Source: Amphiscolops sp. MND2022 (taxonomy: Eukaryota). From it: a DNA stretch of 64,000 nucleotides. Below the pieces are notes generated by a model. The model saw only the letters and a program-made list of their open reading frames with translations. It was not told the DNA's origin and did not search any database. Both the position numbers and the translations under genes were made by a program. The stretch spans positions 58,776,001 through 58,840,000 of the forward strand of contig OZ076410.1 in assembly GCA_964187785.1 (NCBI GenBank), in the 5' to 3' direction. Within the stretch, counting starts at the first letter, position 1. Each line of letters opens with the position of its first letter. This document shows positions 1 to 64,000 of this stretch, one piece after another.

Positions 1-804
1 CCGACTATTTGCCATTGATGTGACCCGAAGGTCATGACGTCATTGTATCTATAAATAGTTGATGCTATATTTAGAAGAGTTTTATATATTTTTAAATCAC
101 AACAAACACAAGTTTGCGAGTCATGCAATATCCAATATAAAAATACTCAGGACCTTAGGTCCAACAGAATTGAATACTGTTATGAACCGATACAGTTGTT
201 TTAATAAACAAACGTTGTTTTACAAGATAAAGGATTTCAATTAATTCTTCCCTTGTACAAGTCTTATGCCTTCTACTAGAAGACAAAAGCAAAAACTAGA
301 AAGTCTAGAGAAATGGACATGATGTCCGATTTCGATAACATGGACGTGATGATAGGGAATGAGAACACTAATCCTAATGAAAGAGAGTTAGCTAACGCAA
401 TTGAGGAATCATCAGTACCTGGAGACATTGAGTCCAATATGCATCCAAGAAATGAATTCAGAGAAACCAATTACGAAAATAATGATCAATGGCCAAATGA
501 AGCGAGAGACTATACGGAAACTTTCTCAAATGAGTTTAATCTGAAGTCATCTCGAGAATTGGATTCCATGATGAACTGCTATGATGCATTCTGATTGCAA
601 GTCCAGCAGTTTCTGATAGAGTAATTCCTGAAATAAAGAACATTATGAGTTCAATGTCTTCGTCGGGAAACAGGGACACTGAGGCCAGTGCGTCCCCAAG
701 TAGTCAGAATAGAGAGAACAATATTGGGTTAAAGACGAAAATTACAAGAAAGGACTCTAGGTCTGCTGGAGATCTGAGAAACACGGAAGATCTAGGTCCT
801 TACA
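1..804 (+). mobile_element. ORF-bearing LTR-like repeat (probable solo LTR; left end at or beyond the window edge)
   Basis: Decayed ORF from ATG 266 (MPSTRRQK-fs-AKTRKSREMDMMSDFDNMDVMIG...AVSDRVIPEIKNIM...DLRNTEDLGPY) is homologous to the ORF in the TSD-flanked repeat at 62125-62958. Homology ends at ...CCTTACA (804), a CA terminus. Confidence 0.5.
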
Positions 805-3102
805 TTCGTGAACTCTTTCTGGTGTCTATTTGTCTGGTTTTGTATTGATTCAATTGATTTTTTTCAATTGAAGTGAGTTTTTGATGAAGTACAGTAGGTT
901 TTAATCACGTCTTGTTGGAGGTCTAGGATCCCTCGGAGCCTTCAGTTTTGCTTCCTTATTTCCTGAAAAAATCCGTAAATAAGTTTTTCGAAAGGCAAGA
1001 ATATGGTTTTAGCTTTTCAAAAACTGCTGGGAAGTTTTCCAAAATGTTTCCGTGCAAGGCCCCCGATTTTTCCATGCGTTATAAAAAAAATAGGCCTGCA
1101 TGTATAAATGCAGCGAGGAAAACTTTCCGGCAGACTCGAATAGTGCATTCATAACTTTCTGTTTGAGATCTATCAATGGAAATCTTTGCTACTTTTAGGT
1201 TTCCATGCTGACTGCGAAATAGTCACAAATAGTCACTGCGACGTATCACGACCTCTTCAATTATTAATTATTGTTTTTCTTTTAGCTGCGTGTTTCCTTA
1301 TTCAGTTTTCCAAATTGTCGCTGCCTTTTTTAAAAATAATCGTGAGATGTTGTCATTTTTTGTGTATGATCTTTGCAAACAAGCATTCTTTTTTCTTCGA
1401 GAAAAAAAATGGAAATTCCGGTCGTTGCTACCACAAAGTTTGGAGGCGTGAAACAAAATCGAAAGCTTCGTTAATATTTAGAGATCACTTGTTTCTTAAT
1501 GATTTTTTCTTATTCCAACTTTGATTTAGAAAAATTATCAATAACTATTGAAGTCCATTCTCTGGCCCAAGAAACGCTGAGGCAAAAAGATTTGGCGACG
1601 ACTAACGTACATAGTTTGCCAAATCCTGTTTACAAAAACAAGCATGTCTGTTTTGCTGCACCGAGAACCATAATCAACATAGAACTTTTGCGTCTCGGGG
1701 TTCTACCAGGAAAGTGATGTATATATAATTGACTGTGATGTGTGCAGCATTCAATTAAAGTTGAACAATTTTTCTAAACTTTTCGTTCAAGTTCTATCTT
1801 GGTCGCCAAAAGGTTTACTTCGCACTGTTGTACTTCGCAAATTTATAACCAGAACTCATGCAGATTATTGGATATTCCTTTGTATCGAGTTGCTGGCGAC
1901 ACAGGTTTTGAACGAAAAAGAGAATAGCGTCTATGCAACAACTGTCATCTTTGTTGACAGATTTTGACACTCTCATTCTTGCGGCTGTCGATAATTTATG
2001 TGACTTCATAATGTTTTAAACGTAGCTTCGCGAAGGCTGGTACAAAGCTGAGCTGCGTTTTTCAATAAAAATGCCATGTTCCAAATTTATACCCAAATAG
2101 AGTCTCGTCCAGAGTTCAACTATCATAATCTTACTTTCCTGAGATCGATGAATTTGTAGAGATTTTAGAATTTTTGACCCCAAATTGACAGAAAATTGTA
2201 GATTTTTCAAATTTTAACGTCTTTCATGCAATTTTCGTAGTTTTCAAAAGATTTCGTCTATTAGAATGTTCAAAAAACGATAGAACTAATTACGAAGTAT
2301 GTACGCTTTTTAAAAGAGAAATTTCTGCTAGAATAGTACCTCAGAATGACCCCAATTCAGTAGATCAATTTTTGTGAAATTTCGACCGCTTTTGTGGCTC
2401 AGAATTTCCAAAAACTTTACAATCGAAGGGACTGGCTATCTATAGTACTTTTCTCTTCGAAATATATACAGTTACTTGTTAGAAAAGTGCCTAAAACACC
2501 CCCAAAACTCCAAAAGTTTCAAAATTTGCATGGCAATTTATTCCTAGTTTTTGCTCAGCTTATGGGCTATTTCGTAAAATAGAACACCCAGTGACCTCAA
2601 CATTGAAACAAAAGGTCATTCAGTACGCTTTTGAAACTGGAAAAATATATATTGTAACAGAAAAAATCCTCGAAATTTCAAAAGAAGAGCCAAAATTTTC
2701 AATATTGGGTAATTTTTGATAACACTCTCCCAATTTCGGACAAGTTTAGGATGTTTTTGTAAATTAGAAAATGCACAAGCGCAGCATTGAAAGTAGCTAT
2801 CCGCGCGCTTTTTGAAAGAGACATTAAAAAAGGTACAGAAAAGCATTCACTTTTCTCAAAAAACGTGAAATTACATATTTCGACAAACTCTGCAAAATAT
2901 TTAACGCATGTCGATGGAAATGAAAATTGAAACAGTTCAAATACAAAACAAATGCTTTTTTTCAGCATACTTTTCGAAAAAAATGCATACATTTTGATAT
3001 TTCGACGCCACGAAAAGACCTGCAAAAGACAAAAAATTGACGATTTCTGTTTTGTGTTAACGTTCTGAGCTCTTTTAGTTTGTTGCGAAAGATTTGAGTA
3101 CT

Positions 3103-3310
3103 TGTTGTATACCATTAGAATGCTTGATGAAAAAAGTTTATCATGTAAAAATTCAACTCTTCTCTAGCTCTGTTCTTTTTGTATTAGTATATAGGAAAGA
3201 ACATCATCTGCACTTATTTGGCAGGCAGGTACATATAAAAAGCATATAGACAATAAATAGAAATGAGGCAGACTAATTAGTTTCTAGATTCAGTTCGTCT
3301 GTCCTCCACA
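3103..3310 (-). repeat. Gypsy 3' LTR
   Basis: TG...CA termini; about 94-95% identical to 8934-9144 by manual count; preceded on the minus strand by the PPT. Confidence 0.95.
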
Positions 3311-3324
3311 TTACCCCCTCTACG
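3311..3324 (-). promoter_or_regulatory. Gypsy polypurine tract
   Basis: Minus strand CGTAGAGGGGGTAA immediately before the TG of the 3' LTR. Confidence 0.8.
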
Positions 3325-4215
3325 ATTGGTTGATGTTTGGCCAATGGGGGTGTTGTATTTTCTGTTGTGGCGGTTATTCCTCCACTGGTCCGATGTATGG
3401 TGGACGGTTGACCGTTCCTGACAAGTTTGTCTGTTTCGGTTGTTGATTGGTCGTAACGTCTGGATGCTTGTTTCTGACCGGTCTAGAGATCGTCTTCTTT
3501 CCCCTCCGGTTGTGCAATTGGTTGATTCGGTGTTGATTCCGAATTCAGTCTTCTTACGGTGTTTCCTGTAATCATGACAAATAGGGTTATTATATCTTAT
3601 AATTGGGTTGGTTTTTGTCAGTCTTTTCGATCTGCGTAAAGGTTCTTTTTGTTCAGTGTCAATTTCGGTACTTGATCTTAAATTGCTTGCTAGTTCTAGA
3701 TCAGAGTTTTTGAAGTTATCTTTTAAAGTATATGGCTTAACGTTGTTGTCAGAAAATACCTTACCGTTTTCGTCTCTGATTAAAAGTTCTTGAGCCGCTT
3801 GTTTAGCGTCTTCTATGGCACGGTCTATTTCCGTGTCCGTCATATTCTTGGGCGACTATCGTTAGTGCGCCTGGTGTGGTTGATGTCTGTGGGAAATTTG
3901 TTGAATTTGTTCGATCTTGGACCAGCTTTGGTCTGCTTCTCCCGAATGTGCTCTTGACGGTTGTATTTGCCGGGGGTTCTGGGGTCTTTGGACTCTCTGT
4001 GTCCATTGATGGCGTCTCGGCTTCGCTGTCCGATTCTATCACCGTCGCCCGTTTTTGTTTGGACGGTGATCTGATAAATCGGCCGTCTGGTCCGCGTGGC
4101 CCATTCCGTCTGTTGCTCTGCTCCTGGGAAAATTCAGAAATTGGTTTACAAATCATTTTCCAATGGAAAATTCTTCCGTTTGGCGTAGTTACGGTATGTT
4201 TTGTGCCCGATACTG

Positions 4216-5200
4216 CTAATTGTGGTTTTTCGGAATAAGCGCTTTCGAATTCGTTACGTTGATGTTTTTTTCTAGAAATAAAAAGGGATAGTTACTAACT
4301 CCTTTTGTGTTTTTCTTCGACTTCATTGGCAGCTGGTGAGACACACCGCCAGCTCCATTGAATGAGTATACCTGCAAGGTATCTGGTTTTGCTAAAACGG
4401 AATTGTCTGTTAGTTTTTTTAAATTATCAATCTTCAGTAAGTTACTTATTTCCGTGTTCGGTTTTCGGCCATAATTTAGTTCGAAAGCGGATTTTTTCAA
4501 ACGTGAGTGAGATGTTTTTCTCATTACATCTAGCGATAAGTCCAAGGCTTTGCTGAAGCGTTCTCCGGCTTTAATGTTTGTTATCAATTTTTCTTTCAAT
4601 GTTTTGACCCCCCGCTCTATCAGGCCGGGAGGGGTATGGATATACGGTGTCCCGTATATTAGTTTGATGTAATGTTTTTTACAGAAGTCTCTAAACAAAT
4701 GTCCCGTATCGGTTCTTATTGTTTTTGATATTCCGTTCAATTGGATGTTTTGTTCAAGAAATTTTATCGCTGTTTCGCCGTCGGTAGATGTACAAAAGTT
4801 TGCCGCTGGCCACTTACTGAACCGGTCCATGGAAAAAAAATGTGAAATCGACGGTTGTCTACCGTGATTGGTCCGATGAAATCCAATTGAATTTCTTCGT
4901 TGTGATTATCTAGCCGGGGAAGGTTATTCTTTTCCGTACTCGGTATGTTAGGTTTAATGTTCTTACCGGACATTTTGCAGGGAATGCATGACTCGCATTT
5001 CTTTTGGATAGCTTCCGTCATCTTCGGCCACCAGAAGTATCTTGCGGCAGCTGACATTTTGTTGATGGCGGGGTGGCCTTTATGGAGTAAGCTGATTATC
5101 GTTGTCCGGAGGTTCTTGGGGACGATAATTTTGTCTTCGATAAAAACCAGACCGAATCGGCTTGACAGTCGCTTTTTGTGATGTAAATACTCGTCTGGAT
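4216..5200 (-). pseudogene. Gypsy integrase (frameshifted)
   Basis: HKGHP...YFWWP...CESCIPC zinc finger; IQLDFIGP (D), IRTDTG (D), GLIERGVKTLK (E). Confidence 0.9.
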
Positions 5201-5942
5201 TTGGTCATGATGTTGGTTTTCGAGACAGACTAGTGTTTTCAGCAGTGTCGGGTCATTTGTAGTTTCGTTCATTAGTAGCTGCAAATCCGTTGAGAAGTTT
5301 CTTTCTGTTTCTCTTACGGCTTGTGCTAGATCCCAATTGTTTTCCTTTTGTGCTGCAATTTTCGGGGCGTGTCCCATTTTTACGTATTGCACGCTTTTCA
5401 CCCCTACATAAGATGCCCAGTTTATTGCGGGAACTTCGAGGATTGACGGGTCTAGGGTCGTCGCTGACTCGATTTCGCCTTCCTCCATTGGCGTAGGGGC
5501 GAATGGCTTTTGGCCCGGTAAGGCTGACGATGGGCCGGGTCGATTTTTTTCGACGGTCCATTGTTCAGATCTTCTGGTGTGGGTTTGGAATCCTCCGCTG
5601 TGTTGCGGACCAATTTGCTGTCTCAGGTCGCCTTGTTCTCGCCCCTTTATGGTTTGTTGTAATCTTTCTTCGATTACTTTTCGCTCGTTTCGTAAAAATT
5701 TTGGTTCGTGGTTTTTTTCCACTTCCCTCCGGTCATTCGTTAGATGCCGGGTTTAACGAGTTCTTTCCATCGGTGGATTAATTGAGTTGTTTCGGCGGAA
5801 AAGTCTACTGCTGCTAAATTGTCAAAGGTTTTGACGTCCATTTTGGTTTCAATATCGATTGGTATAAGGCGTGTTAACGTTGAGTTGTTAAGGCAATCAA
5901 TGGAAGTTTGCTTATGTGTGTCTTGCGGCCGTGATTTGTTAT

Positions 5943-6836
5943 TTACTTTGCGTTCGCTTTCGACTGTCTCGCGTTCTGATTGGTTAACGTGGTTGCTAAG
6001 GCAGCCGTGTTTGGAGATGATTTTGTAATGCGACATGATGTTGTTGATGACGTATTCTTCGTCGTACGCTTCGGCGTTGACGGATTTCTGCTCAAGTAAT
6101 CCGTGAGTGCTAATTGTATACCGGCGATATGGTTTACGTTAATCGTAAAGTGTGCCAACCGGTCCAACCATCTTGTTAACCGCGCGCTATACGTCTTATT
6201 GGATCGGTTTCTTTTTATTAGCGGTTCTAATGCTTGGTGATCCGTGAGTAATTTGATCGGCTTACCGTAAATGTATAATCGGAAGTGTTCTAATCCCCAA
6301 ACTACGGCCAGTAATTCGAGTTCTTCAAATGCATATATCTTCTCGGTATTTGAGAGAAATCGACTGGAAAAACCGATCGGTTTTAATTTTCCATCTGGTT
6401 GTTCTTGCCAAAGTGTTGCTCCGAGGCCTTTTGTGCTGGTGTCGGTTGTTATTATATTTGGGTAATCTGAGTTGTAATGAGCCAAACACGGTATTTCCGT
6501 GATTTTCTGTTTGAGATTTCCGAAAGCCTGGGTTTGTTTTTCCGTCCAAATCCAATCCTTATCTTTCTTTAGGAGTTGTCTTAAACTGTCCGTTTGGGCG
6601 GAGAGATTGTCTATGTTTTTAGACAAATATTGAAATGCCTCCAAGAACGATTTTAGTTCCTTTTCGTTGTTGGGTTGTTCCAGGTTTTTTATCACCTTTA
6701 GTTTGTCTTGCAACGGTCTGATTCCGTTTTGGTCTATTTTATGGCCAATCCATTTGATTTCTGATTTGAAAAATTTGGATTTGTTCTCGCTAAGTCTGTA
6801 ACCGGCGTTTTCTAGTCGGGTTAGTACTTCGATCAA
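5943..6836 (-). pseudogene. Gypsy RT thumb and RNase H
   Basis: ITTDTSTKGLGATLWQ, ELELLAVVWGLEHFRLYIYG, LLTDHQAL, LTDYLSR motifs. Confidence 0.92.
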
Positions 6837-6843
6837 TTCTTTT

Positions 6844-7545
6844 TTAGTGTTGTTCCTTCGAACATTTTGTTACGATGATAAGGTCATCTAACCATGCTGG
6901 GTGTTTATTTTCCAGTGTCTGGTCGATCTTTTCCTGGAATATGGTCGGTATATCCGCTAAACCGTAAAATCTTTTCAGGAAACGGTAGTAACCGGTGAAG
7001 TCGCCTCCGGTTACGGCAAAGATGCATAGGTTCCGTGCTTCTTTGGATAGGGTTAACTGGCCGTAAGCGTAATCCAAGTCAAGTTTTGAGGTCCAGATTT
7101 CGTCTCCTGGGCCGTCCGCAATTTTTCTGGAAATTCTGGAGATTAATTCTTCCATGTTCGGCATTTGAGTCTTTCTTTTTATGGTAATTTTGTTGAGTTT
7201 TTGCGAATCTAATGCGATCTTTACCGACTTATCTTTTTTTACTGTGATTACAGCCGGGCTAACGAAACAATTTTCGTCAATGTTATTTGCTTTTTCGATG
7301 TGTCCTTGTCTCATCAGTTTATTTATTTCTTTTCCGACCGATTGCTGTAAATGGATCGGTATTGGCCTTCCCTTTTGTGGTATCATTTTGGCACCGTCTT
7401 TAAGCTGTATTTTCACTTCGATTCTGTTTACAGTGTGGTTTTCGTTGAACAGTTTTTTGAATCTTCTTTTTAGTGTGGTTATATCCGGATCCTCGGTTAT
7501 ATTGTTTGTTTGTGGACCGATCTTTCCGGTGTCCAGTTTTTCCAT
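6844..7545 (-). pseudogene. Gypsy reverse transcriptase core
   Basis: GRPIPIHLQ, FVSPAVITVKKDKSVKIALD, SKLDLDYAYGQ, YGLADIPTIFQ; the catalytic motif reads WLDD. Confidence 0.92.
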
Positions 7546-7808
7546 CCACCCAGTTTTTCCATCCAGTCCAAACCTAAAAGGGGATTGGTGTTCTTTGTGG
7601 TTAACAGTATTTCAAGGTTGTTTCTTTCACCGTTTATTTCTACGGAGGCGGTTGTTTTTCCTTCAAATTTTATCCGGTTGTCATTCACGTCTCTGTATGT
7701 GGTTCCGATTGGCCTTGATTGTGTTATTCTGTTGAATTGTGATTTTGGAATTAAGGTTACCGGTGAACCGCTATCGATTATGAATTTGATTGGTCGGTTG
7801 TTCACCAA
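7497..7808 (-). pseudogene. Gypsy aspartic protease
   Basis: IIDSGSPVTLIP active-site motif and LLGLDWMEKL. Confidence 0.88.
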
Positions 7809-8800
7809 AACATTGGGCGGTGATGATGAAGAATTCCGGACCGTTCCTCTTGATTTGGCCTGTCGAATGGACCTTTTGGTTTACTGAATGGATCGTGTTC
7901 GGTGACCAATCATCGTCTTCCGCGCTGCTTGCCACATCATATTGTATGTGGTTTATTTTTTTGTTTGTTCTGCAATATTTTGCGTAGTGTCCAATTTTCT
8001 CGCATTTTGCGCACTTCTTTTCTTTAGCTGGGCATTCGTGTTGTCTTGTCCAGTTGGGTGCTCCGCATATGTTGAAATTTAGTTTCTCGAATTTTGTTGG
8101 TTTTTCCGACACTTCTTTTGTACCTTTTATTTTCTTTTTATTAAGGTATCTAATTTTCTTCTCTTCTTCTGTTTCTGGTGAGTCATTTAATTTTTCGTAC
8201 ATGTATTCATGTAATGCATCCGTTATTGCCTCGATTGACATGTCACTTTTTCTGATCTTCTTTTTGAGATCATAGTTGCCCGTTGATTTCCCAATCACGG
8301 ATAGGAATTTTGATGCTAAAAGTTCTGCTGCGGTTATTGTTTCAAATTCGCAGTTTTTCTCGACTTCTAGTATTCGTTTCCATACATCCGCCGCGGATTC
8401 TCCGTCTTCCCGTTTTAGGTCAAAGAAGTCGCTCTGCTGTGATGGACGTTTCTCTCCGGTGTGAAATGTAGTCGAAACAGTGTGTATAGTTTATATAACG
8501 GTAGTGAGCTTGGTTCTCTATCTCTAACCGTTTTGGTCACTTCCGTGATTGCGTTTTGTCCAATCGCCCATAGGAATATGTCCTTTATCTCCATTTCCAA
8601 TTGGTCACCGTATTGTGGTAGTATTTCTTTGTTGTTGTCATCTTTGAAAGATCCAGATCCTTGGTCATCTTTATATATTTTACGAACTTCCGCCACCACA
8701 TGTTGGCGTTGGTGTAATTTTGTTTTTCCAATGTTGGGATGGTAAATTTCTATGTGCACGTCCGTTCATTGGTTCTGTTTAGAGTATCGTTTGGTAACGG
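7771..8800 (-). pseudogene. Gypsy gag with zinc knuckles (frameshifted)
   Basis: Helical capsid-like region followed by (C)NICGAPNWTRQHEC and CAKCEKIGHYAKYC knuckles; lies between the PBS and the protease. Confidence 0.75.
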
Positions 8801-8915
8801 TTGATCAGCTAGGTGAGATTCCGTTGCCGTCCTGTTTGTGGTTCCATTCATTGGAGTGTTGGCTGTACTGTCATCCATGTTTGGAGTTGAGTACTTGTTC
8901 GTTGGTAACTCTATG

Positions 8916-8933
8916 GTTATGCTGACTGCGCCA
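8916..8933 (-). promoter_or_regulatory. Gypsy primer-binding site (possibly tRNA-Ser)
   Basis: TGGCGCAGTCAGCATAAC directly after the 5' LTR. Its complement ends GCUGACUGCG-CCA; the G discriminator fits Ser tRNAs (inference). Confidence 0.7.
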
Positions 8934-9144
8934 TGTTGTATAGCATTAGATAGCTTGATGAAAAGAGTTTATCATGTAACAATTCAACTATTCTCTAGCT
9001 CTGTTCTTTTTGTGTTAGTATATAGGAGAGAACATCATCTGCACTTATTTGGCAGGCAGGTACATACTATAAATAGCATATAGACAATAAATAGAAATGA
9101 GGCAGACTAATTGGTTTCTAGATTCAGTTCGTCTGTCCTCCACG
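8934..9144 (-). repeat. Gypsy 5' LTR
   Basis: Second LTR copy; terminal TG mutated to CG; flanked by TSD GTACT. Confidence 0.95.
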
Positions 9145-9484
9145 GTACTACTGAAATTAAAAATGAAACTGGCTGGTGAAATTACTCAATTTGAGAAAAA
9201 GTTTAGGTATTCTTTCAGAAGAATGCATGGAGAGAATTTTAAAATGATAAAAAGTTTCACATTTTTGCTGAAAAGACCCAATTTTTGTTAAACCAAATTG
9301 GAAGTTTCTATGGTTATGCATTCCACTAGATTTTTTGAAAACTAATTCATGTCTACTCAGCATATGTTTCTTGTGAGGAGTTTGAAATTTTCGGTTGAAA
9401 AACATCAATGAAATAATCTCAAAGGTGCATATGGATAAAAAATGGTTCCATATAGAAAACACTCAATTTCGCAAAGGCAATATA

Positions 9485-9664
9485 CAGTAGGTCGACGATC
9501 TCTGGGTCTTCACATCTCGGAAACAATGCACAATTGTTGGAAAATTCAAAGGAGAAAAAAAACGTTCGAGGTTCACATCTCGAACGATCTTTTCTTCTTT
9601 GAATTTTTAAACACTTGTGCATTGTTTCCGGAAATGTGAATTCCAAGCGATCGTCCACCTACTA
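9485..9664. mobile_element. Palindromic MITE, Tc1/mariner-like ends
   Basis: About 180-bp imperfect palindrome (CAGTAGGTCGACGATC...GATCGTCCACCTACTA) centred near 9575, with TA on both sides (9483-9484, 9665-9666). Confidence 0.65.
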
Positions 9665-10091
9665 TATTTTGCATTTGAGAAAATGGAGTTTTTTCAATGA
9701 AAAACTGTGTAAAAGGATTCAAAATTTCCTGTTTTTCACGACCACTTTGAAGTGGTTAAAGCGTTAGTCCTGTGTCAGCGCCGCAGAGTCAGGATCAAAT
9801 ATCTGTCAGCATTTTTGTATTTCGAACAAGCTCCTACTCTCTAGCGCGGTGGTATAGTCTAGAAAAACCAATTGACAGAGAAAACAAAAAGAGCAAGCAC
9901 GGTTAGTCACACTTTTGTGACATGGAGCGGTTCACCTCTTCAAGACACAATCAGTTGACAACGTGGCTGCACCTAAGGAAATGTAGCTTGCTTTAGGAAG
10001 ATAGTATCGACAAAAGTATCGATTTCTAAAATTAAGAAGTAACTAGACCCGGACCCCGCGTATTTTGAGATGACTTTTATAGTACGCGCTG

Positions 10092-10514
10092 TTATTTTAG
10101 TCGGGGTTTTTTATAACAAAAGAGCCCGGCTATTACAGTCACTCGTTTTTTTCTTCGACACAGACTCGAATGCGACGAAATTTTTGTTCAGGTTGTTCAA
10201 CTAAACAAATTCCTGGGAAACGCATCTAAGTAATTGCAAAGGGTCCCCATTCAATTTTTTTTCGGCGTTCCGAGACTTTTTTTCGATTTTTTGTCTTCAA
10301 AGGGTCCGCCCTTCGATTTTATTGAAGTCCCCTCGTAATATCCGGAGTTAAGCGCTATATCCGAACGTTATATTCGAAGTATATTGCGTTTTAGTAAGGA
10401 GGAGGCGGAGGTTCGAAAACGGGAATTTTTCATGAAAACCACCTACGCATATTTGAAAAACTGAGCTTTTTGAGCCTTAGATATAGCGCCGACCGTAGGC
10501 GTTCCCGTCTTGTT
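10092..10514 (+). mobile_element. Non-autonomous repeat, family B (Helentron/DINE-like structure)
   Basis: 5' TTTTAGTCGG; 3' AGCGCCGACC, short hairpin, CTTGTT. The 3' 50 bp match 56200-56247. Confidence 0.5.
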
Positions 10515-10680
10515 AGAGCCTTTGTTTTTCCTCTGTTTTTCCTTGATACATCTGAACCAGCCGAAATAGTTCCACAAACTTTTCAATTTTGGCAGAGTCT
10601 CTTTGGACTATCAACATGCTGCATTTAAATTGTAAAAACTGCTAAAGGGTTTCCTTCACAATAACGACAAGAAAATACAA

Positions 10681-10985
10681 TGTTGCGTTGGCAATAAGAT
10701 TGAAATAATTTTATCTAATTTTTCTTCGAAATAACTTCATGAAATCTGAAATACATAGTAAAAATTATGTTTTTGGAAATATCAGAAAGTTGTTTCTTTG
10801 CTATCTCGAAATCATGACTCATATTTGTTCATGTGTTTTATTGGTTTCTTTAAAAAGTATGCGAGATTCAGTTGTTGAATTATCTACCCATATTTTGTTT
10901 ACTCTCATTAAAACATTCTCTAGACTACGAACTTTTCCAAATAGAAGAAACGAGATATAATTTTCGCCAAGTTATATTCTTTTTA
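10681..10985 (+). repeat. BEL-outer 5' LTR
   Basis: Starts TGTTGCG; direct repeat of 27691-27993; followed by the PBS TGGTGGTCATAGAGAGG. Confidence 0.93.
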
Positions 10986-11002
10986 TGGTGGTCATAGAGA
11001 GG
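10986..11002 (+). promoter_or_regulatory. BEL-outer primer-binding site
   Basis: TGGTGGTCATAGAGAGG adjoins the LTR and shares CATAGAGAGG with the BEL-inner PBS. Confidence 0.75.
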
Positions 11003-11997
11003 CAAGTCGTCTACGTCTAGCAACAATACTTCTGACCCCAAGAGATCCTCAAGCAAAACGCCGAGTAGTAGCCCAAGAATCAGGAAAGCGGCTACTTCGT
11101 CATCACAAGGTGCTGGTGATTCGCAAGGGGGGTCACCCTTAGTTCCAAACGAGTCCCCCGAACTAGTTGTCCCGATATCAATCAAGAAGGAGCCATCCTC
11201 CTTGGCTGACAGTCTGAAGCCTGGAACCTCAAACATTGCTTCGACGACAGTAGTGGACCCCGGTACTGCGTCCGGGCATGTGAAAGCAAGCGATGTCGAC
11301 TTAGGCGAAGACCCCACCACCACTGAAGAGCTGCGCAGAAGGAGAGTTGTGAAGTTACAATCTCCAATTTCTCTCTCTAAAGACTTCGCTGATATGTTGC
11401 CCAGAACAGAGAATACTGCTGCTGAGTCCAGTAGCAGGTGTGCACAGATTCACGACATTTTCCATATCGCTTTTGAATGCATTACTGTCGGATGAAAGCA
11501 CCTGATTTTGCGGAGTGTTCAGAAGGTTTTCTTTCGAAAACTATTTTTTAAAATGTTAATATGATAACTTCAAAATATGGACTAAAATTTGTACTTCCTG
11601 CTGTGCTAATACTTCGAGATAGCGAATTCAGATTTGGAACGTAAAACAAAAGGTAAATTTTAACGATTCGAAAAAAACTTTCATCTGTGCTATAAAATTA
11701 GATATTTCGAGCTAGCAAGATTTAAAAAAATTAATTCCAGTTATTGAGTTTTTCCAAACACATTAAAAAAACTTTCCGAGTGGTTGAATAGTGAAACAGA
11801 AAAAAACCACGAGTTTTAAAAAAATCTTGAATAGTTCAATTTGCGCAAAGTATTGTTAAAAAAAACATCAGGATTTTTGTATCGCATATTCAAAGTAACC
11901 TTGTTTCCAAATTTAAAAAAACAATTGTTGCACCCGCGCTTTGGTGATCGTAAAAAAAGACTGAGTGTTCGATACTTTAATGTGAAAAAAAACACGC

Positions 11998-12033
11998 ATG
12001 GTATTCATCGTACCTGCTAGCTCTTTACACCAT
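11998..12033 (+). pseudogene. First 12 codons of the BEL-outer SGNH-hydrolase-like accessory ORF (MVFIVPASSLHH)
   Basis: Removing BEL-inner and one TSD copy joins it in frame to 20603. Matches MVFILGASSLHH of the BEL-inner ORF. Confidence 0.85.
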
Positions 12034-12348
12034 TGAAAATCTTTAGAGAACTAAAGTTTGTATTACCAATCAAAATTAGAATAACAATGAAAGTTGAGGA
12101 AAGCTATTATTATTAACCGCCAAGTCGAAATTTGATCACACAAACATGACTCATTTTATGATGTGCATAGCAAGGCCTTTTCGAGAGTTTTTTTTACCGA
12201 AATCGGAGAAATATTTCCAAAATATAAAATATTTTGCATAACCGGGAATCGAACCCACGCCGGTCAAATACCGGCCTTGTATTCTACCGCTAAGCCAAGC
12301 TGCCTTATTATTTGTTTGTTTTAAATTAACGATATTGCTACCGCAACA
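12034..12348 (-). repeat. BEL-inner 3' LTR
   Basis: TGTTGCGG...TTTTCA on the minus strand; direct repeat of 20277-20597. Confidence 0.95.
12235..12303 (-). promoter_or_regulatory. tRNA-Gly-like segment with Pol III A and B boxes inside the LTR
   Basis: GCAGCTTGGCTTAGCGGTAGAATAC...GTGGGTTCGATTCCCGGTTATGCA; A box TGGCTTAGCGG, B box GGTTCGATTCC; the anticodon arm is replaced by a CCGGT-ATTTG-ACCGG hairpin. Confidence 0.7.
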
Positions 12349-12499
12349 CCCTCCGGGCGCAAGAAGATGAATGTTTTATAGTGCAAAAAAAATTCTTTAA
12401 AAATGTTTTGTGAAACATGTTTTTACATGAAAATTAATTTTTTCATACATGTTGATACATGAAGCATAAATGAAGGAATTGGAGGAAACAGAACATTGT

Positions 12500-13911
12500 T
12501 TATTCGGGAAGGGGAAGGACGGGAGCGAGTTTGATCACTGGGCGAACAAGGTTACCAGATGCTGTTCTGACTTCAGCGGACCTGGCGACGGCGTCTGTGC
12601 CGAAGTTAAGCTTTACGACACGAGCTAGTGGATAGTGCCCTCTAGGTGAGGTCGGTTCAACAATCCACACGAGATCTCCGGTTTTCAGATCTCTGTTTGA
12701 ATGCGATGACCACTTCGAACGGCAGTTCAGAATGGGAACGTATTTTCTTAACCACCTGCTCCATACTATGTCGGAATAAGCTTGCGCTTGAGTGTAACGT
12801 TTGCGATGGTCGACGTCTGCTTGCTGATGCGAAGACAGTACTGAACCTGAAGTTCCATGTAGAAAATGGTTTGGAGTTAAGGCGTCCAAATAGGTCGCAT
12901 CTGCACTAGCAGGCACTAACGGTCGTGCATTCAAATTTTGTTCCACGAGGCAGAACGTGGTTGCAAGAATTTCGTCTGTCAGTCGTCTATTTCCGAGGAC
13001 AGCGTAGAACACGTGCCTAAAACTACGTACTAAACGTTCCCAAACACCTCCATGGTGAGGAGCACTGGGTGGGTTAAATTTCCACTTGATTCCTTTCTTG
13101 ACAAGTGATTCAGCCAAAACTTGCTGATTCCAGTCTCTGACGTTCAGTAATAGTTCTTTGTCACTCGCAATAAAGTTGGTGCCGTTCTCTGACCAGAGAA
13201 CTGATGGAGTGCCTCGTCGGGCAGCGAATCGTTCAATTCCCATCACACAACTACTAGTGTCCATTGAAGGCACAACTTCAAAATGGACGGCTCGAGTAGT
13301 CAGACAAGTGAAAAGGAATCCCCAGCGTTTCTCAGTAGAACGTTTCACGGACACGTAGAAGGGACCAAAGTAGTCGATTCCTGTGTTGCGGAATGGAGGT
13401 TCTCTGTATGCAAGTCTTTCTCGGGAAAATTGGACATCATGGGAGCTAACGTCTCAGCCTTGCGCTTGCGACAGGTGTTGCACCTGGATACAATTGATCT
13501 CAAGGTTGGTCTCAATTTGACGATTTCGTATTGTTGCTGGATGAAAGCCCTCAAGTATTCAACACCCTGGTGGCATTGATTGATATGAAAGTTCTTCAGG
13601 AACAACCGAACTAAGGGATGACGGCTATCTATCAGAATTGGGTGTTTCATGTCGAATGAAGCAACATCCAGCTGTTTTGTGCGACCAGAAGCTCGCAGTA
13701 AACCATTAGGTCCAATGAAAGGGGAAAATTCAACAATTTTAGAAGACTTGCTGAGGGGGAGTGACTTCAACAAGCATTTCTTTTCAGTGTTAGAGGACTC
13801 GAGTTGTACCAGATGGAACAATCTCTGTTGGGCATTGTCGAGTTCAGTTGGATCTGTAATAAATCCATTGTCGGTGCGCTTGGATTCGTTCTTTGGGAGG
13901 AGTCTCAACAT
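12500..13911 (-). pseudogene. BEL-inner integrase region
   Basis: HQGVEYL...CNTC zinc finger, TGIDYFGPF, FTCLTTRAVHFE, NPPSAPHHGGVWERLV, GHYPLARVV. Confidence 0.92.
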
Positions 13912-14060
13912 GTAAGCTACAATGAGCAGAAGCTTCTCGCATGAACTGTACTTCTGCCATTTGAAAGTTGTTGCAATTTCGGTTACTGTTGCGGTGATTG
14001 TAGTACACTGATGTTCTTTGGTTTCGTTAACTTCAGTGGAATGAGCGCCTTTGTTAAGCT

Positions 14061-15169
14061 TTACTTTCTGACGAAATTCTTTGTTTGGGCGATGTTTGGA
14101 TTTGTCCCTCTGCTAACTACTAAGGTGTCTGTTGAGTGATTCCATTTCAGTCCAAGAACGTGTGAGAATTTCTCTGCAGTTGGAATTTCTTTCTCTTCCG
14201 TGGTTCTATTGTCGCTGCTCGGATCCACTTCGATGGGGATGCTTGGTTTAATAGACACAAACTTTGTCAGTTTAAACCCTCCCAAAGCAAGAATTTTAAC
14301 AAGATCCTTCGATTTGTTTGAGGCTTCGATAGCTGTTGGATTTGATTCGAGGAATCCGTCCATATAAAAGTTGTTGTGAACGCTTCGTGCTGCATCTGGA
14401 AAGTTGGCATGGTTATCTGTAGCAGTTCGTTTCAATGCGTAGTTAGCGCATGTTGGCGAATCTTTGGAGCCCAAAATATGCCGAACATACTCAAAAACAG
14501 CAACTACAGCTGCTGGGTGTTCCCGCCACAAAAATCGAAGTGATGGTCTGTCACGTGGGATAACTCCAACTTGGAGAAACATTCTTTCGATATCTGCAGA
14601 TACAGCAAAAAGATATTGACGGAAACGGAAAATAATGTGGATTAGGCTCTGTAGCAAATCTGGTCCTGCTAGAAGAGCAGTGTTCAAGGACTGACCATGA
14701 AATTTTGCGGCTCCATTAAGAACCCTTCGTACTTTGCCAGGCTTGTGAGGATGCACGACTGGATGGTGCGGTAAATACGATTCACGGGCTGGTCTACTTT
14801 AAAAAAGTCAGTTTTTTCTACTCGAACAATATAGCCTTTCGAGAAATCATTGCTAATTGTTTTCGCGTAGCTGTCTTTTAAATCGGTGTCCTTTTGAAGA
14901 CGGCGCTCTAGCGATTTCAGTTGAACGAGTGCAGAAAAGTAATTGTTTGGTAAACAACTTTCGTCATCGGCCCACAACTTACCAACTTGGTATCGGGACC
15001 CATCATGGTATGTTGTTCCATCAAGTATCTTCGTCGCTCTCGCGTCGGTTGCGGAACGGGAGTCCACTTGTTTGTACGAGCCATACGCTTCAATGTCGAA
15101 CCAGCTTCGGAGTCGGTCGGAGAGTGTACAATCGTGCTCTTTTTGGGTAACAGCTTTGAAACATGTCAA
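14061..15169 (-). pseudogene. BEL-inner reverse transcriptase; RNase H region deleted downstream
   Basis: KPGKVRRVLNGAAK, GPDLLQSL, VSADIERMFLQV, DSPTCANYAL, FYMDG. Near 14085 the sequence jumps directly to the post-RNase H linker. Confidence 0.9.
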
Positions 15170-15201
15170 AAACAGACCCGTGGTCGACGGAAGGGGTCCA
15201 C

Positions 15202-18200
15202 TCAGTACCCAGCCAACGGTAAACGGACGGCAACTGGGGTGTTTCGGCGGTCGGATTCGAAATACTCCAGTGGGCAGATAGCGTGGAAAACGTCCTGACC
15301 AAGAATCATTTTCACATTTGTGTAGCTGTACTTGCTAAGAGCGATTGGTTCTAAGTGTGGATAGCGAGTCTTCAAATCATCTACGTCAATCACATCATTT
15401 CCAATAGTCAATTGATCTCGCACATAAGATTTGACAGTAAAGGAGGAGCAAGAGCCACCCCAATGAACCGGTGTTAACTTGAGCTCGACCATTTGAGTGT
15501 CAACAACCTTATTGGAGTTAATTCCGTGTACGGTCAACTTAGTCGGCGTTCCGCGCACGTCAAGTTTGTGAGCTAGTTCAGAAGAAATCCAAGAATGACT
15601 ACACGCTGAGTCGCACAAAACCAATACCCTCTCAGATTTCTCTGAAGTTTGAAATTCTACTTCGGTTATTTGTAACAATCCTTTCACATCCGAGACGGAA
15701 GGGAGGCATGAGGTGACTTCGTCTTTCTTTTGGGTCGCTGTTGTTACGCTACAAGTAGTGGTTTCACCATTGCTCGCTCTCACAGATTCAGATTTTCTCA
15801 AGAAAATCTTCTCTGCACCATGTAGCAAAGTGTTGTGCGTACTTCCACAGCCATCTTTGGTGCATTTGCGTGGTTGTGGGCAATTGCGGAAAACGTCTTG
15901 TCCATTGAAGCATGAGAAACAAACAACAACTTTCGCTCGTTCTGTTGGAGTCTTCTTTTTGAACATCTGACATCGCCACAACAGAAGCTTATCTTTGCAA
16001 ACTACACAATTAACTTGGAATTTCTGGGTTGACGGCTTGGTTGTGATGGTATTTTTAGTAGAAGGTGTTGTTGCAGCGAACACCTTAGAATTGGTCTTGG
16101 TTTTCGTTACGTTTCCGGTTGGAGTTTCTTCAACTTTTGCTTTTCCAGTGGCAGCTTTCATCCTCTCGTGAGCTTCAGCTTTGTCCTTCAGCCAATCATT
16201 GCAGTCAATCAGAGTCGGTCGGTTCAAATCCCGCTTAACTGTATGCATTGACCACCCTTCTTTCAAGTTCGAGGGAAGCTTTTGAACCGCTTGACCGAGC
16301 AGAGAAGCACTCGAAAGATCTTGAACGTAGTTCAGAGATCGGAAAACACCAACCAAAGAGCAAATTGTAGCTGCATAACTTATGATGCTTTCGCTGTTAT
16401 GCGTTTTCACTGGAGGAACATTCGTTAATTTGTCTAAGTAGGCACTGACCACAGTCTGTGGTTGGCCGACTTTCCGTTCAAAGGTCTTCAGTGCGTCCTT
16501 GTACATTGTCCCGCAATATGCAAACTCAGCAATCGCTGTTTTGGCTTTTCCAGTAACAAGTGTTTTCAGGTAAGTAAGCTTCACGTCGTCTGTAAGTGAA
16601 GACGAATCAATGGCACTCTTGAACTGGCCAAACCATTCATGCCATTGAAGAGGGTCGCCATTAAACTGTGCTAGTTTCCACTCAGGGAGATGGTCTTTCT
16701 TCGTCGAAGTCAAAATCTGTGCAAGGTCTTGCAATGTGAAACTATTTGCAGACGGTTGTGGCAAAGTAAACGAACTTGCAGGTACAAAAGGAGGGGCAGT
16801 AACACTGGGAAACGTTGTTACAGTTTGAGGTACACTACAGTTTGTTGTCGATGTTACCAGGGCAGTCGGCTGCACGTAGTAAACAGTTCCTCCATTCGTT
16901 ATGGGAAAAACTTGTGCTGTAGATAAGACACTATTGTTGGATGGAATGACTGTGGGTAAGCTGGTAGCGGGGGATGGCACTACAGAGGTGGTGACTGCTG
17001 ATTGGTGGAAAGATTTGGAAACCGGAAAACTCCAGGTTGACAAGTTAGGTAAAATGTAATTTACGGGAAGTGTGACTATCGGATTAGGTCGAGGCTGAGC
17101 TATTATCGGTGCTGAAGCGATACTTACTGAAGGACGAGAATGTTGCAAAGTGCTAGCATTGTTCAAAAACAAACCAGTAGCAGCGGAGTTAGTAGCGGTT
17201 AAACTAGTTTGACCGCGGAAACGCGGAAGCTGGCCAGGTAAACCAGCAAACGTGTTGGTGGGGTGGTTCAAAGACTCAGTTGTTGTAAGCGACAGTGGAG
17301 CCGTACCTGTGGTGTTTTCCGTTTGGAGCGGAATACTATTTTGCACCGTAACAAATGTAGGTGCTGAAACAGTAGCGTTTTCATCTGATGGAGATGCAGC
17401 TTCGGGCAATGGTTGCGTACCAACTGTCTGTTCCTGATTCGATTCAACAACGGGTGCTCCAGGGGCACGTTCATTGGTTGCTGATATCAAAGTGGGGGGT
17501 TGACTGATGTTTGTGGCTCTCCTCACTCAACAGTGATAGCGTCTCCTGGAATTCTTCATTTGTCGCCGACAGATCATCTTGAAGTTCTAATTCAATCAGT
17601 GTTGCCTCAGCCAGATTTTTGCGGTTCTCTTCCTGCACCTCGGCGACTCTAAGTGCAAGTTCTTCCTTGAGACGCTCTTTTTCTTGCTGCATTCGTTTGA
17701 TTTCAAGATCTTGCTTTTGCTGAGTCAGTCGGAGTGCAGCTTTGTTTTGCTTCTCAATCTCTTCACGTCTTTGTTTTGCAAAGAGTAGCTCTTTCTGCCG
17801 TTGACTTGACGTCTTTGATCGAAGAGAGCTTGAAACTTTACTGGACTTTGTCTTGTTCGTCGATGGAACTATTGAAGCTTGCGAAGCGTTGTCGGGTTGC
17901 AGACATTTCTCCAGATAATCGCGAGCCTTCGTCAGTATTTCATCGTTTCTGACAGCAACGTCGTTTAACCACTTTTCCAAGTCCGGCTTCACTGACTCTG
18001 GGTTGGTTGATTTGTTGGCTAAGTCTAGGAGTTGTTCGTTTTTTGCAAAAGATTTAGTCATAGCTTCCTCACACCAGGTGATTAATTGATCAACGCGAAC
18101 ACGTCGTTCGGCATTTCCAATGGCGTCATTGAGCCTTTGTTGGATCTTGTTGAGCTGCGCTTCAGCTTTTGCCCGACTGTCGTGTAGTTTGGAGACTTTC

Positions 18201-18250
18201 TTTTGCATCGTGTCAGCCATTATAAGTGTTTTCTCAACTTTTTGGATCAA
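15202..18250 (-). pseudogene. BEL-inner gag and protease (one frameshift near 17500)
   Basis: Coiled-coil N-terminus; LPEWKLAQFNGDPLQWHEWF (BEL gag DUF1759-like); three Cys/His knuckle remnants; VLCDSACSHSW protease motif. Confidence 0.92.
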
Positions 18251-18330
18251 TGTAGTGTGTTATCAGGACACGGATTGTAGTGTTTCCAGCACTAAATTAT
18301 GTTCAAAACAGCAGAATTACTTACAGAACA

Positions 18331-18661
18331 TCAACCAGACAACTAAGTCCGGACACAATTCTGAAAATTAACTATGCGGTTGTCAATTAAGGGAAATTCT
18401 AGAGTGACAGTTCAAAAGAAGATACTAGTACAAAATGTTGCGGAGGATGTTGCGTCGGAATGACATTTAATTTGTTTGTTTTGGTTTAAAAATAGGCACT
18501 AAGGAACTACGAGGACGGTATAAGACAAGAGTAATGAAGAACACGCAGTTATGGTATTGAAACGGTCGTTTTGATCGTCAACCGGACAGTCAAGTCCGGA
18601 CACAGTCCAAAACTCGGAGGAAAGTTGTTGCGACTTCAACCTGACAATGAAGTCTGGACAC
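18331..18661 (-). promoter_or_regulatory. Three conserved stem-loops between the accessory ORF and gag (BEL-inner)
   Basis: GTGT-CCRGAC-N6-GTCHGG-TTGA at 18636-18661, 18578-18603 and 18331-18356. Confidence 0.7.
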
Positions 18662-19296
18662 TGTCACAACAACAGTCTTTTGGAGAGGAAGAAACTTCAC
18701 TCTGATTTGAAGCAGCGTTCTTCAAAGCCATACGGGCACGTTTACTTGGTCGCTTAGGGTGACTTTTGGCTGTAATCTGCGCTAGATCTGTTTCTTTTCG
18801 GAGATTGATGTCCAATTACTTGAGCTCAAACTCAGGTCTTTGGTGTATTGCCTTCAATTCGTTCAAAATTTCTGGATCATTTTGTTTTCTTGTCGAAAAG
18901 AAATCGGTTTCAATTCGGGAAACAGGAATGCTTTGCGTTTTTAGAATATCAGAAATGTCGGGTGTTCGAATTCGGTGGCAATACACAAGAGCCCGTAGTT
19001 TGTTTTCTAGAGGTTTCAAAATTGCTAGCAACTCAGAAACAGACACTGCTCAAAAATTGTTGCTTTTATGTTCTGACAAGCTATTATTCAGCACATCATG
19101 CCAGATAACAATCTCAGTTTCTTTCAGCGAAATCTTTTTGCAACAAATTTTGAACAACTTTTTGTGGGTTTTTTGCGTGATTATTCAAACTAAGGCCCGT
19201 TATTGTGTAAATTTTTTTCTAGGAGGTGTTTCTTTTTTCAGGGGTTAATATATCAAGAGCATGATGCAACGAGCTCGCACCCAAAATAAACACCAT
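18636..19296 (-). pseudogene. BEL-inner SGNH/GDSL-hydrolase-like accessory ORF upstream of gag
   Basis: ATG at 19296: MVFILGASSLHHAL...IYTITGLSLN...IVIWHDVLNNS...ALVYCHR...LKAIHQRPEFELK...PKRPSKRAR. Three in-frame stops and one frameshift. Colinear homolog in BEL-outer. Confidence 0.8.
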
Positions 19297-20259
19297 TACA
19301 TTTTAAAATATAATAAATTCATTTTACACAGCGCAGAAGGCAAAAAATTTCGCTCAGAAGGAAGTTTTTTAGGATCGAATCAACTTCTAATAATGATAAG
19401 AATGTTAGGTAATATTACCGAATTTTCACAAAGGCCTTGCTATGAAGGAAGCACCAAATCGATAGCTTTGAAAGTTTTTTTTTTCAAACCGGTTTTAAAA
19501 ATACCAGTTAGTTGTAGTAGTCGGGTTTGAAGGTCACTCTTTCTGAATTGAGATCAATGTTCTTCCTTTTCCGGGATCAAGTGCGGGTTCACCTTTGGGG
19601 GTGCCGTGGATTTCCTCGTCTTTCTGTGGGTAGGTGACCCTCAATTGTGGGTGGAATCACCCTCAACTGCGGGGGGGGGCTTTCTCGACTGTGGTTCCTT
19701 TGTCCGGGTTCCGTCGTCGTCCGAGCTTGTGGGGGGGGCACTTTCCTGGGTTTCGGGGAACACCGGCGGAGCTTCGGTTTTTGGCAACAGTAATTCTCTG
19801 TAATTCCGGATTCAAAGATTGGAGACTTTTTTCAATCGCAACTAAATAGTCTGCAAACTACCGCTATAGTCTTCTCACGTGGCGGGCTTCCTTGCTTCAT
19901 ATTGTAGTTGTAACAATTTGACTTCTTTAATTTGCCACGGGGTAAAGCAAGTTCTGACAATTTTATGGTTATGCCTCCACAATTGACATTACCATTTATT
20001 ATTAACGAGAATTACCTTTACATATAAGAGATTACAGCTACTAGTTGTGGAACGTAAATGAAAGGAACAGCAGATTAAGAAAGCTTCATTCTTTGTTCTA
20101 GCTAGCTGCGCCTTTGTATAAGTTACTGGATAAATTCATGCAATGTAAATCCCAGAGCGGACGAAGTGGAACGACGGCATAAATCCAATGACTTTCTCTA
20201 AAGAAGCGGCGAAATCGTTCTTTGTTTAATCAATGACAGAATTTAGAGTTTCTTTCGTG

Positions 20260-20276
20260 CCTCTCTATGGCCCACA
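20260..20276 (-). promoter_or_regulatory. BEL-inner primer-binding site
   Basis: TGTGGGCCATAGAGAGG directly after the 5' LTR end TTTTCA. Confidence 0.75.
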
Positions 20277-20597
20277 TGAAAATCTTTAGAGAACTAAAGT
20301 TTTTATTATCAATCAAAATAAGAATAACAATGAAAGTTGAGGAAAATTATTATTATTAACCGCCAAGTCAAAACTTGATCACACAAACATTAAAAATGAC
20401 CCATTTTATGATATGAATAGCAAGGCCTTTTCGAGAGTATTTTTACCAAAATCGGAGAAATATTTCCAAAATATAGAATATTTTGCATGTCCGGGAATCG
20501 AACCCACGCCGGTCAAATACCGGCCTTGTATTCTACCGCTAAGCCAAGCTGCCTTAATACTTGTTTGTTTTAAATTAACGATATTGCTACCGCAACA
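20277..20597 (-). repeat. BEL-inner 5' LTR
   Basis: Second LTR copy with a 7-bp insertion; flanked by TSD ACCAT. Confidence 0.95.
20484..20552 (-). promoter_or_regulatory. tRNA-Gly-like A/B-box segment in the 5' LTR
   Basis: Core identical to 12242-12303. Confidence 0.7.
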
Positions 20598-20602
20598 ACC
20601 AT

Positions 20603-21230
20603 GCTTTTGAAACTTTAACCCTGGAAGAAAAAACTCGTTATAAAAATAAAATCTATTCTATCTCCGGCCTGAGCTTGAACCCAAATACAAAAAATCCTCA
20701 AAAAGTCGGTCAAAACGTGCTTGCAAAGGATCTCAAAGAGAAAAAAGACATAGTTATTTGGCATGACGTTTTGAAAAACAGTATTTAACGTCATGATAGT
20801 AACAATTTGCAAGCCTTGACTGTGCCGCAATTGATTGATGTGCTTAAAGGCCTCCTAGAAAAACTCAGTGCTCTGGTGTATTGCCAACGTTTTCAAACGC
20901 CATACATTTTTGATGCTTTGAATGTTTTGAAAACCGACCATAACCTTGAAGTTTTCAGCACCGTGAAAGATTTCATTTCGTCAAAAAAAAGTATCGGAAA
21001 CTTTGAAACAATACAAGGCTTTACACCAAAATCCTGAGCTTGAATTGAAACGTCTTGACTTCATCTTGCGTAAAGAGAGTCAACTTTCGACCATCACTGA
21101 CAAATGCCGTCCCAAGAGGCCTAGTAAGCGTGCCCGAAACGCTATCAAAAAGGCATCTTTGTATCCTTTGCAGTAAAACCCCGTTTCTCTTCACTGTGGA
21201 GACAGTGTCCAGACTTCACTGTCTGGTTGA
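20603..21230 (+). pseudogene. Remainder of the BEL-outer SGNH-hydrolase-like accessory ORF
   Basis: AFETL...KIYSISGLSLN...IVIWHDVLKNS...ALVYCQR...(fs)YKALHQNPELELKRLD...PKRPSKRAR. Confidence 0.8.
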
Positions 21231-21568
21231 AGATTCCACAGGGCGTTGCGCTGTTTCAGAGTTGTGTCCAGACGTACTTGTCTGGTTGATACTCTGTAAA
21301 CTTAATCAACCATTCCTTTCAATTTAATAACGGGGTCCAAGTTTTGTTGATTGGTTTATATTGCGGTTGCAATATGACTCAAACTTTTTTCAATTACTAG
21401 GAATAGGTTTCGATTGATATTCCGGGCCCACAATTCATTCCTTCCTATAGTTACTTTTAACAATCAATTGTTTTAGAGTTTTAGACTTTTTTGTTTAGTT
21501 TATGATTTTAAAATTCAGTTTTCGTCTCTCACTGTTAGATTAGTGTCCGGACTTGATTGTCCGGTGGT
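21205..21568 (+). promoter_or_regulatory. Three conserved stem-loops between the accessory ORF and gag (BEL-outer)
   Basis: GTGT-CCRGAC-N6-GTCYGG at 21205-21230, 21264-21289 and 21543-21568. Confidence 0.7.
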
Positions 21569-21735
21569 AATCCTGACAGTCCTGCTCCTTGAACTGCATC
21601 TCAGACTCAGATCGCCTTTTAATACGCATCATTCAGATCTTTGTCGTAGTCCGTGAGCACTTTTCAACCCAAAACAAACCAATTCGTTTGTTTGTCCGAC
21701 CCGTCCCATTATTTGTCACTTAGACTATTGGCGCT

Positions 21736-24359
21736 GTGTCCAAACTTCCGACAAAGTCCAATGATCCGGCAATGACAACTGCAGACCTTGAGAAATGGTT
21801 AGGTGACGTTACTGCGGAAAATGATGAACTCCTGACGGAAACAAGGGGCCATATTGATCAATGCCTAGAACAGGACAAAATTTCCCAGAGTTCGCGTCAG
21901 ACAACTACCGTTAGAAGTAAGTCCAGCAAAGCTACCAGCTCTGAAATATCAAAGACTTCTAGTCAATGGCAACGCGATCTCATAATCGCTCAACAACGAC
22001 GTGAAGAGATTGAGAGACAGAACGAAGCAACCTTACACCTGGCGAAGCAGAAACAAGAGCTCGAACTTGAACAGCAAGAACTAGAACTGCAGAAATTGCG
22101 AAAGGAACAGGCGTTAAGGGTTGAAGAACTAGAAGAAAATCGCCGGAAATTAGAATAAGCCACCTTAGTTGAAATGGAATTTCGAGAAGACTTGTCGGAA
22201 TCTAATGCTGACATTAACGAAAGCTTATCACGCTTGGTCGCTTCAAGCGAAGGAAATGAGGCAGCGAGGATTGATGACTGGGTCCACAACTCCCCCAGCG
22301 GAGCCCAAACAGAGATGCAGCCCAGCATTGGAGCGCAAGTCACAATAGCCCCAACTGACACCCTCGAAGCCCAACCAACACCTCAAAGTTTCCCCTCTGA
22401 AATTTTCGCCTCTGCTCCGGCAGCAGATCAACCAAGAATACCGGAAGTGAATCCCACGACGTTCACTCAAAAATCGACTATCCAAAACCAAGTTTTGCTG
22501 CCGCCGCCGCCACCTTCTGTACTTTTTAACCCATCACTCACAGTGCCAGTGAGCCATATACTTCCGAACATGTCTGCCTGGACAATCTCAACTGCACTCA
22601 ACAACCATTCCACACAACCAAGCCTACCTTTACCGTCAAGCCAACTGATTCAAGTGACAACAACGAATGCAACATCGAGTAGTGCTCCGGCCCAGCCAGT
22701 GTCAGTCATGCCCGTTACTTGTAGAGAAACAGTTTATTACGTTCCGCACCTAGTTGTTACAACACCAGCCGTTGGCGGTACGACGACTCAACCATCATCT
22801 TGGTTGACAAGAGTGAGCGCCGCTCCCTTTGTTCCACCTTCTCTTAACGCAGCACCGCCTACGAGCTCTGCAAGTTTACCGATATCTGAAGTCGCACAAC
22901 TGATAGCGTCAAATAAGAAAGATCATCTACCAGAGATTAATCTGTCTCAGTACAGCGGAGATCCTGTTCAATGGCACGAGTGGTTCGAGACAGTTCAAGA
23001 GCGCAATTGACTCTGCTCCTCTGTCAGATGACGTCAAGCTGACCTACCTGAAGACTTTGGTTACCGGAAAGGCCAAAGTCGCCATAGCCGAGTTTGCCTA
23101 CTGTGGGGCTATGTACAAAGATGCACTCCAGACGCTTGAGAGTAAGTTTGGGCAACCCCAAGCAGTAGTGACTTCATATTTGGACAAACTGGCCAACGTT
23201 CCACCTGTACAAATTTACAATAGTGATAGTATCATTAGCTATTCCGCAACAAAAAGTTCGCTGGTTGGTATCTTCCGGTCCCTTGATTATAACCAAGACT
23301 TGTCAAGTGCATCCCTACTCGGTCAAGCCGTACAAAAGCTTCCACCAAAATGAAAGAAGCATGGTTGATGCACACGGTGAAGCACAACTTGGACCGACCT
23401 ACTCTAATCGACTTCAATGACTGGTTGAAAGAAAAGACCGAAGCCCACAAACGAATGAAAACATCTTCGATTAAGCCCAAAGTGGACGAAAATGCGCAAT
23501 CAAAAGTCACGAAAACGAAGACAAAATCAAAAGTTTTTGCCTCAACATCATCAACCAACGAACGAAAGACCAAACAAAAGTCGGACAATCTATCAATCAA
23601 TTGTGTAGCCTGCAGAGAAAAACACCCTCTGAGGAGATGTCAACTCTTCCGAAAGAAAATACCCACAGAGAGAGTGAAATTAGTTGCCGAAAACAAAGTT
23701 TACTTCTCTTGTTTGAACGCCGACGATTCGTTTCGACAGTGACCACAGCCACGTAAATGTACAAAAGAAGGATGTGGAAGCTCCCACAACACATTGCTCT
23801 ACGGAGCCGACGGAATTCTCCCGCAAAAGAACGATACTTCTAACAAACGGAAACCAGGAACGTCGACCAGCATCGAAACAACAGAAACAAAGAAACAGGT
23901 CAAAGTAAGTTTGGGTTTAGCTTCCGTGACCACTTTTAAAGGTCTTTTACAAATTACAGAAGTTGAGTTGCCTTCTCCTGGGGAGTCGAAGAAAGTTTTA
24001 GCTCTTTGCGACTCAGCCTGTAGCCATACTTGGATTTCCGCAAGCTTGGCTAGCAAACTGAAAGTCCACGGAATACCGATAAAACTGATCGTTCTAGAGA
24101 TCAACTCCCAGCAAGTAGTTGATACGCAAATGGTAGAACACAAGTTGACACCGGTTCATTCGGGTGGCTCTTGTTCTCCCTTTCAACCAAACCTTACGTG
24201 CGAGACAACCTCGACGTAGGCACCGATGCTATCGACGTGGACCGTATGAAAACCAAGTATCCTCACTTAGATCCAGTACCTTCACACAAGTACAGTTACG
24301 CCGACGTTGACATGATTCTGGGTCGGGACGTGTTTCACTTTATCCACCCGCTGGAGTAA
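21736..24359 (+). pseudogene. BEL-outer gag and protease (multiple stops and frameshifts)
   Basis: KKDHLPEINLSQYSGDPVQWHEW, GKAKVAIAEFAYCG, CVACREKHPL, ALCDSACSHTW; colinear with BEL-inner. Confidence 0.9.
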
Positions 24360-24439
24360 TTTGATTCCGACTGCAATAATGCTCCAGTTGCCGTCCGTCT
24401 TCCGTTGGGCTGGGTATTAAGTGGACCTCTTGCAGCGAC

Positions 24440-26684
24440 TTGTTCTCAACGTCCTTCAAGGCTGCTACGAGTAATGAAGACACTGACTCCGAGCTCGTCG
24501 ACCATCTCCGCAGCTGGTATGATATGGAATCATACGGAGCGATGAAACAAGTGGACTCCCGTTCCGCAGCCGACGCGAGAGCGGAGAACATCCTTGTTGA
24601 AACAACTTACCACGATTGGACTCGGTATCAAGTGGGTATGCTATGGGCTGACGATGAAAGTAGTTTGCCGAACAACTATTTTTTGGCTCTCGTTCAGCTG
24701 GAATCTTTAGAACGCCGTCTAGGGAAAGACGTTGATTTGAGAAAAAGATACTCAAAAAACATCCAAGTCGACATTTCGAAAGGTTATATAGTGCGCGTTG
24801 ACAAGACTGACTGCTTCGAAGTGTGTAACCCCCATGAATGGTATCTCCCGCACCACATGGTCATCCATCCGAACAAACCAGGTAAAGTTCGACGAGTGCT
24901 GAATAGCGCGGCCAAATTTCAAAGCTCTTCCTTGAACAATGCATGTTTAACGGGACCAGATCTACTACAAAGCCTCATTCATATCCTGATTCGATTTCGA
25001 TAATACCCGTACGCTGTGTCTGCGGACATTGAAGGAATGTTTCTCGAAGTTAGGGTCATTCCAGACGACAGGCTGTCACTTCGTTTCTTGTGGCACGAGG
25101 ACCCAGCTGCAGAAGTTGCTGTGTTCCAGTACGTTCGCCATATCTTGGATCCAAAGACTTTCCCACCTGTGCGAACTAAGCCCTGAGACGAGCAGCGACT
25201 GAAAATGCATCGCAGTTCTCCAAAGCCGCCCAAAGCGTCATCAACAACTTCTACATGGATGACTACCTAGAATCCAGCCCAACCATTGAAGAATCTGCCC
25301 GAAAAGCTAAAGATCTGGTGCAATTGCTTTCACTAGGTTGTTTCAAACTGACAAAGTTCGTCTCGAAGGTGCGTAATATTCCGCCACAAGTAGAAACCGA
25401 CTCCAAAACACCAACTGAGACAAAAGAAATACCGAGCACCGAAGAATCGTCACATGTGTTGGGATTAAAGTGGAACCACAGTAGCGACACCCTTGTAGTC
25501 GTGGTACGAACCCTGGAGTCAAGGCGAAAGTAACTCAAATAATCGTTTAAAGTTTAGTTTCTTTAGTGTACGATCAGATCGGACTTTTTGCGCCGTATAC
25601 CGTCAAAGCACGACTACTGCTAAAAGAGATCTGGAGGTTAAGTTGACAACAATGGGATGACGACTTACCGCCGGAAGTTGTATCCAAGTTCCTTGACTAG
25701 AGTGAAGAACTACCAAGGCTTAGCGACATAGTAATTCCACGAGCTTATTTCCAGGGAAAAATCGACACGTTGGAACTTCACCTATTTGGCGATAGTTCAC
25801 AAGATGTGTTCAGCGCTGTCGCTTTCCTACGTGTCAAGGTTGTCAGAAAAGAAAATCAAGAACAAACACAACTCGCCGTCGTATTTGGGAAAACCAGAGT
25901 GGCACCCATGAAAGCCCTGACAACCCCAAAACTTGAACTACAGGCCCCGTTACTTGCAGCAAGGCTTCGAAAAGAAGTTGAGAAAGCACTGACGCTGGAG
26001 ATAAACAAGACTTTTGTGTGGTCCGACAGTACAACTGTCTTCCAGTGGATACATTCTCTGGGCAAACAGCCAGACTTCATTGCGAACCGCGTGGCGGGGA
26101 TTTTGGATCTTACCACGACCATCGACGAGTGGAATTACGTTAAATCCAGTGAAAACCCTGCCGATGCAGGCACACGAGGCCTGTCAGGAACAAGATTGTT
26201 AGACAGTAGTTGGCTCAAAGAACTGGAGTTTTTGAAAACGTCCGACTTGCCATTCAAGTCATCAGAACTTTCAAAATTTAAACTGAAACCTGACATTAAC
26301 GATCAGAATGCAGAAAAGCTTTCCCCGAAAAATGAGGCTGCTCTCGGTTCCAATGCAGACATCAACACATCAATTTTCGAGTGGCATAAGTATACTTCTT
26401 TCGAGAAACTTTTGGGTGTTCTTGCCTACTTGATGCGTCTCATACCAATACATGAGACCTACCGCTCCGAGACGGGTACCATCACGGATCCAAGTGAACT
26501 TGAGAATGCACAAACGAAGCTTTTCTATCTGGTACAACTAGAATCATTCCTCATAGAAAAGAAGCTACTGCTGAAGAACTGCCTGCTCCGCGGTTTCTCT
26601 AAAATACTACTCCCCTTTCATTTGACCCAAAGGTTTACTTCGAGCAACTGGCAGAACGAAGCAACTCGACGTATCTACTTTTGA
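24440..26684 (+). pseudogene. BEL-outer RT and RNase H
   Basis: WYLPHH...KPGKVRRV, GPDLLQSL, YMDDYLES, LHLFGDSSQ, KTRVAPMK...PKLELQA, WSDSTTV, NPADAGTRG. Confidence 0.92.
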
Positions 26685-27543
26685 CGCGAAACATCCCGTC
26701 CTACTGGACAGTCGCCATCCAGTTTTACGTTTCTTCCTCGAACATTTACACAAGTCTCATTGCCATCAGGGTGTGGACTACTTGAAGGCGTTGGTGCAGC
26801 AACAGTTCGCCATCGTCAAGCTTAGAACCACCTTAAGATCAATAGTTGCGAGATGTGTAACTTGTCGCAACGTCCAGCTGAGACTATCAGTTCGATGATG
26901 TCTGATTTTCCACAAGAAAGACTTGCCTTCAAGGAGCCGCCGTTTAACAACACTGGCATTAGACTGTGCCCCTCACCATGGAGGCATCTGGAAACGAGTG
27001 GTTGGAAGTGTCAAACACGTTTTCTACGGAGTTCTCGGGAACAGACGTCTAATTGACGAGATCTTGACAACAACATTTTGCCTTGTTGAGCAAAGTCTGA
27101 ATGCTCGACCGTTAGTACCATCTAGCTCTGATGCCACTGATTTGGACGCTCTGACTCCCAACCATTTTTTGCTAGGAACTGCGGGCTCCGTTTTACCATC
27201 GCATCGGAGTGCTGAAGTTGACTATCGAAAACGTTATGTGCGTGCACAAGCATATTCTGATGATATATGGCAACAAAGGTTGAAAGAATATGTTCCTTCA
27301 CTTAATAGACGTTCGAAATGGTCCAGCCCGCCGGAGAGACAACTTAAGAGCGGAGATCTAGTTTGGATCGTCGATCCAACTAGTCCCAGAGGACATTACC
27401 CACTAGCCCGAGTTGTTACGTTGAATTTCGGCAGCGATGCCGTAGCACGTTCTGCAGGAGTAAAGACCAGTACCGGTTGTCTTGTTCGCCCCGTCGTGAT
27501 GTTATGCCCCGTCCTACCAGCACCTGATCCCGAATACTTTTAG
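26685..27543 (+). pseudogene. BEL-outer integrase with an internal deletion of the core
   Basis: HCHQG...CVTC finger. NTGI is joined almost directly to APHHGGIW near 26962, losing roughly 300 bp present in BEL-inner. Confidence 0.85.
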
Positions 27544-27690
27544 GTTCAATGCCCGCTTCCAAAAAGTATATAACATTTAACATGTAATCTGAACATCTAT
27601 GTAAACCGTTTTTTTGTGTATTTGAAAAGAAAAGGTTTTTCCTTTTTCGTTTGGAACAAAAAAAGTTTTCATCTTCTTGGGCTCGGAGGA

Positions 27691-27993
27691 TGTTGCGTTC
27701 GCAATAAGATTGAAATAATTTTATTTAATATTTCTTCGAATTAACTTCATGAAATCTGAAATACATAGTAAAAATTATGCTTTTGGAAATATCAGAAAGT
27801 TGTTTCTTTGCTATCTCGAAATCATGACTCATATTTGTTCATGTTTTATTGGTTTCTTTAAAAAGTATGCGAGATTCAGTTGTTGAATTATCAGCCCATT
27901 ATTTACTTACTCTCTTTAAAACATTTTCTAGACTACGAAAATTTCCAAATAGAAGAAACGAGGTATAATTTTCGCCAAGTTATATTCTTTTCA
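27691..27993 (+). repeat. BEL-outer 3' LTR
   Basis: Preceded by the PPT CTTCTTGGGCTCGGAGGA; ends TTCA followed by TSD TACAA. Confidence 0.93.
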
Positions 27994-29644
27994 TACAAAA
28001 TCGTTTGAAGCCAAAGTTTCCTTACTTTGATTTTTTTTTCAGTATTTTGAGACTTTATTTTAAAAACGTTTCCTCCTCTTTTCCAACTTAACCCAACATT
28101 TGTTCTATTCTCGATCCTTTTTCATACTTTGGTTTGATTTCTTTATGAGGAGGCGCGAAGTGACATCATAAATTAACAAAATTATTCAGAAAAAGAGGAA
28201 AACATTCAACGTAAATTGTGCAATTTTACGTTACCACAGGCAATGTTTGAACTGGCAAACCCTTTGAAAAATCCCTTTGTATACAAGTTATAACTTATAT
28301 AACTGGTAAACCGGATACAACGTTCACCGGATATTACGTTTTGGAGAAGTTTACTTTCCATTTTCTGGCTAATTTTCCAATTCATCAAACACTGGTAATG
28401 GCGTCATTGCCACAGATACTGGCAATGGCGTCTGGCAACAGTTCTACAACAGCGGTTCTGTTCACAATATCAGATGTTAGACTAATGAGGAGACTTTTTG
28501 GATTTTTTCAAAACTTGTCTATCTCCGAAATTTTTTGTGTCAATTTTTTCTCCTCTCAAAATTTCGATCTTTTCTATTCATGCGGTCGCTTGGAAACCCC
28601 TTTCATGATTCATAGTTAGCGATTTGCTCAAAAAAGGGTCCACCGTTCAATTTTTAGGATATTTAGAGTTGGTACAGAATCATTTGAAGATAAAAAGTAT
28701 AGCCTATAGATTTGTTAGGCGCAAACCGGGATTAACGCAAACCGGATATGGCGAATAGCGGATACAACGTATACCGGGTATAACTTTTCTTGGAGACTTT
28801 TTTGATACTTTTTGATACCTTTTTACACTCGACACTCCTGGTCAGAGGAAGGACAAAGAATCAAAACCAGATATATTTCCAAAAAGTTGCAAGAAAGAGA
28901 TCAGTTACTCGAAAAGTAACATCGTCAAAGAACAGACGAGAATGAAAGCTGGGACGTGTTACAGCGCAATCAAGAGGAAACGTGTGTGTGTGTGTGTTGT
29001 CTGGAGAAGAAACAACAATAACAATGAACAGAACAGAAAAAAGCAATGATGCGACAACCGAGGAGAGCAAGCAAAGGAGCGACGCGCGTGAAGTAGATGA
29101 GCAGGCAAATTCGGGGCAGAGGTAGAATCTGAGAAAATCGCTAATCCTGAGAAGTGAGCATAACGGAAAATAGCAGAACCCTAACCCCTGGAGCAGGTGG
29201 AAGAAATATCTGCATAGGAATAGACAATAAAAGTGCTTGTGGTGTGGTAACGACCAGAAATTCGTCGAAGAAAACCGGTAGAATTTTATGCAATAGTTGT
29301 CGTAATGAAAGTGAAAGAAGCAAATCAGACGGAGAAGAAAGAATGAGTAAACTGAGTAGCAAATAATCTGAAACTTCATCATGTCTTATAATCTGAAATG
29401 AATTAACCCAGTGTATTACTTAGCATCTAAATCGGAAAAAGAAAAACATAACACATTCTACAGTATACTTTATTCATTATACATAATACATCACACGTTA
29501 TACATTGAACGTACCATTGAACATTATACATTATCATTGTAATTGGAAACCTCACGTTTTGTCTGAAAACGGGGAGTGTAGTAGTATGACTTTGACTGAT
29601 GTACCACTATGACGCTAAAAAGCATGCTTTTCATATTACCATAA

Positions 29645-30029
29645 TTATTATTTTCCGACCCACATTTTTAATGGGGAGGAAAATCATCATCTGTGTTGCG
29701 TTTTTTTCCAAATTCTGCCAAATCTCCACGCTCCATCACTTGACTATTTAGTTACTTGACTATTTTAGTAGGAGGGGGGAATGAGATCTAAAGTCAAAAA
29801 AGGGAGTAAGATCCAAAGGGAACAAGATCTAAAGTTTCAGGACGAGTATAAAATCTGATGGGAATAAGATCTAAAGTAAAAATGGGATTAAGATCCAAAG
29901 GGAATAAGATCTAAAATCACTAAATTTTAGATCTTATTATTTAGATCCTATCCTCCCAAAATAGCTATGGCTCAAGTGATGAAAGCGAAAAGGGAGGAAA
30001 ATATCCCGGTGCTTAGCGGGCGTCTTGTT
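29645..30029 (+). mobile_element. Non-autonomous repeat, family A (Helentron/DINE-1-like)
   Basis: 5' ATTTTCCGACCC and subterminal inverse GGGAGGAAAAT (29992-30002); 3' CCCG...CGGG hairpin then CTTGTT; internal GGGAATAAGATCTAAA-type tandem array; second copy at 35597-35913. Confidence 0.55.
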
Positions 30030-31694
30030 TACTAATACCTGTCAACAATGTTAAAACCTCATACGATTCAATCAGATTTTTGTTGCCTTGCATAATACGA
30101 TTCAGTTTTCAATACATTTTCCAAACACTTCGGTTTTTTGATATCAGTTCTCTTCAACAGGTCGTCAAGTGATGTTTATTTATACACAATTTTGTAACGA
30201 GTATGGCCAAATGAGCTAAATTGAAATCTGAATTTATTACACAAAAACAGTCAAATTCCTGAATCTCCCTAACAAAAACAGACTTTTCCTTCAGTACCAA
30301 TTCCAATGTGTGATTTTGATATGCAGTTCAACCTAGGATTTTACCCTTTCGTTTCAGCTGCAAAAAGCATCGCAACTTGTTTGTTTTGACTAGGTATTAA
30401 CATAAAACTGGTATTGTTTAGCTTTGATGAATTTTTAAATGCTATGATGACAGAAACCGGCACTTATTTTTCTCATAAATCATGGTGTGCGTGATGCTGA
30501 AACTGACATCTGGCTCGGTTGATTGGGCGTTGAAACTGTCAAAATCTACCAAGAGTCAAATAAAGTTCCAGTTACTTCCGTCAAATACCAATTCCATAAA
30601 TGATTTTTAAGTGAAGTATACCATTTCAAGAAGAGAAGTGCGTATATTTCAAGAAGTGAAGAGTGTATACGTTCAACCTGCACCCAATCTGCGATCTCTG
30701 CGTTTGTCCAAAAACACAAGTTCTTTGATTTGACAAGGATTTCACATATAACATTGTCATGTTTGACAGTGAAATTTTTCTGGATATTTTGGCCATATTG
30801 TCCTTCCCGCCACGGATTTCGCAGTTCTTCCTCAACGAAATACAGTTTCCTTCACTTCAAGAGTTGTACTTTCAGCTAGCTTATATGCATACTACAATTG
30901 TACTACTTAGATCGAATTCGCGTTTTTTGAATAAATTGTCGTTCATTTTCATTTTTTTTTCAACACAGAAAGAACACTTGTAATTTTATACATACAGTCC
31001 ACTGCCAGAAGTTCCAGTTCCGCAAAGACAGACATTCCAGTCCCAAGCATTAATCATTCAGTGTTCACTAATTATTTTGATTTCAATTAGATTTCTCTCG
31101 TTTCTCACTTTTGTCATTTTTGGAAGTCACAAAAAAACGTTCAGCCGATTTTGCATCAAAAAAGAATCTCTGCGGATTGAAATATTGGCACTGGCGGGGC
31201 TAAATGGTCTGAGTTAGGGACTGAGATGCAATGGCGTATGCTTTTTACATAATGTGTAGCTTTTGCGGTCAGCGCTTTCATGGGTATATCGTCGCTGTCC
31301 ACCATTGCACATTCCGTTTGGAGTGTTTGGACCAATCCAATAAAATTGAGCTTTTCAATCATGATTTTAAAAAAGCTTCTGATAGGATATTCATGAACGT
31401 TTTTAAAGTCTTGATCTCTTTCAATTCTCTGAAAAATTTTGTTACAAAAATAATATTTTGAGTTTTCCGTGGTTAATAACGTTTCATCCAATCCCGTCGT
31501 TTCTGCCATCCAATGTTTTCAAAATGCTATGTATACAATTTGATAGAAAAAGTAAAACGAATTTAGAGAAATAATTTATTGAAACGACCAGGCTACTGCA
31601 ATAATCACGAACATTCAAACAAAACACAAATTAGGAAAAACACCAACCTATTATTTGACAAAAACATTACGAAATAAAATTGATTAAATTAAAT

Positions 31695-34600
31695 ACGTTA
31701 TCTTGTCTCACCTCGATCTTTCGATTGCGTTCGACACTCTTCAATACAACATCTTGGAGACGAATTTATTTGATTCAGGTTTTGATGGACCATCATGAAA
31801 AATGCTCATCGATTTTACAGTGTAAATATATCAGAGTGTGCCACGAGGAACCGTCTTATGGCAACAAATCTTTAGTAATTATTGCATCAAATTTTCAAAA
31901 CTTAGAAGATGTGGATGAAATGAGAAAACAGCTGAAACCAATATGATATGACTTGAATGCAGTCGACAATGAAGACTTGGCCGGTGAATTTTAGCGTTTG
32001 TTTTTTTTTCAATCTGCCCATAAGCTACTCTATATATGATATCAGTAAGTTTGATAACATATTCGAAGTAGTTTCCAACGAAATAAACAATTTAACCTAT
32101 AAAGTGGTCCTATATATTTTGAAACATACATGTTTTAAACAGGCATGCCTGCCGACTTCAATGATTTCACCTCAGTTTTTTCAAAACCATCTGGTGTTCT
32201 GGTGAGATATTGCTCAAACTTTTCATCGATGGTCACTGAGGAACGCCATGGGATTTCAATACGGGCTGTTTTTTTAAAGAAACCATTTAGAAGTCAAATC
32301 ATGTAAAGTGTTCCAAGAATCTTCTACAACACAAAAAAGCAACTTCGATTGACATCAAAAAGCAATGGTGCATTTGTTCGATCCAATGAACCTTCGATAT
32401 AACAACATTTCGAAGTCTACGTATGTTACGTCTACATAAGTATACTGTAATTAATAAACTTGAAGGAATAAACATCAAATTTTGACAAAATATTGTACTA
32501 GGAAAATATTCACTAAACATTCACAAGATTCCATTTACTGTAGTTAGGCTCTTTATACTGCAGAGCAAGGATCACCAACAGGTTGTCATTATCCATCGAA
32601 GTCTGTTATATCATAACTGAAAAACAAAACTACGAAACAATGTCATTTTGAAAAGTCACAACACCACTTAAAACAAGCAATAAAATTTTCTGGTTCTGCG
32701 CCAGACAAAAATTAGTATCATTCTGAAATGATGCGAGATAAATTTACAGGTGAGTTGATACAGTCGAATCCACGTTATTTTGCAACCGATAATTCCACAC
32801 CCCACCTAAACACAACAGATTCCGATGGCCGCCATAGACATAACACTGCTTTATCGCGGATTATCTCACCGCGTAAATTTTCATACTCTGCTCAAAGTCA
32901 ACAAATTGCTCGTTTTCGATACGTCATTATCTGTACGTAAATCATTTGTAACTCTAACAGAAGACCACTCCAATTGACACGGCATAAACTGAGCGAAAGC
33001 GACTCTTCAAACTGTCTTGGTTTCCTATACCTTATCTCTGGCGATTGACTCAATACCAACGTAATGTACCAAAAAATCAAAGACCATATTGGAACATTTT
33101 GTGACCGATGATACAAACTGTGCTGATAGAACTTTTGTATTCAGAACTTTTGTATCCCATATAAAACTCATCAACTTGCATCTCTTCTGGTAAGCAACTA
33201 CCAATTGGATAATCTATTGATTCATCGATTTTCTAAATTAAATGATTACCTCGACAAACATGGTAATCATAGTTTTTTATCAAACTGGAAAACTACGCAA
33301 AGCTTTAGCATTCGTTTTATCACTACCAGGCAGACGCTCAAGCATCTCAGTTTTGTCAATGTACGGAACTCGACAGGACATTCGGACATACCATTGTGGG
33401 CCATGAAGGATTGTTATTGTTCTACAGAGATATCAAAACATCTAACTTTCTGTTTCACGCCTTGGTTTTGGAATCAAAATTTCCTCCTCAATGCAAACAG
33501 CTCATAGTAACCCCAATATCCGAGAAAGGCGACAGTGAAGACCCACAGAAACATAGGCCTGTTCTGTTAACTCTGTACTTTTGAAACTTTTCGAACAAAT
33601 TCTCGCGAATCAAACAAAGAAGTAATTAACTCGATTTGACATGATCAATCAATATCTTTCGTGTTTCAGATCAGAAGTTTCTACAACGCTGCACTTTTTG
33701 ATTGCACAAAAACATTGCGAAAAAAATTTGCTAAAACTGAATACGTTATCTTGGCTCTCCTCGATCTTTCGATTGCGTTCGACACTCTTCAATACAACAT
33801 CTTGGGGACGAATTTATTAGATTCAGGTTTTGACGGACCATCACAAAAATGCTCATCGATTTTACAGGGTAAATATATCAGAGTGTGCCACGAGGAACCG
33901 TCTTATGGCAACAAATCTTTAACAATTATTGCATCAAATTTTCAAAACTTAGAAGATGTGGATGAAATGAGAAAACAGCTGAAACCATAATGATATGACT
34001 TGAATGCAGTCGACAATGAAGACTTGGCCGGTGAATTTTAGCGTTTGTTTTTTTTTCAATCTGCCCATAAGCTACTCTATATATGATATCAGTAAGTTTG
34101 ATAACATATTCGAAGTAGTTTCCAACGAAATAAACAATTTAACCTATAAAGTGGTCCTATATATTTTGAAACATACATGTTTTAAACTGGCATGCCTGCC
34201 GACTTCAATGATTTCACCTCAGTTTTTTCAAAACCTTCTGGTGTTCTGGTGAGATATTGCTCAAACTTTTCATCGATGGTCACTGAGGAACGCCATGGGA
34301 TTTCAATACGGGCTGTTTTTTTAAAGAAACCATTTAGAAGTCAAATCATGTAAAGTGTTCCAAGAATCTTCTACAACACAAAAAAGCAACTTCAATTAAC
34401 ATCAAAAAGCAATGGTGCATTTGTTCGATCCAATGAACCTTCGATATAACAACATTTCGAAGTCTACGTATGTTACGTCTACATAAGTATACTGTAATTA
34501 ATAAACTTGAAGGAATAAACATCAAATTTTGACAAAATATTGTACTAGGAAAATATTCACTAAACATTCACAAGATTCCATTTACTGTAGTTAGGCTCTT

Positions 34601-35438
34601 TATACTGCAGAGCAAGGATCACCAACAGGTTGTCATTATCCATCGAAGTCTGTTATATCATAACTGAAAAACAAAACTACGAAACAATGTCATTTTGAAA
34701 AGTCACAACACCACTTAAAACAAGCAATAAAATTTTCTGGTTCTGCGCCAGACAAAAATTAGTATCATTCTGAAATGATGCGAGATAAATTTACAGGTGA
34801 GTTGATACAGTCGAATCCACGTTATTTTGCAACCGATAATTCCACACCCCACCTAAACACAACAGATTCCGATGGCCGCCATAGACATAACACTGCTTTA
34901 TCGCGGATTATCTCACCGCGTAAATTTTCATACTCTGCTCAAAGTCAACAAATTGCTCGTTTTCGATACGTCATTATCTGTACGTAAATCATTTGTAACT
35001 CTAACAGAAGACCACTCCAATTGACACGGCATAAACTGAGCGAAAGCGACTCTTCAAACTGTCTTGGTTTCCTATACCTTATCTCTGGCGATTGACTCAA
35101 TACCAACGTAATGTACCAAAAAATCAAAGACCATATTGGAACATTTTGTGACCGATGATACAAACTGTGCTGATAGAACTTTTGTATTCAGAACTTTTGT
35201 ATCCCAAATAAAACTCATCAACTTGCATCTCTTCTGGTAAGCAACTACCAATTGGATAATCTATTGATTCATCGATTTTCTAAATTAAATGATTACCTCG
35301 ACAAACATGGTAATCATAGTTTTTTATCAAACTGGAAAACTACGCAAAGCTTTAGCATTCGTTTTATCACTACCAGGCAGACGCTCAAGCATCTCAGTTT
35401 TGTCAATGTACGGAACTCGACAGGACATTCGGACATAC
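31695..35438. repeat. Tandem duplication, period 2047 bp (31695-33392 and 33742-35438)
   Basis: Matching ORF pairs offset by exactly 2047 (31957/34004, 32728/34775, 33205/35252); near-identical sequence. Confidence 0.92.
33396..33990 (+). pseudogene. Non-LTR (CR1/L2-like) reverse transcriptase fragment
   Basis: FPPQCKQLIVTPISEKGDSEDPQKHRPV and LLDLSIAFDTL motifs. The RT continues at 35461-35590 (DVDDTML) and about 35920-36300. Confidence 0.7.
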
Positions 35439-35596
35439 CATATATTAATATATGTATATATCACAGGAACCGTCCTATGACAACAAATCTTTAAGCAATG
35501 ATTGCACCCCAAATCTTCGAAACTTAGAAGATGTGGATGATACCATGCTTCACACGACCAACAAAGATTTGAAAAAGGCATGCTGTGATTTTGACA

Positions 35597-35913
35597 TTAT
35601 TATTTTCCGACCCCAAATTTTATAAATGGGGGAGGAAAATCATGATCTGTGACGCGTTTTTTCCAAATTTTGGCAAATCTCCACTTTTTGATTACTTGAC
35701 TAGTTTATATAGCTATTATGAAAAAAAGTCAAGTAACTAAACTAGCTTACAGTGGGATTAATATCTAAAGTCAAAAAAATGAATAAGATCTAAAATCACT
35801 AAATTTTAGATTTTCTTGTATTGATCCTATTCCCCGCTCCCAAATTAGCTATGGCTCAGTTGGTGAAGGCGAACAGGGCGGAAAATACCCCGGTGCTTAG
35901 CGGGTGCCTTGTT
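35597..35913 (+). mobile_element. Non-autonomous repeat, family A, second copy, inserted at TT within the LINE fragment
   Basis: ATTTTCCGACCC (35602-35613) and GGGCGGAAAAT (35876-35886), hairpin, CTTGTT; no TSD. Confidence 0.55.
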
Positions 35914-36830
35914 GATATATTAGAATACTTCAGGCATGAATTGAATTAAAAATGAATTTGAATGCCAATAAAACTCATTTCATTGCAGTATGGAACAAAT
36001 CAAAAGATAATGTGATCGCAAAATCGAATATCTCAACTGATAATAACCAAAAGCCTATATCGTCAACGGAAAAACGTTTCAGCTTCTTGCTGGATCCAAA
36101 TCTTACATCATATCAGCAGTAAATATAAACGTTTTCCGTGAAATGGTCTGTGGAAACAAAATTTGGCTTGTGGAATAATATCAAAAACCTTTTCAAAATA
36201 AATACAGGTCTTATCAGAAAGAATGCACTCTTAGCAGTTATCTCCTCTTTTGAAATCAACTATAATAAACTCAATCACCCAAAATCTCCTTGCTACACTT
36301 GACCCACAACTCAATTGAGCAATAAAATTGTGCTTCAACCTTTGGAAATTTGTCTCTTGTAGCGATCTCTCACTTCAAACTTGTGTTCTATTGATTGCAA
36401 ACTGGCTTGTTATTTTAGGAGGTTTCCCAAAATACATTGCTTACATTCAAAGTCGTGTCACTGCCTACTTTCACTGTTTCTGAAAACAACGGAACTCGCA
36501 AAATGGATTGTCATGTTAGACATCGAACTTCAATGTCAGACTCGAAAAGTGTGTGATGATGAGTGGCTACAAATTTTGGAAATTATACAATGCCCAGCAT
36601 TCTCTATTAATGTCCAAAATGAAAAAAATGAAATTCATACGTTTTTATAACATCATCTCTGAAAAAAGAGGCCTGAAGGTTTATGGAAAAGTAAGTGGGA
36701 GAGAATACCATTTCAAAGAATATCATCGAGAGAGAGCGAACGTAAGGTAGAGTTATCAAGCTTCCGCCTTTTGTCAATGGTCATTACCATGTATTTGTTA
36801 CTTTTGATTGTTTTGGTAAGAAATAGCACA

Positions 36831-37200
36831 TGTTTTGACTAACGTTCGAGTCTTTGTTTTGAGTTCTGATGCTTCTGGCTGACTTTTTGGGTGTATAGGA
36901 ACTTCTAGTTCTTTTTCTTGGTTCTGTTCGTTTTCCTTGGTTTCATTTCCTTTTGATATAGGTTTCAACATTTTCAACAGCTCATTTTGTGATTCTATTA
37001 AAACACCTCTTATTTGGGAAGTTATTTCCTCCTTCAAAGTTGCCCTCAGACTTTCGAGAACACTATACTCAATCCCAGGTGACTTAGCTACCATCACTTC
37101 CTGCTCTTCACGAACTACATTTTCGGACAAAAGTGAAAAAACTAAGGTTTCATCTGAGTTCTCAGTGATTTTCTGCTGGTTGTCGTTTATCTCGAGAAAA
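36831..37200 (-). mobile_element. Fragment of an ORF-bearing LTR-like repeat
   Basis: LESLRATLKEEITSQIRGVLIESQNELLKMLKP resembles LDEIKTSLRKVVMSDLTKILAENQKEM at 56.4 kb; the segment ends ...CAAAACA. Confidence 0.35.
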
Positions 37201-37249
37201 CTTGGATGAATACGACAACCTGGCAGAAAAGTTCTCCAGTATGGTTCAT

Positions 37250-40200
37250 TTTGGAACCGCATATCGACAAAAAGGCATTCGACAATCGCAACGAAGTCGG
37301 CATCCAGCCACCAGCCGACCCAATATTCGACGCCGCATCAGAAGACAGAAATAACAACGAACAATCAATTCAAAAAAATTTCCAACTAATAATCCGCTTC
37401 TTTCCTCTGAAGATGTGCAACCCAAACTTACATTCAGCAGCCAACGCCCACCACATCATTGGACCCGCCAGCCTCTTTCATCTTGCTCGGTCGAAATTGA
37501 AACTTGAACCGTACGACGCACACCCGATGAAATTTATGGTACGCTCTTTTCAAAACCCTAATCCACGATCAATCAATTTCGTCAGCAGAGAAAACGACCC
37601 ATTTTCAAACTCTGTCCATAAAAGTAGCAAACCAAGCTATTTCAGGATTCTCATGTAAGAGCCAGAACTACGAGGCAGCAATTGTCGAACTACAACGACC
37701 ATTCGGAAGGCGTGGGATAATTGTTAGCTCCTTCTGCAGAACTTTCGTCGGCCTTCAATACAGCAACGCAACAATTTTACAGAAATTTCATTTTGTAGAA
37801 AGAGTGCAATCACTAGATTTTCTAAAACGATCTGAAAGCGACACGGTATGTTCAATTTGCTGTGAACAAGTGTCTGCCTTTTCAACGACTACGATGGTCA
37901 CATTATGTGTCGACTAACAATTTGCATCACACGAGCCCTAGCCATTTCAACATTTGGCTTCGACACTTTGCACTCGCTTCCGATGAGTTTCCAAATAGCC
38001 ACGACAACAGTCCGTCAATGAGATCAACAACGAAAGACCAAATTCCATCTCGTTTCAGCCAGAACGAACAACATCGACCACTATCGACCATGTTCTTTCG
38101 GCAGAATTGATCATCGCAAGGCTCATTGATCCGTTTAAAAGAGCACCAACCTTCTGAAGAAACGCCAAATGGTGTTTGACAACCAAATTCGACTGAATTG
38201 CTTGGGATACCACTTGAAAAATGATTATAAGTGTCAACACAGCTGCCGTTTTTGTAATTGCAAGTATCATTCAACCCTACACGTGGACAACATACTGCAA
38301 CTTCCCCGACAGCCTAGTTAGGAGTCCAATGACAACAATCGCAATTCAAACAAAATTTTACTAGCAAAGCAAAAAAACTCCTCGAAACACTTAATTTGTT
38401 GGTAACTCGTTATCGACTGACCCACCTTCAAACGACACCTGAAATTTTGGTGCTCTTTCGATGATGGTACAGTGACACATGCATCTCAACGTACGCTTCC
38501 ATCTATTCAGAAAGCACAGGTAGTTATCCACTCTCAAACGTTGCTAACAATTTGCAATGCAAGGTCACTGAACCTGCTGCAAAACTCGAAATCGGAGGTT
38601 TAACCAACCCAAATAATCCAAATCACTGGAAGCAAGCATTGTTCCAATGTATGTTGATCTTTTTTGGTTTTATCGCTGAGAACTTCACCATCAACCATGC
38701 TTTTGTCCTGCTGTCATTCAGCATGGTCGACGTTTTCACTTTTTCTCAATGCCAACTGTCAACGGTTTTCCTCCTCCGAAGCATCAAGTTTTCGCAGCTT
38801 CCAAAAAACGAGATCCGATGTAACTTGGGGCCAGATAATTCCGATCTCTTCTCCGCCCGAACGGTCTTCAAAGGTCCTCCAAACTAACAGGTTGGACCAT
38901 TGGCGGTCATCATGAAAGCTGTTACCATCAAAAAAGTTTCCATTCCACAACTTTGGTAGACGAACGCGTACTGCCGAAAAATTTCGTGTCGCCCAAGGAC
39001 TCAGTCAGGACCCAGTCGATCTCGACTGGTATTCCGCAACTGTTGAGAAGGATCTCAAAATAAATACGTTCCGCCGTCGCCCAACGAATCAGTCAGCACC
39101 CAGTCGATCTCGACTGGTATTCCGCAACTGTTGAGAAGGATCTCAAAATGAATACTCTCGCCGTGACATTCTATCTTTCAATGCTCCTACCAGAACATGG
39201 AATTTTTCACCCGAAGAAACCTGGAAAACTCTGATGAGTTTCCAACGCTCGAGCCAAATATAAAGGAGCGTGTCTGGATGACATGAAGCTTTTTACTTGT
39301 CCTGGCCTACTAGTTATCCGTTTTGGAATCATCCTCCGATTTCGCGGAAGGAAATTCCTTTTTGCCGCCGACACTGAAGCAATGCATGTGCAAGTTTCCG
39401 TACGCCCGGCACGTTTTGCAAATTTCTCCGCTTCTTCTGGGGCGAAAACAAATCCCATTTCTTCGATTAATTCCGTTTCGTATTTTGAGCCGAATGCTCT
39501 CCATCATTGGTATTTGGTCACTCTCCAATCCTGCGCTAAAGACCATTCGACCGACTATCCCAAATACAACGCCTGGTTCATGACCACTCCTACAGGGATG
39601 ATCTTCCCTTTTCCACCGACACTGACAGGGAGTCCTGTCAAGCGGAGGTTCCAATCTGACCGAACGAATCAGCAACCGCCAAGAAAAATTGTCCGCAGTT
39701 CACACCGAGCATCGCATCGTATAACCCGAGGAACTCCACCATGAGCTCAAAAATGCAGATAGTTCTCGGAGTTATATCGAATTTTTTCATTGATTAATTG
39801 CAATTCTCTCCCTATAGGCTGAAAAACCTGTTAGGAGAGAAATGTGCTCAAAGAGCTCTTCTGCGCCTCGCGTCCTCCGCTATTTGCCTTCTAGGAGTCG
39901 CTGCTTCGTTACAATTCCTTTTCGCATCATTCAGCAAGCGTTTTAGAAATGAAACAAACAAAAAACTTCCGTCGTCTTGCCCGAGTTTTTCGTCACCAAT
40001 GCTCAATTGCCTGAATAGTCTTCCATACCAGTTCCGCGAAGATAAACCGCACACCATATCGCTCCATGTGTTCACTGACGCTTCCTACTGCGGACTCGCC
40101 ACCGTCGCGTATTTCATTTACCGCCGTTCGCCGTCTTTAGGGTCCGAAACTTGTTTCGCGCTTGGTACGGCCTGAGTTGCTCACTTGCAGCAACATACCA

Positions 40201-43200
40201 TCACAAAGCTCGAACTGCATGCAGCTTGTTTGGGCTCCCGCCTTCCACACTTTGTTCAACACGAAGAGCGACTCTCATTCGCCTCATCTCAACTCTGGAG
40301 GGTGCATTACAGTCTTGCAGTGGAATATTGGATATCATGAAGGTCAACATTTTTTGATGCCAGCGTTGTAGCAGAAACACTCAACAACACGCAATCATAC
40401 CAATGTAATCATTTTCCTGGAGAAACGAATACTGTCGGCGATTGTATCAGCTTGTGCGCAGAAATCCGTTCCGCCACTTTCATTGCAACACTCGCCAGTT
40501 CCAAGGACCTGAATTCTTGAAACATCCAGTTTCGGAATGGCCACTAAACCCCGTTCACCCGCAATCGACAGCGATGAGGTGTACCCGAAGAACCTCACAA
40601 AAGGTATGTATCCACACCGAAGATGATGCCACACACGAAGCCCACGATGGCGACGCAGACGATTCTGCAATTGAAAAAAATTCACACGACGCCACCGACG
40701 ACAAATCTCTGCAGATGTAGTCAGAAAAGATTAGGCTACCAATTTCACACACTCCAGATGTCTCCGTAAAGCAAACGTCATCAAGCACGATACAGACGTC
40801 ACCCCGCCGCAGTTGTGTAAGTAGAAGCTGAAGACGAAGAAGAAAGGACAAAAGCCACAGAAGTAGTCATTGAAAATTCATTTGGCACAGACAACCACGA
40901 TAGCAGAGGCTGTGTCAACATAGCAAAGTGCAATGGATTATGTAACCATTGCCTCATACTGTGCCACCAACACAGAATGGCGACGCATTTGGTCCCTTCA
41001 TCATCATCAAAAACACTATTATTCATCAAGACGCTTCCAAAACTTTTCAAGTCGATCGTTTTTCCACATGGACTAGTTCCTGTCACTGCCCTTGTTCTTC
41101 GACCTATCAATAATTTAAAGGCCTCCACTTTCGCTCCCAATTGCCAAATAATTTTCGCCCTTGAAAGCTGTTACCATAAATCAACTTTCCATGCCACATC
41201 CTTCAACAGGCTCACATCCACAGCCAGCATCACGACGATGGAGTCTTATACGGTCCCGTAGCGTCTTCTGGAGAATGGAAAGTTTCGGGATGAGAGCCGA
41301 GGTCACCATGGCACAGGAAGACAAACACGCTCTCAAAACACTTAGAGATACCTTTCGCTTCGTTGAGAACCGATACGAAGAGGATTGCTCTGGGAGCCGA
41401 AAGCTGAATTTCGGAACAATTTCACCCCGTCATTCAAAATTTCAAGGAAATGTAACAACGGCTCAGTCAAGACCCATTCATTCTCGACATGTATTCCGCA
41501 TCTATTGAGAAAGATCTCAAACATGAATACACTCGCTGCGTACCCGACGATGACATTCCATTCTCTGAATGCTCCAACCAGAACATGTGATACTTTACCC
41601 GCAAGAGTTTCCAACGCTCCGGCCAGATATAAATGAGTGTTTCTGAATGGCTTGCTTCTTACTGGTGTTGACCTACAAGCCAGGTTTCTTGGAAACAACC
41701 TCCAATTTCGTGAAATTAAATAACCGCTTACTGCCGACATTGAAGCAATGTATTTGCAAATTTCCGTACAATCGGAAGATTTTACAAACTCGTCAGTTTA
41801 CTCTGATGCGAAAACAAACCCCAGTTTTCGGAATAACTTTGCCTCGTGTTTTGGGCCATTGTCTCCAACACGTGCTATTTTTGCTCTCCAAACTTGCGCT
41901 GATGACCATTGAACCTACTAACAGCTTGTCCAACACCTCTACCATATCTACATGAGTGACCTTTCCGTTTCAAACAACACCGTTCAACGAGCCGATAAAG
42001 TCTTTTGTGATTGGCGACCATTCTCATCGCGCAGAGGGTTTATTCTCACCAATTGGATCACCAACTGTCATGAAAGCTTCTCCGCAGTTCCCGCCAAGCG
42101 TCGCGCCATGTCAACCGAGGAACTCGACCATGAGCACAAAATGCAGAAAGTTCACGAAGTTGAACGCATTGTTATGCTGAATCTTTCGACTGATTAGGTT
42201 CCATGAAAGCTGAAAAGCCAGTTAGGACAGAAATCTGCTCAAAGAGTTCTTCTGCGCAACACGTCCTATGTGCTTGACCCTCTAGGAATTGGCGGCCGTT
42301 ACCATTCGATTTCGTGAATTTCACCAAGCTCTTTGGCGTAAAGGATTGGAATGGAACGACCAAATAACTCCCTCCGTCTAGCGCCAGTGCAGCAGAACTA
42401 CTCAACAACACGCAATCACACCGATGTAGTAGTTTCTCTGGAGAAACGAATCCAGTCCGTGATTGTATCAGCTGCCGCGCAGAAATCCGTTCCGCGGCTT
42501 CCATAGCAACACTCGCTTGTTCCAAGGACCTGATTTCTTGAAACAACCGGTTTCGGAATGGTCACCAAATCCCGCTCACCCGCAATCGACAGCGATCGAC
42601 AGCGACCCGAAGAACCTCACAAGAGAGATGTATCTACACCGAAAAATATGGCACAGATGTAGCCAAGGATGACGCCGCAGACATAGCCACAAAAGAACAA
42701 ATCGCACACGAACCCACCAAAGCTGCTGACGTAGCCAGAACAGTTGAGGCTACAAACTCCAAACACTACAGATGTCTCCGTAGAGCAGACGTCACCAACC
42801 ACAATGAAGACGCCGCAGCAGTCGTTGAAGAAGAAGAAGTAGAGGAAAAAGAACAAGAAGAAGACGAAGAAGAAGAAAGTACGGAAGCCTGTAACCATCG
42901 AAGATTCAGTTAGCACATGCGCCAGAGTAGTAGCCACTGTGTCAACAACGCAATGTGCAATGGAAGATATTACCATTGTTTCCAACTGTGCCACCAATAC
43001 AGTCTCGCGGAAAATTGTGGTACCCTCACCATCATCAATCGCTATCATTCAACATGACCTTTCGAAAACTCTTCGCGTCAATCGTTTTTCTTCGTGGAAA
43101 CTTCTAGTTCCTGTCACTGCCCTTGTTCTTTGTGCTGCAAAACATTTGAGGGCCTCCACTTTTGCTCCCATGATCCAACTAACTTGACTAAGTGTCGCAA

Positions 43201-44450
43201 CTTGACGACGTCGTCAATCGAAGTTCACCCGACATCATTGCGTTTACTCTCGCCCTGTCACGCCGTTCCCGTCGCCTAATGAAATGTCTGACGCAAAACT
43301 GTTTTTTCTCCTAGCGTCGCAAAAAGAGAGTACCCAGATATGCGTTTTATCTTTGTTCAACAAATTTCTTGTCGCACATAAAAGTCGTCTACGACACTTG
43401 CAGCCGTTACTCGATTTGTTCCAAGATCATTTACGTAAGTCGCTGTTTGACTACTGCTTGAATCAACGCACGATCTAAGATCGACATAATCGCGTGTTCG
43501 CAGTTTTTCACCGAATTGGTCTACAGCATAGTACGATACATATGCCGCAACGAACTAGCAAGATGTTTCTAGTTCGATTAACAGCCAATTAAAACGCGGT
43601 ATTGTTTCAACTACGCGTAGCGTGTTTTGCTTGTTACACTGAGTGATTTGGCGTTACGCGCATTGATCACAATACAGTAATTGACTACTTTACACATTCA
43701 GGCTCAATGATGACAATGCGAGTTTTTTCACGATTGCACTGTTTGACTAGTATACGGTTCGTTCTCGTTTTACTGTAAATACATTTTACACTGGATGATG
43801 AAGTCCACTTTTGCGGCATGTGTATCGTAATGCATGGCCATACCCGCCTGAGACAAATGCAACATATTCTTCAGCTGCAATAATGGATCTTGTCCGCCGG
43901 ATCGAATAAAAAAAATCGTTAATGCGTTAATTAAAAATCTTTAAAAAAGCGTTCGCAGAATTTCACGAAAAGTCAGGCCTGCCAAGTTTTTGTTTTCACA
44001 ACAAACAACAATTTTAGTTTCAGCAACCTGGTCTCGATGTTTTTGAACGATTCGCCCAGAAGACAACTTCGCGAAGTTACAACTATCACTATGGTCTATT
44101 CTTGAGATGCTTCACCACTCGCCCTATCCATCTTTAAATGTGCATCAACTTGTCGCATGCATGAAAACTCTCCGCCGTTCCTTTGCCCGGCGTGGTCAAC
44201 CGCATTTGATGATCTCCGATAATGGTATCAACTTCAAAAGAATTACTGCAACTCTTCAGTCAACCGTCATCGCTACAAATTTTCGGAAACCAAGAAATCG
44301 CTGAATTTTCAAACTTTCGTGGGCGCCACATTTTGGAAAAGTCCAGGAAGGGCTCATATGTTCTTGTGAAGGCGTTTTTATGTCTTTTCGGGCAACAACG
44401 CTCTATATGACGACACCTTCAACACCTTTTTTTTGTACAACAACGTTTTC
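37250..44450 (+). mobile_element. Heavily decayed third BEL/Pao element with an internal diverged duplication
   Basis: gag (KLKLEPYDAHP; AISGF...NYEAAIVEL..PFG); RT twice (GPDL/ADTEAM-like at 39.3 kb, ADIEAMYLQI at 41.7 kb); RNase H LHVFTDAS (40.07 kb); integrase FARRGQPHLMISDNG (44.2 kb). Confidence 0.8.
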
Positions 44451-44467
44451 TTCAACTTGCAAAAATT

Positions 44468-45420
44468 TTGGGAATTAATCGAACCACCGCTTATTCGATT
44501 GTGAATAGAGACCAAGATAAGGAAAGGGATGGAAACAGGCAAACAAAGGTTGATGACGAGATGAAAACAGCTATTGCCGATTACCTTGAAAGTAATCCGC
44601 TCCTTGCTTTAAACGAGGTTAATTTTCGGTTAAGGGCTAATTTACCACAAAATCCGACAACTTCAATCAAGACATTATATCGATTGATCGATGGCATCGC
44701 CTACACTCTTAAACTAAATCTTGACAGCCCAGCTCAACGAAACGCCCCCGAAACATTGGCTGCACGGAAACAATACGCAGAGTGCATTCTCAGTGCAGAC
44801 GCTGTAGGTGTGGAGAAAATATATTTGGATGAATTCGATGTAAATATTCACACTAAGCGCACATATGGTCGCGCATTTAGAGGAGAAAGGGCCATACGAG
44901 TAACCTAACTCAAAATGGCCAATTTGTGTCAGTATGCGCAGCTACATCAGTTGAGTATGAACTCATCTACTTCGAGATTTTCCAAGCTTTAGTAAATTTC
45001 GAAAAATTTTGCAACTTTCTGCAAATTGTCAGCGGGAATATCAAAACTGAAATCGGATACCAATACAACGCTCATTTAAAATTTGACAACGCTCCTAGTC
45101 ACAGGAATGTTGGGGATGCGTCTGGACTTATCTCCATCAAGAGATTGCCAAAGTATTCCTCATTCCTGAACCCGATTGAGATGGCATTTTCGTCTTGGAA
45201 GGCCGCTTTAAAAAGAGAATTGGCAAGTAAGCAAGATTTGTTTATAAATATACCAGAAACACAACTTCAGGGTAGAAGTCTGAAATTGTACCGTTTCGAA
45301 ATGGTGAAGAAGGTCATAGAAGACCAGGCTGTCGTTATTGATACTGCAAAATGCAAGGAGTGGCACAATAATGCAATGACATTCATTCCAATATGTATTG
45401 TGGAGGCAGAAATACTATAA
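44468..45420 (+). pseudogene. IS630/Tc1/mariner-superfamily DDE transposase (frameshift near 44910)
   Basis: N-terminal HTH-like region, IYLDE, FDNAPSH, LPKYSSFLNPIE. Subterminal TGAAATCAAAGTTCC-type direct repeats at 45480-45570, ending ...GACAAAAGG-TA. Confidence 0.85.
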
Positions 45421-45704
45421 ATCAAAATCTTTCTTTTGTTATTTTCTGTTTTTGTATGTTTGTCGAAATTGAGTTTCCTGTGTTGAAATCAAAGTTCCGG
45501 AATGCCTCTTGTCGACATCAAAGTTCCACAGTTTTGAAATCAAAGTTCCGATGTGTTGAAATCAATTGACAAAAGGTATATTTACTTTACTCGATATACT
45601 GTAATAAAAAAACTGTTGGCACAAGATTTCTTACATTTGTGGATAATATTTTTTTGTTTTCAGATACCGATCACGATGAACAGTTAGATGATACTTCTTT
45701 CTAC

Positions 45705-46315
45705 CTGTCATCAGTCTAAACGGCTGTATGATGTATGCGTCAGTCTGGGACACGTCATATCCTAATTATCAATCTTTTCCAACAAATTGCTTCTTGTTCA
45801 TTATTAGTGGATGATACGAATTTTCCAGACCAATTTTTACTAATGATTAATGATTTCCTAGCAGATTTCTGCATTTGATGAAACATGATATTATCCATTG
45901 TCGATGCTCGAATTTCCTTGATATTTCATGAGGTATTATGTTAGAAGTCACATGGTTCTTTCAAACAGTTAGAAGAGAATGCTGTTTGTAAATTTTTCTA
46001 CGCTATTTTTTTAATGCGCATTTTTTTTGAAAAAAATAACAGGAATGATGACTACCTGGCAGTGCATGGTCCTTGCCGTCTGAGAACGTCTCAAATATTG
46101 AGACCAGAAGTTATTCTTTCCCAAATCTTGCCAGCCAATGACCTCATGGGAGGTACGACGATGACTGCCATGCAATCCGCGACAGTTCCGGCGAACAGGT
46201 GAACCACGTACAGTGACTCCAGATCCTGCCATGAAGCTTGTTTGGTATTGGTGGCACCCGTCATCCGAGCAAGAAGGAAACATGCCAGACTGATCACCTG
46301 GTGTGCGCCCAGAAC
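45705..46315 (-). other. Candidate exon cluster of an unidentified membrane-protein gene
   Basis: AG/GT-bounded, GC-richer segments 46315-46105, 46079-46056 and 45761-45705 join in phase. Hydrophobic LYVVHLFAGTVADCMAVIVVPPMRSLAGKIW. Confidence 0.25.
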
Positions 46316-47234
46316 CTAAAAACAGTGGATTTCATCGTCGCCCCTTGCTGGAAAGAAACGAGGATCACTGCTCTTGCAAGTTGATTGAGCAAACAAGCTT
46401 TTGGTAATTCAGTTTTCGTACCCTGCACATACAGAGACTACTATACGGACTAGAACTATTTTTTTCACTCTCGACCGTTTATGAAAGGAGTGACGAAACG
46501 AGATCTTACACCAATCGAAAACGCATATCATAGTATTCGCATCAGAAAAAATTCGTATTATAAAAAGATTAAAGTCTTTTAATACCGATCATATAGATTG
46601 GGGAAATGAAGAAAATAATAGAAATAATAGAACTGTAACGCGATAATTGTATCGTAGCGTCTCATGATCTGAGTGTCGCATGATCTGAATTGTCACATGA
46701 TCTGATTTGTCGCCGTACAGATCGTGTATTCTCAGAGGTCAAAAGTTCACGAAACTCCAGAAGACTGAGATGTCTTTCTTTCCCAAAAACAGCTTTGATA
46801 AATTAAATTACAGTAATTTTTAATCAAAGTGAGTCAAAATGTGAACAGACGTACTATATCGTAGGGAGAGCAATTCACTGCAGCGCTCAAACAAAATATC
46901 TCATAACTAAAAAAATCTGCTTTTCACTGCTTCTTTCTTGAAGCAAAACACTACTCTGATTCTCTTTTTTATTCACTACAAAATATGAAATAGCAAAACG
47001 TTGAGTCAATGGCAATTTTGTCGGACATTTTCAATCTATTCGTAGTTTTTGAGAATACTAAAGTTTTTGAGCATACTAAAACTCCGTCCGACGTCAGCAC
47101 ATAGTGATGGAATCCAGAAACAGTGTCTAGCGAATTTCTTCAATTTTTATAACCAATCCTTGATACCTTTCCAAGTGCAATATTTGCAACAATACACATG
47201 CCTTGAATAACTTTTCATTGCGATTAATGTCGAA

Positions 47235-48965
47235 TTGATAGTTGCAATAGAAATTGCGAAACGAAAAGAGGTTCAATCCAGAATTGGTCGAAATAGCCCA
47301 AAGGAACTATTCAGATATGTGAAAAGCATGAAAGAAGAAAACAGCCAAATGAAAAGTCCAGTGAACTCTCTTTTGATGACTTCGATTATTTCTCCACTGC
47401 TCGCGATCAACAAAAAGTCCCTCAGGTTCCCAGCAAATGTGCACGTGTTCAAGAAAAGCAGCCGCAAATAATTTTCTTCTATCGAGTTACAGAAATTGAA
47501 ACGGCTAATCTAATTGCGACATTGGAAAACAAATCTTTGTGGGATCGGATGGTATCAGTTTGAAAAAGGCTGCTCCAATAAGTACTTCATATTTGAAAAT
47601 TGCATTCAATAAATGCAGAGCAGAATGAATTTTTCCAAGAACTTTGATAATGGCTCAAGTTGTTCTATTGTTCAAAGCAGATGATAAAAAGCTGACCTCG
47701 AATTATAGATCAAATTCCATTTTGAGAAATTTGTCAGAGATTTTCGAGAAAACAATAGATAAACGATTGATCTTTATCTTGAAAATTTATCAATACTTCA
47801 AGACAATCAGTACGGATTCAGAAAAAAAGACTCAAAACAACCAGCAACTTTTCTGTGGAAACCATCACAAGCGAATTCGAAAGCCAAAACGAAAACAAAC
47901 TTTTTTTGACTTCAGAAAAGCGTTTGACTCTGTAGACCACGAAGGATCGTCACGAAGTTTTACCATGTTGGTGTTAAAGTTACTTCCCATAAACTAGTAG
48001 CAAACTATTTAGATGATAGGTTTCAATATGATATTGTAGTAGATGATAAAAGTTTAGCTATGAAACTAATGTCATTCTATGTCATTCTAATCATTACTAT
48101 GTCCCTAATAATTCCTCTTTCAAATTGATGATCTCTGTACAGACCGAAATTGGCAACGTGAAAATATAAAAGACGCAGATGAAACAGTTTTGATCAAAAA
48201 ACTAGATCATCAATTTGAGAATGAAAACATGCTTGAGTGCTGGGGAAGATTGTAACTACATGAAAACTTAATTTACAGTTTCTGAGATGAGATCAGCTGA
48301 ACATTCAAGCATTGTAATTGATGACCATGACACTTCTATGAAAAACAAAAATACTTGAGCATACATTTCGGCGAAAAGTTGGATTTCATGACACATATAA
48401 AACATTGTCTCAAACCTAGCGCAACGTTGAGCCACACCTTACGAACTCAGAGAAACGCTAAACAAAGGCCATTGAGTACAGTATTTTCGATGTTATGTAT
48501 CATCGGCTTTTCATTATGTCGTTCTTCTGTACTGATTCGGAGCGAAAACAATGGTGCAAACTATCCTACTAATTTCAAAAAAACTAAGTTGAATAGCCTT
48601 CCTTTTCGGCCAGCGTTCTTGGAAAAATCAATGGAGTGAAAATTGGAACTGTGTTTGATTATCATATCTTTGAACTTTTGAAGTTTTCACTGGCGCAAAT
48701 GAGAAATGGTTTCCAGAATCTCATCATTGGAATTCAGCAGACACAAACAAGAATCGTAAGTTTGTAGAATGTGGAGTTTTCGGAAAAAAAGATGCTAGAT
48801 GCTCCCGCAATATTTCTGGTTAGCGCATTTCGTGAATGGGGTTTAGTACATTCTGATAAATTGATATGTGAAATGAATGATAAGCAGTTTGAAAAGTGGT
48901 TTCGCCAAACACAGGATTTCTATATCTTTCGAAACGGGAAATTCACGAAGCTTATCTACAAATAA
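47235..48965 (+). pseudogene. Decayed non-LTR (CR1/L2-like) retrotransposon RT region
   Basis: KELFRYVKSM; VVLLFKADDKKLTSNYRSNSIL..LSEIFEK; FFDFRKAFDSVDH. Confidence 0.75.
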
Positions 48966-49953
48966 CTAAAAACTCTGTGGATCGTTTACTTTATCACAAC
49001 AGCCAATTTTTCAAAAAACTATTAATATTTTGCTGATTATAAATTACTACATGTGACATCTCTATCACCAACACAAGCAAACAAATACTGTTGTTCCAAT
49101 ATTGAGGATCTGTCTCGAAAAACAAACAGTTTTTAAGGGTGCTTTTCATGCGCTGCATTGTAATTTCGTCATGTTTTGAAAAAAATTTTGTCTGTAGTTG
49201 CTCCCTGATAAACTGAATTAATAATATTATAGTTTACTGGAATCTTGGCTTCTTCAGTTTTTGATCTATGTGCTTTTCGACTTTAAATGATCGTCTAATG
49301 TTGACTTTTAGCCGGCGTTTTCCTTGAAAAAAAAGCGACTGAAGTCCTTTTCGACAATAACGCACTCCATACCAGATTTAACGCAAACAGGTTATAACGA
49401 ATTCCGGATTTGACATTTCTCAGGAAGATTGTGAACTTTGCAAGGTTCCCAAAGGTTCCCTCGATTATTAGGATATTTAAAATCGAAAAAAATTGATCTG
49501 AAGAACAAACTCCCTTTTGAGTTTTTTTCAGCTTTGTGACATCTTTTTATGTTTCTACCTAATCAATTTTTTCCAGAAAAACTTTAAAAGATACAATTTC
49601 AATTTTTTTTCTTTGATGTTTCGAGATACGGAAAACGCAAGTTTCAGGTCTTATGGGTATCCTTGCGGGTAGTTGTTGTATTTTAGGTTTAATACAACTT
49701 TTTTCAATAAGGTTTCGTTTCAAAGCTCTTCGTTCGGCGCTCAAAGAAAATAATCAGATCAAAAAACTTTGAGGAATGTGTGTTTTTGTTGTTTGCAGTG
49801 TGGGAAAAGTTGTATTTCAGCTTTATGCGTTTTCCTTCGGTTATTCTTTGCCACTGAGAAATTGATAAAATTTCAACAAAAGTGTCCTTTGCGTATTCAA
49901 AGAACTTGCTTTTTTGAAATTTGTGAGTGGTGCCGACATGAGCTGGTCCCTGC

Positions 49954-50307
49954 TTATTTCTCATCGTGAGAAGAACTGTCGATACGCTCCGGATTGCAAG
50001 AACTTGATGCTCTCAGGGCGTTTCCTTCCTCGAGGCGAGAGGTAAACTGTTGGGTTAGTGGCGATAATAACCCTTCATTCTCGTTCAATTCGGCTAGTAA
50101 TTTGGCGATTTGGCCATTCATTTCCGGTTGTGAATTCAAACTAACTTCGTTCTGATGTGTTTTAGATGAATTTGATTCTGAGTCTGCGTTTACGGCAATG
50201 TTCAGATCAGAATCCATATTCAGACGAATTTTAGATGATTTTCCAACTGTGCAAGAATTATTGATGATTTTCCCACTTCTAAGTCGACGATAAGAAACTA
50301 CACTCAT
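49954..50307 (-). other. Short ORF remnant, possibly another LTR-like or gag N-terminal fragment
   Basis: Basic N-terminus (YRRLRSGK) plus a helical segment, an architecture similar to the other ORF-bearing repeats; no TSD found. Confidence 0.25.
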
Positions 50308-51400
50308 GCCATCGAGAAGAATTTGTTATTGTTGAAAGAATGAAATTGATGCTAAGTTAGGATATATATATAGAGAGAGAGAGAGAGAGTAAAATAGGAA
50401 TCGAATGCCTTTTGCGCTACTCGGGTTGCGTCTACTAGTCAACTTTCGGTTATTGCGTTATGCGCAATGAAGTTAAGATGGACGATATGAGAATGACTAA
50501 ATTTGGATGGATAATTGATGCGTGATAAGATATGGATGAAATTGGATTGGGCGCTTCGGTCTTAGAGTCATCGATCTCGTTCCCCTGATTTTCCATTCCT
50601 TTTCCATCCAAGGTACTGAAATGATTGTGGAATCATCGATTTTTCTTTAGAGAGCATGAAATGGTTATAAGCACAGTATGACTGCTCTTATTTGATCACT
50701 AGCACTTTTTGTATGATTAAACTACGCAGGATCAGGTGCTCAGGTTGATGTTAATCATAAATATTTATGTAAACTCAGCACTCAAGGAAAGGATGAATAA
50801 ATAAAAAACGTAGGGTTGCTCACAACCATGTATCTTAATATATGGCTTCATTTTGCCCATAAGTAAGTATATTCGGCATATATGTACAATAGAAATATTA
50901 CATAGTTCTATAGTTCGCTCATGCTGGCATGACAGGAACGCAACAGAATTTGTCGAATAAAGTAGCAATGTCGAGGTAAAAAATCGTTCGGATACTCAGG
51001 AGCGCATATACACATACCAAGGTTTGTGGATTACAAAAGCGGTGTAAATAGCCCCAGGTAATAGGGACATTGGAAGTAGAGTGTAAAATACCGTGCTCAA
51101 ATTGCATTGGTGAAGAATCATTGTCTTGTCAACAACTGCCTTGTTAAATTTATCGCTGCTTTAATCCAACAATTTCACCGTTCACTGCGTTTCACTGTTC
51201 GATTAAAGCAGGCTGCTATAGCTGTGAATTGTTGCCCCTGCTGATTCATTTCAAGCGACAAGTCACCCAATTGAAGAGTCGAATTAAATGTGAAACATAT
51301 AGTCATGAAAACTCAACTAGTTGATTTGGAACCACTGTTTTTGATTCATCAAAAACAGCTGATTTTGATCATATCTTAACGTTTCCGATACAAAGTGGTA

Positions 51401-52448
51401 CCCCAGGTTTTTGATCTTTGCAAATCTGTAAAGATCTGCAGGATTTTTGCAGATCTTTGCAGATATGGGCAGATCTGCAGGATTTCTACAGATCTTTGCA
51501 GATACGTGCAGATCTGCAGGAATTTTGCAGATCTTTGCAGAACAGTGCAGATTCGAAAAAAAGACAAACTCAGAAACACAATAAAAACGTTTTACCCCAC
51601 AGCGATGTCAACTGAATAAAAAAATCGAAACTGGAGAAAAGTCTCAATTATGACAATGTTTCAGTTTTGGAAACTATCGAACGAAGCTTTACTATAGGTT
51701 TTTACTTTGTTTCCATTTTGTAACCCAATTAGGTCAACGTCATCGTCAATCATTGAATGTCTCCTGTTATGTTTCAGAAGGTTTTACCTGGAACTAATTC
51801 CATTGAGTTAGCATCTGGCACTTAACTGGTACGAACCAACCTTGGAAGCTGGCGCTGTTCAATTTTTGGACTTCTTCAAACTGTCGGAAGCTTCAATTTT
51901 GGAATGGCATCCTTCAATGTCTTCGAACTAGGTTACTATTCTCTCTTCATTACAGCTCACGGATCCGAAACAAACTTCTCTTTGTGCTTTTGTTAAGTTT
52001 TGTGGCTAACGGCACGTAGCAATAAGCATTTTCTGCAACGGATCAAAGTTTAGTTGAAATACTTACCATTTCTTAGGCCTTAGATTTTCGTTTTTTGCCC
52101 CACCATGCTTTGAAAAAAATTTTAGTTTTTTTATTCTGTATAAGTTTCGTCTTTCTTGATTTTGTTTTGAATATTTCACCAAAGAACAGTATTCCTCTTC
52201 ATTTTTTTTTCACTTGAGAAAAGCGAACACAAAGAAAATGTACAGGCTATCACAATGAATCCAGAATGAAAACGTAAACGCTGCAGAAAACCCCATTTCT
52301 GCAAAAATCTTTAAAGAAAATCTGCACACTTCTGTAAAGATCTTGCAGATCTGTATGGATCTTCAAGATTCAGTGCAACGATCTTTGCAGAACCCTGCAG
52401 AAAAATCGTGCAGATCTTTACAGATTCGCAAAGATTGAAAACCTGGGA
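51401..52448. mobile_element. Non-autonomous DNA element with ~140-bp terminal inverted repeats built of GCAGATCT-type subrepeats
   Basis: 51401-51545 (CCCAGGTTTTTGATCTTTGCAAATCTGTAAAGATCTGCA...) is the reverse complement of about 52300-52448. Confidence 0.7.
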
Positions 52449-52735
52449 CATTAGTTGAATACCAGCAAACAAATTAATCAACGTCTGTGTTAATTGACTA
52501 CGGTGTGCTAATTTGCCATGTATAGAAAACATTCAGTCCATAAAAGCACCTTATTATGATCAATATATCATTCGATTGGATGTTTTTTTTCGTGTGGTCA
52601 TCGAATGAACTTTTCCAAAGAATACCATTATGACTTTTTATGACATAGATGTTTTTTTATAGATGTCAAGACGATTAGGAATTGATTATCCTAATGTTGC
52701 AAGTGTCAGTAACGAAAGAGTTCATTTGCACACGT

Positions 52736-53088
52736 TTAGGTGACAAGGTACCTAAGCAAAAGTGAATTTGTGCTGGAATGCAGGAAAACTATGAACAAAA
52801 CGAGCTTCCCAGTATTCGAAGCCATGGTACCCTTGCCATGATCCATAGCATTTTACTAGCAAGCCTTACCAAGATCTTGTCATGATCATGGAAAGCGTTC
52901 CATGGCTTGGAACACTGGGTTGTTACCCAAATGCAATGGAATGTCTCTTTTAGTATGATGCGAGGTGTCGCAGTGGCATCCGAAACAATACTCATGTCTC
53001 TCATGATTTGAAAAACTATTGCAGAATAACTATTTAATTCTGCTCTTGGTTTTTTATTGGTTATCACTTTTTCACGTTTAGTCATCAT
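52736..53088 (-). CDS. Tentative 3' exons (TM6/TM7) of the GPCR-like gene
   Basis: TFHCIW fits FxxxW of TM6. A GTAAGG...AAG 38-nt intron (52869-52832) joins in phase to GTMASNTGKLVLFIVFLHSSTNSLLLRYLVT*. Confidence 0.35.
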
Positions 53089-53515
53089 TACTCATGCTCA
53101 TGAGAAAAAAGCTGTTCTCGAGTTTTCGACATGAAATCAAATTTGTAACCTGGTTGAGTTTCTGGATTACGGACTCGCGTATTGCTTTGTTCTTAACAAG
53201 AACAGTCACGATGATGTAGATGTGGGATGCGAACATGACGAATAGCATGGCCAGTCTCATCACCAGTTGAGAGACATGGGCAATGGTGAGGGAGTCACAG
53301 AGGGAGGGGTCCTGGGTGTTTTGTGGGAAGATCTTGCCGATCTGCCACCCCCAGAAAAGAGGCACCCAAGAGCACAACACCATGATGAACAGGGTGTTGT
53401 AGGGGCTTCTCGAGTGGTGCGTCTTGTAGAAGGGGGTGCTGTTGGTGCGAATGCAGAAGTCAAGCAGTGCCGGCAGGTTGCTGAAGATTGTGACCGCTTC
53501 CACCCAGAGTATCAC
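53078..53515 (-). CDS. Class A (rhodopsin-like) GPCR exon: TM3-TM5
   Basis: Acceptor ATTAG at 53516. VILWVEAVTIFSNLPALLDFCIR...PFY (TM3), LFIMVLCSWVPLFWG (TM4), ECL2 Cys, LVMRLAMLFVMFASHIYIIVTVL (TM5). The 3' exon boundary is uncertain. Confidence 0.6.
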   Translation of the reverse strand: MILWVEAVTIFSNLPALLDFCIRTNSTPFYKTHHSRSPYNTLFIMVLCSWVPLFWGWQIGKIFPQNTQDPSLCDSLTIAHVSQLVMRLAMLFVMFASHIYIIVTVLVKNKAIRESVIQKLNQVTNLISCRKLENSFFLMSMSNDD

Positions 53516-54681
53516 CTAATTAACATACCAGCAAAATTATAGGGCGTCCGTGTGAGACCAGGATATATTCCTTAAAGCCATCCGAAAATTGGTTACATGA
53601 AAAGCTCAGTCGCTCACAATTTCAACCTATTGCATTTCCAACTTTCCGCAATTTCAACTTAACCTAATTTTGACTGCTTAGAGTTGATTCGATTGAAAGT
53701 CAAACATATTTAATTGAAGGTAATTAATTATTCATGAAGAAGCCAAAACTATCAGATTTGGTTTTCGATATGTAAGAGAATGAAAAAACCTAAAATCTCA
53801 GTTTGTTTATCTTACAACAAAACGAAACCTATAAAAGCTTAAAAGCCCTCATTGGTTCTTGAACTTTGAGATTCTACAAATTATGTTTTTGAAAACTAAG
53901 AAGTCCCTTAACCCTGAATAGCATTGTGGTACGTTTTTGCACGACTCAAGATCTGCAAACTTCTAAAGGCACCAGCTGACCGTAGTTAGAAAACTCTTGA
54001 ATAAGATTTTCAGACTTTGTTACACAGCAGTGCACGCATTTTCACGGATTGTTGACTTGATGTCTCCAAAATCAACCAAACGGGGCCGAAAAATTAAAAA
54101 AATTGTGCGTAAATTTTCCGTTTTTTCCTGTTTTCTTCTGTGGCCACTTTTTACCACTGGGGACAAGATTGGGTCAAAGTGACCGTAGCATGTTTTGAAA
54201 CATGCTGGAATGCAGTCAGAGACACGACGCGCAAAGTTTTTGCGGAAAGTCCGGAGCCAGTGCGGCGAAGCGGAGGACTTCGCGCAAAAAACTTTGCACG
54301 CAAGGGGCCCCCAGCCCAGCAGTTTAGAATTCAAAATGAAAGCCCTAAAATTTTTTGTCGGTTCAAAGTTTAAGCACCAGATTCCTGGGTTGATCCCGAA
54401 AATTTTTCCTTCAATCCGGGTTAAATGATTTGGACTTTTCGCGCTTATTGAGCATATCAGATTTGCCTGCATTTTTAGGCAATTTTGTTCAGATTTGCAA
54501 AATGTATACAAATCCGATTCATATGTAACAGTAGACCAATATATCTTCCCTCCTTTTCTTCTTTTGGGAGTTTTTCAATGAGAATATTTTAATGATGACT
54601 ACAAGTATCAAGGAACCATTGGAGTAGAAAGTTGCATACACAGTCTCTTAAAATGTTGCTAATATGTAAAAAGTAACCAAC

Positions 54682-54921
54682 CCATTTTCGGACGGTGCAG
54701 GACAATGCTGCGCCAACAAGAGGAAAGTTGACCACTGCAAATGCGATGTTGCCAATGAAGTGAGCCCACAATTGAAAAAACACTGCCGCGTCGTTGCTGG
54801 CGTATGTCCGCAAAATAGTGCCAGACTGCCTGTACTTCTTATGAGCCACACGAAGTAAGCAACCAGAAAGCACCGGCCCGACCACCATCCAAACGTGTTT
54901 GAACTCTAGAGCTTCTATCAT
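54682..54921 (-). CDS. Class A GPCR exon: TM1-TM2-ECL1
   Basis: VWMVVGPVLSGCLL (TM1), TYASNDAAV (LAxxD of TM2), LSCTVRKW then GT donor at 54681. The phase-0 join to 53515 places Asp 24 residues after the TM3 Cys. Confidence 0.6.
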
Positions 54922-55698
54922 GTTCTGCTATAATAGTCTAGCGCAAACGAACAGAGCGGATATTTGATTTTCACTCCGATTATGGTGAAAAAGGAAATAT
55001 TGTATAACAGCTTTTCATCAAGATGACTGAATGGCAACAAAGAAAACGCCTAATCTTATCAACCATGCAGTGTTTTTGTCAAAAAAAATTGTGAGACAAA
55101 TTATCTCGGTGGTCGCCGTGAAATCTGGGAAAATAACAAAAAAATTGAAGGTACAAAACTTGTACAATGTAATTACACCAAAAAGGCTTCTATAACTTGA
55201 GGGCTCAGTTTTAATCTTGTTTTTTTTGCGTTCTACCACCAAAAAGCAATTTTCGGTATCTCAAGTCTTCGATGGGGATTATGAGCTATACAGGAAATTA
55301 CGCAAATGAATAAATCACATGGAACATATCACAAACTGCGATGTTTGTTAGCTTCGAAGTGCCTATGCAAAAGTCTCCATAAAAAGACCGTTTCTCAAGA
55401 CACAGGAAATGACCAGTGTCATACATTGCAACAAACGATCCCAGCTTTCCATGCAAAAAAAACATAATAAGTTCAAGAGTGGAGTTTCATGAATACTGAA
55501 CTTTTTTATTAAGCATGATTTTTAATTTGTCCTAGTTTGCCCATGTTCCAAAATTAAATCCAAGTTGAAAAATTGGTATTCAACGGACGACAATTTTGTA
55601 TGGACATATGTTTGTAGATATTTTTGGACTTTTTATTTAATCCCTAAATTGAGCCCAGGGATCATGCCAAAAATTCCATAAACTTCAGATTTTTAACG

Positions 55699-56247
55699 TT
55701 TTTAGTCGGCGCTTTTCGAAGAAAAAACGCAGACTATAGTAGTGACTTTTTAAAAAAATTTTTTGAAGACCGACGAACTGACAGATTTTATAAATTTTAT
55801 AAGTAAGCACTAACACTGCTGTCTGGCACTAACATTGTCTGGCACTAACATTGTCTGGCACTAACACTAAACCACACTGGCATAGAGGTTACGGCTTTTT
55901 GACGTCTGCCAAGCGGAAGGACATGGGTTCGAGTCCCGACCTTGACCAATTTTTTTTGTGTAGATTTCTTTCGGCTTTGTGAGACTTTTTTCGCAATTTT
56001 TTTAATGTCTCCGAAGGATCCACCCTTCATTTTTCCCTATTTTGCAAAAGAATGGATGTTGAAAAACAGCCAAAGGGCTCCTTTTACATTTTTCGGTACA
56101 ATGCGACTTACCAGAAACTTCAAAAAAATTCCAAAACTTTTTGGAATTTTTTTGGGTACTGTAGAGGAGAGTACTTGACATTTTGAAGTCCTTTTGCTAT
56201 TTTTGAGCCTTAGATATGGCGCCGACTTGGGCCGTTCCCGGCTTGTT
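55699..56247 (+). mobile_element. Non-autonomous repeat, family B, with an internal tRNA-like A/B-box segment
   Basis: AGTCGGCGCT (55704-55713) and GGCGCCGACT (56218-56227), GGG-CCGTT-CCC hairpin, CTTGTT. 16-bp CACTAACATTGTCTGG tandem repeats at about 55809-55868. TGGCATAGAGG...GGTTCGAGTCC at about 55879-55940. Confidence 0.55.
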
Positions 56248-56253
56248 ATCCAT

Positions 56254-56635
56254 TGTTACGGCTACTTATTGGAGTGTTTTTGGAAGTTGTCGCTTTTGAT
56301 TTTATAGGAATTGAAGTTGATGCAGGAAGAGTATTTTCCGTTGCAGAATCGGAGTCTTCTAAGGTTTGGGGAATTGTCGATTTCTTAACGGTTAGAGCTA
56401 TAAGCTAAAACATTTCCTTTTGGTTTTCGGCTAAGATTTTCGTCAGATCAGACATCACCACCTTTCTCAGCGACGTTTTGATTTCGTCTAATTTCTCAGC
56501 TTGTATTTTGGGAAATTTACTCGATCCTGGTACTACAGTTTGAATTTGACTATTTTCAGCGACAGAGGCTTCAAGATCCACTGACAATAGTTCAGCTACA
56601 GCTTTTCTCTTTTAACTCCTGGTTCTCATTTTCTA
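56254..56635 (-). mobile_element. Fragment of an ORF-bearing LTR-like repeat
   Basis: MRTRS*KRKAVAELLSVDLEASVAEN...KSKATTSKNTPISSRN; the ORF stops at ...CCGTAACA; no TSD located. Confidence 0.4.
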
Positions 56636-59600
56636 ATTAGAAAAGAAAGGTCTTCGGAAAGTTGTGAATTCGTCGAAGAAAATATTCTATGTTTAATCAA
56701 CGTTGAGTTTAGCGTATAACGATTAACAAAGTGACTCTTGACTCCCTAATTCTAAAAAAACCAACATATATATGACGGAAGCGCGAGGAAGTATACCTAA
56801 AAATTACTTGGTATCATAAAACTCGGGTTTGTTCAAAAAAAGCATTAATAATTCAAATCAGTCCAGTCCCGCGTCATTAATTCAACTATCGAAATTCCTA
56901 GTTGGCACGCTCTTCCGTCATCTTTGTTGAAATCGTTTTTGTTCAAGCTAGTGCAATTCCTGTTTGGACTTCAAAATGGCGGCAAAATAAAAGTCTGCTC
57001 AACAATTTCAACGACGAAGGCACGCCGGCATGAACATTTAGTCAGTTTGTTGTGAAGAGTGGGAGTTATGACGGGAGTTATGAAGATTGAAAAAAATCCT
57101 GACGCGCAAAATGACAACGCGACTGAAACAGAACAAATGATTTCGATAGAGAGAATAACTGAGCACTGAAAAAAGGAACCAGTGATGGCGGAACAACACG
57201 TTCCGATTATCGATACGAACATAAAAGGATGCGGTAAAACTAAAACAATCAAATACACAAATAGTCAGGTATAGACGAATTACATGATATTGTATAAATA
57301 TATCATGTTTGGCACAAATATAAACACAACGTAGCTTCAACGTTATTACCACTGATATGATACAAAATTTAAATGATAACTATGAAAATTGGTTTGGAAG
57401 CACATACAGGGCTAGCACTATTCTATGATTACGGATATATGGATGATATTGATCTTACGTTGCATTCTAGGTTACTCATTAAGGTATAATTTCATAGTTG
57501 TGATAATATCACCTGTTTTAATCATTTAAAGGAAAGTTGTTTACAACGTAAGGTGGAAGTGCTTTCATGATTGGTGCTAGAGTACAAACTCAAAACATTA
57601 TCGGTTTTTTAGGAGCACTTTCTTAATTCTGCCTTACAGTACATCTTTCTTTAAATTGACCTGTTCTCAAAACCTTTATGAAGGATCGTTTCCCAGAAAA
57701 ATTGCTCTCAAATGTTACTGTGAGGTTCATTCGTGCAGTTACAATTTTACAATCGCGTCGTACGGAGGGACTGCGGAGTGCGCAGGAGTGAAAATTCGTT
57801 AGCTAGTGACGTCACAAAAAGTCATTCTTATTCGTCTAAGCGCAAATGACTCAACAATGGGACGACGTTCTTGGTCGGTAAAAATGGAAACAGTTACTAG
57901 TTTTGCTGAGTGACGATGTCATGACGTTGTAACAACTCTTTTTACTTGCTTGACTGTAATTTGACGAATTTAGACAACTACTTAGTACAGGAAAGCACTC
58001 CACAGAACAATATCTCAGAATAACTAAAGAAGTCGAAATTCCAAACCTTTTCTGATATTCGACTTTTAATGAAACTTTCCGCTTGTTAGGAGAATGAAAT
58101 CATTCAACTGCAACTAAACCCCTTACATATTAGACTTTTTGGATTCCAAGTGCAGCTTCATGTTAACAAGAACCTCAAAATGATTCCACAATAGCCAAAA
58201 ATCCTAAATTGTTTCACAAGTTTAGAACTTTCAACGCAATCTTTTTCGGAATTTTGAAAGACGTCGTTGATTACAATTTTGAAACGTATCATCAACAACT
58301 GAATATGATGTCCAGTAGGCTTTTTAAAAATTAAATCGCCCCAAATTGTCAAAAACCCGAAAGTTTCCTGTTTGTCGTATTTCATTCAATTCGTGTACAA
58401 GTTTTGTGGATAAAAAGGTTCACCTAAAAAGGACTCCAAAAATGTGGTGTTGTTTCACCAATAACTTAGCATTGTGTAACAAGTTAATGGGGTTGTTTCA
58501 ATTTATGTTTTTGTACCGCTCAGGTCAATGGCGGTCTCTACTCAGGTTTATGAAAAAAAATCAAGTAATAACTTCTTCAATATGTTTCGGGGAGGCTGAA
58601 AACTCTCTCGACAGTTATGTCTCGTATTGCCACGCACGGGAAAGAGGTTTGGGCTGGTATGAAAGATCAGAAACAAAAGTCCAAGGCTTCGCCCTCAGCA
58701 CAATTGATCCACACTGTCGATTTTGGCTACTTTTCAACAAAACTCGGTGTTTTTGGTCGCTATTTTCGCATTTTAGCGTAACAAACGTTTCTGTTCCTGA
58801 GGACAACGTTTTCATCATTTTCTCACTGGCCGTACCATCTTCCAAAAAGTTTTGGTTCACAGAAGTAAGAAAATCCGAAACTGGTATAAATAGAATGTTA
58901 GTGCTAACCCACGAAGATTTTGGGCAAATCAATCAGAATACCAACAGGTAAGTTCTCAGGTAGTATTAGAGATGGTACGCCTAGGAAAAAACTAATTGAC
59001 TTCCGGTGGTGCAGTTGTCGATCAGAGGAGGATGGAAAATTTATGGTACTGTAAGGCGTGCTTCCTACCCGTCCAAACCAGCGGGGCCTTCAGCAATCGT
59101 GCTGACAGTTTCAGCACAAAAACAAAGAACTGAATCGAAGCTCCAGAACCCCTTCAAACAGAATCCCGTTAAGTTGGATGTGAATTTCCGAAGGTACAAA
59201 AACGTCTGATAGGGTTCTTTACAATGAAACGTCTGTATCTCTTGCAGGACATCAGAAGCACTCAGAAAACGCAAACATTCTACCAGAAAGCCTAAGAGAC
59301 TGACAAAAAACAATAAAATCTAATATAGGACCTTGCCATATGTAACGATAAGCGCTGGCGCTGGAACCGCAACTTAGAGTGGAGGAACTAGAACAGCGAA
59401 TATAATCTGGGACCTAGATCTTCGCGGCTCTAGCTCATTTTCCCTCCGAAGGAGCCAGTCCCAAGGTGGGGGAACCGTCTTGTAGGACGCTCTCTGGCCT
59501 GGTCCCAGTCTGTAACTGCTGAGAATAACGGGCATCCGTCTCGGCCCTTTGCCTGGGACCACCGTTTAGACAGCCTTTAAAAACAAGGCCAAGAATAAAC

Positions 59601-60840
59601 AGTGTAAATTTCCATCTTCCACCTGATATCGGAAAAATATCTAAAATGGGGAATAAGATCTAAAATTGCACAAACTAGCGCGGGCGCTAGTTCAAACGGC
59701 TAAATCCAGCAAAAATACATCAAAGCACACATCGGAATGGCAAACCACACAGCTAAAAAGCTGGGGCGCAGGGGCTCCAAGCACCAAACAAGGATCTTTA
59801 GGCGAAAAGACTCATTTTTACGGTTTCCGCTACATAGGGTAGCATATTGCTGAAAATCGATAAAACCGGTGTTAGCACCTCAAAAGAGTCTATTTTCGGA
59901 TGTTCTTGCTGTCTCTGGCTTCTGTCATGGCGGCGCGCCCGTGTTTTTTGCTCGTTCTTGCTCTTTGTTGTCGAAGTACCTGCCAATTTCGTAGAAACAG
60001 CGAAAAGAGCTATCACATGATCAGTGCCACGTCACACATCGGATTAGAAATTTTGACAAAATTTCTGAACATGTCAAAGTTGCAAAATCGGTTGATATTG
60101 CTGTACCAGAGCTTGCCGTTACAATATGTTTTTCCTAGATCTTACAGTGTCGGGAAGCAGAAAAACTCCAAGTGCGACACAATAAGGAACAGTATGCCCT
60201 TCTGGTCGCCATACAAACTCTCTTGGATGTAGTGTCAAGCCAGCACCGTATATACTTGAGCTGGGGTATTGTCTAGGTTGCCTTGACAGGAGACCATGGT
60301 CTTACTACAACTCTAGACATCAGTTTTTTTTTAGCGAAAACGGTTTCTTAGGGGGATTTTTCAAATGTCAAAGAGACCCCTCATTTAGAGGTCTGTGGTG
60401 ACGTGCCGGAACACGTCCCAAAACCACGGAAAAGTGGTTCGTAAGGTTTTTGCGACTTCCTATAAAATTCCGAGATCCAAAAACGGCAGTTAGCTGAAAC
60501 AGATATTACTAACGATATAATGTAAATTCGGGACCTACCAGAACAAACAACCAAATCTCTGGAAATCTGTACTACCAAAGCAGAATAATCACAAATATCG
60601 CACTGCGAATTTCGGACCCTGGACCTAGTCTGTACAAAGGTTGTGAGTCTTTTCTGACGTTTTTCGGCATTTTATCTGAGGATAGCTCCTGAAGGGACGC
60701 TTTGGGACGCTTTCTTCCTGGGCACCGTTACGGATGTCTTCTAAGCTCGTTTCCGGGGTTTTTCTTCTGTCCGTCTATGCTCTTTCAGTCGGGGTTTCTG
60801 TTTTTGTTCGTTCACCGTCTTCGCGGCTCATTTTTAGTAC

Positions 60841-60869
60841 GGCGCCGACTTGGGACTTCCCGGTATGTT
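60841..60869 (+). repeat. 3' terminus of a family B repeat
   Basis: GGCGCCGACTTGGGACTTCCCGGTATGTT matches 56218-56247. Confidence 0.5.
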
Positions 60870-62124
60870 CAATGTTCAATTCAAAAGGCTGTTCCTAACA
60901 ATTTCTTGAGTTCGTGTAGTTCTTCACTTTGTGCTCTCTTCGACAGATTTTAAATAGAGGACTAATTACAGCAACACGCTAAAAAATTGTAACGTCGACC
61001 AGTTTAGTTGACCTGTTCGAACTTTTGAAAAATTAGAATTGCTCGACTTTGACATGCTCAACCTAGCAGGCGCTAAAGTTTCGAAAAAAGTAAGTTCCTT
61101 TAGTATGCAAATGATACTATAGTGACAAAACTCAAGTGAGATACCTGATTTACAAAAAGTCTCACAGTGCCGAAAAAGGAGCTTTTCGAACCCGAGCTTT
61201 TTCTGAAAGTTGGTAAGTCACATTGTGCCGAAAAATCTAAGTTGCCAAATATAATTTTGGATATATAATCTCTTTTTGGATATATAATCTATTTTTATAG
61301 GATCTCTTTTTGGCGTGGCGTATCTATAGACGACGAGATAGTTGCTGGCTGAAGCAAAGACTCGAACCGCTGGATTCGCAGTATACCGAAGAACCCCTAC
61401 ACCAAATGGTAGTACATACAGGGTGAGATCTGTGGTGAGCACTTTCAGAGCTGCTTGATTTTGATAAGATACATTATCATTTTTGATCAATATTGTACAT
61501 CTTGTCTCAGCTGAAACGAAGACTTTTTTCCACAAACACGTCCTCTTAGGACTGGGGTATTTCCTTTTCTAATTTTTATAGCCAGGACATATTTTAACGG
61601 CTCGAACGTATGCGATAAATTAGAATCTCGCAAAAAGTTCAAAAATTTGAGAACTTTGACACTTTTCGTCTCCTTTTATTACTTTTATTACGTTTTCTCT
61701 TTAAGAACGTCATTTTTCTGTATAAACAGATAAGCCAACCCAGACACCACCTCAAACATCTCGAAGTCTGGTGCACGATCAGACGCCAGATTTGACAAAG
61801 TAAAAGCCGTGACAAAATCTTTTTTCAACAAAAATTACGACCCAGACTAAGCTTGAACACCGACTATCGAATCTTGTGATTAAACTGTCTCCACAGTAAG
61901 CATTGTTTGGAAACTAGGTTTTTCACGGACCACTTGAAACTGCTTCAGTAAATCCGATTGCTACAAAACTAATATCGAACTCCTCCGAGCTAGAAGCAAC
62001 CAGTCACGCCCTACAGCACCTCGAGCAGAAGAACTCGGAGGTTTTTTTGACTGAAGAAGTTTGAGTATAAACTGTTTTTTTAAATCAAATTCACCGGCAC
62101 TTTCCAAGTTTGGTTGTCGATCTT

Positions 62125-62770
62125 TGTCGTAACCATCTTCATCACTTTGTTCAAAATCTACTAGATTCTCCCTACGGTGATTATTCTGGTTACTGGAAGT
62201 TGCGATTAATTTAGGAAAGTTCTCACCTGAGTCCTGGACCTGTTGGCAAAATTTACTTTTATGCCGTCCATGTGACTCAAGGACTGAATTTTGAGTCATT
62301 TGGATGTTTCTATCTGGATGCCGTCCATCTGACCGAAGGTCCCATTTTGTATTTTTAGCTTCCCTATTGCTTGTAATTACGTTTTCAATGCTTGGCAATA
62401 TCCTTTCCTCAATTGCTGAGTTTATAACCTCCAAAATATGAGAATTTAAGTCTGATTTCATTTCCTCTATTTTCCTTGACATTTGTGACGAAATTTCTGA
62501 GTTTATCATTCTACTAGTCTCAACGGTAATTTCACTGTTTTCACTCAAGTTAGTGTTTAGGAGTGATCTATAGTTTGACTCATTTTGGTCTAAGTCCTGT
62601 TGCCGTCTTCCTGACTCAGGGTCCATTTCTATCTGATCAATGGCTTCTTGATCTCTATTTTCACTATGGGTGTAACTTCCCAACATCACGTCTAAATTCT
62701 CAATATCTGACATTGCGTCAGAGTGCCTTGAGCGTTTCTCTTTGGCCTTTTGCTTTCTTGTTGAAGGCAT
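62125..62770 (-). CDS. LTR-internal ORF, about 215 codons, unknown function (basic N-terminus, helical core); runs off the LTR end
   Basis: MPSTRKQKAKEKRSRHSDAMSDIENLDVMLG...SDEDGYD with no stop within the LTR; homolog at 266-804. Confidence 0.55.
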
Positions 62771-62958
62771 ATCAATAAAGAATTTCAGATTTCAACAATG
62801 AATTGAATATCGCAGTAGTGTGAACAGTGTGGTTGTAAGTGTATTGAATGAATCTCTATTATTGGAAACATACATATATATACTAACTACAGCATGACGC
62901 TCAATCTTTAGGGTGTCATTTATCAAAAATAGCAATGATGTCATTGTCTAAAATAGCA
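62125..62958 (-). mobile_element. Solo LTR (834 bp) containing a long ORF
   Basis: Minus strand TGCTATTT...GGTTACGACA; 4-bp TSD TCTT at 62121-62124 and 62959-62962. Confidence 0.7.
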
Positions 62959-63528
62959 TCTTCTAAAAATAGGCTAATAGGGTTAAATTAACCTTACGTC
63001 ATTTGCCCTATTAACTATAAATAGCAACAGCAACAATTTGATTCTAATAACTACATGTTAACAGCAACAATACATGCGTCCAAAATGATATTAAACTGAA
63101 TGGACCAATGGTCATCGTGGCGGCAGTATAATACTGGTTACTGCAATATGATTGGTCAAAAGTAGTTCGGACAACGCGTCAACTTGACGGCAACGCTGTA
63201 CCAGTTGAACGCGTTTCCTGTACTTTGTCAGCTTACAGCATCAATCGATTAATCATTAATCCAGCTTTGTCAATAGCAACAAACAATTTACTATAGGTCT
63301 GTGTGAAAATACTAGTTCACAACAGGTAAGGTTTATCGTGAATAATACTACATGTCGTTTTATGATGGTAAAAATACAAGTAAGCGTTTGCCGTCGAGTT
63401 GACCTTAGGTCACAAATTATAAAGTAAATGCGCACAGTGACTAAATTAAGCAACGAAACAGTAAGATATTGACATGTATAGTAAAATAATGATATTCGTG
63501 AATGTTTTAATTGAGTTCTGAGTTCTGC

Positions 63529-64000
63529 CTATATTGGGAGGACACCTGGGCGGGGAACGTTTGAGTCATCTCCAGGGGTGATCTGATATAGTAGACCGTC
63601 GCAGGCGGCAGTCTCCGACACTCCCCTGGGGATGAGAATGAAGGATCCCGCCTTCATTCCGGCTTCGAAGGCGTCTCTTTTTGCAAGCCTCGTTTCGTAG
63701 GATTCGCCTGCAACATGTGTACGTTCTAAGTAGCCAAGTGTAATTTCCTCTTTGATCGCAGAGTAGTCTTTTCCGCACACTACACATCCCGTGTAATAGA
63801 CATCATTTGGCTGCCCACAAGTCCCACCGATGCTTATTGCCAATCCCGTAATGTGAGGGTTGTTAATCCAACTGTCATCTTGAGGTGGCAAGTGGGTTTC
63901 TCGCGGATCATCATAAGCTGGTCTCTGGTCGATTAATGGAGGAGACAGAGGGGATTCTAAGATTGGGTTGAATTGGCTACATTGGGCTATTGGGTGATCA
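63529..64000 (-). CDS. Partial ORF of unknown function, open beyond the window end
   Basis: The frame stays open from 63529 to the window edge (more than 155 codons); CxxC (CVVCG); GC content above the surroundings. Confidence 0.4.
   Translation of the reverse strand, partial: DHPIAQCSQFNPILESPLSPPLIDQRPAYDDPRETHLPPQDDSWINNPHITGLAISIGGTCGQPNDVYYTGCVVCGKDYSAIKEEITLGYLERTHVAGESYETRLAKRDAFEAGMKAGSFILIPRGVSETAACDGLLYQITPGDDSNVPRPGVLPI

Follow-up and report, generated by a model that had tools for sequence, protein, structure and literature searches.

A predicted SGNH-fold protein encoded by the first open reading frame of BEL/Pao and LINE retroelements

In this study, we asked what kind of gene, if any, precedes gag in two BEL/Pao retrotransposons that lie within a 64-kb window (the window being the whole stretch of DNA analysed here). 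The original prediction, made from the letters of the window, held that both elements retain a decayed open reading frame (ORF) between their 5' end and gag, and that this ORF encodes an accessory protein resembling SGNH/GDSL hydrolases. We refer to the ORF as ORF0, and address below whether it is a gene at all, what fold and active site its product is predicted to have, which retroelements carry it, how it might be translated and how it compares with esterase-like proteins of other retroelements.

Direct repeats, Pfam domains and junction sequences show that the window contains two BEL/Pao LTR retrotransposons, one inside the other (Table 1). Taken together, the two elements display the LTRs, target duplications and DUF1759, Peptidase_A17, Integrase_H2C2 and DUF5641 domains that mark carriers of this class, and similarity to gag places the start of the inner gag at approximately 18220. 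The LTRs of the inner and outer elements share 58% identity, compared to 58.8% for shuffled sequence, and so bear no real likeness to each other, as had been claimed. The primer-binding-site-like sequences and LTR termini of the two elements are similar despite the unrelated LTRs.

Table 1. Features of the two nested BEL/Pao elements in the 64-kb window.
Feature	Positions	Strand	Remarks
Outer BEL/Pao element	10681-27993	+	LTRs and 5-bp target duplication TACAA
Outer element, target-site duplication TACAA	10676-10680; second copy 27994-27998		
Outer element, 5' LTR (TGTTGCG...TTTTTA)	10681-10985	+	93.8% identity to 3' LTR
Outer element, primer-binding-site-like sequence	10986-11003	+	begins TGG, abuts LTR
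Outer pre-gag ORF, first 12 codons MVFIVPASSLHH	11998-12033	+	interrupted by insertion of inner element
Outer pre-gag ORF, remainder	20603-21176	+	in-frame TAA 20786-20788; frameshift ~20967-21034
Outer element, decayed gag-pol	21736-27543	+	Peptidase_A17 25770-26684; DUF5641 26923-27543
Outer element, 3' LTR	27691-27993	+	
Inner BEL/Pao element	12034-20597	-	inserted into pre-gag ORF of outer element
Inner element, target duplication ACCAT (5 bp)	12029-12033 and 20598-20602		
Inner element, 5' LTR	20277-20597	-	92.3% identity to its own 3' LTR
Inner element, primer-binding-site-like sequence	20259-20276	-	
Inner pre-gag ORF, predicted SGNH fold	18636-19296	-	~219 codons; 3 in-frame stops and 1 frameshift
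Inner element, decayed gag-pol	12500-18250	-	DUF1759 gag, aspartic protease, Integrase_H2C2, DUF5641
Inner element, 3' LTR	12034-12351	-	

Both elements contain the pre-gag ORF, and six-frame translation reproduces in each copy every shared peptide block that had been listed for it. The inner copy is broken by three in-frame stops (TAG at 19221-19219, TGA at 19052-19050 and TAA at 18818-18816) and a frameshift near 19117-19125, and reaches its natural stop at 18638-18636. The outer copy is split as had been described, into a short 5' piece at 11998-12033 and a remainder whose frame resumes exactly at 20603 once the insertion and one copy of the target duplication are excised; its end, formerly placed at 21230, has to be moved upstream, since homology puts the natural stop at 21174-21176. 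Each copy is what remains of an ORF of approximately 205-220 codons situated between the primer-binding site and gag. A profile built from the ORF0 family matches every piece of the inner and outer ORFs, with E-values from 4.9e-26 to 1.4e-6, and has no further match anywhere in the 64-kb window. Similarity to gag begins 416 nt past the ORF stop in the inner copy and 569 nt past it in the outer copy, where it starts at gag residue 67. That ORF0 is the N-terminal part of gag is ruled out, as 0.2-0.7 kb with stops in all frames intervenes.

The same ORF is abundant in the surrounding genome. With the two stop-free ORF pieces as queries, the 1.07-Gb assembly yielded more than 1,500 first-look candidates per query, many of them uninterrupted; all 150 of the candidates that were scored were significant, and most lie within open frames of 200-230 codons. 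At each of 60 loci inspected, a BEL gag in the same orientation lies downstream of the ORF with constant spacing; in uninterrupted relatives, the spacer between ORF and gag measures approximately 410-450 nt for the inner type and 660-680 nt for the outer. We estimated dN/dS from 37 copies that are uninterrupted by nature, a sample of intact copies only, whose pairs are not independent of each other. The values are 0.26 for inner-type pairs, 0.18 for outer-type pairs and 0.10 for pairs across the two types, and every pair falls below 1. The pre-gag ORF is therefore a real gene of BEL/Pao elements under purifying selection, and the original prediction holds up as regards selection and linkage to gag-pol. 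A chance ORF is ruled out by copy number, selection and the profile matches.

Beyond this genome, ORF0 belongs to a large family of proteins. A profile search of 1.84 billion representatives returned 864 clusters (50% identity) at E<=1e-3 and 548 at E<=1e-10, and the database proteins closest to ORF0 are unnamed. Family members are stand-alone proteins of approximately 200 amino acids, and all end in a lysine/arginine-rich tail. For work on the protein we used natural uninterrupted copies instead of repaired versions of the window copies. Model 1, which AF2 built for a natural copy of the inner type together with 20 relatives (pLDDT 83.8, pTM 0.75), shows strands and helices in the order of a five-stranded alpha/beta domain, behind which come further helices and a disordered tail. 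Compared by VIA-align with 48,161 PDB chains, its best 50 matches are all SGNH/GDSL proteins, led by OatA (6vjp) and an acetyl-xylan esterase (7ddy), both at Z 10.6, with alignments of 139-155 residues at 3.2-3.8 Å; Oskar's OSK domain (5a4a) is also among the structural matches, at Z 8.1. Foldseek pairs model 1 with 3p94 at E 3e-4, and structure searches of AlphaFold DB and the ESM Atlas agree with the SGNH result. For the second model we took another member, one linked to a LINE, and 45 other relatives; this model scores higher (pLDDT 94.4, pTM 0.84) and leads to the same fold: its best VIA-align match is 3p94_A (Z 10.9, 153 residues, rmsd 3.5 Å), its best 50 matches are SGNH proteins in 50 of 50 cases, and Foldseek reaches 3p94 at E 4e-5. 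TM-scores are only 0.45-0.53. Both AF2 models have the three-layer alpha/beta/alpha arrangement with five parallel strands that characterizes SGNH/GDSL proteins, and in both the domain begins at residue 1, with an N-terminal coiled coil absent.

The residues that the family conserves follow the SGNH order. We examined 87 full-length representatives of 50%-identity clusters, which are approximately 30% identical to the reference copy. Immediately behind strand 1 (residues 3-6) lies G6-A7-S8-S9-L10, in which S8, the counterpart of the block I serine, is present in 78 of the 87 (90%) and the Asp of G-D-S is replaced by Ala. The block II glycine corresponds to G34 (77/87, 89%), within (P/S)-G-L-S-x-N behind strand 2. 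Behind strand 3, the block III region reads W65-H66-D67-x-x-N70-N71, with W65-H66-D67 conserved at 91-95%, N70 in 71/87 (82%) and N71 in 79/87 (91%). The equivalent of the block III Asn is ambiguous among D67, N70 and N71. H151 is found in 81/87 (93%) and is followed by P or Q, as in D-x-x-H-P; H76 and E157 are conserved at 85% and 86%. The Asp of block V is lacking in these 87 representatives, where position -3 to H151 is K, R, Q, A or S, and an acidic residue is frequent at -5 (46/87). Ser-His dyads without the Asp occur among SGNH enzymes. Ser, Gly, Asn-Asn and His (82-93%) thus appear in S-G-N-H order, and the span from Ser to His is 143 residues, where a canonical GDSL esterase encoded by this genome has 144. 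It had been proposed from the two window copies that the protein is SGNH-like, with its blocks mapping to G-A-S, G, HD..NN and an H without the Asp, and that it ends in a basic tail; two independent structure predictions and the accompanying fold searches, all on predicted models, bear out the first, the mapping is the very pattern conserved across the divergent relatives, and the tail runs throughout the family.

Profile methods did not connect the family with GDSL proteins. When two natural copies and 40 family members were scanned with Pfam, only sub-threshold noise such as TPR_ZFYVE26 came back, and GDSL profiles (PF13472, PF00657 or similar) did not match any of the 40 members even at E<=1, whereas the same Pfam model does recover canonical esterases here. 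PDB sequences searched with a profile yielded no meaningful match, and when the family was aligned by hhalign with canonical GDSL esterases from this genome, the probability was 3% in local mode, with nothing in global mode. With no Pfam match and a non-significant profile-profile comparison, the argument for SGNH homology is one of predicted structure and motif order only. As modelled, the ORF0 family is SGNH in fold and SGNH-like in motif, and sequence criteria do not establish it as a member of the superfamily.

One alternative, which we consider rather unlikely, is that the ORF0 domain has an SGNH-like shape but no catalytic activity and works as a scaffold, binding RNA/RNPs or docking proteins in the manner of the OSK domain, with a tail that binds nucleic acid. 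The OSK match, the missing triad Asp and the atypical block III are in its favour, as is the universality of the lysine/arginine-rich tail; the esterase ORF1 proteins of LINEs, which are without other RNA-binding domains, have been proposed to bind RNA through basic peptides (PMC3905857). However, conservation of Ser, Gly, Asn and His at 82-93% in proteins that are approximately 30% identical is not what a pseudo-enzyme usually shows, and OSK no longer has these residues. A second alternative is that the models capture a generic three-layer alpha/beta (flavodoxin-like) fold, in which W-H-D, H76 and H151 would form some other active site, for example that of a metal-dependent phosphoesterase. 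The lack of any sequence-level tie to GDSL families, the modest TM-scores and the fact that the most conserved stretch, W65-H66-D67, is no SGNH motif would all fit; yet the best 50 VIA-align matches of both models are SGNH proteins without exception, other alpha/beta folds score lower, and Ser, Gly, Asn and His stand in SGNH order behind the matching strands with an equal overall span, leaving this reading improbable.

The original prediction took ORF0 for an accessory of BEL/Pao elements, and that linkage stands; the family, however, is not BEL-specific and is common to BEL/Pao and LINE elements. Genomic context was looked up for twelve family members. Three lie in BEL/Pao elements (P0197 in L079, P0130 in L080 and P0124 in L086), which come from other assemblies and whose ORF0 products are 34-38% identical to the window type, so that the link to gag-pol extends to distant members. 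The first of these elements has identical 246-bp LTRs, an ORF0 that begins 267 nt past the LTR and, after it, a gag-pol with DUF1759, Pao peptidase, rve and DUF5641. Five members, again from other assemblies, lie in LINEs with an APE endonuclease and a reverse transcriptase (APE+RT; P0267 in L083, P0186 in L084, P0248 in L085, P0213 in L088 and P0172 in L087), where the order is ORF0, a second ORF, then APE endonuclease and reverse transcriptase. Of the other four, three have as neighbours either the decayed remains of a reverse transcriptase or nothing, and the contigs that carry the fourth are very short. That ORF0 is a host gene fragment newly acquired by one BEL family, with no role in the life cycle, is very improbable and already contradicted: LTR elements do capture host sequences, and any function of ORF0 is putative, but ORF0 occupies the same position in BEL elements of other assemblies at 34-38% identity, is under purifying selection, is also the first ORF of LINEs, and no stand-alone cellular homologue turned up in database searches.

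LINE-linked members, which overall are approximately 30-40% identical and are the 5'-most ORF of APE+RT LINEs, also occur in the window's own genome, where a search with P0213 recovered two arrangements. At three loci (L090, L091 and L094) the ORF behind ORF0 is an ORF1 that combines a PHD finger with a CCHC knuckle, and APE comes next; at three others (L092, L093 and L095) ORF0 precedes a coiled-coil ORF1. Compared with the BEL-linked type that this genome also contains, these members show 38-41% identity. In a family tree of 97 rows, the window's clade comprises 12 rows with support of 100, and nine LINE-linked rows fall inside one group of 53 rows (SH-aLRT 91) that has no BEL-linked rows. 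Since the same family supplies the first ORF of both BEL/Pao elements and LINEs, the module has moved between retroelement classes at least once. The carrier labels require at least two changes on the tree, only one of which is forced by well-supported branches, and with its deep nodes weak the tree does not fix the direction and number of BEL/LINE transfers.

A further property of the family concerns start codons. Internal Met accounts for 49 of 17,720 residues in ORF0 proteins (0.28%) and is absent from 59 of the 87, compared to 1.45% Met in the ORFs just downstream. Out-of-frame ATGs within ORF0 are also scarce, with 30 observed against 67 expected from codon shuffles at 14 loci, and several elements, LINE and BEL both, have 0-1. 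From the ORF0 stop to the first ATG of the next long ORF, 17 ATGs were observed at 12 loci where 70 were expected; in one LINE (L083), approximately 760 nt from the ORF0 start to the start of the next ORF contain no ATG at all. Such a pattern would arise if selection had favoured leaky scanning, or re-initiation with no start codons in between, and the depletion points that way. The window's own subfamilies retain the in-frame and spacer depletion; their out-of-frame ATGs are not depleted (4-7 observed versus 5-7 expected), and their leaders of 0.7-1.0 kb contain 7-9 ATGs. Simple cap-dependent leaky scanning may consequently not apply to these subfamilies, in which the mechanism may differ or be mixed.

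The account that we favour, and hold to be fairly probable, is that the window ORF is a decayed ORF0, the SGNH-fold 5'-most cistron of BEL/Pao elements and LINEs, and that its product was most likely an esterase or an esterase-derived binder. An intact ORF0 would be a stand-alone cistron of approximately 200-220 codons, encoding an SGNH/GDSL-fold domain, a helical segment and the lysine/arginine-rich tail, located after the primer-binding site and before gag in BEL/Pao elements, and ahead of ORF1 in APE+RT LINEs. Its protein would be made from the full-length element RNA, and some scanning ribosomes would pass ORF0 and reach the start of gag or ORF1, through leaky scanning or re-initiation, because ORF0 and the spacer are nearly free of AUG. 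The protein would most likely act as a Ser-His esterase or as an esterase-derived lipid- or membrane-binding factor, and its tail may tie it to the element RNA or RNP or bring it to the nucleus, by analogy with CR1/L2 esterase ORF1 proteins. Catalysis, substrate, the role of the tail and the mode of translation are thus what we infer for ORF0. More tentative, and in our view doubtful as a whole, is a bolder version in which ORF0 is a mobile cassette for a catalytically active Ser-His esterase whose tail targets RNA or the nucleus. On this view, the cassette would have passed back and forth several times between LINEs and BEL/Pao elements, would be needed for their propagation in one animal group and would serve as a first cistron whose lack of AUG allows ribosomes to travel on to gag or ORF1.

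Esterase-type proteins, known as ORF1 proteins of CR1/L2 LINEs and from rotifer LTR elements, are an unexplained accessory of these retroelements, and the ORF0 family brings an esterase-like protein to the 5' end of BEL/Pao elements. That one family serves, in a single genome, both LTR elements that form virus-like particles and LINEs that integrate by target priming suggests that its role is probably independent of the integration mechanism; candidates include the host interface, membranes and RNP transport. ORF0 lends itself to experiment, as a small, soluble-looking protein with clear Ser and His targets, and the scarcity of AUG in a bicistronic 5' region makes the translation mechanism directly testable. 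More than 800 protein clusters that current domain libraries leave blank are now flagged.

Surveys of BEL/Pao elements name only gag, pol and an occasional env (PMC3118150). In the literature that we searched, neither a pre-gag SGNH-like ORF of BEL/Pao elements nor an esterase-like ORF that stands alone before ORF1 of a LINE is described; either may be annotated in Repbase or Dfam. The closest known relatives in kind are the type IV (esterase) ORF1 proteins of CR1, L2 and RTEX non-LTR elements, such as ZfL2-1, which have canonical, catalytically active SGNH domains behind a coiled coil and bind acidic phospholipids (PMC3905857; PMC4120745). Like these, ORF0 places an SGNH-fold domain upstream of the polymerase gene of a retroelement, and part of its family resides in LINEs; its best solved match, 3p94_A, was also the leading template reported for the L2 esterase (PMC4120745, table). 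The differences are substantial, however. Type IV esterases are recognized by GDSL profiles and have the complete Ser-Asp-His triad, whereas ORF0 is invisible to Pfam and lacks the Asp. The type IV domain follows an N-terminal coiled coil or zinc finger inside ORF1p, which is the sole ORF ahead of ORF2, whereas ORF0 starts with the domain at residue 1, is a separate cistron with a basic tail, precedes a normal ORF1 (PHD and CCHC, or coiled-coil) in LINEs and is also present in BEL/Pao elements. By the start of its domain and the separate ORF1 behind it, ORF0 is not a LINE type IV ORF1p.

Two other SGNH-type proteins invite comparison. Vesta LTR elements of bdelloid rotifers contain a canonical GDSL ORF3 downstream of pol that is common to Athena and Terminon elements (PMC5408684), and like it ORF0 is an SGNH-type extra ORF of LTR retrotransposons that is common to unrelated retroelement classes. 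Vesta ORF3, however, is found in Ty3/gypsy-like elements, behind pol, and has canonical catalytic residues, whereas ORF0 precedes gag, in BEL/Pao elements, and has diverged much further. Drosophila Oskar works in RNP biology, and its OSK domain resembles ORF0 in having an SGNH-like fold; OSK is without catalytic residues, whereas ORF0 retains Ser, Gly, Asn and His, and the conservation of Ser8 and His151 across the family sets it apart from a pseudo-esterase of the OSK type.

In position and design, ORF0 has counterparts among 5' accessory cistrons whose proteins are unrelated to it. ORF1 of plant Ogre elements and orfC of walleye dermal sarcoma virus are likewise extra cistrons between the 5' LTR and gag, and rice tungro bacilliform virus has AUG-poor upstream cistrons that let ribosomes scan to downstream ORFs, a likeness to the AUG-poor first cistron described here; to our knowledge, none of these belongs to BEL/Pao elements or LINEs. 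Altogether, a retroelement esterase common to different classes was already known, and, as far as the reports that we found go, the ORF0 family itself, its position, its carriers and its AUG-poor design are new.

SGNH domains occur in a third retroelement context in the genome of the window, as a canonical GDSL esterase with G-D-S, G-T-N-D and D-G-I-H-P blocks encoded at two loci, L073 and L078. At both, an integrase (rve and Integrase_p58_C) lies upstream of the esterase and shares a single open frame with it. A Ty3/gypsy-type pol of this genome therefore terminates in an esterase domain. The window itself holds a Ty3/gypsy-like remnant, its third retroelement. BEL/Pao elements are extremely abundant genome-wide. 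DUF1759, the gag domain, has more than 11,000 first-look candidates and the Pao peptidase more than 6,000; many of these sit in uninterrupted gag-pol frames of approximately 1,700 codons.

The two BEL elements of the window, the outer and the inner nested in it, have in common the LTR start TGTTGCG.T.GCAATA and a nearly identical primer-binding-site-like sequence (core CATAGAGAGGC); their LTR bodies are unrelated. In ORF0, the SGNH-fold ORF preceding gag, copies of the inner type carry an additional Cys-rich C-terminal extension (C-C-C or C-C motif) beyond the basic tail, which is missing from the outer type and from most relatives. Opposite inner-type ORF0, an antisense frame of approximately 115-150 codons is open in many copies from the same genome (L032-L057); codon usage may have produced it as a side effect.

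Features located in the window and at the esterase loci of its genome
Feature	Sequence	Position	Strand	Domains
Ty3/gypsy-like remnant	window	3277-8298	-	RT_RNaseH_2 (5943-6836, E 1e-31), rve (4216-4830)
Primer-binding-site-like sequence, outer BEL	window	10986-11003	+	
Primer-binding-site-like sequence, inner BEL	window	20259-20276	-	
Cys-rich extension, last 20 residues of inner-type ORF0	window	18639-18700	-	
Open frame antisense to inner ORF0	window	18766-19248	+	
Canonical GDSL esterase	L073; L078	1054-2607; 535-1806	-; +	PF13472 (E 7e-12)

L087, a LINE-linked ORF0 locus from another assembly, holds a tandem array of units of approximately 5 kb. Each unit has ORF0 and two more ORFs, one of 245 aa and one of 237 aa, and the last unit carries an endonuclease ORF. 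The array may represent LINE 5' parts in tandem or an assembly artefact; the ENA contig bears a circular flag and has a coverage of 1.38x.

The genome of the window additionally contains multi-copy ORFs of approximately 300 aa (L075, L076 and L077), in which a helical N-terminal part is joined to a canonical GDSL domain (PF13472, E 5e-9). The L075-L077 ORFs resemble classical LINE ORF1 proteins of the esterase type and are present in one genome with the divergent ORF0 family.
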